Below, one piece after another: positions 1 to 64,000 of a stretch of 64,000 bases of DNA (positions are counted from its first letter, which is position 1; each line of letters begins with the position of its first letter). Under the pieces are notes generated by a model. That model did not search any database and was not told the origin of the DNA. It worked only from the letters and a program-made list of their open reading frames with translations. The stretch lies in assembly GCF_044704955.1 (NCBI RefSeq), contig NC_091995.1:17980001-18044000 (forward strand). Reading direction: 5' to 3'. The stretch is from Pristiophorus japonicus (lineage: Eukaryota). The position numbers and the translations under genes were made by a program.

Positions 1-2
1 AC

Positions 3-119
3 CTTTTCTCATACCGCAAACTGCGGAGAACATGAGGAAAGCGGCTAAAGCTCCAGCAATGATGTACACGGATGTGAAGCTGAACTGTGACGCCTCGGAT
101 TTCTCTGTGGTCGGTTTTC
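3..119 (-). CDS. Stalk + transmembrane exon of NKp30-like gene 1: (R)KPTTEKSEASQFSFTSVYIIAGALAAFLMFSAVCGMRK; gene continues beyond the left edge
   Basis: Acceptor ...ttccgaccag|G at 120/119 and donor G|gt at 3/2. 117 nt, phase 1-1, matching the upstream V exon. About 21 hydrophobic residues followed by RK. Confidence 0.8.
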
Positions 120-448
120 CTGGTCGGAAGACAAAATAAGAGATTGGTTTCACCCAGAACACCACTTGCTACCTCCCACTTTCCCTGCGAGTGAATGTAC
201 ACTGTGCCCCGAAACCAACCAATATATATCGTAATTTCAATGGACTGATGCAGTCGTGCTGGTTTTATCCATCTCTCCTACGTTTGCTGATTGGGCTTGT
301 GATATTAGTTATTTATATTTTATTATTTTAACGGCTTTTTAAAAATTAATTAAAGTCAATTGTTATCGAAAATATATCGTGACAAAACTCTTAAAGATTA
401 TAATCTCGTGATTGAATTAGCTGTTCTCAGTACTCTACGCGTTTTTTA

Positions 449-800
449 TGTGTCAGAGTGTATGCATATGTGTTAATGTAGGCATATGTGTTAATGTAAG
501 CTTGTGTGTGAGTGTTTATATGTGTGTGTATGCATGCGTATCTGCGTGTGAGTGTGTATCCGTGTGTATATGTGTGTGTTTGTGTCTGTATATCTGTCTG
601 TGTCTGTATCTCTGTTTGCATATCTGTGTGTATATGTGTATGTATGTGTGTGTATGTGCGTGTGTGTGTATAGCTGTGTGTGCACATGTGCGTGTGTGTG
701 TGTGTATTTGTGCGTGTGTGCATGTGTCTGGGTGTATGAGTGCGTTATTCTATGGGTGTGTGTTTGTATGCGTGTGTGTCTGTATGTGTAAGTTTGTGCA
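449..800. repeat. Degenerate (TG)n/(TA)n microsatellite
   Basis: Visible alternating tg/ta/cg dinucleotides. Confidence 0.95.
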
Positions 801-904
801 GACTATCATAACTTTTTAATAAATGTTTTGGTGATAAAGTGGAGATATTTATTAAACACAAAGGGAGACATGCTTATAACCCATGCATCCGGACATAGAA
901 ATAG

Positions 905-1160
905 AAATAATAACAGAAAAAAATAACAGAAAATGCTGTATTTACTCAGCAAGTCAGATGGCGTCTATTGAGAAAGAAACAGAATTATCGTTTCAGGTCG
1001 ATGGACTTGAGTCAGTATTGGAAAAAAAAGTTAGAGGTGTAACAGATTTTAAGCCATGCGGGGCAGGAATGTGGGGACGGAGGAAAGAATAAAAGAGAAG
1101 GCCTGTGATAGGCAGAAGTGATTATATGACAGAAGGTATGATAGGACAACGCAAAAGTCA
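905..1160. repeat. Decayed elasmobranch interspersed repeat fragment, family unassigned
   Basis: Motif aacagaaaatgctg...actcagc...agaaagaaacag; a related decayed piece appears in the opposite orientation near 18330-18425. Confidence 0.35.
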
Positions 1161-1308
1161 TAGAAATATAATATTTTCCTCATTTTCATTAGGTTGACAT
1201 ATTTTCTTTACGTGTAAGATCCTCCAAGTTTAGTCTGCTGTGATATAGTAACGGACTGACCGACTCGGGAATTATGGTGGAAAAGTTTGCAAGAAGCAGT
1301 CAACTCAC

Positions 1309-1647
1309 GCAGTACATTAAGCATTGTTCCTTGTCCGTATGTTTCGGCCACTTCCATTAGTTCCACTTTGCAGTAGTAATTCCCTGAATCATACTGTCTC
1401 ACGTCTTTGATAGAAATGGAAGCGTCCCTCCTTTGCGTGAAATCCTCGGCACTTGCCCGGGATAGACGCCCGCTGAATTCCGTCGTTTGGTCGCTGACTT
1501 CAGGTCCACCTTTAAAGTTTTTGTGCCAATTGAAATTACCGACCCCTGGAGGCCCTTCATGCGTGCAGTTCATGAGCACCGACTGCCTCTCCGTGGCGTT
1601 AATGAAGGACGGGATTTTAATTACTTTGATGTTGTCTGCAGCAATTC
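1309..1647 (-). CDS. NCR3: V(J)-type Ig domain exon of NKp30/NCR3-like gene 1
   Basis: Splice sites cag|GA and C|gtgagt, 339 nt, phase 1-1. Canonical Cys-Trp-DSGNYYC and J-like YGQGTMLNV. GPEVSDQTTEFSGRL and ASISIKDVRQYDSGNYYCKVE align by eye with human NKp30 GKEVRNGTPEFRGRL and AELHIRDVRGHDASIYVCRVE. Orthology not tested. Confidence 0.85.
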
Positions 1648-2039
1648 CTGCCAATAGATGATGATATGTGATTAGCAAGACGCACCGAGTTCTAACTTCA
1701 TCTGAACCAAGTGCTGAAGATGCGGGAGGCCTCCAGTGAAGAGGCCAGAGGGACCGTGCCAATCCGGACAGTCAGTGGTGAAGGGACATTCGAAATGCAG
1801 TAACCTTGATCCCGCTGGGTGTGTTTTTCCAAGGCACCGCGCCATAGTTATGGCCTTATTAGCATGGGAGGATTACGAGACCACCAGTGCACGGACAGGC
1901 ATTTCCAATCAATTAACTTTAGCCGTTTTCTCACAACCCGCCCCGCTGCAGGAGTGGTGGCGTGGGGCCTCGGAAAATAAAATGGATTGGTTACAGCACA
2001 GAAGGAGGCCAATCAGCCCGTCGAACCCGTGCCGGCTCT

Positions 2040-2680
2040 CACTCTAAGAGAACTTCAGCTAGGGCCACTACTCCGCCCTTTCCCCGAGCGCTGCATTTTT
2101 TTCCTTTCAAAGCCATGCTTGAATCTGCGTCCACCACCCTTTCAGGCAGTACATTCCAGATCATAAACACTCCCTGCATAAAAATTTTTTTTTTCTCAGG
2201 TCTGCTCTGGTTCTTCTGCCAATCACCTTAAATCTGTGTCCTCGTCTTCTCGACCCTTCCACTAACGGGAACAGTTTCTCTCTATCTACTCTGGCTGAAA
2301 ACCTCATTCCACCCATTGGGGTGGATTTCCGTCTTTACCAACTGGATGCTACACGTCTTGGGAGCAAGGAGAAAGGGGCCATAATCTTAGAATAAGGACC
2401 TACCTATTTAAAACTGAGATGAGGAGGAATTTCTTCTCTCAGAGGGTTGTAAATCTGTGGAATTCGCTGCCGCAGAGAGCTGTGGAGGCTGGGTCATTAA
2501 TATATTGAAGGTGGAATTGGACAGCTTTTTCAGTGTTAAGGGACTAAATGGTTATGCGGAGCGGGCATGGAAGTGGACCTGAGTTCATGATCGGATCAGC
2601 CATGATCGCATTAAATGGCGGAGCAGCATCGAGAGGCTGTTATAGCCAACACCTGCTCCTATTTCTTATGTTCTTATAAA
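2040..2680. mobile_element. Two CR1 LINE 3' fragments (minus ~2040-2310; plus ~2352-2680)
   Basis: FFSQRVVNLWNSLP-type coding remnant, 3' UTR and ttcttatg tail. Confidence 0.8.
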
Positions 2681-3029
2681 ATCCATAGTGAGTTTCTCGG
2701 AAGATAGATCCGAGCAGATGTCCTCTATTGGTTTGAACGGGAGGAACATTGTGTAAGTGATTTTACCGCCTAGGATCCTCGACACCAGATTTTCCTTCCT
2801 GCATTCCACCCAGTTGATACATAAAGCCCAGGTAGTAAAGGCAAAATAGGAAACCATAATTTCAGCAAGCATGATTGATCACTCCTCAGTGTCACAATTA
2901 TATAATATTACACAGTATATCTATCTATCAAACAATTTATCACACATGCTTGGCCCAGTTGGTAACAGTTGGGAATCAGGGGGAAAACACTTAACTGGCT
3001 GGAGTCAAACCAAGAACAAAGGAAGATGG

Positions 3030-3995
3030 TTGTTGTGGTTAATCATTCCAGACCCAGAACATCACTGTAGCAGTTCCTCAGGGCCGTGTTCTAGGCACAA
3101 CCAAAATCAGCTGAATCATCAGTGAACTTCCCTCCATCATAAGGTCAGAAGTGGGGATGCACGCCAATGACTACACCGTGTTCAGTGCCACTCATAATTG
3201 CTTAGAAAATGAAGCATGCTGCAAAATCTGGAAAACATTCAGGCTTGGACTGCTAAGTAGCAAGTAACTTTCATACCACACAAGTGCCAGTCAATGACCA
3301 TCTCCAACAAGCGAGAGTCTAACCATTATGCCATGACATTCAATGGCATTGCCATCGCTGAATCCCCACCATCAACATCCTGGGGGTGAACATTGACCAG
3401 AACCTTAACTTCAGCAGCCACATAAATACTGTGGCAACAAGAGCAGGTCAGAGGCTGGGTACTCTGCGGCAAGTGTCTAACTTCCTGACTCCCCAAAGCC
3501 TTTCCACCATGTACAAGGCACAAGTCAAGAGTGCGATGGTATACTCTCCACTTGCCTGGATGAATGCAGCTCCAACAACACTCAAGAAGTTCGATACCAT
3601 CCAGGACAAAGCAGCCCCCTTGATTGGCAACCCATCCACCATCTTCAATATTCACTCCCTCCACCACCGGCACACCGTGGCTGCAGTGTGTACCATCTAC
3701 AAGATGCACTGCAGCAACTCGCCAAGTCTTCTTTGGCGACACCTCCCAAACCCACGCCTCTACCACCTAGCAGGACAAGGTCAGCAGGCGCATGGGAACA
3801 ACACCATCACCACGTTCACCTCCGAGTCACACACCATCCTAACTTTGAAATTTATAGGCAGTTCCAGCACTGTGGGAGCACACCGATTGCAGCAGTTCAA
3901 CAAGGTAGCTTACCACCACTTTCTCAAGGGCAATTAGGGACGGGCAATAAATACTGGCCTTCCCACCGACGCCCACGTCCTACGAATGAAAAAAA
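3030..3995 (+). mobile_element. Non-LTR retrotransposon 3' part (CR1/L2-like 'family B'), includes ORF 3386-3937
   Basis: ORF2 C-terminal-like translation (IDQNLNFSSHI...MYKAQV...YSPLAW). Its 3' end ttctcaagggcaattaggga...aataaa...gaatgaaaaaaa recurs at 8255-8548, 11355-12240, 20755-20850, 22585-22860, 28180-28390 and 29600-29730. Confidence 0.8.
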
Positions 3996-4373
3996 GAATC
4001 CTAGCCTCTGTGTCAAGGTTGCAGGCTAACTCCAGAATTCAAAAATATAATTCTGGCCCATACACCAGTGTAGCGCCGCGCGGTGCAGTCACGGTTATGC
4101 CGATAAAGTTGAGGGCCCTCTGTGCATTCAGTTGGTTCAAGGGGCTGTAAAAAAAATGCCATGTTACTATTCGACGAAGGCGAGAAACATCTCCGGTGCC
4201 CCGGCCCACTGTCCTTCCCAATTAACACCAGCACCTCATTTATGTGCGATCTCAGCCCCTTACTTTGCTGCCTATTAGCCGAGCGCCGCCACTGCTCTGT
4301 TTCAATGCGAGGCGCTGTGATGTCTTTCTGAGCGACCCTTCTCTGACTGGACTATTGCACAGTTGGTACTTGC

Positions 4374-4416
4374 CAGAGACAAGGATCAGCGCCCAAATTA
4401 TGTATCGGGAATCCAT
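4374..4416 (-). CDS. Leader exon of NKp30-like gene 1 (MDSRYIIWALILVS-G), non-canonical GC donor
   Basis: 43 nt, phase 1, donor G|gcaagt. Joining to the V exon gives MDSRYIIWALILVSGIAADNIKV, a plausible signal peptide. Confidence 0.65.
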
Positions 4417-5184
4417 CTGGTCTTTTGCTGCACTAACATGAAATGAGGAAGCAATAAGCAGTCGGCAGATAGGCGAGTTGAAGAAATGCACCTTTCTCCA
4501 TCAGCGTGAAAGTGACGCAGGGGAAGAGGTGGGTGTGAATGAGGTTGTATGTCCGCTCTTTACTCTCCTTCATGTGCACACGCGTTTGCGCACTTCATAA
4601 CAAGCTATGTTTCCTCTCGTATAGTTAAAAATCACAACTATAGATCCAGCAACTCCGGGATTCTGAACTGTACGAATAAAGGCATTCTAATCTATTTCAG
4701 ATCCTGAAGATTGTTTCACACGGAACTTGAAACTGGGTCGGTTCATGCTTTGATGTTGCGTCTATGAGCGCTCACGCTATTCATTGTTGGGTTAACGCCC
4801 CGGCTTTCAAAGGTGTAGTTCAGCGACTTTTCGATACGTATCCGAACGGTTTTAGTTTAATTAAGATGTGGATAGAACGTTATCAATTCAATCTATTGTC
4901 TGCAGAGGACCCGTGTGACGGTCTGCATAACCTTAGTGATACCCGTAAGACAAGCTGTAACCTAGTGCTAAATACTGAGTGACGTGAAAACCAATAATGT
5001 AAATGTTCTAATATATATATATACATCGATAGAAAAGAACACGTTTACGGACGGCATTATACAGCATAAATGGCTTTTTTATATAGATGCACACACATAT
5101 AAGTGTGTGTGTGTGTGCGTGTGTGTGTGTGTACAATTGTGAAGCGCCCAGTTACAGTGGAGAGACAGAACATGTTTCCCTTGG

Positions 5185-6600
5185 TCTATAACTAGATAGG
5201 CCACAGCTGGAGTATGCGTGCAGTTCCGGTCACCACATTGCAGGAAATATGTGATTGCACTAGAGAGGGTACAGAGGAGGTTTATGAGGATATTTCCAGG
5301 ACTGGAAAATTTCAGCTATGATGAAAGATTGCATTTTCCTATGGAACAGAGGAGGCCAAGGTGAGATTTAATTGAGGTGCATAAAATTATGAGGGGCCCA
5401 GATAGAGTGGATAGGAAGGATCTATTTCCCCAAGCACAAAGGTCAGTAACCAAGGGGCATAGATTTGAAGTATTTAGTAGAAGGATTAGAGGGGATTTGA
5501 GGAGAACATTTTTCACCCAGAGAGTTGTGGGGCTCCGGAATCATGGAATCATAGAAATATACAGCAGAGACGGAGGCCATTCGGCCTATTGTGTCCCTGT
5601 TGGCCGAAAATGAGCTATCCAGCTTAATCCCATTTTGCAGCTCTTGGTCCGTAGTCTTATAGGTTATGGCACTTCAAGTGTATATCCAAGTATTTTTTAA
5701 ATGCTATGAGGGTTTCTGCCTCCACCACCCTTTGAGGCAGTGAGAGCCAGACCCCCACCATCCGCTGGGTGAAAAAGATTCTCCTCATATCCCCTCTAAA
5801 TCTCCTACCAATCACTTTAAAGCTATGCCCCCCGCCCCGGTTATTGACCCCTCTGCTAAGGGGAATCGGTCGTTCCTATCCACTCTATCTAAGCCTCTCA
5901 TAATTCTATGCACCTCAATCAGGTCTCCCCTCAGCCTCTTCTGTTCCACAGAAAAAACCTCAGCCTACCTAATCTTAGCTCATAGTTAAAATGATCTAGT
6001 TCAGGCAACACCCTCGCAAATCTCCTGTGTACCCTCTCTAGTTCAAACACATCGTTCCTGTAATGTGGTCACTAGAACTGCAAGCTGTACTCTAACTGCT
6101 GCCTAACTCCTGTTTTAGACAGTTCAAGTGTAAACCCTCTGCATTTATGGTCTATCCCTCGGCTAATATAGGCAAGTATCCCATATGCCTTCTTAACCAC
6201 CTTATCTACCTGCCCTGCTACCTTCAGGGATCAGTGGACATGCCCTCCTAGGTCTCTCTTTTCCTCTACAGTTCTAAGTGAATTACAATTTATTATATAT
6301 TCCCTTGTCTTGCCCACCCTCCCCAAATGCATTACATCACACTTCTCCGGATTGAATCCTAATTTACCAATATTCTGCCCACCTGAGCACACCATGGAAC
6401 TCACTGCCTGAAAGGATGGTAGAGGAAGATACCCTCGGCATACTTAAAAAGTACTTCAATATGCACTTGAAATGCCGTAACCTGTAAGGATACCGACCAA
6501 GGTGTAAGTGGGAGTAAGCTGCACAGCTCTTTTTTAGGCCGGAGAAGACACGACGGGCCGAAAAGCCTCCTTCTGTGCCATAGAACTCAATGATTCTATG
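5185..6600. mobile_element. Nested CR1 LINEs: plus copy (~5185-5540 and ~6395-6600) interrupted by a minus copy (~5540-6390)
   Basis: The plus copy breaks at FFTQRVVG..ggaa and resumes at ggaactcactgcctgaaagg; the inserted copy starts with an atcatagaa tail. Confidence 0.8.
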
Positions 6601-8549
6601 TATTATACCATCAACACGCTTGCTTCATTATGCAGCGGGTGAAGTTTGATCTGTACTGCCTCAGCATTAGGTGTCGCCGGGGAGGATTGCAGAGAGGAAA
6701 GTCGGACGGGGAGCATCCTTCTGGTAAGGGTGTTCGTGCCGATTCTTTTCATTTAACAGAATGGAAGCAGAATGGGGGAGGGGTAGAGGGAGAGGGGCCG
6801 ATGGTGATGGTGTGCGACTACCCTCCTCCCCTGACAGCTCTCCCCAGTGTCTCCTTTGCGCTCTGCCCAGACAGTACTTAACGCCCATGGGGTCAGGACC
6901 AGACTCAAATCCCCAGAAGCTACACCACAGTTATGACAACTCAGAGCCATTGGCTGTTTATAAAGCGCTCCTAGATATTGCGGAAACCCTAACAGGATGC
7001 TACCTAAATTCAAGTAGCATTTTTTGTTTTGCTTGCACAAGTTTGCATTGTGCGTGCTGTACGTGCTTACGTTAGAGGAATAATTGGTGTTCTATAATAA
7101 TGGCCTGATTGGTATTAGAATCCAATCCTCTCCACTTTGAATGCAATTTGGAATTGTGCGCACTGGCGTTAACTTTGCTGAAACCCATTGGTAAGGTACC
7201 CAACGGTAGCGTAGTTGTTCTGTTACTGAGACGAGTTATCCAGAAGCCTGGGCTACGAATCCGTGACTTAATCCGTGAGGCTACGGACCAAGAGCTGGAA
7301 AGTGGGATTCGGTTGGAAAGCTCTTTGATGGCCTGCACGGACTCGATGGCCTGAAATGGCCTCCCGTCCGTGCTGTGAATATCTATGATAGCTATGATTC
7401 TGTGATTCGATGAAATCCCAGCACGGCGTTTTCCCCAGGGGTTCTAGCGATCTTAAGAGATCTAGAAACCCCGCCCCACCCAACCCCCTGTCCCTTGCAG
7501 TTTGTGTTGTTTGCACCCTGTGCAGTTAACTACAAATGTTCGCTGTTTTATTTGGTAGCTGCACTTAAGCAATTGCAACATACCACAGACTAGCTTCAAC
7601 TGCAAATACATGTTATTGTTATTACCACTGGATAGTCTGACTTCTTAGCAAGAGTATTTAAAGGACCTCTGGTAGCGGCGGTCAGAAATACTCAGTGACA
7701 GCACTACACAATTATGGTAAATTCGAAGCGCTTGCAAATCTCCAGCTGAACTAAACAGAAGAGATACGTGCAAAATAGCACATGCTTTCTGCTCCATGCT
7801 TACAGTGGTATTCTGCACTGAAACCACAACTGAAGGAAGCGTACCAAAGAAACGCTGTTACAACACAGTCGGCCACAGGTGCAGCTGTCTATCCTCAAAT
7901 AAATGAATATTACGGCCAGTCTAAAAAGAAACGCTTGTGTTTTACATCATTTCACATGCGAGCGAGAAATAAGGAAAATAGTTAAACCAGGAAAGACCAC
8001 GAGGAGTATCGGGGCCGCTGGTCCCATTGCCCAACGTTATTGCGGATAGTATCCCACACATTTAATCGACTGAGAGAGACGGTGTTCGTCATAAAGAATC
8101 TTTATTCCCCGAGTAAAAACTGAAGGATAGTTATCCATCTCTGCACCTTCAATGCACACTGTGTACTTATGAATACTTCAACAGCACGCACGTAGCACAG
8201 GAACCATTGTGTCCACTCCCAGTTTCCTAACAGCTGACAGAGATGCAAGGTTTTGTTTTACTCGTTCACGGTATGTGGACGTCACTGGCAAGGCCGGCAT
8301 TTATTGACCATTCCTAATTGCCCTTGAGAAGTTGAGCCGCCTTCTTGAACCGCTGCAGTCCATGTGTGACGGTACTCCCACCGAGCTGTTAGGGAGGGAG
8401 TTCCAGGATGTTGACCCAGCGACGATGAAGAAATGACAATATAGTACCAAATCAGGATGGTGTGTGAGCGTTGGGCAACTTGGAGGTGGTGGTGTTCACA
8501 TGCGCCTGCTGCCCTTGTCCTTCTAGGTGGTAGAGGTCGTGGATTTGGT

Positions 8550-11340
8550 CGTGAAAGATGTTTTGTATTGATAATCATAGACCCAGGTTCGGGATCTGGA
8601 TGAATGTTAAATAAGAGACAAGACAAATGAAGTAATGAATAAAATACCATTTACTGAGAGAAAAGAAACATTAATAATATAGTTTACGAAGAAAAGAGAA
8701 GCATGATAAGATGCAACAATACTCACGGCCTTCAGCCCGTCGGGAACTCTGCAGCAACGGCTGGTCTGGAGCCTTGGGGGTCCCGGCACCGTTCGCGAAT
8801 CACGGTCCAAAGTAAAGTTCAAAGAGCTATGGGACAGTGCCGCTCCTTTATACTATTAAACAAACATACTATTGAACAAAACATGGGTGCATGTGGCTTA
8901 TGGCCAACTCCTAATCTGTAAGGCCCCAGGTGCTCCTCCATAAAGCATGAGATCTCGAGGCGCCGACCGTCTCATAACAAGCTGGTGTGCGTCCCAAGAT
9001 CGCTTCCCTCTCTCTCTCTCTCTCTATAACAACAATATTCCACTAGGCATGAAGCAGAGACACGATGTAAATGACTAAATATCATAATTAACCCTATGTG
9101 ATTAACCCTATACAATACAATCCACCCTTGATATTTAGACATTCTAAGTAATATAATCAAGTTGAAGGCGTAATGCATCAGTTAGACGTTGAGTATGCGC
9201 AAGCAACGCCCGCAATCTACACCTAAGAATACATACAAGCAGTAATATCAGTAATATGCGACGAGTAAAACAACGATAGGATGTATTAACAGTTTCAAAG
9301 TGACAGATGTTTTTGGGGACCATCCGTAAAAGATGCCCCACCAATACAATCCACCCTTGATCGTCTTGCGTACGATCAGTGTTTGCTAACCGCCACCCTA
9401 TATGGTCATCCCATGCTGTGTTTGAGGATGGAAGTAGCACAGTCACAGATAACTAGACACAGAGTATGGCCAGCACGAGCTGGTAAGTCGCCATTTTGGG
9501 CAGAATTCCTGTGGGAGGAAGCATAAGTATATTAATTCAGCACCGTTTAGTCAATTTACCCTTGTCAACACAGAGAGGAATATCTTAACCAGTCAGGAGC
9601 ACCCAATAAGTGTTTCCTTCTCCTTTCGCTAAGATTTCCCCTGCTTGTAAGGGTTTCTGGGGGTACTGCACGCACACTTATCCTCCTTCACAAACTGTGT
9701 CCTGAGTCTGATTTTCTTTTTCAATAGTAGTGACACTAACTTTGCCTAACATGTGGCTTATGGGAGTTCCCCCCCACCCCCCCCCCCCCCCCCCGCAATG
9801 GTCGGTGATTCAGATTGCGCACTGCTTGTGGTAAGACCTTTAACCACCCTTGCAATGTGTTAGTAGGAGTTAATATTTTAATCTGTTGCTCAAGTAGTCC
9901 AGCCATACATTCTAATAACTCTGAAGCTTGCGGTTAGTAAGATTTACGAAACATCCAATACATCCCATTGTCTACCGCCCACTATTGCACTGTTTGACCT
10001 GTGAAGTGCGACCCATTATTGGACTGTACTTCTGCTGGCTCACCGTAGTATTTGATTACATTCTCCAGTCCTTTAATCGTATTTTGTTGATTCGCTTTAG
10101 TCACTGGATAAGTTATCAAAAGTCCAGAATAGGTATCAGCAGCAGTGAGCAAATATTGGAACCGTTGTTGCAATGGTAAAGGTCCTACATAATCAACTTG
10201 TCATATGTGTGCTGGTTGAGTCCCTCTCTTAATATAGGCACCGGGTTGTCGTTGTAGGGGAAAATGTTTCACCTTTTGACAAATTTCACAGATGTTTATG
10301 ATCTGTTTAACACCATCCATAGTCAAATGTAGCCCCCTATTTCGTGCCCATTGTATCGTACCCTGAATGCCTAAATGTCCAGATTTGTGGTTGGCCCACT
10401 TGCCTATGCCATATTCTTCCGCTTCCGCCTCTTTGACAGCCCGTACCTGGGCTATATTTTCAACGGTGTTATTATATTCAGAAGTCTTTGAAGTGTTTTT
10501 CATGTGAGCGTCCACATGACATAGTTATTTTCATCTTCTGGACTTTGGACCATATTTGTTCCCATTGGTGCTTTCCCCACAAGTTTTTCCCAGTTATTTG
10601 CCAGTTATGTTCATGCCAGTTTCGCATCCAGCTCGCCATGCCATTGGCTACTGCCCATGAGTTAGTATATATGTGTACTTATTGCTGTTCCTCTTCTAAC
10701 GCAAGGACCACAACTGCTAGTTCTGCAAGCTGGCTGGAGCCTGACATGCCCTTATCATGCACAATAGTCTGGGTGTTTGGATTGAAGGCAGTGGCTCGTC
10801 TTCGCCGAAGGTCATTTCGCCAGACCGCTGAGCCATCTGTGAACCAGGCATGGCTACGTTCTTCAGGTGTTAACTGTTCAAAAGACACACCCCAGGAGAG
10901 CGGTGAGTCTTGGGTTAAACTGACAGGTGACTGCGTAAGTTCACTCTCAGCTATTTGTGGGTATTCAGCCACATGCTCATGTAGTCGGGTGATTCCTTCT
11001 TTTCCTTTACTTGCTCTGTCTGCGATATACCATTTGCCGCACACTATGGAGCTTTGCTGCGCTCACCCGACCTTGTGTGTCTCATTTTTTGAGAGTGCCC
11101 AGGATAATATGGGTAGCTGACTTTGTCGTCCCCTGTCTGTCCTTCTGTTTCTGTTCGGGCCCAATAACATGCTAATGATTGTTTCTCAAATGGAGTGTAA
11201 TGAGTAGCAGTATCTGTCAATTTTCTAGACCAGAACCCTAACGGTATACGAGTGCCATGTTGAACCTGCCACAAACTCCATACTGCAGTATCATTGATAA
11301 CGGATACCTGTAGCTCAAAAGGCTGTCCAGGCACTCGCGG
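8550..11340 (-). mobile_element. 5'-truncated class III (ERV-L/spuma-related) endogenous retrovirus remnant: decayed pol, small 3' ORF, PPT and probable 3' LTR (~8550-9120)
   Basis: PLGFWSRKL..HYTPFEKQ.LACYW, RNase H WFTDGS / SSQLAEL / DAH, integrase H-x3-H...CEIC, and ERV-L-like PPT-LTR junction caagggtggat|tgt. LTR boundaries are approximate. Confidence 0.8.
9537..11340 (-). pseudogene. pol: Retroviral pol remnant (RT connection, RNase H, integrase) with stops and frameshifts
   Basis: ORF pieces 11044-11340, 10679-11044, 10201-10515 and 9982-10173, plus C-terminal GEILAKGEGNTYWV near 9600. Confidence 0.85.
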
Positions 11341-11354
11341 TGCTAGGGGTAAAG

Positions 11355-12240
11355 CTGTTGCAATACTGTGGCAACAAGAGCAGGTCAGAGGCTGGGTATT
11401 CTGTGGCGAGTGTCTCACCTCGTGACTCGCCAAAACCTTTCCACCACCTACAAGGCACAAGTCAGGAGTGTGATGGAATACTCCACACTTGTCTAGATGA
11501 GTGCAGCTCCAACAACACTCAAGAAACTCAACACCATCCAGGACAAAGCTTCCCGCTTGATTGGCACCCCATCCACCACTTTAACATTCACTCCGTCCAT
11601 CACCGATGTACTGTGGCTGCAGTGTGTACTATCTACAAGATGCGCTGCAGCCATCTTGGTTAATCCTTGCCACTGGACCAAGACCTAGCTCTGTCAAGCC
11701 CGTGCGGTGGCTGGTGTGCAACGGCCACCACACATTAAAAAATCCATGCACAGTCATCTTTCACCCTTCAACATGTAGCTTAGGACCTGAAATATTAGGT
11801 CCTTCATTGAAACACCTGTGAACTCATCCCTTTTTGGCATGCAATCAAGTCATCCTCGATACGAGGGACCACCTATGATGGTCTTGATGATGATGCACTG
11901 CAGCAACTCACCAAGAATTGTTCAGCAGCACCTCTCAAACCTGCGACCTCCAACACATAGAAGGACAATACCAGCAGGCACATGGGAACACCACCAGGTC
12001 CACGTTCCCCTCTTAGTCACACATCATCCTGACTTTGAAGTATATCGCTGTTTCTTCAGTGTCAGTGGGTAAAAATCCTACAACTCCCTCCCCAACAGCA
12101 CTGTGGGAGTACCTTCACCACACGGACTGCAGCGGTTCAAGAAGGCGGTTCACCACCATCTTCTCAAGGGCAATTAGGGATGGGCAATAAATGCTGGTTT
12201 TGCCAGTGACGGCCACATCCCATGAATGAATAAAAAAAAG
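11355..12240 (+). mobile_element. LINE family B 3' part, with a ~240-bp short element (11660-11895, (atg)n tail) inserted
   Basis: Homologous to 3030-3995. The insert is flanked by a duplicated gatgc(g/a)ctgcagc. Confidence 0.75.
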
Positions 12241-12384
12241 GTATGGCCAGCATTTTCCGCCCGTAGTTGCTTCAAATATAATTGGCAGAGCTGCTGCCTT
12301 GTGGGCCTGCACTGGGAGCAGGCAAGGCAGGTTCTTCAGGACACAAGTTAATGGCAGCAGAACCTGCTGGTCTACAACTATTTT

Positions 12385-12855
12385 AGTTGTGAACATTAAA
12401 AAAGTGCCCCCTGATTAAAGGGGGTCACAGTCCAAAAACTTTTCAAGTGCCCCCTTGCTTTTTTTGAGGGCATCAGAAACACAAATTATAAAAGTGCCCC
12501 CCCCCCGCCCCCCCCCCGGCTAAAAAGGGTGGGGCACAAAAACCGACAAACATAGACAAATTAAACCTTAAACATTAAGGATCAAATTAAAGTTAGGTTG
12601 CCGGGGATGATAATGCACGTCAGTCCCTCCAGCGCCCACCTCTCGCAGAAGGCCGCGATATACCGCTGGACACCGCATGCTCCATCTCCAGGGACACCTT
12701 GGCTCAGATGTAACCGTGGAAGAGAGGCAAGCAGTCGGGCTGAATGACCCCCTCGACCGCCGGCTGCCTGGACCGGGTGATGGCTGCCTTGGCCATGCCC
12801 AGGAGCAGTCCTACGAGGAGGTCTTCCGACCTTCCCGCTCCCCTCCGCACAGGAT
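12385..12855 (-). mobile_element. Tx1/L1-clade LINE 3' fragment
   Basis: ORF2 C-terminus-like ...AFCERWALEGLTCIIIPGNLTLI* followed by a G/T-rich 3' UTR. Confidence 0.6.
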
Positions 12856-12889
12856 TCAATAAAACTGTAATCCATTAATTTTCTGTCTC

Positions 12890-13260
12890 AATGTACTCAG
12901 TGCAGTGCTGATGGAGATCTGCACTGTAAGAAGTGCTGTCTTTTGGAAGAGGCGTTAAACTGAAGCTCCATCTGCTCCATCAGCTGCACATAAAGGATCC
13001 CACGGCACTCTTTCAAAGAAGGGCAGGGGTGTTTGCCCAGCTGTACTTGCCAATATTTATCACTCAATCAACATAACAAAAGCAGATTATCTGGTCATTA
13101 TCTCTTTGCTGTTTGTGGGATCTTGTTGTGCGCAAATGGCTGCCGCGTGTCCTACATTACAACTGTGACTACACTCCAAAGAAAGTACGTAATTTGCTGT
13201 AAAGCGCTTTGGGACGTGCGGGGTTCGTGAAAGGCGCTATCTAAATGCAAGTCTTTCTTT
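12890..13260 (+). mobile_element. DeuSINE (SacSINE1-like), 5'-truncated
   Basis: Deu-domain-like core and tail aaagcgctttggg...aaggcgctat.taaatgcaagtctttcttt. Confidence 0.7.
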
Positions 13261-13404
13261 ACTCGGTGATAATTGTTTAATACTAAAGTAGTGTTCTGGC
13301 CTAATTATTCTTAAAAAGATTATTGCTGACGATATTTGGAAAAGGAGATTAATATCACAGTTCGTGTTGTTTGGTATTAAGCCACCACAGATGTTTTCCC
13401 ACAC

Positions 13405-13760
13405 AAAATTCTTACAGGGCTTGGCAGGTAGGATGTTTCCTCTGGCTGAGCTGCCTAGAACCACGGGTCACAGTCTCAGAATAAGGTGTTGGTCATTTAG
13501 GACTGAGGAGAAACATCTTCACTCAGAGGATGATGAATCTTTGCAATTCTCTACCCCAGAGGGCAGTGGAGGCTCTGTCTTTGATTATATTCAAGACAGA
13601 GTTTGATAGATTTTTGAATATTAAGGGAATCAAGGGATATGTGGACAGTGCAGGGAAGTGGAGTTGTGGTAGAAGATCGGCGATGATCTTTTTGAATGGT
13701 GGAGCAGTCTCGAGGGGCTGAATGGCTCGACTCCTGCTCCTATTTCTTATGTTCTTATGT
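13405..13760 (+). mobile_element. CR1 LINE 3' end
   Basis: GRMFPLA...RTTGHSL..., ttcttatg tail. Another CR1 3' end lies at ~14250-14490. Confidence 0.85.
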
Positions 13761-14551
13761 ATAAACAACTCAGCGGCTGTGGTTCAATAGTTACTGCTTT
13801 CAGCAGCACTTTGCGGGGCTGTAGGTCTGATGTGAGCCTGTAGTCTCCTGTAGAGAAAGCGTAAACATGCCAATACATTTACACATTTTTCAGTCACTAG
13901 CTTCTTATTCTCAAGCTTTATATATTTATTTGGGTTTAACCTGTACGAATATTTGGTTGGTTAAACTTTGACCTTATGCAGAAATAAAATCACAATGAAG
14001 TAACAGCGTCATCTAAGTCATTATTTCAACTATGTTTCATTGTGTTGTCTTACTTTGCGATGAATCCTTCATTTCTATGGTATAAGCATTTTATCTTTCA
14101 GGGAAATTTATAGGCACATTAAATGTTTTCCTCCAAGCAGGTGCTGTGAATTTCTGTTAAGATATTAACAAAATTGACTTCTGGGAATAAAGTAATTCAC
14201 GGACTCCTTAAATGTGTTGTACATGAAATTGTCTGACATATCATACCTTCCACCTTTACACAGCGAGTAGTTCGGATCTGGAATGCACTGCCTGAAAGGT
14301 GTTGGAGGCAAACTCAATCGTGGCTTTCAAAAGGGAATTGGTTAAATGCCTGGAGGAAAAAAATGCAGGGTTACGGGGAAAGGATAGAAAGTGGGACTAG
14401 CTGAAGTGCTCTTACAGAGAGCTGGCATGGGCTCGACAGGCCGAGTGAAAGCCTTCTGTGCTATAACCATTCTATGATTCTATAATTCTATTCTGACCTG
14501 TCATTCTGTAGGTAATTATTGACAGATTGCATTGTTCCATTTATACTCTAG

Positions 14552-14889
14552 ACAGTGTGTTGATGAGTGAGCTCAGAGTGTTCCAGTCCCCAGCTGCCAT
14601 TAAAGTAACAGAAGGTGGATCGGTGCAGCTGAACTGCACTTTGAAGTGGTTGGTTCTGTCGGATTAGTTGTTTAGAGGCGGGCCTTCCTAAACATGGAGG
14701 TGTCGCATCGGAACCCTTTCTATCAGAGTCGGAAGATTAAGTCAGGGTTGGAATTATTTGCAGATAAAATGGCTTTACTTAAAATCGACAATTTATTAAA
14801 AATGGTCTCGGATGTTTACTACTGCGAGGTGGAAATTCCGTCGGTTGGGAAAGGAAACGGGGCAGGAACACAACTTACAGTAACTAACA
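14552..14889 (+). pseudogene. NKp30/NCR3-like V(J) exon pseudogene (gene 3)
   Basis: Splice sites ctctag|AC and A|gtgagt, 338 nt (one short of gene 1's 339). Reads SVLMSELRVFQSPAAIKVTEGGSVQLNCT, then a frameshift at ~14641, TAG in place of the conserved Trp at 14673-14675, then ...YYCEVEIPSVGKGNGAGTQLTV (compare NKp30 YVCRVEVLGLGVGTGNGTRLVV). Confidence 0.85.
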
Positions 14890-14944
14890 GTGAGTAAAAA
14901 AGATCAGAGTTCGGTTTAAGAATTTCCTATTATTTTTAAATTTA

Positions 14945-16145
14945 AATGGCTGTCCCTGGATTCTGGGGCGGTCCAACCAGATTGGAAAACTGCATTGTAA
15001 TGCCCCTATTTAAAAAAGGAGGCAGTTAAAAGCAGGAAACCACAGACCAGTTAGCCTAACATCTGTGGTTGGGAAAATGTTGGAGTCCATTATTAAAGAA
15101 GCAGTCGCAGAACATTTGGAAACGCATAATTCAGTCAAGCAGAGTCCGCATAGATTTATGAAGGGGAAGTCATGTTTGATAAATTTGCCGGAATTCTTTG
15201 AGGATGTATCAAACAGGGTGGATAACGGAGAACCAGTGGATGTGGTCTATTTGGACATCCAGAAGACATTTGACAAGGTGTCACATAAAAGGTTACTGCA
15301 CAAGCTAAAACTTCACGGGGTTCAGGGTAATATATTAGCATGGATAGAGGATTGGCTAACTAACAGAGAACAAAAGAGTTGGGATAAATGGTTCCTTCGC
15401 GGGTTGGCAATCAATAACTAGTAGGGTGCTGCAGGGATTAGTGCTGAGTTCCAAACTATTTACAATCTATATTAAAGACTTGGATGAAGGCACCGACTGT
15501 AATGTAGCCAAGTTGCTGACGATAAAAAGATGGGAGGAAAAACAATGTGTGAGGAGGACACAAAAAAAAACAGCAAAAAACATAAATAGGCTAGATGAGT
15601 GGGCAACAATTTGGCAAATGGAGTATAATGTTGGAAAGTGTGAGGCAAAAAAAATCGAGGAGCAAGTTATTATTTAGATGGTGAAAAATTGCAAGTGTTG
15701 CAGTACAACAGGAACTGGGGTCCTGATGCATGAAACACAAAGGGTGAGTATGCAGGTACAGCAAGTGATCAGGAAGACCAACAGAATCTTGGCTTTTATT
15801 GCAAAGGGGATGGCGTATACAAGCAGCGAAGTCTAGCTACACTTATACAGGATATTGCTGATGCCACACCTGGAATACTGCGTACAGTTTTGGTTTCCAT
15901 ATTTCAAAAATGATATACTTGCTTTGGAGGCAGTTCAGAGAAGTTTCAATAGGTTGATTCTGGAGATGAGGGGGTGTACTTATGAGGGAAGGTTGAGTAG
16001 GTTGGTCTCTACTTATTGGAATTCAGAAGAAATAGATTTGCTCTTACCAAAATGTATAACATTCTGAGAGTGCTTGACAAAGTGGACCTGAATCCATGAT
16101 CAGATCAGCCATGATCATATTAAATGGCAGAGCAGGCTCAAGGGG
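14945..16145 (+). mobile_element. CR1 LINE, decayed RT region
   Basis: [36 protein letters not shown] motifs. Confidence 0.9.
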
Positions 16146-19009
16146 AATTCTGAGCAGTCGATGGTAAGTCTCGTGGAGGTCGTGAGTCTGATAAATACAT
16201 GATGGGCAAAGATACAGCGTTGTGGAGCGGGAACTGGTGTGTGCTTGGCTTGGGAACGTCTGCGAGATAGAGAGGAAGCAGAAAGCATAGGTGGCCGAGA
16301 GGATAAAAGTAAGGGAAGTTTTATTCCAATAAACTGGCTGTTGCCAAGTTGGCTAAATATTTCTGTTCACTTTTAATTCGGGGATCTACATATTAAGACA
16401 TGATGTGCGAGCTAAGTATGAAAAAGTGTGATATGCAGTGAAGAAAGCTTAGTGATTTGATGAAAACCATAGAATCATAGAATGGTTACAGCACAGAAAG
16501 TGGCCATTCGGCCAATCCAGTCCGTGTCAGCTCTCTGCAAGAGCAATTCAACTAAGCCTTGGCGAGTTGCTGTGGGAAATCTTGTAAATGGTACATACTG
16601 TAGCTACGGTGCGCCTGTGTTGCAGGGAGTAAATGTTGAAGATAGTGGATGGGGTGATACATTGTGGATCCAGGTAAGGTAGATGCAGAAGATATCATGG
16701 CACCATGGCAATAAGAGCAGTGAGCTTTCCAGTCTTTCTTCAAACAATGCACACCTCACTTTAAAAAATGACTAACTGATCCTTTATCTCATTTGCTGTC
16801 TGAGGAACCTTGTTTGGAGCAAGGCTGTTGCTGTGGTTAACTGCAAAGCAGCCGTGACTGTTGCGTGGAACTTTGTCTTTACCACCTGGGAGTTAAGCCT
16901 GGGGGAAACAAAGGGGAACGGTTGGCTGGAATCTTCACACTGCAGTAACAGAAGGCGCTGGATTTTCCGTTCATCGAAATCAATGGAAGGAAATTCCAGC
17001 GGATTTTGTTGGAAGCGTTGGAACTTTCCTATGAGGTTTTCTTTCATGATTTCCCCCGGCGACGCTTAATGCCGAAACCCTGTCGAAATGTAGTTAGGTG
17101 GGCAGAGCTTTGAGACATCCGGCAAAGTCATCATATCCTGGGGGAGGTGGTTCTCCCGATCTCCTATTGTGACTTGGCTGGAAGTTCACCAGAACCCCGC
17201 TTAAGCTAATAGCCGTTTCTTCTGAGTTCCGCCGATCTTTCGCCTCATTACAGTGGGAGATCGAGAGAACCCCGCAGACATTATCCCATCCCTTGAGTTT
17301 AACGTAAAGCTTTCATTTCCATAAAAGATACAACGGAAAATCAACAGAACTACCTGACTTGGGTCAACTGAGTAGAACCTTTATTACGAAAATAACACGG
17401 AATATATAGGATTATGATGAAATGTAAGCAGTTAGCTGATGAAACTAGGTTGATGGAACAGTAACCGTCATGAACGCTGAACATGTCGGAATCCATTTTA
17501 TCAGATCCACGAGCCTGTTTATTTTCTCGTCAAGAATAGGGGACTAATACATGTCATACAAATGTGATAAATGTTCTCAACTAATAGTAACGAGCCTAAG
17601 GTTAACGCATCGGAGATTTCAAGTCCTTGCGATTGAATCGTTTCCATGGAAGGTTCTCCGATCAAGCACCGTTGAAGATCCCAGAGGACCCCGAGTTTTC
17701 GCCGAAGTTACGGCTGGAGAGCGGGACAACTCTGCGAAAATTGCGCCCGCTTGTCCATTGAGTGATGTCTTACCATTGGGACGGATTGTCATGGCTCCGC
17801 TGACTTCACCGAAGCGTATAGCACCGCTTCTCGATTCACGCGGCGTCCTGTTTGATTGCTATCCTGCAGATTCAGCGTGGCGTATTGCAACGTGCTCTCG
17901 CCCTCTCTCTATTGAGATGAAAGTGCTGTAGTGTTGAATTTTGTACATTAAATGGAGCGTTTGGCATCAAACACAGTGCATTGATTAAAAGCGACATGTT
18001 GTGCAGTCTCAATTGAATAGAATGAACCCATTAAACATTCTACATATAATTAGAAGATGACTCCCCCGCTCAAATATTGAAACAGGATAGAACACGCCGT
18101 CCTAAATATTCCCGTTCTTTTGAATATCTCTCAGCGTTTCAAAGATTGTACAATCTAAATAAACAAACAAGGGGAAATAGTCGACCTAAACAGCGCATAA
18201 TTAAAATCCATGCATTAAAAAGCAATTCACAATTCACACTTCACGAATTCACGGACAGTGGGCCAGTCAGCATCTCTGAAAGACAGATTGACATTTGGGA
18301 ATAACTGTGGAGGAGAACTTTCCGCTCGAATGAAGGGTCCCCGCCCACCGCTTAATGTGTTTTCTCTTTCAGATGCTGACCTGCAATTCTGTTTTGACTT
18401 CAGAGTTCCAGCATTTGCTGGTTTCCTTCTTTCTCGACATCAAATGATGTGTATTTTTGTATGTGTGTGTGTTTGTGTAGAATCCTGGTGACGCTATTTT
18501 TGGGGTCCATGTTATGCATCCTCTGTGTACCTCGTGTATGTGCATGCACCTGCCTGTGGGTGTGTGCCTATTTGTATTTACGAGGATCTGTGTGAATGTG
18601 TCGATCTCTGTGTGTGCAGGCGTTTGAATTCTCAGACTGTCTGATTTCGTTTCCTGTTTGGCTCTCTGTCGAATTATAACAAATATTTTAGTCCCCGACT
18701 ATATTGGAATTTGATTTTCAACTGTGCGTAAAACTGGCGTTCGGGGTGGGCCACAATGCTAGCTTTACGCTTGTGTGCCAAGTTGAGAATCTACCCCACA
18801 TCTTCAAGAGGAAACGTTGAGGCCGTCCAACCTGGTTTCTTTTTTAGATTGTTACAACCCACGGGGTGAACTCTTTATATTATAATCTACCTGGGAAAGT
18901 AAACAAGAGGTCAGTAGTTTTAAAAATAACATGAATAGCCCAAGTCATTGTGCTACATACCCGATTTGGTCATATGCACTCAGAGCTGTCATTATTCCCC
19001 TCTAAAAAG

Positions 19010-19930
19010 CATAGAAAAGAAAAATATTTACATTTATACAGCACTTTTCATGACCACCAAAAGTCACAAAGCGCTATACAGCGAATAAAGTACTTTTTTT
19101 GAAGTTTAGTTATTCTTGTAATGTAGGAAATGCGGAAGCCATTTTGCGCACAGTAAGCTCCCACAAACAACAACGCAATAATGACCAAATAATCTGTTTT
19201 TATTTTGTTCATTGAGGGATAAATATTGGCCAAGAGGATATAACTCCTCTGGCCTTCTTCGAAATAGTGCCGGGATCTTTTACGTCCACATGAGATTGCA
19301 GACCGGGACTGAATGCACTGGAAAGGGTGCAGAGGAGATTTACAAGAATGTTGCCTGGACTGGAGAATTTTGCCAATGAGGAAAGATTGGAAATGCTGGG
19401 TCTGTTTTTTTTGGAACAGAGGAGGCTAATGAGAGACATGATTTACAATTATGAGGGGCCTGGATAGAGTGGATAGGAAGGACCTGTTTCCGTTGGCAGA
19501 GGGCTCAACAACCAGGGGGCATAGATTTAAAGTAATTAGGGGGAAGCTTAGAGGAGATATGAGGGTAAATGTCTTCACCCAGAGGGGGATGGTGATCTGG
19601 AACTCACTGCCTGAAAGGATGGTAGGGGCAGGAAACCTCATTACATTAAAAAGATGTTTGGATGTGCAATTAAAGTGCAGTAACCTACAGGGCTACGGAC
19701 CAAGAGCTGGAAAGTGGGATTAGGCTGGATAGCTCTTGGTCGGCCTTTCGTGCTGTGAATTTCTATGATTCTATGACTCGGCTTAACGTATCATCTGAAA
19801 GATGGCACTCCTCACAGTGCAGCACTCCCTCAGTACTGCACTGGGTATCAGCTGAGAATTTTGTGCTACAAGTCCCTGGAGTGGGACGCAAACCTACGAC
19901 CTACCGACTCAGAGGCGAGGGTGCTACCAA
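19010..19930 (-). mobile_element. DeuSINE split by a plus-strand CR1 3' fragment (~19310-19775)
   Basis: SINE tail at 19010-19290 and tRNA-like head at ~19870-19930 flank CR1 sequence. Confidence 0.7.
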
Positions 19931-20444
19931 GTAGGCCACGGGAAATGACCCTGTATAATTTAATTTACTTGAACCGTGTATACAACATACAGTGCCATAA
20001 ATATAGCGCTGTAATGCACTCTGTTATAATGCAATTGAATACAACATAACATGGGAGAAAACAGTGAAACGCAATAAAATAAAATGCAGTAGGATGTACC
20101 GCATTGCATAACAATAAAATGATACAATTATTATGGTCCAATATATAATACTCTACCACACAATATAAAACAGCATAAGGTTTTTCTCTTTAACTGTTTA
20201 CTTTAAACTGGTGAACAAAGCAACTTGATATGGACGCATCAAACACTCATACGAGAATGGAGTGACGTCTAGGCTATTTATTATAATACAATATATATCA
20301 TTGAAACGTACTAAAAATCATCCTGTGGAAAGAAAATAATTAAAAATATTATATTAACCATAAACCTTAACCCCTCAAATTGACTTTGTGACCAAGACGT
20401 CTAACAAGTGTCACTCAATAGCCGTTCTAGAAGGAGGAGTTATT

Positions 20445-22150
20445 GAATCATAGAATCATACAGTAGAGAAGGAGACCATTAGGCCCAACCTGCCTGTGCT
20501 GGCTTTCTGAAAGTGCTACTAGTTAGTCCTGTTCTTTCGCCATAGCCCTGAAAAATTTCAATTTTTTAAGTATTTATTAAATTCCCTTTTGAAAATTACT
20601 GCTGGATCTGCTTCCACCAATCTTTCTGGCAGTGCATTCCAGCTCATGGCCACTCGCTGAGTAATAAAACATCCTCATCTCCTCACCTGGCTCACGTATG
20701 CCAGTTATCTTAAATCAGTGTCCTCTGGTTACCAGACAGAATTACATAATTTTTTTGGATTCGTTCACAGGATGTGGGCTTCACTAGCAAGGCCGGCATT
20801 TATCGACCATCCCTAATTGCCCTTGAGAAGGTGGCGGTGAGCCACCAATCATGTGGGCAGTTAAGAGTCAATCACATTGCTGTGTGTGGAGTCACATAAA
20901 GGCCAGGCTTCCTTCCCTGAAGCGGGCGTTAGTGAATCGGATAAATAGTAGTTACTAGCATTTTATTTCACAGTTATTTTATTTTAATAATTTAAATTCC
21001 CCATGGTGGGATTTAAACTCACGTCTCTGAATCGTTAATCCTGACTTCGAGGATTACTAGGCCAGTAACATATCTACCATGCTAACGTACCCACTACATA
21101 ATCCGATAGAAGAATGCTGAACTCTTTGTCAATTGGTTATAACTGACGGATGAGGAAATTAAGCAGATTATCAATTAAAATCAAATGACATCGAAGTAAT
21201 AAGAGTTGGGGTCGATTAAACGTGATAGGCTGTACACAGTTCTTTCTGCTGCCCACCTGTGTCAAGGATCACTTCGTAGAGCGGACATGGACTGAGGCAA
21301 AAGAGGACATCAGAAAAGTTAGGCTTTCAAATAAAATTGAAGAAAAAGGAAATGTCTTTCTTTTAAAAACATAGTTCTATTTAAACAGTTACCTACAGGG
21401 TTACTGAAGAGCGACTGTCAGGAGAGGAAGATAAAGACAGAACAGTTAAAGAGCTGAGGTTATTGATTATTTCAGTCGCTTTTTACAGATATATTTGGTA
21501 TCGAATGAATTGAATCAAAGCTTGGGGCAATTTTAACCAAATCCACGGAGAAACGGACGGGTGCAACGTTGGTTTCACACTCCGCCTAGTTTTGAAATCA
21601 GCTGGAGAGCAACATTGGGCGGGTGTAAAACCGGCGTTCCAACCGATCCCTTTCGTTTCCCACCACTCTTCCAGGCAGTGAGGTCCAGATCCCCACAACC
21701 CTCTGCGTAAAGAAGACCCTCCTCAAATCCCCTCTAAACCTTCCACCGACAAAACTCTGCACCCTCGTAATAGACCACTGCTCCAATGGAAATAGGCCCT
21801 TATTATCCACTATGTCCAGGCCCATCATAGGAACAGGCTCCTCAAGCCTGCTCCACCATTCAATCAGATCATGGCCGATTTCTAATCTAACACCATATCC
21901 CTTAATACATTTGTTTAACAAAATGCTATCATTCACAGATTTTAAATGTGCAATTGACCCAGCATCAATTGTCATTTGTGGAAGAGAGTGCCAAACTTCT
22001 ACCACCCTTGGTGTGTAGAAATGTTTCCTAATTTCACTCCTGAAAATCCTGGCTCTAATTCTTAGACTATGCCCCCTGGTCCCAGAATCCACAACCAGCT
22101 GAAATAATTTATCTCTATCAACCTACCTGTTCCCTTTAATATCTTGAGAG
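20445..22150 (-). mobile_element. Several decayed LINE 3' fragments (CR1 at ~20445-20735 and ~21655-22150; family B at ~20755-21090)
   Basis: atcatagaa tails and FFTQRVVGIW.SLP / RGHSLRIR remnants. Unique sequence lies between the fragments. Confidence 0.7.
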
Positions 22151-22975
22151 TGTCGCTCCTCCCACCGAGCTTTCCTGAATTCACTTGCTCATGGTGATCC
22201 ATTCAGCCTCAGTACTAACGAGAAAATAGTCCCTTCGTATTTACGGGATGTTTAAGACAAAACGAACAACTAGATATTAGACTTGCTGTAAATGGGTGGT
22301 CAACGATGTTCTTTCGTGGACCCATCTTTGCATTTAGATAGAGCGCAATGTGTTACTTTCTATTTACACAATGGCAGTGAAATCTAACTTATCATAGATG
22401 TGTTAACCTGCTTATTCCATTATTGGCAAGCTGTAATTTCAAGGCTCTCGTGCTGCTCTCGTTAAGTGGCTGCAATCTTCACCTTGCATACTGTAACTGG
22501 GTTAACGACATGGGCATAGCCCTACCTAAAATGATACACAGCTGAATTTAATGAATATCCTCCATCTATTTACTCTAAAAACAATCATTCTCAGGATATG
22601 GGCTTCACTGGCGAGGCTGCCATGTATTGCCCAACTATAATTGCCCTTCAGAAGGTGTTGGTTGGCCTGCTTCTTCAACCGCTGAGGTGAAGGTGCTCCC
22701 ACCGCGCTGTTAGAGAGGGAGTTCCAGAATTTTGAAAGGAACTGCGATACAAGGTCAAGTCAGGATGGTGTGTGACTTGGAGGAGAACGTGCAGGTGGTG
22801 GTGTTCCCATGTACCTACTGCCCTTATCCTTCAAGGTGGTGGCGGTCGCGGTTTTGGGAGTTCCAATTGATTTAATGGATCATTTATCTATACGGCCAAT
22901 ATTACACCCTACAAAAATCCCATATGATTGCGTGCAATTTCATTCGTAAGAGTATCTCCACCAATCCAAACTTAC

Positions 22976-23326
22976 CTTGGTCACCACGTCTCACGGTCAG
23001 TGTTGTGCCGGTTCCGTATGCTTCACCGATCTCCACAAGCTGCACTCGGCAAAAATAGAACCCTGCATCTCCCGGTTTCAACTGGATTATTCTAATGGAC
23101 GCGGTCTTCCTCTGGCAGAAATCATCTTTACTTGCCCCTAGCAACCTGCCACTGTATTGCGCTGTATTGTTACAAACTTCAATTCCCTCTTTGCAGCCTC
23201 GGTGCCAACTGTAGCTGCCGACACCATCGGTATCCTCATATGTGCAGACCAGTTCCGCTGTCTGCCCCACGGTCTTGGTGAGCGATTGCGGGCTCTGAAA
23301 TACTGTGATATCTCCAACAGTAACGG
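22976..23326 (-). CDS. V(J)-type Ig domain exon of NKp30/NCR3-like gene 2
   Basis: Splice sites cttgtag|CC and G|gtaag, 351 nt, open, phase 1-1. VFQSP...ELVCTY...YSW...YSGRL...DAGFYFCRVQLVEIGEAYGTGTTLTV; collinear with gene 1. Confidence 0.85.
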
Positions 23327-23394
23327 CTACAAGTGGGTAAAACAGACGATATATAAATAAGCTGCACATGTCTTTGCCTTAAAACACGGCGTAT

Positions 23395-23975
23395 GTTCTA
23401 CCTCAACTCCACTTTCCCGCACTATCCCCATATCCATTGATTCCATTTATATGCAATAACCTATAGATCCCCTCTTGGATATACTCAAAGACTGAGCCTC
23501 TATATCCCTCTAGGGTAGAGAATTCCAAAGATTCAACATCTTCTGAGTGAAGAAGTTTCTCCTCATCTCAGTTCTAAATGGTCGAACCTTTATTCTGAGA
23601 CTGTGACACCCTGGTTCTTGACTTCTCAGCCAGAGGAAACATCCTACCTGCATTTACTCTGTCAAACCCTGTAAGATCACCTCTCATTCTTCTAAGCTCT
23701 AGAGAATATAGGCCTAGTCTACTCAATCTCTCATCATAGGGCAATTCCCCATACAAGGAATCAGTTTCGTCAACCTTCGCTGCAGTCCCTCAATGGCAAA
23801 TATATCCTTCCTTAGGTAAGGAGACCAAAACTGTGCACAATACTCCAGGTGTGGTCTCACCAAGGCGCTATATAATTGCAGTGAGACGTCTTTACTCTTA
23901 TACTCAAATCCTCTTGTACGAAAGGCCAACATAACATTTGCTTTCTTAATTGCTTGCTATTACCTGCATGTTAAT
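23395..23975 (-). mobile_element. CR1 LINE 3' fragment
   Basis: [15 protein letters not shown] and RLGLYSLE.RRMRGDL. Further CR1 3' pieces lie at ~24688-25125. Confidence 0.9.
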
Positions 23976-25431
23976 ATGCTTTCTGCGCTATCCTTAGATC
24001 TCACTAACGCTTTGAGCGAGGATGGGAACTGGGCAATCTCGATTTAAACGCCTCGCTCGATGCGCTCCTGCATTTTTGTGTCATTCCAACTTTAGGATGA
24101 TAAACGGGCGAGATCGGATTTCAAGTTTAAATCGGGACCAGGTATATAACGGGCGGCTGGACCAATGTCGCCCTCGCACAAAGTCAAAATCATCTCCAGA
24201 ATGAGGCAGCAAGTTTAATCTCGTTAGTCTGAATAGATTGGAAGTCACAAACGTCATAAACTCCCAAGTAATCTTCTCACTATTAACCATTGGTTACCGG
24301 AGAATGTGTAAAATTCAAACAGAGTATCAATAGTCAAAATAATGAAACGAAATGAATGTCCTTATCTTGCTACATATAGCCACATTACAAATTGGATGAA
24401 AGATTTCGCTACTTTGGGTGTATCTTGTAAAACCGCCAATACCTCTTTAAAATATTTTTGTAGTTTTGCCACAATTACTGATGAGATAAAATACTCAATG
24501 CATTCGCGACTTCGTTACGCGGAGAGAGCAGCCAAACTCTTGCCTTTTGCTGACAACTAGAGAAAGACTGTATTCAGTTAAACTACTTGCCCTCTTGGCA
24601 AAGGTGTCTATTTGAACATAGCAGCACTGCATGACTCTCCAATAATTGCTGTGGATAGAGAGCATTTGCATTTTATTTGTCACTGTAATATCATAGAATC
24701 ATAGAATAGTACAGCACAGAATAAGGTCATTCTGCCCCTCGAGCCTGCTCCACCATTCAATAAGATCATGGCTGATCATGGACCTCTACTCCACTTTCCT
24801 GCCCGATCTTCATATTCCTTGATTAGCCGAGAGTCAAAATTCCATCTATCTCAGCCTTGAATACATTCAGAAACTCAGCATCCTTAGCCGTCTGGGGCAG
24901 AGAATTCCAAAGATTCACAACACTGAGTGAAGAAATTCCTCCTCATCTCCATCTTAAATGAGCGACCCCATAACTGAAACTATGCACCTAATTCTAGATC
25001 CCCCCACAGTGAGTTAGTCCCACTCCTTTCCCCCATATATCTGCAATATTTTCTTTCAAATATTTGTCCATATTCCCTTTTCAAGGCTGCTATTAAATCT
25101 GTATCCACCATCCTATCAGGTAGAGTACTGTGGCAATATGTACTTCAGGGAGCAACATACATTGTGCTCTCCTCGACTAGACACAATAAATCTAGTTACC
25201 CGAGAGCTGATCCATCTCTCATTTAGCCTGTAATCTCTCTATCTCTTGCAGTCTCATTTTCTTTCTCACACACACCTACGCACAAGTAGGTTTGGAACCC
25301 ATTTCACTCTGTATGTTTTATGCATAATGTTCTCATCAACTCTCTTTTCCCATTCCTAACCATCACTTCTTGAGTTACCTTTTCTTCCCTCCCACTATTC
25401 CCAGCCTTGATGCTGTCCTGCGCTATGGTCC

Positions 25432-26940
25432 ATTGGCCATGGATGTCGTCCCAGTTCCAGCGTATCTTTCCCAGCCAGCTTAAGCGTATCTTTCCCAGCC
25501 AGCTCCTCCCAAGCAGCATGGGACCATCGCCTGGTACCACCCAGAGTGGTAGTTTGTGCACCGCTCCATCATAGGAGACCTTTACGGTAGCACTGCCGAT
25601 TACAGGAATCAGTTATTTTGTGTAAGTTCTTAGTTTCGTGCGAATTGGAGTTAAGACTGGCCTTGAGGCCTTGTTGCACCACAACCTTTCGAAAGTCTTT
25701 TTGCCCATGGTGGAATGGCTCGTGCCCGTGTCCAGTTCCATTCACACTGGGAGTCCATTTAGTTCAACATTCATCATTACCGGGGGACAATTCGTGGTGA
25801 ATGTGTGCATCCCATGTGGCTGTGTCTGAGGATCTGGTTCATCGTGATCCTCCATGGATCTGTCCTCCTCTGCAACATGGTAGTTTGCAAGTTTAATAGG
25901 CCTAGCAGCTGGCCTGCACAATTGTTGGAGGTGTCCCATTGTTCCACAGCCCTTGCAAACGTACTCTTTGAATTGGCATGAATGCAATGATGATCCCCCG
26001 CAGCACCAACAAGGTGTTAATGGCCTTGCATTCATCACCCTTGATAGTGGACTCTGAGACATCTGCAGACGTGCAGCTGTAGGCATGTGTAACCTGCCCT
26101 GTATGTTACAATTTGGAAGCAACCTCACTTTGTTCACAATACTTGTAGCAGCATTTGTGTGCTGAATGATTTGCTTCGTATTATCAATGGTGGCAATGAA
26201 CGCCTGGGCTATGGCTATGGCCTAACTCAAGGTTGGGGTCTCGACAGTCAAAAGTTTGTGAAGTATGGTTTTTTGGCCAATGCCAAGTATGGAAAAGTCT
26301 CTGAGCATGTGCTCCAAATGTCCTTCAAATTCGCAATGTCCTGCAAGGCGTGTTAGCTTGACAACATAACTCACCACTTCCTGGCCTTCAGACCTTTTTT
26401 AGGTGTAGAACCGGTAACTCGCCATCAGACCGCTTTCCTTCGGGTTCAAATGCTCTCGGATCAGTATGTACAAATCGTCGTATGATTTCTCCATGGGTTT
26501 CCCTGGAGCGCGCAGATTCTTCATGAGACCATACGTTGGTGCCCCACAGAAGGTGAGGAGGATCGCCCTTCATTTGGCAGCACTCTCTTCCCCAGCTAAC
26601 TCATTGGCCATGAAGTATTGGTCGAGTCTCTCCACAAAGGTTTCCCAATCATCTCCCTCTGAGACTTTCTCCAGGATGCTCACTGTTCTCTGCATCTTTG
26701 CGTTCGCTATCTGTAACTCATCACCAGCTGTTGTATATGGAGAAAGACTCAGACTGAACACTGTGTGCTCAAAGTAAAGTGTGATCTTAGTCTTTTATTG
26801 CAGGTCTCCAGAGTGCCTCTCCAACCTGTGAAGCCTCCTTAAATACCTCTGCTTCCAAGGGATTGTGGGATCCCTTGGGACTCCCGGGGATGAGCCCTCT
26901 GGTGGTTGTACAGAGTAAATACAAGTTTACATATATAACA
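25432..26940 (-). mobile_element. Ty3/Gypsy LTR retrotransposon 5' fragment: LTR 26729-26940, decayed PBS, gag with zinc knuckles, protease
   Basis: TG...CA LTR of 212 bp followed by tggtgatgag (TGGCGACGAG-like PBS). DDWETFVERLDQYF, CKGCGTMGHLQQLC, ELDTG, LLGRSWL. A 24-nt tandem duplication lies at ~25459-25504. Confidence 0.85.
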
Positions 26941-27630
26941 GATAGTATGCAAGTACAGCAAGTGATCAGGAAGGCCAATGGAATCTTGACCTTTATTGCA
27001 AAGGCGATGGAGTATAAAAGCAGGGAAGTCTTGCTTCAACTAAACAGCGTAATGGTGAGGCCACACCTGGAATATTGTGTGCAGTTTTGTTTTCCACATT
27101 CACGAAGGGATGTACTTGCTTTGGTGGCAGTTCAGAGAAGGTTCACTAGGCTGATTCTGGAGATGAGGGGATTGGCTTATGAGCAAAAGTTGAGTAGGTT
27201 GGGCCTCTACTCATTGGATTCCAGAAGAATGAGAGGTGATCTTATCGAACGTATGAGATTATGAGGGGGCTTGACAAGGTGGATGCAGAGAGGATGTTTC
27301 CACCCACTGATGGGGGAGACTAGGACTAGAGGGCATATTCTTAGAATAAGGGGCCACACATTCAAATCTGAGATGAGGAAAATGTATTTTCTCAGAGGGT
27401 TGTAAATCTGTGGAATTCGCTGCCTCAGAGAGCTGTGAAAGCTGGGACTTTGAATAAATTTTTAATACAGAAATAGCCAGTTTCTTAAACAATATGGGGA
27501 TAAGAAGTTATGGGGAGCGGACAGGGACGTGGACCTGAGTCCATGATCGGATTAGCCATAATCTTATTACATGGGGGTGCAGACTCGAGGGTCCATATGG
27601 CCTACGCCTGCTCCTTATGTTCTTATGTAA
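26941..27630 (+). mobile_element. CR1 LINE 3' fragment
   Basis: [11 protein letters not shown]...RMRGDLIE and 3' tail. Confidence 0.9.
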
Positions 27631-27975
27631 TGTGGGAAACGCGGCAGCCAATTTGCGCAGAACAAGCTCCCATAAACATTAATGCAATAATGACCAGATA
27701 ATCTGTTTTTGTTCTGTTGATTGAGTGATAAATATTGGCCAGGACACCGGGATAGCTCCCGTGCTCTTCAAAATAGTTCCATGCGACCATTTACGTCCAC
27801 CTGAGAGAGCAGACGACCTCTGTTCAACATCTGATTCGACCGATGGCAACTCCGACAGTACAGCACTCTCCTGGAGTGTCAGCGTAGATTAATGTTCTCA
27901 AGTCCTTGAAGTGGGACTTGAACCCAAAATTTTCTGACTCAGAGGAAAGCGTGCTACCCACTGAGCCACAGCTGA
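27630..27975 (-). mobile_element. DeuSINE (SacSINE1-like) with tRNA-derived head
   Basis: Head gtggctcagtgggtagc...gggttcaagtccc (pol III A/B boxes) followed by Deu-like core. Confidence 0.75.
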
Positions 27976-27989
27976 TTTCAGGAGCACAT

Positions 27990-29040
27990 ACAGAGACTGG
28001 TGAAATGGGCAGACACAAGGCAGATGCAATTTAATGTGGAGAAGTGTGAAGCGATGCACTTTTGGAGGAGCAACATGCAGAGACAGTATAAACTAAATAG
28101 TAATATTTTGAGGGGGTGCACGAAGGGAGGGACATGAGTGTGCATAATCACAAGTAATTGAAGTTCCAAATTACAAGCCAACCTGACTTGGAAATATATC
28201 GCTGGTCCTTCATCGTCGCTGGGTCAAGATCCTGGAACTCCCTCCCGAACGGCACTGCGGGAGTACCTTTACCACACGGACTGCAGCGGTTCAAGAACAT
28301 GGCTGACCACCAGCTTCACAAGAGAAAGTAGGGATGGGCAATAAATGTTGGCCTTTCCAGCGAGGCCTACATCCCGGAATGAATGAAAATAAATTTGAAG
28401 GTGGCAGGGCAAGTTGACAAGGCAGTTAAGAAAACGTATAGGATATTGACTTTGTTAACACGGGCATTATATACAAAAACATGGAAGTCATGCTAAGCCA
28501 TTACTAATCATTGGTTTGGCCTTTGCTGGTATATTGTGTACAATTCTGGCCAACACACTTTAGAAAGGATGAGGGCACAGAGGAGATTTATGCGGAAGAT
28601 AAAGGGAGGAGGAAGTTCAGATATGTGGAGAGATTGGAGAAGCTGTGACTGTTCTCCTTCGAGCAGAGAAGGTTACGGGGAGACCTAATAGCGGCATTCA
28701 AAATAAAAGAAGTTTTGACAGAGCAAGTAGGGAGAAGCTATATCCTCTGGCAAGTGGGTCGGTAACAGAGGTCAGAGATTTAAAATAACTGGCAAAAAAA
28801 CTAGTGGGTAACTTAGGAAAAATTTCGTCAAACAGGGTGTTATTAGAATCTGGAATGCATTACTTAAATCTGCTGTGGAAGCAGATATCGCAGTAAAGTT
28901 CAAAAGATAACTGGAAATGTATTTGGTTATTTGCAGGGTTACGGGGGGAAAGCCAGTTAATGTGACTAACTGGACAGCTCTTTCAAAGAGCCAACACAGG
29001 CACGACCGGCCACACGGCCTCCTTCTGTGCTGTAAGCTTC
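27990..29040 (+). mobile_element. Old CR1 LINE 3' part with family-B insertion (~28180-28390)
   Basis: W.M.FNV.KC..MHF remnant and later CR1 motifs. Confidence 0.7.
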
Positions 29041-29989
29041 TGCCGCCTGAGCCTTAACCATACCCCGGACAGAGCGCAAGAAGGAAATCTGGCTGGGAAG
29101 ATTCCACACTCCTTCCAGCTGCCCTACTGGAAGAACTCCCCCTTCAACCATATTCAGAAATACAACAGCAACTTGGATTTATATAGCGCCTTTCATGAAC
29201 ACCGGATATCTCAAAGCGCGTTACATCCAAGGAAGTACTTATGGAGTGTAGTCACTGTTGTAATGCTAAAACCTACCACGTAGACCAAGCTTGTGGTCAG
29301 TTGCCTAATTTCTCCTTATGTGGCTCGGTGTCAAATTTTAGTAATCTCATAACACTCCTGTGAAGCATCTTGGGATATTTCACTACGTTTAAGGCGCTGT
29401 ATAAATACAAGTTGTTGGTGTTGTTGTATTTCTGAACACGGTTGAAGGGCGAGTTCTTCCAGTGGGGCAGAGGTCCCACGATTGGCGTAGAATCCATTTT
29501 ACGGTTTTCTTACCAATGGCCAACGAGGTTGGAAATAAATTCTGAGCAACTACAGCCTCTGGATTGACATTTGAGCCGCGCAGGTGTAATCCTGGACCCC
29601 CCTCCCTAACCGCACTGTAGGAGTACCTTCACCACACGGGACTGCAGTGGTTAAAGGCGGCGGCTCACCACCATCTTCTCAAGGGCTATCGGGGATAGGC
29701 AATAAATGCTGGGCCATGCCCACATCCTATTAATTAATTTAAAAATAATTGCACAGAGATTGCTTGTTGCTAGGCAGAACCTAGCTCTAGAACTGTCGGC
29801 GTAACTTGGCTTCACCATATTTCTCACCGTTCCATAGAGAAACGCGTCTGAAAGAACGTAGTGTGAGAACTTTTAATGGAGAAACTATAGTTAGTCAAAA
29901 GGCGCCAGGCATAATAAACGGTGAGAGATTGATGGTCAGACTCTGGAAAAGGGAAAACGTTGAAATTATGTTTACGAAAATGAAATCGT

Positions 29990-30430
29990 ATCAACTAAAT
30001 CATTCGACGATCAATAAAATAATCCTCAATAAGTAAATCAGTCTTTGGTCTGTCGATTAATCTGTCTCTCTATCTATGAATTAGTTAACCAATAAGTGAA
30101 TTATTCAATTGACCAATCGAGAGATTTGCAGTTAATCAACCAATCGATTCATCTAGCGATCAGTTGACTGATCAGTAAATCAAGCAATGGATTCTCAAAC
30201 AATTGGACAATTGCAAATCGATTATTTGGTTGATCAAGTGATCGATTAACAGTGAAGTAATCAATTGGTTTCAGTCAATGAATCATCTTACACTAATTAT
30301 TTGAAAAATGAATCGCTAATTAATCTTAAACCAATCAAACAATTTTCAATCCTCAGATGCTCCAAACTTCAGTCTCCGAATCAATCACCAATCAGTCATT
30401 CAATCAATCCTTCAATCAATTAGCGAATCA
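29990..30430. repeat. Degenerate (AATC/AATT/GATT)n low-complexity repeat
   Basis: Recurrent aatc/gatt/caat tetramers. A degenerate (AATAC)n tract lies at ~19960-20170. Confidence 0.6.
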
Positions 30431-32187
30431 GCGAGCCAGCAAATAGCTTAGTGGGTGAATGAATGTTACATGAATTAGATACCGGATAGGGAGGAGCGAT
30501 GCTGTGGGTGCCACAGTCTAAGACAAGACAATTGCCCCCACCCCCACCCCCTACCCCGCTTGAGTTGGTCAATGTCCCATTATTAAAACCGCCAGTACAT
30601 TGTTGCCAATAATTACTCCATAACATTACTAGTTTGGATTATTACCGGTATATTTTACATGAACATTCTAGTGAATAATTGATTGAAAACTCCACCACAT
30701 TGTTGCATTCCCGCATTTTCTTCTTTAGAAAAGAAAGACTTGCATTTCTATAGGATGCACCTATTTGTACTGCAAAAATGGCCACCATGCTCATTTATCT
30801 ATGATTGGTCCCCTTGGATAATAAGCCACACCCTGAAGTTTCACAGGAATGTGTAACTGGAACCGCCCATGCCAAGGTCTCACTGATTTTGCAAATTGTA
30901 ACTCGATCCACTTTGACTTCCTGAAGTGAGAGAGGACAGATCTCCCCAGAAGACAGCAAGGGTCAGCCAGGTGGAGGGAGAGAGCTTGAGGGGGGGAGAG
31001 AGCTTGAGTGGGGAGAGAGAGTGGGAGAGAGAACTTGGGGGTGCAGAGAGAGAGCCTGGGGAGCGTGTAGAGAGAGAGAGAGAGAGCTTGGGAGGCGGAG
31101 ACACAGCCTTCGAGGGTGGTGGGAGAATAGAGAGCTTTGGGAGTTGGGAGAGAGCTTCCGGGGGCGGGGAGGGGGAGAGAAAGAGAGAGAGAGAGAGCTT
31201 TGGGGGAGGGGGAGAGAGCTTTGTGGGGGGGGGAAGAGCTTGCCGGGTGAGAGCCTGGTGGTGGTGGGGGGAAGAGACAGAGAGGGGGCTTGGGAGGGCG
31301 GGAGAGAGAACTTGGCGGGGGGCGAGAGAGGGAGGGAGAGCTTAGGGGGAGGGAGAGAGAAAGCTTGAGGGGAGGAGAGAGAGAGAGACCTTCGGGGGGG
31401 GGGCGGGGTGGGAGACAGCCTCGGGGGTGGTGGGAGAGAGAAAGATCTTGGGGGGGAGAGAGTTTGGTGGGCAATGGAAGAGAGGGCTTGGGGGGGGCAG
31501 AGAGAGAATGCTTGGGGCGGGAGAGAGAGAGAGAGAGCTTGGGCCGGGGGAGAGAGAGAGAGAGCTTGGGCGGGGGAGAGAGAGAGGGAGAGCTTGTAGG
31601 GGTGGGGGAGGGGGGGTGGAGGGAGAGAGCTTGGGGGAGAGAGAGAGGGAGCTTGGGGAGGAGAGAGAGAGAGAGAGAGCTTGGGGGGGAGAGAGAGCTC
31701 GAGGGGTGGGAAGAGAGAGTTGAGGGCGAGGGAGAGAGAGAATGAGAGTTTGGAGGGGGGAGAGAGAGTTCGGGAGGGTGAGAGAGAGAATGAGTTTGGG
31801 GTTGAGAGTGTGCTTCGGGGGAGAGAAAGCTTGGGGTAGGAGAGAGAAAGAGATAGAGAGGGCTTGGAAGGGGGTGGGAGAGAGAGTTTTGGGGAAGAAA
31901 TAGAGAGAGAGAGAGAGAGCTTGGGGGCAGGCTTGAGAGAGAGCTTGGGTGCACAGAGAGAGAGCTTGGAGGTGGGGGAACAGAGACCATGGGGGTTGGA
32001 GAGAGAGAGCTTGGGAGGTGGTGGGAGAAAGAGATGGGGAGGAGAGAGAGAGCTTGCAGGCGGAGAGAAAGAAAGAGAGCTTGGGGGGCGGGGGAGAGGG
32101 AAGAGAGTTTGTGGCGGGGGAGGGAGCTCGGGGGGAGAGAGAGAGAGAGTTTGCGGGGGGTGAGAGAGTTCAGAGTTTGTGGCGGCA

Positions 32188-33636
32188 ACATAGAAACATA
32201 GAACATAGAAAATAGGTGCAGGAGTAGGCCATTCGGCCCTTCGACCCTGCACCGCCATTCAATGAGTTCATGGCTGAACATTCAACTTCAGTACCCCATT
32301 CCTGCTTTCGCGCCATACCCCTTGATCCCCCTAGTAGTAAGGACCTCATCTAACTCCTTTTTAAATATATTTAGTGAATTAGCCTCAACAACTTTCTGTG
32401 GTAGAGAATTCCACAGGTTAACAACTCTCTGAGTGAAGAAGTTTCTCCTCATCTCAGTCCTAAATGGCCTACCCCTTATCCTCAGACTGTCCCCTGGTTC
32501 TGGACTTCCCCAACATTGGGAACATTCTTCCTGCATCTAACCTGTCTAACCCCGTCAGAATTTTAAATGTTTCTATGAGGTCCCCTCTCATTCTTCTGAA
32601 CTCCAGTGAATACAAGCCCAGTTGATCCAGTCTTTCTTGATAGGTCAGTCCCGCCATCCCGGGAATCAGTGAGGTTATCCACTTTGGTGGTAAAAACAGA
32701 GAGACAGACTATTATCTGAATGGTGACAGATTAGGAAAAGGGGAGGTGCAAAGAGACCTGGGTGTCATGGTACATCAGTCATTGAAGGTTGGCATGCAGG
32801 TGCAGCAGGCGGTTAAGAAAGCAAATGGCATGTTGGCCTTCATAGCAAGGGGATTTGAGTACAGGGGCAGGGAGGTGTTGCTACAGTTGTACAGGGCATT
32901 GGTGAGGCCACACCTGGAGTATTGTGTACAGTTTTGGTCTCCTAACCTGAGGAAGGACATTCTTGCTATTGAGGGAGTGCAGCGAAGGTTCACCAGACTG
33001 ATTCCCGGGATGGCGGGACTGACCTATCAAGAAAGACTGGATCAACTGGGCTTGTATTCACTGGAGTTCAGAAGAATGAGAGGGGACCTCATAGAAACAT
33101 ATAAAATTCTGACGGGGTTAGACAGGTTAGATGCAGGAAGAATGTTCCCAATGTTGGGGAAGTCCAGAACCAGGGGTCACAGTCTAAGGATAAGGGGTAA
33201 GCCATTTAGGACCGAGATGCGGAGGAACTTCTTCACCCAGAGAGTGGTGAACCTGTGGAATTCTCTACCACAGAAAGTTGTTGAGGCCAATTCACTAAAT
33301 ATATTCAAAAAGGAGTTAGATGAGGTCCTTACTGCTAGGGGGATCAAGGGGTATGGCGAGAAAGCAGGAATGGGGTACTGAAGTTGAATGTTCAGCCATG
33401 AACTCATTGAATGGCGGTGCAGGCTAGAAGGGCCGAATGGCCTACTCCTGCACCTATTTTCTATGTTTCTATGTTTCTATGTTTCTATCAGTCTGGTATA
33501 CCTTCGCTGCACTCCCTCAATAGCAAGAATGTCCTTCCTCAGGTTAGGAGACCAAAACTGTACACAATACTCCAGGTGTGGCCTCACCAATGCCCTGTAC
33601 AACTGTAGCAACACCTCCCTGCCCCTGTACTCAAAT
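32188..33636. mobile_element. Young CR1 (minus; 32188-32670 plus 33487-33636) with a same-family CR1 (plus; 32671-33486) inserted in the opposite orientation
   Basis: TSD ATCAGT at 32665-32670 and 33487-33492. The inner copy has an open 211-aa ORF2 C-terminus. (tttctatg)n tails. Confidence 0.9.
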
Positions 33637-34609
33637 GAGAGACAGAGAGAGAGCTTAAGTTGGGGGAGAGTGTGGTAGCTTGGTGTGGGGGAGGGAGAGA
33701 GACGGGTTGGAGAGGGAGAGGGAGCTTGGGGAGGGGGAGAGGGAGCTCGGGGAGAGGGAGGGGGAGCTTGGGGGAGAGAGAGGGAGAGCCCGGGGTGTGG
33801 AGAGAGAGAGTGCTTGCGCGAGGGGAAGAGAGAGAGATAGAGAGAGCTTGTGGGGGAAGAGAGAGAGAGAGCTTGGGGGGGTCGGTGGGGGCTGGAGGAG
33901 AGAGTGAGCTTGTGGGTAGGAGAGAGTGAGAGAGAGAACATGGGGTGGGGGGGTGGTGAGAGAGAGCGAGCAAGCTTGGGGTTGTGGAGAGAGAGAGACA
34001 GTGCTTGGGGGGGGGGGGCGGAGAGAGACAGCCTCGGGGATGGTGGGAGAGAGAAAGAGCTTGGTGGTTGGGAGAGAGCTTCGCAGGGGGAAGAGAGAGC
34101 TTGGGGGATTGGAAGAGAGTCTGGGGGCTGGAGATTGAGAGCTTTAAGGGGGAGAGACCTTGGGGGGGGAGAGAGAGCGAGAACCTGGGGATGGGGGGGG
34201 AGGAGGAGAGAGAAAGAGAGGGCTTAGGAAGGGGGGAGGGAGAATGGGGGGAGAGAGAGAGCCTGGGGGTGGGGTGGGGGGAGGGGGAGTGGAGCGGGAG
34301 CTTGGGGGGGTGGAGAGGGAGCTTGGAGGAGAGAGCGAGTGAGAGCATGGGTGGGGGGGAGAGGAAGCTTGGGGTTCGTGGGAGAGAGGAGGGGAGAGTT
34401 TGGTGGGGGGGTTGAGAGGGCTTGGAGGGTGGGGGGAGAGAGAGAGAGATTGGGGGGAGAGAGAGCGTGCGGGTCAGAAGAGAGAGTTGGGGGGCAAGGG
34501 AGTGAGAGAGGGAATGATTGGGGGGAGAGTGGGCTTGGGGGGGAGAGAGAGAGAGCTTGCAGGAATGTGAGACCGAACTTGGGGGGACAGAGAGATAGAG
34601 TTTGGGGCA

Positions 34610-35279
34610 TGTTAGCGTTAGTGTTTTCTTAGAAGAATCACTCAACACTCAGGGTCAGTTCCAATGCTGAAGCAGCTTTTATTACGCTCAGCGGGAAGGA
34701 AAAACTCAGGACCGTATCCAGGTTTCTCTTCACAGAACAAAGAGTTACATGTACCTTTATATGTTTCACAACAGTTACAACACAGTTTACTGCAGCTACA
34801 CAGCCCATCACGGCTGGACACAAGCCAATCACAATGATTATAGATTACATATAGGTTATTTTAACCCAATAGAATTCCCCTTATGTCTCAGGAACCATGT
34901 GTTCGTCTTTTGTCAGCTTGGGCTGATTGATATAGGTTCTCTCACTAGTTCTTTCTTCTTGGAGAAATAATTGGTATATAGCCTTGTTTACAGCAAATGG
35001 TTTCCCTCTTATCTTTCTTCCTGAAATAATTGGTTTCATGGCCTTGTTCACAGGAGATGGTTTCCTTCTTATCTCTGTCTTCCCAGGCATTCCTACAGTG
35101 GGCCTCACAGGGTTATTGCTCGGTCAGTGAACGTTCAACAGTTCACAGTTTGACTACCTGATTTCCCATAATGCCTGGGCAGCCATTTTATGTGTGTGTC
35201 CATTTAAGCTTATGTGAGTTTTAAATATCCAGCAGGTGCCTAATGCCTAAGTCTATATATATTTCTACTCTCTACAACA
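34610..35279 (-). repeat. 3' LTR
   Basis: Direct repeat of 40207-40876 (offset 5597). On the minus strand, TATAAA at 34761-34756 and AATAAA at 34683-34678. Confidence 0.95.
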
Positions 35280-35292
35280 ATTCCCCCCTTTC
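35280..35292 (-). other. Polypurine tract
   Basis: gaaaggggggaat immediately precedes the TG of the 3' LTR on the minus strand. Confidence 0.85.
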
Positions 35293-35418
35293 GGTAAAGG
35301 GACTAGTCCTAGTCCCCTTTTAACCGACCGTACTGCCTTTATCTGATATTTGTGCACTGCCCGGTACTCCTTGCCTCAACGTGCTGGCCAGTCACGCGGT
35401 TTCAGGAGTCCCGGTTGC

Positions 35419-37522
35419 TTAGATCAAATTAACAAAGGCTAGCTCCTCCCGTCCCCTTATCAAACAGGCTTGTTTAATATCCAGGGAATGGTGATTGGTC
35501 CGTTTCCGCCGTTTGTGGCGCCTGCATACCTGGCAGGCCATCACGCCCCATGTTATTGCTAAGATTAATTGTATTCCGACCAGTGTGTGTGAAATAATTC
35601 GAATCCATGGGTGGATGTTCACATTTATTCCCCAGTCCCAGACCTTTCTCCACCAACTCTGACTTTGTAAGTCTACCTCGGTATCTTCTTTGATTTTAGT
35701 TTGTAGCTGGTGATAGAGTTTTACAGATTGACCCACTCTGAGCCTCAACTCCCGTAATACTTCGGTTAGATGTGGGATAGGGACCTGCTCTGGCTCGTCA
35801 TAATCCTGCAAATGATCATGGAGCTGATCAGTTACTTCAATAACTTCGGACTTCCGGCGCCTAACCTGGGTGATATGCGATTGCCCGATCGTGACAGGTC
35901 GTAGTGGTGTAAAGCAAAAGTTTGGCTGCGGTATAGGGCACTGCAGGTCATTATACTGGTATGAACGCTCAGTAGTAGAGACGCAGTATCTTCCCCTCCC
36001 TCCGTAGCCTGCCCTCGCGAAGTGCATGTGTGCGGGCACTATTTCTAGTACACACCCGTTGGTTCGGTTAAACCCGCACTCGTCTAGTTCCCCTCGGCCC
36101 ACCGGGTGAGGGCATACTGTGATTTCCCCCCTTTGCTTGCAATCTGCTAGGGAAATCCCAGTAAGTATGTTGTTTCGACGAACGGCAGAGGTGGTGGTTA
36201 GGTAGTAGCGTATGGAGACATTTTCCCGTATTACTCCGATATTCTCTAGTTGGTATAAGGGGAACGGCCCTGAGTCCGGCGTTGCTATGGGGATCAACAG
36301 GACTATCCCTATCCCGGTAGTCCTACCCATCTGGCAATCTGGAATTGCGGGGTATACTCGGGTCAGTCCCTTCAGAGTACAATTATCCAGTGTCCCCCTT
36401 TGGTTCGCCAACTGAGCCAAATGTGAACTGTCTATCCAATCGGGTACTTCCCCGCGTTGGATCTGGTCGAGGTTGTGGCGGATCTGTCCCACCATCCACA
36501 GACCATAAGCATGACAGAGTTGCCCCTGTCTTTGCTTTATTGTATCTTCTTGTTCTCTATCAATGAGGTGATTGATGGTTTTAGCGTGAGCTTCCAGGAC
36601 TGAGATGCCATCCAACTGGATTTCGGCACCCTCCTTTCCTAGGTTGGCCTGGTCTTCCTGGTTTTGCTCCACCCTCTCCAATAACCCCTTCATCACCCCT
36701 TTAAGCTGTTCTACCCTCTCATTTAGCCCTTGTATGTCTATCGAGTTCACTACGGAGGTTCCTGTATTGAAAACGGTAGCAACATCATTTACTATTTCCC
36801 TCTTCACCCTGGGTGCTAACCCCTGTCCCCGGAACTTACTGGCACCCATGGCATCGGCAGCCTGCTGCATTACGACTTTACTTAATACATTGTACATCTT
36901 CCTTGACTGTTCGGTACAATATTCCGGCATCTGGATGCCTGAAATATTGATCAGAACAGGCACAATTTCATGTTTAACATTATCATACAATAATTCCCCT
37001 TCGTTGTACATTGCAATCCCATTTTCTGGTCCCTTAGTAGTTATGGGACAAGGCAGTTCTTCGGGCAATGTAGTGATTCTTATGGGGCGCGGTGTCGGAG
37101 GGGGTGAGAAACATACATACAATTATATTGCAGCCGCCCCCGCCTCCTCGTAATACCCACACAGCCCCATTCCCTTCTTGCGGATGACTGATTGCTGGGA
37201 TTGTCCCGGAGGCGCGCAAATTATGCCGAAAGTACATTCATCAGGCCCTTTGACATCCCTCCGTTTAATGCATCTGCTCCTTATACCCGTGGAGCACTGT
37301 ACACATACTCTTATTCTTATTAGGATTCTTATTAAAATAAGTCCTGTCCTTGCTCCAGTCCTTGGCTGCTGGGATGCACATTCCGTCCGTTAAATTAAAC
37401 AAGACTCCATAGTTCATATAGTTGTTTATTTCCAGCGTGCTCTGCTGTCCGTCGGTGTTGCCCAGGGTACGTGCCTGTCGCAGGGCTATCCATATTACGA
37501 GTAGCGCCGTTCGTATTCCCAT
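35419..37522 (-). CDS. env: Envelope / class I fusion glycoprotein. 567-codon open part 35419-37122; the N-terminus from ATG 37522 is separated from it by one frameshift (~37300-37340) and one TAA (37123-37125)
   Basis: Signal-peptide-like MGIRTALLVIWIALRQARTL, furin site RVKR (cut at 36799/36798), fusion-peptide-like segment and heptad repeat, Cys-rich ectodomain with N-glycosylation sequons, Trp-rich juxtamembrane region, TM helix and basic tail. Confidence 0.85.
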
Positions 37523-37610
37523 TCCGGTAAGTATTATCTGTAATTTTAAACAGACGGCCTGGTCGTCACCAGGGGTTAAGTTTTTTTGCTCTACGAGTGT
37601 CCCTGTCACC

Positions 37611-37632
37611 CTGCAAAATCAGAAGCACAAGG
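37611..37632 (-). promoter_or_regulatory. env splice acceptor
   Basis: ccttgtgcttctgattttgcag|G; the first downstream ATG is the signal-peptide ATG (ggaATGG). Confidence 0.7.
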
Positions 37633-40140
37633 TTATAATCGAACCATTTCGAGCTGAATCTGTAGGGCGTGCGCCTGTGTCTTTACCCACTTAAATATTA
37701 CCCAAACTCCTATTATGACCAAGGCCAAAGCTATTCCTCCAAACATCGCTGTCTGCTTTACCGTTAGGTTGGGTTTGTGGACTACACCTACCCACCGTGG
37801 GGTACATTGGCTCTATTGCCAGAGGTGATGGTGCTATGGCTGCGCACTGCACTATCCGTCTAGTCCCGTTATCTCTTCCAGCCTGTTTATCTTAGCTTTT
37901 AACTCTTCAATTTGTTTTATTGAATATCTATTTCTTTATTGTATCAGGCAAGTATTATTACATAAGCTAGTTCTGTTTTTATTTTTGTTTCCTCTGTTAG
38001 GTGAGTCTTTTTTTTTTCCCTATTAAGAAATCCAAATTAATAATGTTCAGTATAAAACGGCTGTCAATGGAAAGGGTTAACTCCTTTCCAGGTTTGTAAG
38101 AAGACCTGATGTCATTACGTGACTTCACGTAATCATCTGAAAAAAAAAGTCTTTGTGCCTTCAAAACTGGCTTCGAAATTAGGAATCCGTTAAACAGCAT
38201 AAATCATTAGAGTAAACTCCAATGTTTTCTTAACTTCTAATTCAAGTACTTGCCAAAGAATTTTTTTTTTTTTAAATTGTTTTAAAACAAGACCACACAT
38301 ACAATAGCAATTTTGTTTACTGAAATTCAATTCTGTTTTTTTTTTATTTCTCTCTTTCTCCTCGTTATCTTCAAAACCCTCCTGCTTGTTTAGACTGTTC
38401 GGGACATTTTTGATAAACACTGTCCATTTTGGAAATCTTTTCAAACTGCATTGAAACTTTTTCATAATTTAAAATTCGAATCCATGTAGAGTGTTTTTTT
38501 ACTTATTCCAATTTTTTTTCTCTTCTAATTAAACCAATATCTTTTTCACAGCAAACATCAACTAGTATTTAGTAAGTTATGTCTTTTTCCATTTAGTCCG
38601 TTACATCTTTTTTTTTTCCTTTCTTCAAATTAGGTTTTGTATTTTACACGGAGGGTTCGTAACTCCATAAAGTTGTTAATTTAAAATCATTTGTTTACTT
38701 TCAAAGTGGCGTCTTTATCTTTTTCTTTTTCTCCATAACTGGAATGAAGTCCATCTTTGAGAGTTTGAGTGCTTTTTCGTTATCTCAAAATGCTCCAGTT
38801 TCAAAGTCGTTACTAAAGCTTGCTGTTTTTTTTTTAACATTTTCCAAAAGTTCCTTTTACACCTTCGCAGATAGCTCGCCACTTGCCCAGGAGTTTGACC
38901 TGATCAGATTTAATTTAATCTTTCTCTTTTTTTTTTAAATCCACCTCAGTATTTCCTGTGCCTTCTCTGAATATCTCAAAATCCCAATTCAAACGTTGTA
39001 ATTTCAATCTTTATTTAAAACTTTTTTTTTAGAAGCTCTTTTTTTTTAAAGCATTCTTTATCTCATTCCGAGACTAAATTTATGTCTTTCAACCCAATCA
39101 ATCATTGCATGTTTTCTTTCGGCAAGTAAGTGAGCATGTCAAATAAATATTTTGCTCAACAAACCTATTCTTTATTTGTTTATTTTCCTAGCTCCGTAAC
39201 TTATCATCCGAATAAATCCACACCTGCGTTTCTAACTTAAATGTCTTAAAACTTCCCACATACAGGACAACATTACAAAGGGTTTAAAAAAAAGACTTTC
39301 ACTCTGTTTCTAAAATAAACAGACACTTGCATTCCTCTTCCAACCAGGCTTTCGGAACATGAAAACATAAAAAATTCATTCTGCAGTCAAAAATCACACA
39401 GACACTTCTCACTCAACGATCAGACATTTACAACAGTCTCTCTTCTTGTTTTGGCCGGCTCTATTTTTGGATCCATGACCTTTCAGGGAATTCGTAGTTT
39501 TATCTAAATAATTCCTCACATAACTAATTCCTGAGGATTCGACCCTGCTTTAATCATTTTTTCAATTAGCTTCTTTTGTTTTTCCGCCAGGTGGCGGGTA
39601 AGCGACCCTTCTGGTCCCCACTCGAGTTTACTTGTTTTCATGGCCATTCCTGGGTAGGACTGGTATCGTTAGGAATCTACTCTCAGAGGTCCGCTTTCTT
39701 TCTAGCGCGACTTGTAGTAAACTGTCTCTTGGCTACTGTCAGGTCACAAGTTCTGCTGTTACACAAACTTATACAATTCTTAAAAACGCGTTTAAGCAAT
39801 TCCCGCAGTGCTCTACATATCCTTAACGACTACCTACCACCGCTCAGCCTGTTGGTCCGACCCTGTTCACAGGTTTGGATTCCGTTAGCCGCTGTACACT
39901 GCTTGGTTCTACCCCGGGGTATTTCAAATTACACTACTGGGTCCGGAAGATGTCTCTCGGTATCACGATCCCACGGTCTAAGTGTGTTCCCTACGCCTAC
40001 TTGGTTCCTGGCCGTCACGTGGGACAAAAGTCCTCTTAATTCAGGCTCAGGCTAGGCGTTTGAGATATTAGACCGTCTCCTCATGTCGATCAACCAGCTT
40101 CCACCTTCCGCACCCTTTATACTTAAAAATTGTTTTTTAT

Positions 40141-40149
40141 ACTCACCCG
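40141..40149 (-). promoter_or_regulatory. Major splice donor of the provirus
   Basis: cgg|gtgagt, about 40 nt downstream of the PBS. Confidence 0.7.
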
Positions 40150-40187
40150 GGTTTTTTTTTCCCAAGGGCGTCCAGCGACTCCGGGAA

Positions 40188-40205
40188 ATCCTGCCGACTA
40201 CGCCA
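40188..40205 (-). other. Primer-binding site, tRNA-Ser
   Basis: TGGCGTAGTCGGCAGGAT, complementary to the vertebrate tRNA-Ser 3' end ATCCTGCCGACTACGCCA, 1 nt after the 5' LTR. Confidence 0.9.
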
Positions 40206-40206
40206 T

Positions 40207-40876
40207 TGTTAGCGTTAGTGTTTTCTTAGAAGAATCACTCAACACTCAGGGTCAGTTCCAATGCTGAAGCAGCTTTTATTACGCTCAGCGGGAAGGAAAA
40301 ACTCAGGACCGTATCCAGGTTTCTCTTCACAGAACAAAGAGTTACATGTACCTTTATATGTTTCACAACAGTTACAACACAGTTTACTGCAGCTACACAG
40401 CCCATCACGGCTGGACACAAGCCAATCACAATGATTATAGATTACATATAGGTTATTTTAACCCAATAGAATTCCCCTTATGTCTCAGGAACCATGTGTT
40501 CGTCTTTTGTCAGCTTGGGCTGATTGATATAGGTTCTCTCACTAGTTCTTTCTTCTTGGAGAAATAATTGGTATATAGCCTTGTTTACAGCAAATGGTTT
40601 CCCTCTTATCTTTCTTCCTGAAATAATTGGTTTCATGGCCTTGTTCACAGGAGATGGTTTCCTTCTTATCTCTGTCTTCCCAGGCATTCCTACAGTGGGC
40701 CTCACAGGGTTATTGCTCGGTCAGTGAACGTTCAACAGTTCACAGTTTGACTACCTGATTTCCCATAATGCCTGGGCAGCCATTTTATGTGTGTGTCCAT
40801 TTAAGCTTATGTGAGTTTTAAATATCCAGCAGGTGCCTAATGCCTAAGTCTATATATATTTCTACTCTCTACAACA
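40207..40876 (-). repeat. 5' LTR
   Basis: Repeat of 34610-35279, followed by the PBS on the minus strand. Confidence 0.95.
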
Positions 40877-41990
40877 GGGCAGAACAGAGAACTTGAGGGT
40901 TGGAAAGAGAGGTGCAGAAGAGTGCGAGAGAGAGCTTGCAGGGGGAGAGTGCTTGGGGAGAGAGAGAGAGAGGCAGAGCCTGGGGAGGGGGCGGGGTGGA
41001 GAGAGCGCATGGCGGGGGAGAGACAGAGCTTGGGGTCGGGGGGGTGAGAGAGAGCTTGGGAAGGAGCGAGAGTGAGAACGAGAGCTTGTGGGAGGGAGAG
41101 ATAGAGCTTGGGAATTAGAGAGACAGGGAGCTTCGGGGGCGAGGAGAGAACGTGAGGGAGAGAACTTGGGCGGGGGGGGAAGAGAGCCTGGGGAGGGCGT
41201 GGAGAAAGAGAGAGAGAGAGAGCTTGGGGTGGGGGGAGAGACAGCCTTCGGGCGTGGTGGGAGAGAGAGAGAGCTTTGGGAGTTGGGAGAGAGCATCTGG
41301 GCACGGTGGGGGTGGGAGGGGTGGAGGGAAGAGAGAGCTTGAGGGGGGAGAGAGCTTGCGGGGGGGGAGAGCTTGCGGGGAGAAAGGGAGAGCCTGGGGG
41401 AGTGTTGGTGGTGAGAGCGAGCTTTGGGGGGGAGGGGGAGATAGCATGCAGGGTGAAGAGAGCTAGTGGGGGAGAGAGCCTGGGTGTGGGAGAAGGGAGG
41501 AGAGAGAGAGGGGGCTTGGGGGGGATGAGAGAACTTGGCGGGGGCAGAGAGAGGGAGAGAGAGCTTGGTGGGGAGAGAGAGAGAAAGCTTGGCGGTGGGA
41601 GAGAGAAAGAGCTTGCGGGGGGAGAGAGTTTGGTGGGCAGGGCAAGAGAGAGCTTGGCGGTGGGGCGGGGGGAGAGAGGGAAAGCTTGAGGCGGGAGAGA
41701 GAGAGAGAGAGAGAGCTATTGGCGGGGGGGAGGTGGGGGGAGAGAGAGCTTGGCGGGGAGGGGTGAGAGAGTGAGAGCTTGCAGGGAGAAAAGAGAGAGA
41801 GAGAGAGCTTGGACCTTGGGGGGAGAGAGAGCTTATGGGGGAGACAGAGCTCGGGGTGTGGGAAGAGAGAGCTTGTGGCGGGGGAGAGAGTTCGGAATTT
41901 GGGGAGGAGAGAGGGCTTGGAGGGGGAGAGAGAGCTTGGGGAGGGGGAGAGGAAGCTTGGGCGAGAGAGAGGGAGAGCCTGGGGGGTGGA

Positions 41991-42118
41991 NNNNNNNNNN
42001 NNNNNNNNNNNNNNNNNNNNNNNNNNNNNNNNNNNNNNNNNNNNNNNNNNNNNNNNNNNNNNNNNNNNNNNNNNNNNNNNNNNNNNNNNNNNNNNNNNNN
42101 NNNNNNNNNNNNNNNNNN
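41991..42118. other. Assembly gap (128 N)
   Basis: Run of n. Confidence 1.
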
Positions 42119-42962
42119 AGAGAGTGAAAGAGAGAACGTGGGGGGGGAGCGAGAGAGAGAAAGAGAGAGAGCTTGGGTGTGTGGAGAAAGAGAGTTCTTG
42201 GGGGGCGGAGAGAGACAGCCTCATGGATGGTGGGAGAGAGAGAGAGCTGGTGTTTGGGAGAGAGCTTTGGGGTAAGGGGTTGGAGAGAGAGCTTGAGGGA
42301 GAGAGAGAGAGAGAAAGCATTGGTGGGGGAGAGAGAGAGGAAGCATGGGGGTGGTGGGATAGAGTGTGAGAGAGCTTTGGGGCGGGAGGGGAGAGTTTGG
42401 TGGGGGTCAAGAGGGCTTGGCGGGGAAAGAGAGAGAGAGCTTGGGGAGGAAAAGAGAGAGGGAGCTTGGGGTGGGGGAGAGAGAGAGTTTGCTGCAAGAG
42501 GAGAGAGAGAGCTTGGGGGGAGGGGGAGCGCGGGGGGGTCAGAAGAGAAAGTTGGGGCCAAGGGAGAGAGAGGGGGAGTGATTGGGGGGAGAGTGTGCTT
42601 GGGCGGTGGAGAGAGAGAGAGAACTTGGATGGAGTGTGAGAGAGAACTTGGGGGGATAGAGAGAGCTTGGGGCGGAACAGAGAGCTTGGGGTTGGAGAGA
42701 GAGGTGCAGGGGAGAGAAAGCGAGACTGAGGGAGGAGACAGACAGAGAGCTTGCGGGGGAGAGTGCTTGGTGGGAGAGAAAGAGAGAGAGCTTGGGGGGG
42801 GGATGAGAGAGCGTGGGGGGCGGGGAAGAGGGAGAGAGAGCTTGTGGTGGGGGAGAGAGCTTGCAGGGGGAGAGAAAGAGAGAGAGCTTAGGGGGAGAGA
42901 GAGCTTGGGAGGAGAGACATAGAGAGAACTTGGGGATGGGGAGAGAGAGGGAGCTTGGTGGG

Positions 42963-42996
<34 letters not shown>

Positions 42997-43737
42997 TTAA
43001 GGTGGGGAAGAGAGAACGGGTGGCGGAGAGAAAGTGAGGGTCTGGGGGCGGGGTGTGGAGGTGAGAGAGAGAGCTTGGGGGCAGAGAGAGATTGAGAGCC
43101 GGGGGCGGGCAGTGGGGGAGGCGGGGGGGGGATGAGAGAGCTTGGGGGAGAGGGAGAGAGAAGGAAAGAAATCTTGGGATGGAGAGAGACAGCCTTGGGG
43201 TGGAGAGAGAGAGAGAGAAAGAGAGAGAGCTTGGGGTGGAGAGAGAGAGAGCTTGGGGCGGGGGGGAGAGAGAGCTTTGCGGGCAGAGAGAGAGCTTGGG
43301 GGGTGGAGGAGAGAGGGCTTAGGGGCGAAAAGAAAGAGAGAGAGCTTGGGGGGGAAGAGAGCGAGAGCTTGGGGAGGAGAAAGAGAGCTCAGTGGGAGAT
43401 AGAGAACTTGGGTGGGGGAGAGATAGAGAGATCTTGGGGAGGAGAGAGAGATTATGGGGGGGGAATGTTGAGAGTTCTTGTGGGTGAAGAGAGAGCTTGG
43501 GTAGGGGGAGTGAGAGAGAGAGAGCTTGGCGAGGGAAGAGAGAGCTTGGGGGCGGGGGAGAGGGAGAGAGAGCATGCGGGGTGTGGGGGATGAGAGAGCT
43601 GGGGGGATTGGGTGAGAGAGATTGAGAGAGAGAGAGAGAGCCTGTGGGGTGATGGGAGAGAGAGCTTTGGAAGGGAGTGAGAGAGAGAGCTTTGGAGGGG
43701 GGAGGGAGACCTTAGGGGGATGTGAGCGCTTGGTGGG

Positions 43738-43772
<35 letters not shown>

Positions 43773-44326
43773 TGGGGGGTGGGGAGGGAGGGTGCTGAGA
43801 GAGCTTGGCGGGGGAGAAAGAGACCTTGGGGGGGGAGAGAGAGAGCTTGGGGGAAGAGAGAGCTGGGGGGGCTAAGAGAGAGCGATAGCTTGGGGGGAAG
43901 AGAGAAAGAGCTTGGGGGGGAGAAAGAGAGCTTGGGGGGAGAGAGAGAGCTTGGGTGGGGGAGAGAGAGAGATCTTGGGGGAGGAGAGAGAACTTGGGGG
44001 CAGATGGGGAGGGTGAGTGAGCTTGGGGGTGAAGAGAGAGCTTGGGGGGCAGAGAGAGATAGAGTGAGAGCCGGGAGGGTGCTGGAAAGAGACAGCCTCG
44101 GAGGTGGGGGGAAAGAGAGAGAGCGAGCTTGGCGAGGTGTGAGCGAGAGAGCCTGGGGTTGCGGAAGAGAGTGAGCTTGGGAAGGGGGGGAGAGAGAGAA
44201 TCTGGGGGGCAGAGAGTGATGGGCAGGAGTGAGAGGGAGCCGGGGGGTGAGAGTGCTGTGGGGTAGAATTTGGGGGGAGGGAGAGAGTGGGGGGGAGGGG
44301 GAGAGAGAGAGAGCTTGGGGTGAAGA

Positions 44327-46285
44327 GAAACATAGAAACATAGAAAATAGGTGCAGGACTAGGCCATTCGGCCCTTCGAGCCTGCACCACCATTCAATAA
44401 GGTCATGGCTGATCATTCCCTCAGTACCACTTTCCTGCTTTCTGTCCATATCCCTTGATCCCTTCAGCCGTAAGGGCCATATCTAACTCCCTCTTGAATA
44501 TATCCAATGAACTGGCATCAACAACTCTCTGTGGTAGGGAATTCCACAGGTTAACAACTCTCTGAGTGAAGAAGTTTCTCCTCATTTCAGTCCTAAATGG
44601 CCTACCTCTTATCCTCAGACTGTCCCCTGGTTCTGGACTTCCCCAATATTGGGAACATTCTTCCCACATCGAAACTGTCCAGTCCCGTCAGAATCTTATA
44701 TGTTTCTATGAGATCCCCTCTCATCCATCCAGTGTATAAACTCCAGTGTATAAAGGCCCAGTTGATCCAGTCTCTCCTCATTTGTCAGTCCAGCCATTCC
44801 GGGAATCAGTCTGGTGAAACTTTGCTGCACTCCCTCAATAGCAAGAACGTCCTTCCTCAGATTAGGGGACCAAAGCTGAACACAGTATTCCAGGTGAGGC
44901 CTCAACAAGGCCCTGTACAATTGCAGTAAGACCTCCTGATCCTACACTCAAATCTCCTAGATATGAAGGCCAACATACCATTAGCCTTGTTCACCGCCTG
45001 CTGTACCTAAATGCCAACTTTCAATGGCTGATGAACCATGACACCCAGGTCTCGTTGCACCTTCCCTTTTCCTAATGTGCCGCCATTCAGATAATATTCT
45101 GCCTTCGTGTTTTTGCCCCCAAAATGGATAACCTCACATTTATCCACATTATACTGCATCTGGCTTGCATTTGCCCATGCACCTAACCTGTCCAAGTCAC
45201 CCTGCAGCCTCTTAGCGCCCTCCTCAAAGCTCACACTGCCACCCAGTTTAGTGTCATCTGCAAACTTGGAGATATTACACTCAATTTCTTCATCTAACTC
45301 ATTAATATATGTTGTAAAGAGCTGGGGTCCCAGCACTGAGCCCTGTGGCACTGCCTGCCATTCTGAAAAGGACCCGTTTGTCCTGACTCTCTGCTTCCTG
45401 TCTGCCAACCAGTTCTCTATCCACGTCAGTACATTACCCCCAATACCATGTGCTTTGATTTTGCACACCAATCTCTTGTGTGAGACTTTGTCAAAAGCCT
45501 TTTGAAAGTCCAAATACACCACATCCACCTGTTCTCCCTTGTCCACTCTACTAGTTACATCCTCAAAAAATTCCAGAAGATTTGTCAAGCATGATTTCCC
45601 TTTCATAAATCCATGCTGACTTGACCGATCATGTCACTGCTTTCTAAATGCGCTGCTATTTCATCTTTAATAATTGATTCCAACATTTTCCCCGCTACTG
45701 ATGTCAGGCTAACCGGTCTATAATTGCCCATTTTCTCTCTCCATCCTTTTTAAAAAAGTGGTGTTACATTAGCTATCCTCCAGTCCATAGGAACTGATAT
45801 GGAGTTGATAGACTGTTGGAAAATGATCACCAATGCATCCACTATTTCTAGGGCCACTTCCTTAAGTACTCTGGGATGCAGGCAATCAGGCCCCGGGGAT
45901 TTATCAGCCTTCAATGCCATCAATTTCCCGAACACAATTTCCTACCTAATAAGGATATCCTTCACGTTCTCCTTCTCACTAGACCCTCAGTCCCCTCGTA
46001 TTTCCGGAAGATTACTTGTGTCTTCCTTCGTGAAGACAGAACCAAAATATTTGTTCATCTGGTCTACCGTTTCTTTGTTCCCCATTATAAATTCACCTGA
46101 ATCTGACTGCAAGGGACCTACGTTTGTCTTCACTAATCTTTTTCTCTTCACATATTTATAGAAGCTTTTGCAGGCAGTTTTTATGTTCCCAGCAAGCTTC
46201 CTCTCATATTCTATTTTCCCCCTCTTAATTACACCCTTTGTCTTCCTCTGCTGAATTCTACATTTCTCCCAGTCCTGAGGTTCGC
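44327..46285 (-). mobile_element. CR1 LINE, ~2-kb 3' part including the RT domain
   Basis: KSPGPD..HPRVLKE, YLDFQKAFDKV, VPQGSVLGP, KFADDTKL, (tttctatg)n tail. Confidence 0.95.
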
Positions 46286-47627
46286 TGCTTGGAGGAGGGA
46301 GCTTGGGGGGGAGAGAGAGAGCTTAGCGGGAGGAGAGAGAGAGAAAGCTGTGGGGAAGGGGGGATTATAGAGAGCTGGGGGGGTGAGAGAGAGGGCTTAG
46401 TGGGGGGGGGAGAGAGAGCGAGAGAGAGCTTGGGAGGGATAGAGGGGGGTGGTGAGAGAGAGAGTTTGGAGGGAGAGAGAGAGCTTGGGGGGGAAGAGAG
46501 AGAGCTTGAGGGGATAAGGGAAAGAGCTTGCGGGGTGGGGGGAGAGAGATCTTGGGGATAGAGAGAGAGAGAGCTTGAGAGGGATAGAGAGCTGGGAGGA
46601 GGGAAGAGAGAGTGCTTGGAGGGGGAGAGAGAGTGGTGGGGGAGAGAGAGAGAGCTTGAGGGGGCAAGAGAGGGAGGGCATGGGGGGAATAAAGAGAGAG
46701 AGCTTGGGAGGGATAGAGAGCTGGGCGAGGGAAGAGAGAGAGCTTGGAGGGGGGAGAGAGAGCTTGGGGGGGAAGAGAGCGAGTGCTTGAGGGGGCAAGA
46801 GAGGGAGAGCTTGGGGGGAAGAGAGAGAGAGCTTTGGTGGGGGGGAGAGAGAGAGCTTTTGGGGAGAGAGAGCTTGGGGAGAGAGAATTGGCAGGGGGGA
46901 GAGAGAGAGGGAGCTTGGTGGGAGGTTGTAGAGAGAGAGAAAGAGAGAGCTTTGGTGGGAGAGAAAGAGTGGGTTTGGTTGGGAGGGGGGGGAAAGACAG
47001 CCTGGAGGGTGGAGGCAGAGAGAGAAAAAGAGCTTGGAGCGGGTGAGAGAGAGAGAGAGAGAGAGCTTGATGGGGAGAGACCTTGTGGGGGAGAGAGAGG
47101 GAGCTTGGGGAGGGAAAGAGAGCTGGAGGTGGGTGGGTGGAGAGGCAGCCTGGGGGTTGGGGGGAGAGAGAAAGAGAGAGAGCTTGTGAGGGAGAGAGAG
47201 TTTGGCAGGGGGGCGAGAGAGCAAAGGCCAAAGTCTCCCACAAGTGAAGCTGTTCCTCTGATTTTACATTTTAAAACCCCAGAACAGTACCCCTTACTGC
47301 GTGTCACAGTTCCCTTCTACACAGTCAAGACATCAGTGAAAACGGCTTCTTAACACACGGTTTGGTTCCACAAGACATTAAAAAAAAACACTGCGCACAT
47401 CGCACCATACAGCATTGACAGGTGGTAACACACTACAAAAATAACAACAGCGCACATCGCACAATACATAGTGTGAAACTCTAACCAGAATATACAATAC
47501 ACTTGCTTACAGAACTTTGGTACATTACAAATTTTAGCAGGGAGGAACCATCATCAACGTACATCAATTACACCTCTCCGAGTCGATCTAACACCCCTTG
47601 CCACTGAGCTTGGAGCATCTGGCTCTA

Positions 47628-49500
47628 TCACCTGCAGCTGGTGTAAAACAAGTAGCCTTCAAGCAACAATTGTATGATAACCAATGCATGGGAACAGACG
47701 CAGATCCAGGGAGGAATCTCTACACTCAGACCAATATCCCACCACGGTGGCGAGACAATCCCCTCGATCTCCTCCCCCAGTTCTACTGTCTTTTGCTCTA
47801 AAGTGTAAAAATGTTTCTGGGAGAGCTCAACGGTCTTTACTAACTCAGTGAGGTGTTCCGGCAGAAAAGGGATCAGGTACCCGAAATGTTCCACATAGTC
47901 CTGGAGATGCCTTTACAGTGATGGGAATTGTAGTGAGGATGCTGGTAATGGGCGGGTCACCCCAGCCAGTACCGATATACAGGGTTGAGAATATCGGGGT
48001 AATTCGTGGAGGAGTGCATGTTTGTTTTAAAGTCGAGGGTTCGGGGATGGGAGTAATTCGTTCTTGTGCCACTTGAACCTCAGCCCTGGGTTTGAAACAA
48101 AAGCTGCTGTCACTCACTGGACACCACATGTCCTGGCTGTACCAGTAGTGGAGCGCACATGTGGTGACACAGTATGTTCCACTCCCCATGTATGCTACCT
48201 GTGGAGGTACGTCACCTGGTGCCATCACTTCCATGGTGCAATTGATAGGTTCTGCGCCTGCAGAAGCAAACCCACCTTCTGATCAGGCAAAAGCAGTCAA
48301 GTGCTGGGGACACAGTATTACATGTGCACCCCGGCTCTGGCATCCAGAGAGGTCAGTGCCTGTCATAGCATGCTCCCACTTTATGACATATGGCGGGACC
48401 ACTTTAAAACAAACATGCACTCCTCCACGAATTACCCCGATATTCTCAACCCTGTACACCAGTGCTGGCTGGGGTGACCCACCCATTACCGGTATCCTCA
48501 TTACAATTCCCATCACTGCATGGTTGGACTGCCCACAATTTACAGGCACAGGGTAGGCTTCAGAGGCTAAACGAAGCTGGCACGGGCTCAATGACTTGCT
48601 ATACGGGTGCAGCGCGGCAAGATGCTTGTTGCTTATCCATGAAGGGACGCAGCCTTGCCTCAGGTCCTCCAGGTTGCTGCGGCCCTCGTCCAGCAACCAT
48701 GCTCCATACAACACACACCTCATTCCGCGCAGCCTGCTCCGGGGCGTTCCTGTCCTCCCATATCAAGTTTTAGCATGCCTCTTCAGCTCCGCAATGACCT
48801 CCTTTAAATAAATGGTCATTGCCTGGTCCTCATGAAGCTCTGGACCCACCACTGTATTCCCTTCCCCTAGAATCTTACACAGTTGGTTCCTTAACTCAGT
48901 GATCTGCATCTGGAGTTGTACATCATCCATACTATTAATAATACCTGTTCCAGTACTGAACGCTGTGGCTACATCATTCCAAGTCCTTCTTCTCTGCCTC
49001 CCGGACCGCATACTATTCCCAACATTCAGATCATAAAGCTGTTTATTATCTACATTTCCATAGTCCAGTTCATAAAATTCCTGAAACAATACTTCTAACA
49101 GAGCTTCATAAAGCTTCTCCGTCTTCTTCGGGGACCACACAGGCAGGTGGACTTCAGTCAGGCTCAGGATCACGGATGCCACGGAGTAGTGCACGTTCTG
49201 AAACAAAGCTTTGTCAGTAGGGATTAACACCAACCCATTCCCTTGACCCCTAGTGGTGGTGGGACACCTATCTACAGTCGGCTGTAGCATCGGGGCCCTG
49301 GGCGGGGGCTTCCTGGTGTATGAGATGAGCTCTGTGGCATTGATGGTGTTCGGGGGATTTGGGATCACACAGGAGTCCACACTCTGATCCCAACCAATCC
49401 CACTCCCGGCATCCTGCCATCACCTCCTAAACACGATCGACACACCAGTTGGGCAGATCTTTTCCGACCCCCACATACACACATAAATCCCTTCCTCCAT
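47628..49500 (-). pseudogene. env: Second, diverged env of the same fusion-protein family, fragmented
   Basis: RQRRRTWNDVATAFSTGTGIINSMD vs RVKREIVNDVATVFNTGTSVVNSID; YRVENIGVIR vs YQLENIGVIR; YCVTT..SFCFKP vs YCVST..NFCFTP; PWICVCSHALVIIQLLL vs PWIRIISHTLVGIQLIL. Confidence 0.85.
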
Positions 49501-49674
49501 TTGGGATCTTTCACCAGAAGCGGTGTCCATTACTGATTTACACCCCTTAAACCCACGTCCTGCCGTGGTCACCATAGTTGTAAGCGGTTTTGATCCTAGC
49601 CTAATTGCTAGACGGACGGTTCGAATCGCCCCCGCCTTACGAAAGTTCTAGACCCGGGAATTATTATTCAGAGT

Positions 49675-50662
49675 GTAAATGAAATGAGTCACGGACAGGA
49701 ATGCTTCAGTGAAAAATCGTACTTATATTTATTTGGTCTAACATACACTGACTAAAACATGCACTACTAAACAAAATCACTGTCTCTGTGCAGAATAAAA
49801 TCCAGGTTACAAACAACATACATACAGTACAGAAATGAGACCAAGTAACATGCAGTAATTCTCTAGTGGATTCTAACTTCACCCCCACCAATGAATTACC
49901 CAGTCGAAGCTTCCTCCCCAGAATTGCCCTGAGAAGATTCACTTCTGAGGAAACCCTGAGCCCTTAGTCTCACCCAGCTTGGGACGCTCGCGATTATGCT
50001 CACCACTACACACACAGTTGGTTTCCTCGCTCAGCTCAGCTGTGGGCAGTTACTGCCTGCTGGTTTTCAGTCTTGGTGGCTTTGTCTGTGGAACTGCGGC
50101 TTCTTCCTCTGGTACATCGATATTGGTGGAGCGAGAGTGAGAGGGAGAGAGAGCCCTCTCTAGATACAAGCTGCAAGCTCCAAGCTTCACTCCAAGCTCC
50201 AAGCTAAAAATAAAGTGGAAAGATCCTGTCTTTATGGGAGTCTTGCTATCCCTATCTTTCCCGTCAATCTTTAAAATCCCTTTGCTTCTAAGCACGAGTA
50301 CTTAGTCAGTGATGGGCTATTCAACCCATGTGTATTGGACTGATGGCCCTTAATCTGGGCATCTCTCCGAGTCTTTGTGTTGGGAAAGACCCGGCTCCTC
50401 TTTGGCTGGCCAAGCTAGCGGGTTCATTGTTCTGTTTTCCTTCTGAGATGGAGGTGAGAAGTTCTTTTGCATATTAGAGTGGCTTTGTCAGTGCCCCCCC
50501 TTCCTGGCCGACAGTTCTTTTGTCAATGGAAGACTGACAGTTCTTTTGTCACATCTAAATGCCATGCGGTCTCTGGAGTTTTAACAAAAACCAACACAGG
50601 GAAAATACCCTCAGAAAAATAAAATCCACGAAATATTCTCGACTGAGTTCATTCTTTAAACA
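49675..50662 (-). mobile_element. Possible LTR-like sequence next to env copy 2
   Basis: TGT...ACA ends and a minus-strand AATAAA near the left end. No PBS, TSD or partner LTR found. Confidence 0.3.
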
Positions 50663-53600
50663 GAAACTTTGTGATCTCTTCAGGAGAGAGCTGGGGGGGT
50701 TGGGGGGTGGGGGGGGGGGGAGAGAGCGCTTTGAGAAATTGAGGGGTGGGGAGAGAGAGGTTGGGGGGCGGGGAAGAGAGCGAGATTTGGGAGAGAGCGA
50801 GAGCTTGGGGGAAGGGAGAGCTTGGGGAGAGGAAGAGAGTGAGCTGGGGCGGGGTGGGTGGGAGAGAGACATAGAGCTTGGGTGGAAGAGAGAGCTTGGG
50901 AGGAGTGCACAGAGAGATAGCTTGGGGAGGACAGAGAGCCTGGGGGAGTGGAGGGAGAGAGCTTGTGGGGGTGAGAGAGAGCTTTTGGGGGGTTAAGATA
51001 GAGCGTTAGGGGGGAGAGAGAGGGAGAGCCTAGGTGGGGGGCAGAGAGAGAGAGCTTGGAGGGGGGGGAGGAGAGAGAGAGCTTGGGGGAGGAGAGGTAG
51101 AGAGAGCTTGGGGTGGGACAGAGAGAGAGAGATAGTGAAAGGGCTTGGGCGGAGGAAGAGAGCATGGTGGGGGGGAGAAAGAGCACTTGGGGAGGAAAGA
51201 GAGAGCTTGGGAAGAGAAATAGAGCGAGCTTGGGGGTAAGGGAGAGCTTGGGGGGCGGGGTGGGAGAGAGATATTGGGGGGAAGAGAGAGCATGTCGGGG
51301 GGAGACAGAGGGAGAGCCTGGGGAGGGGAGTCAGAGATACAGAGCTTGGGGGGGGAGAGAGAGAGAGAGCTTGGTGGGGGAGGGCGAGAGAAACAGCCTC
51401 GGGGGTGGGGAGAGAGAGAGAGTGCAAGCTTGGGATGGGAGAGAAAGAGAAATAGAGAGAGAGCTTGGGGCGGGAGGGAGAGAGAGGGCGAGCTTAGGGG
51501 TGGGGAAGAGAGAGGGATAGCTTGGGGTGGTGGAGTGAGAGAGAGCTTGGAAGGGAGCGATTGCTTGTGGGGGAGGGGGGAGAGTGAGCGAGCTTGGGTA
51601 GGAGAGAGAGCTTGGGGGTGGGAGAGAGAGAGAGAGCTTGGGGGGAGAGAGAGAGAGAGCTTGCGGGGGGGTGGGGGGGTGAGAGAGAGAGAGAACTTGG
51701 GGGGAGAGAGAGTTTGGGGGATGGAGGAGAGAGAGCTTGGTGGGGGTGGAAAGAGAGCGAGCTTGGGGCTAAAGAGAGTGAGAGAGCTTAGGGGGTGAGA
51801 CAGAGCATGGGGAAGGGGAAGAGAGGGAAAGCTTGGGGGGGCAGAGAGAGAGAGAGCTTGCGGGGAGATAGAGAGAGAGAGAGCTTGGGGGAGAGGGAGA
51901 GAGACTTTGGGAGATGAGGGAGAGAGAGCTTGGTGGGGGGGAGAGAGAAAGAGAGCATGGGGGGAAGAGAGAGAGCTTGAGGGGTGAGGGAGAGTTTGGG
52001 GGTGGTAAGACAGAGCATGGGGGGCAGAGAGAGGGAGAGCCTGTGTGGGGGGGACAGAGAGAGAGAGATAGTGAGAGAGCTTGTGATGGAGGGAGAGAGC
52101 TTGGAGGACAGAGAGAGAGCTTGGGGGGAGAAAGAAGAGAGAGCTTGGGGGTAAGAGACAGCTTGGGGAAGGGGAGAGAGGGAGCTTGGGGAGGGAGACA
52201 GAGAAAGAGAAAGAGAGAGCTTGGGGAAAGAGAGAGCTTGGGGACAGGAGGAGAGAGAGAGAGAGCTTGGGAGGACAGAGTTTCGGGGGAAAGAGAGAAC
52301 TTGCGGGGCGGAGCACAGAGGAAGAGCTTGGCGGGGACAGAGAGCCTGAGGGTGGAGAGAGAGAGAGAGCTTGAGCTTGCGGGGGGTGGGGGGGAGAAGG
52401 TGGAAGCTTTGGGGGAGAGAGAGTTTGGGGGATGGAGGAGAGAGAGCTTGGGTGGGGGGGGGGGAAAGAGAGAGCTAAGGTCTAAAGCGAGTGTGAGAGA
52501 GAGCTTAGATGGTAAGACAGAGCATGGGGGTGGGGGGAGAGAGGGAGAGCGTGGGGGAGAGAGAGACTTTGGGAAATGAGGGAGAGAGAGCTTGTTGGGG
52601 GAGAAGAGAGAGAGAGCTTGGGGAGGAAGAGAGCTTGAGGGGTGAGAGAGAACTTGGGGGGAAAGACAGAGCATGGGGAGGGGGCGGGGAGAGAGAGGGA
52701 GAGTCTGGGGGGGCAGAGAGAGAGAGAAAGCTTGGGTTGATGGTGGACAGAGACAGCTTGGGGTGGGACAGAGAGAGAGAGAGATAGTGAGAGAGCTTGG
52801 GACAGAGGGAGAGATCTTGGGGGGCAGAGAGAGAGCTTGGGGGGGAGAAAGAGAGAGCTTGGGGGTAAGAGAGAGCTTGGGGGCAGGAGAGAGCCCGGGG
52901 AGGGGGGGGGGCAGAGTGAGAGAGCTTGGGGAAGTGGAGAGAGAGTAAGAGAGAGCTTGGCGGGGGGGGAAAGACAGCCTTGGGGATGGGGAGAGAAAGA
53001 GAGACAGTGAGCGAGAGAGCTTGAGGCGGGAGAGAGAGAGAGTGAGCTATATAGAGAGAGTGCTTGGGGCGGGAGGGAGAGAGAGAGAGAGAGAGAGAGA
53101 GCTTGGGGAATGGAGAGAGAGCTTGGCGAGGGGACAAGCGAGAGCTTGCAGGGGGAGAGAGCTTGGTGGGAGGGGGAGAGAGGGAGAGAGAGAGAGAGAG
53201 CTTGGGGCTGGAGAGAGAAAGCGAGAGAGAGCTGCGGGGTGGGGGAGAGAGAGAGCACAGGGGGGGAGTGCGGGGAGAGAGAGCTGGGGGGGAGAGAGGG
53301 AGAGCTTTGGGGGAGAGAGAGAGAGCTTGTGAGGGGGAAGTGTGAGAGAGAACTTGGGTGGTGGAAGAGAGAGCTGGTGGGGAGAGAGCTGGGGGGTGGT
53401 GAGAGAGAGCTTGGGCGGGGAGTGGGAGTGGGGGAGGGGTGGAAATAGAGCCTGGGGATGAGGGGAGAGAGCGAGAGAGAGAGACAGAGGATCTGGGAGG
53501 GAGGGAATGAGAGAGCTTTGGGGTGGGGGGTGAAAGAGAGAGCTTGGGAGGGGGAAGAGAGCATGGGGGGAGGAGGGAAGAGAGAGAGAGAGAGAGAGCT

Positions 53601-54665
53601 TGCTGGGGGGGAGAGAGAGGGAGTTTGTGGAATGAGTGGGTTTGGGGGGCAAGGGAGCTTGCGGGGGGTAGAGAGAGAGAGAGCCTGGCGGGGCAGAGAG
53701 AGAGCTTGGGGCGGGGGAGGGAGAGGGCGAGGGAAAGATAGTGAGAGTGCTTGGGGCGTGAGGGAGAGAGAGAGCTTGGGGGGCAGAGAGAGAGAGCTTG
53801 AGGGAGAGAGAGCTTGGGGGAGAACGAGAGATAGCTTCGAGGTAAGAGTGAGCTTGGGGGTAAGAGAGAGCTTGGGCTGGGGGGTCGGGGGTGGGAGAGA
53901 GAGCTTGGGGGGGTGAAGAGTCAGCTTGTGGGAGGGGAGACAGAGGGAGAGCCTGGGGAAGAGGTGCAGAGAGAGAGCTTGGGGGAGAGAGAGAAGGAGA
54001 GCATAGGGGGGTGGGGGGAAGAGAGAGTTTGCGGGGGAGAGAGCTTGGGTGGCGGGGGAAGGGGAGAGTGGGCTTGCAGGGGACAAGGGAGCCTGAGACT
54101 GAGAAAGCTTGGGGCTGGAGAGAGAGGGAGAGAGAGAGAGCTTGGGAGTGGGGGGAGAGACAGAGAGAGCCTGGGAGGGGGGAGGGAGAGAGAGAGAGAT
54201 CTTGGGGAGCAGAGATTGCTTGGGGGGAAGAGAGTGAGAGCTTGGGGGGGTGGAAGAGAGTGAGAGAGCTATGGGGGGGGAGGAGAGAGCATTTGGGGGG
54301 TAGAGTGAGTGAGAGCTTGGCGGGGGAGAGAGAGCTTGCAGTGGGGTAGAGTGCTTGGGTGAGAGAGAGAGCTTGGGGTAGGTGGGGAGGGGGAGAGAGA
54401 GTTGCGGGGTAGAGAGAGTTTTGGGGAGTGGGGGAGGGGAAAGAAAGCTTGGGGGAAGAGAGAGCTTTGCAGGGAGAGAGATTGGGCAGGGAAAAAGAGA
54501 GAAAGAGCATGGGGGTGAAAAAGAGATCACTTGTGGAGGGGGAGCGAGAGCTTCCGGGGGGTGATTGAGGGAGAGAGCTTGGAGGGGGGAGAGAGTGCTT
54601 GGGGAAGGGGGGTGGAAGAAAGTTGGGAAGGGTGGAGGAAGAGAGATAGAGAGAACTTGGGGTGG

Positions 54666-54713
<48 letters not shown>

Positions 54714-55585
54714 GGTGGGGAGAGAGAGTTTGGAGGAGGAAAGAGAGAGAGAGAGAACTTGGGTGGGAGAGAGAGAGAACGACAGCTTGGGGGAGGGGAA
54801 GAGAGAGAGAGTTTGGGGGGAGAAAAAGTGGTGGGGGGGGAGTGAGACCTTGCCAGGAGGTGGTGCGGCTGAGAGAGAGAGCCTGGGGGGAGCAGAGAGA
54901 AAGAAAGAGCTTCGGGGGAAAGATTGCTTGTGGGGAGGGGGGTGAGAGAGAGAGAGCTTTGGGAGCAGGTGGGGGAAGAGAGAGGCAGAGCTTGGGAGGG
55001 AGAGATTGCTTGGGTGGAGGAGAGAGAGAGAAAGCTTGGGGGAAGGAAAGAGAGAGAGAGAGCTTGCGGAGGGAGAGAGAGAGAGCTTGGGGGGGGGAAG
55101 TGAGCTTGAGGGGAGAGGGAGCTTGGGGGGTGAGAGAGAGAGCGTTGGGGGGAGAGAGAGAGTGCTTGGGGGATGGAAGAGGGAGAGCTTGGGATGCGAG
55201 AGAGCTTACAGGGGGTGGGGCATAGAGTTGTGGGTGGAGAGAGAGAGAGAGAGCATGGGGCTAGAGAAGAGGGAGAGAGAGAGCACTTGGGGGTGGGGAT
55301 GAGAGCGAGCCTGGGGGGTGGGGGGAGAGAGAGATGGCATGTGAGGGGGGAGGGAGAGAGAGAGATTGGGGCTGGGGGTGAAACAGAGAGGTTGAGGGCA
55401 AAGACAAAGAGAGAATTTGGGGTGCTGAGACGCTTGGGGGGGAGGGGAGTGAGTGTGAGCTTGGAGGGGCGGAAGTGAGAGAGAGTGGTGTGGGAGAAGA
55501 GAGCATTCAGGGGTAGAGAGGGTGAGAGCTTGGCGGCGAGAGAGAGCTTGCAGAGGAGGTAGAGCGCTTGGGCGGGGAGGGGAGG

Positions 55586-55783
55586 TGTTATGTATGTAAA
55601 CCTTACCAATGTGTAAGATTTGCCACCAGGGGGCGCAAGGGTCACCTGCACACCCTGGGCAAGCAGGTATAAAAGGCAATCCACCATGCTGCCTCCTCGC
55701 TCTGGAGTTACAATAAAGAGACCAAGTCCACAACAGTTTGAGCTTAAGATATACAGTCTTGTGGAGTTATTCTAAACGTAACA
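55586..55783 (+). mobile_element. Solo LTR (Gypsy-like), copy 1
   Basis: TGTTA...TAACA termini, TATAAAA, AATAAA; near-copy at 59806. Confidence 0.85.
55623..55636 (+). promoter_or_regulatory. CTCF core motif in solo LTR
   Basis: CCACCAGGGGGCGC matches the canonical CTCF consensus; binding not shown. Confidence 0.55.
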
Positions 55784-58700
55784 GGGGCAGCGAGAGAGAG
55801 AGAGAGCTTCGGGGTGGGGGGGAATTGGAGAGAACGAGAAAGAGAGATTAGGGGTGGGGAGAGATGGCTTGGGGGAAGAGAGAGAGAGCTTGGGGGGAGA
55901 GAGAGCTTAGCGGGTACAGAGAATCAGAATGTGAGGGGGAGAGAGAGCTTGCGGGGGGAGGGGGTTGGGTCGAGAGCTTGGGGGAGAGAGAGAGGGAGAG
56001 CTTGGTGGAGGGAGAGAGAGCTTAGAGGGGGGAGAGAGAGCGAGAGAGCTTGGAAGGGGAAGAGAGAGCTTGGGGGAAAAGAGAGTTTGGGAGGGTGAGA
56101 GAGTGCTTGGCGGGGGGTTAGAGCTTGGGGGTGGGGAGAGAGAGAGCGAGAGAGATTTAGGGCGGACAGAGCTCGGGGGAGGGGAGAGAGAGAGAGAGCT
56201 TTCAGGGCAGAGGGAGAGTGAGAGAGAGCTTGGTGGGATGGGAGGAGGGAGCACTTGGAGGGTAGAGAAAGTGAGAGCTTGGGGGGCAGAGAGAGCTTGT
56301 GGGGGGGGAGGTAGAGAGCTTGGGGGGAGAGAGAGAGCGAGAGCTTGGGGCTGGAGAGAGAGTGAGAGAGCTTGGGTGGGGGAGTGGGGTGGGAGAGCGA
56401 GCCTGGGGGATGGGGGGGAGAGAGAGTGACAGAAGATCTGGGAGGGAGGGAGGGAGGGAGAGAGAGAGCTTGGGTGTGGGGGGTGAAAAAGAGAGCTTGG
56501 GAGGGGGAACTGCGAGAGCATGGGAGGGGGGGGAAGAGAGAGAGAGAGCCTGGGGGTGAGTGACCTTGTGGGGGGTAGGGAGCTTGGTGGGGGGGGGGAG
56601 AGCGAGAGGGAGAGATAGTGAGAGAGCTTGGGGCGGGAGGGAGAGAGAGAGCTTGGGGGCAGAGAGAGAGCTTGGCGGGGAGAGAGAGCTTGGGGTTAGA
56701 AAGAGAGATAGCTTTGGGGTAAGAGTGAGCTTGGGGGTAAGAGAGAGCTTGGGATAGGGGGCGGGGCTGGAGAGAGAGCTTGAGGGGGGATGAGAGCGCA
56801 TGTGGGAGGGGAGACAGAGGGCGAGCCTGGGGAGGGGGTGCAGAGAGATAGAGCTTGGGGGGGAGAGAGAGAGGGAGAGCTTGGGGAGGGGGGGAAAGAT
56901 AGAGCTTGTGGAGGAGAGAGCTTGGGATGGGGGTGCGGGGGAGACGAAAGAGCATGGGGATGAGAGAGCTTGAGGCTGGGAAAAAAGAGAGAGTGCTTGG
57001 GGGTGGGGGGGAGAGCGAGCCTGGGGGTGGGGGCAGAGAGAGGGAGAGAGAGAGAGAGCCTGGGATTGTGGGAGGGAGAGAGAGAGAGCTTGGGGAGCAG
57101 AGATTGCTTGGGGGTGGGGAAGAGAGTGAGAGCTTGGGGGGCGGAAGAGAGTGAGAGAGCTATGGTGGGGGAGGAGAGAGCATTTGGGGGAAGCGAGAGT
57201 GAGAGCTTTCTGGTGGCGGGGGGGGGGGGAGAGAGCTTGCAGGGGGAGAGAGAGAGCTTGGGGGCGGTAATGAAAGCTTGGGGGGGCGAGGAGGAGGGGA
57301 GAGAGAGCTTGGGGGGTAGAGAGAGTTTGGGGAGTGGGGGAGGGGGAAAGAAAGCTTGGGGCTGAAGAGAGAGCTTGGCAGGGAGAGAGCATGGGCAGGG
57401 GAAAAGAGAGAGAAAGAGCATGGGAGTGGAAGAGAGAGCGCTTGTGGTGAGGTGCGGGGGAGAGAGAGAGAGAGCTTTGGGGGGGAGAGAGAGAGAGAGA
57501 GAGCTTGGGAGACTTGGGGGCGGGGAGAGAAAGCTTGCAAAGGGGGTGGAGAGCTTGGGGGGGCGGCTGAGAAATAGAGAGAAATCCTGGGGGGTGGGAG
57601 GAGAGAGAGTGAGAGAGAGATCTTGGGGCTGGAGCGAGAGAGAGAGAGAGAGCTTGCTGGGGAGGGGGGAGCAAGCCTGCAGGGTGGGGGAAAAGAGAGA
57701 GAGAGAGACAGAGAACCTGGGAGGGAGGGGGGGAGAGAGAGAGCTTGGGGGGGGGGGTGGTGAAACAGAGAGCTTCAGAGGGGGATGTGTGAGAGAGAGC
57801 ATGGGGGCGGGGAGGAAGAGAGAGAGAGCTTGACAAGGGAGAGAGAGAGAGTTTGGGGGGGAAGTAAGCTTGGGGGCGAAGGAGCTTGGGGGGGCGAGAG
57901 AGAGATGAAGCTTGGGGGGGAGAGAGAGAGTGTGAGGGCTTGGAGCTGAAGAGAGAGAGAACTTGGGCGGGGGGGTGGGGAGCGAGCCTGAGGGGTGGCG
58001 GGAGAGAGAGAGATAGAAGATCCGTGAGGGAGGGAGGGAGGGAGAGAGAGCTTGGGGGTGGGGGGTGAAAGAGAGAGCTTGGGAGGGGGAAGAGCAAGAG
58101 CATGGGGAGCAGAGAGAGAACTTGGGGAGAAAGAGAGAGAGCTTCGGGGTAAGAGTGAGCTTGGGGTTAAGAGAGAGCTTGGGGTGGGGGGGCGGATGTG
58201 GGAGAGAGAGCTTGAGGGAGGAAGAGAGTGCGTGTGGGAAGGGAGGCAGATGGAGAGTCTGGGGAGGGGATGCAGAGAGAGAGAGCTGGGGGTGAGAGAG
58301 AGAGGGTGAGCTTGGGGAGTGGGGGGAAGATAGAGCTTGTGGGGGAGAGAGTTTGGGGGGGCGGGGGAGGGTGAGAGTGGGCTTGGGGGGGACAAGAGAG
58401 CCTGGGGATGAGAGAGCTTGGGGTTGGAGAAAGAGGAAGAGAGAGAGGTTGGGATGGTGGGGGAGAGTGAGCCTGGGGGTTGGGGGAGAGAAAGAGCCTG
58501 GGAGTGGGGGAGGGAGAGAGAGAGAGAGCTTGGGGAGCAGAGATTGCTTGGGGGGGGAAGAGAGTGAGAGCTTGGGGGGCGGAAGAGAGTGAGAGAGCTA
58601 TGGTGGGGAAGGAGAGAGCGTTTGAGGAGAAGATAGAGTGTGAGCTTGGCTGGAGGGAGAGAGCTTGCAGGGGGAGAGGGAGAGCTGAGGCAGTATTGAG

Positions 58701-59805
58701 AGTTTGTGGGGTAGAGAGAGTTTGGGCAAGTGGGGGAGGGGGAGAGAAAGCTTGGGGAGGAAGAGGGAGCTTGGGATGGAGAGAGCTTGGGTGGGGGAAA
58801 AGAGAGAGAAAGAGCATGGGAGTGGAAGAGAGAGCGCTTGTGAGGGATGGGGGGGAGAGCTTCCGGGGGCTGATTGAGGGAGACAGCTTGGGGGGGAGTA
58901 TGTGCTTGGTGTGGGGGGTACAGAGGATTTGGGAGGGTGAGGGAAGAGAGATAGAGAGAGCTTGTGGGAGAGAGAGAGAGAGAGCTTGCAGGGGAGAGAG
59001 AGAGCTGGGGGGGGCGGAGAGAGAGAGCTTGCTGGGAGGGAGAGAGCTTACGGGGTGGAGAGAGAGCTTGGGTGGTGGGGTAGTGAGACCTTGCCTGGCG
59101 GTGGGGCGGTTGAGAGAGAGAGCTTGGGGGGGTGTGGGAGGAGAGAGAACGAAAGAGCTTCGGAGGGAGAGATTGCTTGTGGGGGGCGGCTGAGAGAGAG
59201 TGAGTGAGCTTTGCGGGTGGGGGGGCAGAGAGAGAGCTTGGGAGACTTGGGGGTGGGGAGAGAAAGCTTACAGAGGGGGTGAAGCGCTTGGGGTGATGGC
59301 TGAGAGAGAGAGAGAAATCCTGCGGGGTAGGAGGAGAGAGAGAGAGCGAGAGAGAGAGAGAGAGCTTGGGGTTGGAGAGAGAGAGAGAGAGTTTGCTGGG
59401 GAGGGGGGAGTGAGCCTGGGGAGTGAGGGAAAAGAGAGAGAGAGAGAGCTTGCAGTGGAGAGAGAGAGAGAGCTTGGGGAATGAAGTGAGCTTGGGGGGA
59501 GAGAAGTTTGGGGGCGAGAGAGAGAGAGAGCTTGGGGAGGAAAGAGAGAGAGAGAGCTTGGGAGGACGAGAGAGAGAGAGCTTGGGGGTGTAAGAGAGAG
59601 AACTTGGGAGGGAGAGAGAGCTTTGGGGGACAGAGAGAGAAGGAGCTTGGGGTGAAGGGAGCTTGGGGATGGGGGTGAAACTGACAGGTTGGGGTGTGAA
59701 GAAAGAGAGAGAATTTGGCGGGGCAGAGATTGCTTTGGGGGGAGAGAGAGTGAGAGCGTGGGGTGGGAGAGAGAGCTTGCAGAGGGGGTAGAGAGCTTGG
59801 GGGGG

Positions 59806-60018
59806 TGTTATGTATGTAAACATTACCAATGTGTAATATTTGCCACCAGGGGTCACACCTGTGGGAGACCCAAGTGTCACCTGCACACCCTGGGCAAGCA
59901 GGTATAAAAGCCAGTCCACCATGCTGCCTCCTCACTCTGGAGTTACAATAAAGAGACCAAGGTCACAACAGTTTGAGCTTAAGATATACAGTCTTGTGGA
60001 GTTATTCTAAACATAACA
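59806..60018 (+). mobile_element. Solo LTR (Gypsy-like), copy 2
   Basis: TGTTATG...CATAACA termini, flanked by GGGG on both sides; same flanks as copy 1. Confidence 0.85.
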
Positions 60019-63000
60019 GGGGCAGCGAGAGAGAGAGCTTGCGGGGTGGGGGGGGGGCGCGAGAGAGAGAGAGATTGTGGGGAAGAGAGACAGAGCTTGG
60101 GGGAGAGAGAGCTTCGGGGATAGAGAGAATCAGAGCTTGAGGGGAGAGAGACCTTGCAGAGGAGTAGAGAGTTGGGGGGGGGGGAGAGAGAGAGGGAGGG
60201 CTTGGAGGGAGAGAGAGCTTGGTGGGGGGGAGAGAGAGCTTGGGAGGGGGAGAGAGAGCTTGGGGGGGAGAGAGTTTGGGAGGGTGAGAGATTGCTTGGC
60301 AGAGGGGCAGTAGAGCTTGGGGGCAGGGAGAGGGAGAGCGAGAGAGATTTGGGGGGCGAGAGCTTGGCGGGGAGAAAGAAAGAGCTTTCGCGGGGGAGGG
60401 AGAGAGAGCATGGGGGTTGGGGAGGAGAGAGCGCTTAGAGGGTAGAGAGAGTGAGTGCTTGGGGGGCAGAGCGAGCTTGCAGGGGAGGTAGAGAGCTTGG
60501 GAGAGGGAGGGGAGGGAGAGAGAGAGAGCAAGAGCTTTTGGGGGGAGAGAGAGATTGAGAGAGCTTGGGAGGAGGAGTGAGAGCTTGGGAGGGAGAGATA
60601 GTTTGGTAGGGTGAGACAGTGCTTGGCAAGGTGGGGTAGAGCTTGGGAGCGGGGAGAGGGAGAGGGAGAGATTTGGGGAAGGGAAGAGAGTTTGTGGGGA
60701 GAAAGAGAGAGAGCTTGTGGTGGACAGATTGCTTGGGGGGGAGAGAAAGAGAGAGCTTGGGGGTGTCGAGAGAGAGAGAGAGCTTGGGGGTGGGAAGAGA
60801 GAGAGAGAGCTTGGGGAGGTAGAGAGAGAGAGAACTTGGGTGGGTAGAGAGAGAGAGAGAGAGAGCATGCAGAGGGCCGAGGGAGAGAGAGAGCTTTGGG
60901 GGGAGGGGGGAGTGAGAGATTGTGAGGGCTGAGATTGCTTTGGGGGGGAGAGAGAAAGAGAGCTTGGGGGGAAGAAAGAGAGAGATTGGCGGGGAGGAGA
61001 GAGATCTTGGGGGGCAAGGAGTGAGCTTGGGGGGCAGAGAGATAGAGCTTTGGGGGGGGGGAAGTAAGCTTGGGGGAGAGAGAGCTTGGGGTGAGAGAGA
61101 GAGTGTGAGAGCTTGGGGCTGGAGAGAGAGAGAACTTGGGCAGGGGGGGAGAGCGAGCCTGGAGGGTGGGGGGGGAGAGAGAACCAGAAGATCTGGGAGG
61201 GAGGGAGGGAGTGAGAGAGAGCTTGGGGGGGAGAGAGTGAGAGCTTGCGGGGGGGGGAGGACTTGCAGAAGGATGGAGAGAGCTTGGGGGGGAGAGGGGG
61301 CAGAGAGCGAGCCTGGGGGAGAGGGGTAAGGGAGAGAGAGAGAGGAAGAGCTGGGGATGGAGATGAAAGAGAGACCCTGGAGGGTGGGGAGAGAGAGAGA
61401 GAGGGGGAGCTTGGAGGGAGGGGGGAGAGAGAGAGAGAGCTTGGGGTGGGAGACAGAGAGAAAGAGAGAGAGAGATTCAGGGTGTAGAGAGACAGAGCCT
61501 GGGTGGTTGGGTGAGAGAGAGAGAGAGAGAGAGAGAGATTGGGGGCAAGGGGAAGAGCGAGCTGGGAGGGGGGGCAGTGGGGGTGGGGGGAGAGAGTGAG
61601 AGAGAGAGCTTGGCGGGGGGGGGGGGGAGAGAGTGAGAGAGAGAGCTTGGCGGGAGGGGGGATAGAGAGAGAGAGTTTGTGGGTGGGGGGGGAGACAGAG
61701 AGCTTGGTGGGAGAGAGAGAGAGAGATTGCTGGTAGGGGGGAGAGAGAGCTGGGTGGGTGGGAGGATAGAGAGAGAGTGCTTGGCGAAGGGGGAAGAGAG
61801 AGAGGGAGAGCTTTTGGGGGAGAGAGATACAGAGAGCTTGCGGGGGGGGGAGAGAGAGGGAGCAGAGACTTGTGGGGGAGAGTGAGAGAGAGAGAGCTTG
61901 GGGGAGAGAGAGAGAGAGCTTGGCGGGGGAAGTGATTACTTGCAGGGGGGAGAGAGAGCTTGGGGGGAAGAGAGAGAGGGAGCTTGGGGGGGAGAGGAGA
62001 CAGCTTCCAGTCATGGGGGGGGGGAGAGAGAGCTCGGGGATAGGGAGAAAGAGAGAGCTTTAGGGAGGAAGAGAGAGAGAGAGCTTGGGGGGGGTGGCGA
62101 GAGAGAAAGAGAGCTTGCAGGGGGGGAGAGAGAGAGCTTGGCAGGGAGAAAGAGTGCTTGAAGGGGAGAGAGACATAGCGAGCTTGGGGGGAATAGAGAG
62201 CTTGGGGGGGAGAGAGAGAGAGCTTGTCGGGGAGGAGAGTGAGAGCCTGGGGGGTGGGAGGAGAGAGAGAGCTGGGAGGGAGGGGGCAGAGAGCGAGCCT
62301 GGGGGGTAAGGGAGAGAGAGAGAAAGAGCTGGGGGTGAAAGAGAGAGCTTCGGGGTGGGGATGTAGAGATGCTGGAGGGTGGGGAGAGAGAGAGAGAGAG
62401 TGAGAGAGCTTGGGGGGAAGAAAGAGAGAGGGAGAGATTGGGAGGGGAGAGAGAGAGGTTGGGGCGGCGGGAGAGGGAGAGCCTTGGTGTTGGGGGGGAG
62501 AGAGAGAGAGCTTGGGGCAGGAGACAGAGAGAAAGAGAGAGAGAGCTTCAGGGGGGGGGGGGGTTGGAGAGACAGAGCTGGGGGGTTGGGTGAGAGAGAG
62601 AGAGAGCTTGGGGGCAGGAGGAAGAGCGAGCTGGGAGAGGGGGCTGGTGGGGCTGGGGGGAGAGAGTGAGAGAGAAAGTTTGTACGGTGGGCAGGGGGAG
62701 AGACAGAGAGCTTGGTGGGGAAAGAGAGAGAGAGAGCTTGGGGGTAGAGGGAAGAGAGAGCTGGGTGGTGGGGGGATAGAGAGAGAGTGCTTGGTGGAGG
62801 GGGGGGAGAGAGAGGGAGAGCTTTTTGGGGGGAGAGAGACAGAGAGCTTGGGGAGGGAGAGAGAGCGAGAGAGAGACCTTAGGGCGGGGGGAGAGTGAGA
62901 GAGAGAAAGCTTGTGGGAGAAAAAGAGCTTGGCGGGGGAGAGATTACTTGGGGGGGCAAGAGAGAAAGCTTGGGGGAAAGAGAGAGAGCTTTGCGGGAAA

Positions 63001-63507
63001 GAGAGAGAGAGAGCTTGCAGGGGGTGAGAGAGAGAGAGAGAGCATTGGGGGTGAGAGAGAGAGAGAGATCTTGGCAGGGTGGGTGAGAACTTAAAGGGGA
63101 GAGAGAGATAGAGAGCTTGGGGTGGGATAGAGAGAGCTTGGGGGGTGCGGGGAGATACAAGAAGAGAAAGAGCTGCAAGTGCGTGTGAAAGTAGAGCTTC
63201 GGGGGGGTTGAAGAGAGACCCTGTGGGGGGTGGGGGGAGAGAGAGATGGAGAGAGAGATGGAGAGCGAGAGAGCGCTTGGGAGGAGGGAGAGAAAGAGAG
63301 GGAGAGAGAGAGAGCTTGGGGGAGGGGGGAGCGTGGAGAGAGACAGAGAGAGGGAGAGATTGGGAGGGGAGAGAGAGAGGTTGGGGCAGCAGGAGAGAGA
63401 GAGCCTTGGTGTTGGGGGAGAGAAAGAGAGAGAGCTTGGGGCGGGAGACAGAGAGAAAGAGAGAGAGAGCATCAGGGGGGCTGGAGAGACAGAGTCTGGG
63501 GGGATTA

Positions 63508-64000
63508 GAAACATAGAAACATAGAAACATAGAAATTAGGTGCAGGAGTAGGCCATTTGGCCCTTCGAGCCTGCACTGCAATTCAATAAGATCATGGCTG
63601 ATCATTCACCTCAGTAACCCTTTCCTGCTTTCTCTCCATACCCCTTGATCCCCCTAGCCGTAAGGGCCATATCTAACTCCCTCTTGAATATATCCAATGA
63701 ACAGTCATCAACAACTCTCTGCGGTAGGGAATTCCATGGGTTAACAACTCTCTGAGTGAAGAAGTTTCTCCTCAGCTCAGTCCTAAATGGCCTACCCCTT
63801 ATCTTTAGACTATGTCCCCTGGTTCTGGACTTCCCCAACATCAGGAACATTCTTCCCGCATCTAACCTGTCCAGTCTCGTCAGAATTTTATATGTTTCTA
63901 TGAGATCCTCTCTCATCCTTCTAAGCTCCAGTGAATAAAGGCCCAGTTGATCCAGTCTCTCCTCATATATCAGTTCTGCCATCCCGGGAATCAGTCTGGT
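63508..64000 (-). mobile_element. CR1 LINE 3' end, runs off the window
   Basis: Open ORF2 C-terminus 63611-63982 and (tttctatg)3 tail. Confidence 0.95.

Follow-up and report, generated by a model that had tools for sequence, protein, structure and literature searches.

A probably young, helper-dependent provirus with a broken F-like envelope gene in the shark Pristiophorus japonicus

The provirus, its cis-acting signals and its setting

The window, by which we mean the whole 64-kb stretch of Pristiophorus japonicus contig NC_091995.1 that was analysed, holds a provirus on the minus strand at 34610–40876. It is bounded by a 5′ LTR (40207–40876, minus strand) and a 3′ LTR (34610–35279, minus strand), each 670 bp long with TG...CA ends. 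The first-pass annotation had reported two 670-bp LTRs without mismatch and proposed aligning them; once aligned they were identical at 670/670 positions, and the match could not be extended by one base at either end. The absence of differences puts LTR divergence at no more than 0.45% (95% upper bound). The 5′ LTR carries TATAAA at 40358, AATAAA at 40280 and an internal direct repeat of ∼65 bp (83%). The target-site duplication (TSD) GGGCA was confirmed on both flanks, at 34605–34609 and 40877–40881; the chance that two random 5-mers from the satellite flanks would agree is 2.4%.

The remaining cis signals of the first-pass annotation were recovered as well. The primer-binding site (PBS), 18 nt long and one base past the 5′ LTR (40188–40205, minus strand), is the complement of the 3′ end of tRNA-Ser; template comparison gave agreement over 19 nt with the tRNA-Ser sequence printed in the available part of PMC3299991. 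The polypurine tract (PPT), A3G6A2 as read from the sequence, adjoins the 3′ LTR at 35291–35281 (minus strand). Beyond the PBS lies a leader (39650–40187, minus strand), presumably the packaging region, with a candidate splice donor GT at 40146. The putative acceptor (37611–37632, minus strand) is a pyrimidine tract followed by AG at 37612–37611, and both splice signals match the consensus. The env ATG (37522) is the first after this acceptor and the sole ATG in 37620–37500. Paired LTRs with TG...CA ends, a TSD within 4–6 bp, a tRNA PBS and a PPT together mark the element as a retroviral provirus.

The insertion target was a purine-rich satellite extending over the rest of the window from ∼31 kb onwards, and the reconstructed empty site resembles a satellite unit. 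A 128-N gap lies 1.1 kb from the provirus. No second copy of the provirus was found within the 64-kb window. Ig V-set exons are found at distances of 11 and 33 kb. The window contained no tRNA gene, an Rfam scan returned three matches, all at chance level, and a plasmid collection gave 0 matches. A second, older remnant with an F-like env was noted at 47.3–50.7 kb, 6.4 kb from the provirus. Its env, 29% identical and in a separate clade, stands almost directly behind a PBS-like motif, without gag-pol. The start of this env is also missing, and the LTRs of the remnant could not be paired.

Recent integration, as proposed in the first-pass annotation, fits LTRs identical over 670 bp and a perfect TSD, and the insertion is probably young. 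Sharks evolve slowly, and an insertion called "recent" may still be a few million years old.

An interrupted envelope gene

The one envelope gene that had been described is present, but it is not intact. A frameshift (37331–37308) and a premature TAA (37125–37123) divide it into three pieces, leaving no intact ORF from signal peptide to transmembrane segment (TM). The first piece (37331–37522, minus strand) is the env start with a signal-peptide-like stretch; its 64 codons follow the gene model P0011, after which the frame opened at ATG 37522 runs on to a stop at 37267–37265, 85 codons in all. In the frameshift region (37308–37331, minus strand) the relatives are continuous and about four residues longer. 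The second piece, the other half of the N-terminal domain (37126–37308, minus strand, 61 codons), was placed by pairwise alignment to P0011; it is in the frame of the env body and is closed by the in-frame TAA (37123–37125, minus strand). The third piece, the env body (35419–37122, minus strand), delimited by its ORF and by homolog alignment, has 567 open codons and no signal peptide. It comprises, in order, a proline-rich linker, an F2-like part, RVKR, a helical F1-like part, cysteine-rich beta domains, TM and a tail. RVKR, at 36810–36799, is a predicted cleavage site of RXKR form. Near 35689 the body has three residues fewer than its relatives.

The lesions thus comprise a frameshift after codon ∼64, one in-frame stop and two small in-frame gaps. 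Five of the 11 homologs from the named search span the stop site, and 5/5 are open there; 4/11 span the frameshift site, and all four are continuous. With a frameshift and a premature stop, this copy cannot supply envelope, barring unusual RNA processing, and the earlier suggestion that it is the envelope-supplying partner of a two-component system fails for this copy. The two same-clade gene models examined, P0001 and P0011, are likewise truncated or frameshifted (2/2). A continuous env of 714 aa, 60% identical, is found in Mustelus P0002, within a cluster of 7 member sequences.

We consider it very improbable that the locus has been retained because it serves the host, whether by a truncated, secreted env peptide or by LTR promoter activity near immune genes. 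The splice signals are intact, the predicted spliced RNA would encode the 85-codon signal-bearing peptide, and there are the Ig V-set exons 11 and 33 kb off. Against this, the signal stretch is followed by no more than about 43 native residues, and the insertion is seemingly too young to show selection.

The named homolog search gave 11 env homologs, ten of them shark gene models and the eleventh without a name; judged by these matches, the close relatives of env are from sharks only. Identity to env was 92% for P0001 and 85% for P0011, both from Pristiophorus japonicus, 65% for Heterodontus and about 60% for Mustelus and Chiloscyllium. The N-terminus of P0011 matches the leader of the provirus, with 12/12 residues encoded by 39882–39847 (score 64; reached by 0/300 shuffles). 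Since P0011 starts with leader residues and then continues into env, the related locus has the same leader, annotated as joined to env, a join that is silent on what separates leader and env at the P0011 locus.

Neither the single env ORF nor a 12-sequence profile found anything relevant in Pfam or PDB sequence searches, PF00523 included. A library-wide search found 55 env relatives at E 0.001 or better. Of these, 45 homologs entered a 46-row alignment; the matches omitted were for the most part chimeric or very short. The 46-row profile matched foamy virus Env chains (8OZH, E 4.6e-5; 8RM1, E 4.5e-4); 8RM0 and 8RM1 are identified as foamy Env in the available part of PMC11468914. An AlphaFold2 model from the same alignment reached pLDDT 73 and pTM 0.52, as against pLDDT 31 with 12 sequences only. 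Foldseek with the model found paramyxo- and pneumovirus F proteins, with hPIV3 F at E 2.8e-11, and superposition on Langya F (VIA) gave Z 11.7 and rmsd 7.1 over 327 aligned residues. Among predicted viral structures, WEHV-1 Env matched at E 2.1e-11 and WDSV Env at E 1.2e-8. Identity in the structure alignments was 13–16%. Atlas features of P0002 scored 0.91 to a Fusion_gly cluster, a recognition under the tool's threshold. On the strength of the modelled fold we classify env as F-type, that is, paramyxovirus-F-like. The same type is seen in lokiretroviruses, foamy viruses and, by the search of predicted viral structures, walleye epsilonretroviruses. A class could be assigned only by RT, which the element lacks.

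Preservation of the env body is good. Against P0001 there were 27 differences in 383 aligned residues; the window departed from the outgroup sharks at 5 of these and P0001 at 18, with 4 unpolarised. Against P0011 there were 33 differences (window 8, P0011 17, unpolarised 8). The body retains 167/183 columns that are invariant in the outgroups, and its branch is the shortest in the three-member clade of a 24-row tree (0.023 vs 0.042 and 0.15).

The interior where gag-pol would lie

The first-pass annotation had seen no long ORF and no gag or pol motif in the interior. Our searches upheld this, with 0 homology over Pfam, PDB and protein databases. The longest sense-strand stop-to-stop ORF upstream of env has 92 codons. 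A short ATG-initiated ORF (39519–39650, minus strand), for which no homology was found, stands where gag would start, and upstream of the acceptor a 37-codon ORF with a hydrophobic stretch (37633–37746, minus strand) had no Pfam match. When the 2.6-kb interior was read through stops in six frames and searched against Pfam, 0/6 frames gave a match. Eight short interior ORFs matched 0 gag/pol families, the best of their weak and unrelated matches being at E 0.029. A PDB sequence search with three interior ORFs returned nothing retroviral, a protein database search with the interior found 0 among 2709 candidates (271–863 aa only), and an Atlas search gave no usable match. Longer fused relatives possibly carrying Gag-Pol numbered 0 of 3213 candidates. 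Two motifs near 39620 and 38890 resembled gag; no search supported them, and we do not call the interior gag.

An A-rich non-coding block occupies 37950–39400 (minus strand), with 40% A and 12% C. It holds 12 A/T runs of at least 7, compared with a mean of 1.6 and a maximum of 7 in 2000 shuffles; env and LTR have none. Its period-3 power of 3.66 against a null of 4.04 means no codon periodicity, whereas env reached 6.2 against 4.08, with normal composition and no long A/T runs. CpG o/e in the block was 0.70, the same as in env, compared with 0.43 in the env of the older neighbour. APOBEC-type hypermutation was considered for the block and rejected, with GA o/e at 1.11 and TC o/e at 0.87, neither depleted.

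The 12 A/T runs in the interior, with none in env or LTR, imply long release from coding, which would be impossible in place between identical LTRs. A well-kept env body beside an unrecognisable interior likewise implies that env kept its function until long after the interior had ceased to code. These contrasts bear on whether the element might instead be older, a degenerate one-off provirus with LTRs made equal by gene conversion or assembly collapse. Such a history would suit the single copy in the window, the low-complexity satellite site with its 128-N gap 1.1 kb off, and the LTR CpG o/e of 0.29, which is like that of old host repeats nearby (0.24–0.29) and below the 0.70–0.91 inside the element. 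Decay in place, however, should have affected env and interior alike, where we see a sharp contrast; CpG in env and interior stands at 0.70 as against 0.43 in the older neighbour's env; and the ends and TSD are perfect. We regard this history as quite unlikely.

Relatives appear to have had pol adjoining env. In P0007 (Chiloscyllium) and P0059, integrase-like sequence, recognised by motifs read by eye, lies directly ahead of env. The integrase-like part of P0059 had no Pfam match at E 0.05, and when the integrase-like ends of P0007 and P0059 were compared with the interior, the scores were reached by 193 and 124 of 300 shuffles, respectively. The length and position of the interior would fit a decayed gag with a deleted pol, and captured DNA would fit equally.

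The gag and pol ORFs of an autonomous retrovirus were not found, and the combination seen here, cis signals kept and replication genes lost, is that of a helper-dependent element. With RT, IN and CA undetected, the element in its present form cannot have integrated itself.

Copying by a helper, and comparison with known systems

The provirus is real, and it is probably young and helper-dependent. We favour, with moderate confidence, the reading that it derives from a shark retrovirus lineage with F-type env, is non-autonomous and in effect non-coding, and was copied in trans, its env body having been acquired by recombination. The LTR would drive a genomic RNA carrying PBS, leader and PPT, and Gag-Pol of a related helper provirus or virus would package it. 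Primed by tRNA-Ser, reverse transcription by the helper's enzymes would render the LTRs identical, and integration by helper enzymes would leave the 5-bp duplication. The env would already have been broken at this last copying, travelling as a passenger.

The earlier proposal of a non-autonomous element copied in trans is supported more strongly than was argued for it, by a broken env between identical LTRs. The probability that env acquired one or more stops and two or more indels after integration, with 0 LTR differences, came out between 0.003 and 0.012 for two sets of assumed parameters, a range that takes the LTR identity as real and depends on assumed nonsense and indel fractions. Given this low probability and the far greater decay of the interior, if the LTR identity is real then the last RNA to be reverse transcribed was already without gag-pol, its env was dead, and the enzymes came from elsewhere.

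The preservation of the env body counts against the simplest form of this account. Its freshness would mean that a functional relative was its recent source, the simplest route being recombination with co-packaged helper RNA, which recombinants of the recKoRV type show to be possible; as far as the sequence goes, it also fits selection on env in a lineage without gag-pol. In such a long-lived env-only satellite lineage, gag-pol would have decayed over rounds of helper-driven copying, env would have been selected to serve env-less helpers, and this copy would have lost its env recently. We consider this rather unlikely. It would account for a non-periodic, unrecognisable interior next to a strongly periodic env, for the 167/183 outgroup-invariant columns and the shortest branch in the clade, and for intact splice signals and a P0011 model that joins the same leader to env; the older neighbour, in which little separates env from a PBS-like motif, could be a further instance. 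Yet the env of the present copy is dead and 2/2 gene models of its clade are truncated or frameshifted, no env-less helper was seen in the material examined, the neighbour without its env start looks like a plain deletion, and recombination with an ordinary helper yields the same pattern without new biology. Recombination is preferred because it needs nothing new and because both same-clade gene models are broken. A full bipartite shark ERV system, a selected F-type env satellite with env-less Gag-Pol helpers and with the older neighbour as an independent case, we likewise hold to be unlikely.

Helper-dependent defective proviruses are already well known. If env-only copies were a selected, self-maintaining family, they would form a natural two-component endogenous retrovirus, which would surprise specialists, and an ERV division of labour could be tested with genome data alone.

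Close parallels are found among koala retroviruses. According to PMC5696478, old non-coding retroelement DNA takes the place of the middle of recKoRV, and KoRV-D/E lack genes for independent replication and keep the LTRs, packaging region, integrase and env. Like the provirus, these are young and helper-dependent; they differ in being gammaretroviral, with a 4-bp TSD and many documented copies, where we find an F-type env by modelling, a 5-bp TSD and one copy in the window. As KoRV-D/E keep env, env-retaining defective genomes are already known. EAV-HP of chickens (PMC4607243) and CfERV-Fc1(a) of canids (PMC6407205), as those papers describe, are defective ERVs spread by a helper or trans-complementation. 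They resemble the provirus in having inherited stops and frameshifts within high-identity LTRs, and they differ in keeping recognisable viral genes and in lesions demonstrated to be common to copies.

Lokiretroviruses are found in vertebrates; a signal peptide, RXKR, coiled coil and TM mark their Env, which is similar to paramyxo/pneumovirus F (PMC7947760). They are defined by RT phylogeny and the provirus has no RT; its env has RXKR and models with an F-like fold, with a PF00523 match absent. The words "shark" and "Chondrichthyes" have 0 occurrences in the main text of PMC7947760 as available. The Envs of foamy viruses and walleye epsilonretroviruses match the provirus env by profile or fold, with 13–16% identity in the structure alignments. 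Fish foamy-like ERVs have GGGTG at the PPT–LTR junction and mostly a tRNA-Lys PBS (PMC5210030, in part), whereas here the junction is G6-AAT-TG, GGGTG is absent and the PBS is for tRNA-Ser. For the Envs of anamniotes, the available part of 10.1101/2021.11.23.469661 reports gamma- and beta-type only; that of 10.1101/2023.10.26.564294 reports F-type env in invertebrate elements. We found no description of this family in the literature searched, a weak test of absence, and the available parts of PMC8672886, PMC10699275, PMC6001957 and PMC12193657 held nothing bearing on the provirus family.

A class III/HERV-S label, given in the first-pass annotation, draws on the PBS and TSD only. The env of HERV-S is gamma-type and is not matched here, the provirus env being F-like as modelled. 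A tRNA-Ser PBS is common to both (PMC5210030, in part, for HERV-S).

The provirus would place a retrovirus lineage with F-like env in the shark germline, active recently enough for identical LTRs, and it points to a place to seek the helper. It is also of use in tracing the history of retroviral fusogens among the earliest jawed vertebrates. A further comparison is with the shark ERV env gene models, which belong to the same env family; P0011 has the same leader too, and the env of Mustelus P0002 is continuous where that of the window is interrupted.

Env relatives of the provirus

Besides the provirus at 34610–40876, the window holds a second, older remnant of an F-type env (F-type denoting the paramyxovirus-F-like class of envelope), on the minus strand at 47300–50680. 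Its env is 29% identical to that of the provirus, belongs to a separate clade, contains stops and frameshifts, and is missing its start. The start-less env is closely preceded by LTR-like DNA, about 1.1 kb in length, and by a PBS-like motif that begins TGG, near 49574 (minus strand). No gag-pol was found at 47300–50680, and a search for a paired LTR for this remnant likewise found none. An inverted duplication of 118 bp (47916–48033 and 48401–48518, 93%) was noted within its env.

The env family of the provirus at 34610–40876 has a continuous 714-aa representative in the Mustelus asterias gene model P0002, whose cluster has 7 member sequences. Together, continuity and cluster size suggest a young multi-copy family of this env type in another shark; if so, its Mustelus loci would reveal the intact genome layout.

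Directly upstream of the candidate env splice acceptor of the provirus is a minus-strand hydrophobic ORF of 37 codons (37633–37746), which could be an accessory ORF or could have arisen by chance.

Satellite setting and other retroelements

The provirus and the older env remnant, along with several LINE fragments, lie within a long, degenerate G/A-rich satellite (about 30950–64000, GC skew near +0.78). LINE RT fragments, which we take to be CR1-like, were mapped at 32200–33630, 44330–46250 and 63500–64000; those at 32.2–33.6 kb include nested, near-identical inverted copies (95–99%). An assembly gap of 128 N spans 41991–42118.

Two further minus-strand retroelement remnants were identified, one with a Pfam RT_RNaseH match (11047–11580, E 8.8e-8), the other with a cysteine/histidine knuckle-like stretch (25745–26221) that had no Pfam match.

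Ig V-set exons

Pfam also matched two minus-strand Ig V-set exons, at 1211–1771 (E 1.8e-7) and 22905–23378 (E 1.8e-11). Both end in a J-like G-x-G-T motif, and presumably resemble NKp30/NCR3-type receptors.

Follow-up and report, generated by a model that had tools for sequence, protein, structure and literature searches.

A pol-less sawshark provirus with a broken env gene, whose Env has a predicted F-type fold and whose pol-bearing relatives likely belong to the SnRV clade

The provirus and its divided env gene

In the 64,000-nt stretch of sawshark DNA that we analysed, referred to below as the window, a 567-codon frame runs from stop to stop on the minus strand (35419-37122), within a 6267-nt provirus (34610-40876) which does not contain pol. 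All features of the provirus are read on the minus strand. Its 5' LTR (40207..40876; 670 nt, TG...CA ends) is 100% identical to the 3' LTR (34610..35279; 670 nt), and a 5-bp target-site duplication flanks the insertion (left copy 34605..34609, right copy 40877-40881). If the slow rate for sharks given in the available text of PMC4422223 is applied, zero differences over 670 nt put the upper bound for the age of the insertion at ~10 million years. The primer-binding site (40187..40205) is complementary to the 3' end of tRNA-Ser(AGA), and a search pattern with the complement of this site was located inside tRNA-Ser(AGA) genes at 3 of the 3 loci checked. The tRNA-Ser 3' motif itself has 1099 matches genome-wide, and also occurs in a tandem array with a ~1.95-kb period on contig C23 (about 18.57-20.47 Mb).

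Downstream from the primer-binding site a likely env splice donor with GT consensus (39832..39837) is followed by a gag remnant, comprising the first 45 codons (39525..39659; 93% to gag of pol-bearing relatives by tblastn), and then by 1779 nt of non-coding, A-rich (40% A) filler (37746..39524), which takes the place of ~4.9 kb of gag-pol in these relatives. The filler had no match to the pol-bearing relatives or to the retrieved proteins, and Rfam and ARAGORN returned no match in the element or in the 64-kb window. A likely splice acceptor, with pyrimidine tract and AG, lies ahead of env (37611..37620). Both splice sites are proposed from sequence context and consensus, together with one contig of an unlabelled run showing a splice-like joint between the donor and the acceptor region; the three unlabelled contig sets that cover the stretch are too little for an expression claim. 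Between env and the 3' LTR there is no long ORF, and a polypurine tract (35281..35292) precedes the LTR. The provirus lies in a long GA-rich satellite, biased in strand and with AGCTT as its core, which occupies about 30900-34600 and 40880-63500 of the window and into which LINE-like pieces have been inserted as well. The latter, at window 32200-33640, are RT 3'-end fragments, inverted and rearranged, with arms 95-99% complementary, which we take to be of CR1 type.

The env gene of this copy is divided in two. Its 5' piece (37265..37522) comprises an ATG, a hydrophobic signal-like segment and 85 codons to a stop, the frame leaving env at a frameshift near 37345-37308, and a further in-frame stop (37123..37125) interrupts the surface part. 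What follows is the 567-codon 3' part (35419..37122), in which the frame analysis and the structural model place an F2-like strand and helix, the RVKR site (36810-36799), a heptad helix, a Cys-rich beta core, a second heptad, a Trp-rich stretch, a transmembrane segment (about 35598-35527) and a tail; a small in-frame deletion lies near 35685. The 567-codon frame has no signal peptide and is therefore only part of a gene, whose true start is upstream, at the ATG at 37522.

The original prediction, made from the bare sequence, had described an RVKR site followed by a 459-aa subunit, and both counts are exact: RVKR occupies residues 105-108 of the 567, and 459 aa remain after the cut. The further layout it gave, with a heptad repeat, a multi-Cys region, a second helix, a Trp-rich stretch, a transmembrane helix and a basic tail, was likewise recovered. 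The frame contains 16 Cys and four N-x-S/T sites. The most hydrophobic part is residues 509-532 (Kyte-Doolittle 19-mer mean 1.9), with the Trp-rich stretch on its N-terminal and the basic tail on its C-terminal side. Gamma-type Env is recognised by a CX6CC motif and a short TM ectodomain; CX6CC is absent from the frame, as had been noted. The segment called fusion-peptide-like does stand directly after RVKR, but it is weakly hydrophobic (best 19-mer mean 0.87), so that this label is justified by position, without support from composition. The presumed shark host was also correct, since a UniRef protein that bears the name of the sawshark Pristiophorus japonicus has 99% identity to a locus of the same genome. 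The layout thus stood, while the broken state of env in this copy and the absence of pol had been overlooked.

Homologues of the env frame were found in six shark genera, frogs and the coelacanth, and pN/pS of the window frame, pooled against 10 pol-bearing copies, was 0.16; together these show a real coding sequence and no chance ORF.

Copies of the element and its pol-bearing relatives

The genome searched for copies comprised 5.9 Gb. Exact-word counts, which are floors as they register exact matches only, were 1060 for a 24-mer of the filler, 538 for env and 82 for a 23-mer of RT, with 0 for the controls; the filler word is ~13 times commoner than the RT word of the pol-bearing relatives. 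All 12 close copies that were retrieved carry the env frameshift, and among the 77 best-scoring copies the frame again measures 567 codons in 72, hence the breaks are inherited. Assembly error as their source was ruled out, the breaks being common to many copies.

Fifteen loci with a long env frame were retrieved, among them eight with open gag, pol and env, four with broken pol and three without pol. The eight open-frame loci represent six insertion sites, three of them with identical LTRs, and their frames measure 469 codons for gag, about 1180 for pol and about 740-760 for env (stop to stop). Perfect 5-bp duplications were found at 7 of 10 sites where both ends are readable, and the gag-pol junction is TGA in all nine copies matched. 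Env of the gag-pol-env relatives is about 95% identical to that of the window, and one pol-bearing copy encodes an Env protein 98% identical to the window frame. L023, L024 and L025 are one insertion with the same flanks, on C8 and two smaller contigs, resulting from duplication or redundant assembly. Tandem copies ~5.6 kb apart, which apparently have an LTR in common, occur at L009, at C11:83912141/83917737 and at C1:463760780/463766421. Three database gene models (P0033, P0039 and P0054) join env-family pieces to host genes (Niban 1-like, fbxo15 and cadherin-related 5-like), and are either annotation artefacts or exonised ERV.

In our reading, a pol-less provirus whose LTRs are identical carries here the 3' part of its interrupted env. 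This provirus was likely copied in trans by gag-pol-env relatives in the same genome, which likely belong to the SnRV clade and whose Env is predicted to be F-type; the probability of this reading is, in our estimate, roughly four in five. In the pol-bearing virus a spliced env mRNA would give a ~707-aa precursor with signal peptide, and its extra N-terminal, Cys-rich beta domain of ~140 aa would likely bind the receptor. The precursor would be cut by furin at R-x-K-R, the piece before the cut would remain woven into the beta core, as in F, and the two heptad helices would zip to a six-helix bundle, bringing about membrane fusion. Gag-Pol would be produced by UGA read-through, which is reported for some fish and frog retroviruses (available text of PMC13517186), while replication would use tRNA-Ser priming and integration would leave 5-bp target duplications. 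The window copy's env would yield just an 85-aa signal-bearing stub. Its 567-codon frame is probably a passenger, open through recent amplification and earlier selection in the viral lineage, and the copy would spread by complementation in trans, via helper proteins; trans complementation of defective elements is described in the available part of PMC10435555. The window copy retains the LTRs, primer site, purine tract and gag start, the cis signals on which helper proteins would depend.

The low pN/pS ratios could also be taken differently, namely that the pol-less subfamily supplies Env, with two defective genomes complementing each other, or that the product of the 567-aa frame is useful to the host. 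The ratio for the window frame is 0.18 against three older pol-less copies and 0.19 against 11 close copies, the latter set having been picked by protein score and thus biased low; at 0.18-0.19 some of the pol-less copies could have supplied Env. Two of these copies (L031 and L037) have a full env that is open, and in most near copies no stop interrupts the 567-codon frame. Open frames are expected, however, where copies differ by few substitutions, and the low ratios may be inherited or recombined in from the helper. Considering also that the frameshift is common to the window copy and every close copy retrieved, and that the long frame has no signal peptide, we regard supply of Env or host use as unlikely.

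Predicted fold of Env and placement of the associated pol

A profile search with the Env family among 1.84 billion representatives gave 55 matches. Of these 24 are named, all being from sharks, frogs or the coelacanth, with no ray-finned fish among them; a word-indexed search with a wider alignment produced no more distant Env homologues (17 matches, all shark-named). As a check on an F-like Env the original prediction had proposed the Pfam profiles Fusion_gly, Baculo_F and Gypsy env, and none of them matched in 12 and 16 Env family members. Sequence search of the PDB with Env gave nothing useful.

The proposed comparison with RSV and PIV F by Foldseek had the opposite outcome. An AlphaFold model of the window Env was built from 38 collected sequences (pLDDT 69.5, pTM 0.49), and a second model represents a full natural Env (pLDDT 63.5, pTM 0.43); both are monomers of moderate confidence, with whole-chain TM-scores of at most 0.41. 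In the window model, helices 122-222 and 452-487 flank a beta-rich, Cys-rich core, and the core is predicted to be formed from both sides of the cleavage site, which together with two heptad helices characterises F-type fusogens. The best PDB matches of this monomer model were postfusion RSV F (E 5.9e-11) and hPIV3 F (E 9.4e-11); 96 matches had E at or below 0.001, and among the matches listed 44 of 44 were paramyxo/pneumovirus F. VIA-align gave Z 11.3 for NDV F (365 aligned, rmsd 18.4), 10.0 for hMPV F (277 aligned, rmsd 5.9), 8.5-10.0 for eight further F chains and 8.0 for foamy Env (265 aligned, rmsd 6.0), against a background in which unrelated helical bundles reach Z 8.4 over ~80 residues. 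In the structural alignments at least residues 30-423 of the model are covered, a range that includes the cut at 108.

In BFVD, the Env of the epsilonretrovirus WEHV-1 ranked third for the window model and first for the full natural Env (E 4.7e-14), and WDSV Env was matched by the two models at E 1.2e-8 and 2.7e-10. The matches of the window model are a mixture of arthropod-virus glycoproteins, a fish filovirus, baculovirus F, paramyxovirus F, WEHV-1/WDSV Env and feline foamy Env. Neighbours in the ESM Atlas carry Gypsy env, Baculo_F and Fusion_gly at 0.94-0.95, which is weak evidence, as the recognition value of 1701 is below the tool's 2300 mark. The N-terminal domain of Env was modelled at pLDDT below 50 and had no usable Atlas match. 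Three structure searches and the language-model search therefore agree with the original view of an F-like rather than SU/TM-like protein, and we predict from these models that the Env of this family is a paramyxo/pneumovirus-F-type fusogen. Matches to foamy or epsilon Env had been named beforehand as an outcome speaking against F-likeness if similarity to F was missing; such matches did occur, yet similarity to F was found along with them. They leave F-likeness intact, since foamy Env is itself F-like by cryo-EM (available text of PMC11468914) and the walleye Envs stand among the top matches of the models.

The pol of the relatives was placed separately. Pfam identified a protease (RVP), RT, tether, a dual RNase H (RT_RNaseH_2 and RNase_H) and an integrase, the last with a weak MLVIN_C match (E 0.003), and Gag has two zinc knuckles (Cys-His boxes). 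The order PR-RT-tether-RNase H-IN after an in-frame gag stop is orthoretroviral. RT-RNase H gave 405 bits to MLV/XMRV, 205 to foamy and 204 to Ty3, and the Gypsy/errantivirus assignment was ruled out on the difference between the first and the last. For the RT core alone the best PDB scores were 149 bits for MLV, 144 for one foamy RT and 78 for Ty3, and for RNase H alone 125 bits to MLV/XMRV and 22.6 to foamy. The MLV-type RNase H, the RVP protease and the two zinc knuckles do not agree with Spumaretrovirinae, and Pfam gave no Spuma protease match in the relatives' pol. Foamy Gag is not known to have Cys-His boxes. A search of the genome for a foamy protease gave no match, but neither did its controls, hence it is uninformative.

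Identity of the RT core is 45.8% to our SnRV anchor and 40.6% to Rauscher MuLV. The anchor, P0117, is an unnamed Logan protein, and its RT, compared by eye, agrees with the SnRV row in the accessible alignment of PMC7947760. By pairwise bits RNase H (124 for MuLV vs 106 for SnRV) and integrase (137 vs 119) are slightly nearer to MuLV, a point against the SnRV reading. RT trees were made with FastTree (102 rows) and IQ-TREE (45 and 32 rows), from subsets that we selected among 103 matches. In all three the query and SnRV are on one side and the gamma/epsilon-like rows on the other, with support of 99/97 and 99/96 for the SnRV-side branch, and joining the query to the gamma/epsilon-like rows was rejected by the AU test on the 32-row IQ-TREE (p 0.0005). 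The query was never the direct sister of SnRV. As the trees are unrooted and contain no loki, foamy, ERV-L or named epsilon rows, they indicate separation from gamma/epsilon-like rows and not monophyly with SnRV. The phylogeny with the helper RT that the original prediction had called for thus put the query on the SnRV side, in trees from which loki rows are absent.

The env had been suspected to be of lokiretrovirus type, and a true lokiretrovirus that reached cartilaginous fish would share the F-like Env with R-x-K-R, the dual RNase H and the RT words RLTIDY and NGFW, present in many loki rows; several short Env motifs also match Loki-Xtr Env by eye. These RT words are, however, present in SnRV too, and the query RT reads LPQGF, as in SnRV, at a position where 24 of 24 loki rows in the accessible supplement of PMC7947760 have PFG. 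The RNase H is MLV-type, while that of lokiretroviruses was grouped with foamy (Wang and Han, available text of PMC7947760). The original statement that cartilaginous fish are not among the published loki hosts holds in the text available to us, although five chondrichthyan genomes were screened (PMC7947760); Chiloscyllium punctatum, which has this env, was among the species screened and is no reported loki host in the text covered. A degenerate loki-RT motif had 50 matches in the sawshark genome against 28 for a control, and none of the 29 read had an adjoining RT, a search by which degraded copies would be missed. The lokiretrovirus reading is therefore largely refuted and in our opinion very improbable; with a cognate pol whose RT resembles SnRV and whose RNase H resembles MLV, the pol-bearing virus is likely, as judged from its sequence, a member of the SnRV clade of orthoretroviruses and not a lokiretrovirus.

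Relation to known retroviruses and the origin of Env

The SnRV clade of Orthoretrovirinae corresponds to clade Huo of Xu et al. 2018 and to CmiERV lineage I of the elephant shark (Han 2015), and SnRV-related ERVs are known from cartilaginous fish (PMC4422223; PMC6001957; PMC12193657, as far as available). The shark virus resembles the clade in its RT motifs and side of the tree, and both have an in-frame gag-pol stop, UAG in SnRV (available text of PMC13517186) and UGA in the shark virus. They differ in the Env tail, which is 136 aa in SnRV (available text of PMC12193657) and ~35 aa in the shark virus, and in the long ORF that follows env ahead of the 3' LTR, which the shark virus does not have. 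No description of the Env fold was found in the accessible text of papers on the clade, and no named SnRV Env was returned by our Env sequence or structure searches.

With lokiretroviruses, as far as described in the available text of Wang and Han 2021, the shark virus has in common the gag-pol-env layout, a dual RNase H, an F-related Env, R-x-K-R and a long post-cleavage ectodomain. A Mononegavirales-F-related Env with R-x-K-R, a mark of that group, is recovered here by predicted fold and not by Pfam. Other marks of lokiretroviruses are an RT clade that is sister to canonical retroviruses and an integrase near CGIN1. Besides the RT motif and the type of RNase H, differences are the Fusion_gly (PF00523) match given by loki Env, the weakly hydrophobic fusion segment of the shark Env, and the surface part, about 115 aa in Loki-Xtr and ~245 aa with an extra Cys-rich domain in the shark. 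The epsilonretroviral Envs (WEHV-1 and WDSV), top or near-top matches in predicted structure, are about 1160-1320 aa compared with ~707 in the shark, have 13-17% identity to it and come with a different pol group; epsilon Env has been called neither gamma- nor beta-type (bioRxiv 10.1101/2021.11.23.469661, available text). Foamy Env and paramyxo/pneumovirus F appear to have the fold in common with the shark Env model (Foldseek, VIA) at 8-15% identity. Foamy Env has a leader peptide in place of the cleavable signal-like N-terminus of the shark Env, and the shark pol is orthoretroviral. An F-type Env is also widespread among errantiviruses of invertebrates (bioRxiv 10.1101/2023.10.26.564294, available text).

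Searches for distant Env homologues in the sawshark genome disclosed further families with F-like env. At 11 of 13 such loci there is an RT match, and in every one of them the top-scoring stretch favours SnRV over MuLV; eight of these RTs were included in the 32-row tree, and 8 of 8 fell on the SnRV side. The loci in question (L080-L092) represent at least three further ERV families, whose F-like env has about 30% or less identity to the window Env, and the SnRV-type word LD-I-x-NGFW is present in 10 of the 11 with RT. A lone open F-like env of 786 codons was also noticed at L077:3348-5708 (minus strand; C18 about 30167350-30169700), with a signal-like start, a furin site and a transmembrane segment. 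It is 42% identical to Chiloscyllium P0024, has a faint integrase remnant upstream and no visible LTR pair, and its nearest relatives in the same genome carry stops; we consider it a candidate for a host-co-opted F-type env.

As regards the origin of this Env, a virus of the SnRV clade may have gained it sideways, from a loki, epsilon or Mononegavirales/errantivirus donor, by capture in the shark and frog lineages; this would be compatible with the anatomy set out above and would say nothing about the ancestral Env. Pol and Env trees of anamniote ERVs are widely incongruent, and SnRV-related Pol occurs with gamma-type Env as well (both bioRxiv 10.1101/2021.11.23.469661, available text), the named homologues are confined to sharks, frogs and the coelacanth, and the arthropod-virus and fish-filovirus glycoproteins score as high as the retroviral ones in BFVD. 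On the other hand, this Env has deep roots, its families having 20-33% identity to one another, and in the sawshark genome it is accompanied by SnRV-type RT in both halves of that tree group, which fits long vertical descent. Foamy viruses have an F-like Env too, as do epsilon viruses going by predicted structure. We hold a sideways gain to be possible, at odds somewhat short of even.

Alternatively, the F-type fusogen could be the ancestral retroviral Env, surviving in loki, foamy, walleye epsilon and SnRV-clade viruses, and the gamma/beta SU-TM Env a later replacement inside orthoretroviruses, a proposal to which we would give nearly an even chance. The second subclass of fusogens, which holds foamy Env and F, goes by the name class Ib. 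In the published models, so far as their available text goes, orthoretroviral Env is put in a subclass apart from foamy Env and F (Fernandez et al., PMC11468914), and loki Env is said to resemble Mononegavirales F 'but not canonical retroviruses', two independent Env gains being preferred (Wang and Han, PMC9040795). No published statement of an F-like Env in SnRV-clade, epsilon or other orthoretroviruses was found in the texts covered, including the available parts of PMC12583693, PMC11521997, PMC13709493 and bioRxiv 10.1101/2024.03.17.585361. In the running text of Viro3D's part on class-I fusogens no retroviral genus is mentioned, and a literature search by host species name gave no paper on retroviruses of Pristiophorus japonicus among the matches listed.

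The element itself, a passenger without pol that is present about a thousand times, is ordinary. An F-like env by itself is insufficient ground to call a lokiretrovirus. Surveys of anamniote Env cover gamma- and beta-type only (bioRxiv 10.1101/2021.11.23.469661, available text), and screens of fish and amphibian ERVs with gamma/beta Env queries would miss the F-like class. The results suggest that F-type Env is more widespread in retroviruses, and possibly older, than published models allow: its predicted presence in orthoretroviruses of sharks, frogs and the coelacanth, along with the epsilon match, would break the published Env split, and four published scenarios of Env origin become testable by one structure-guided tree. 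If the F-type proves ancestral, the shark family, with its young open-frame copies, would represent the old type among orthoretroviruses in compact form.
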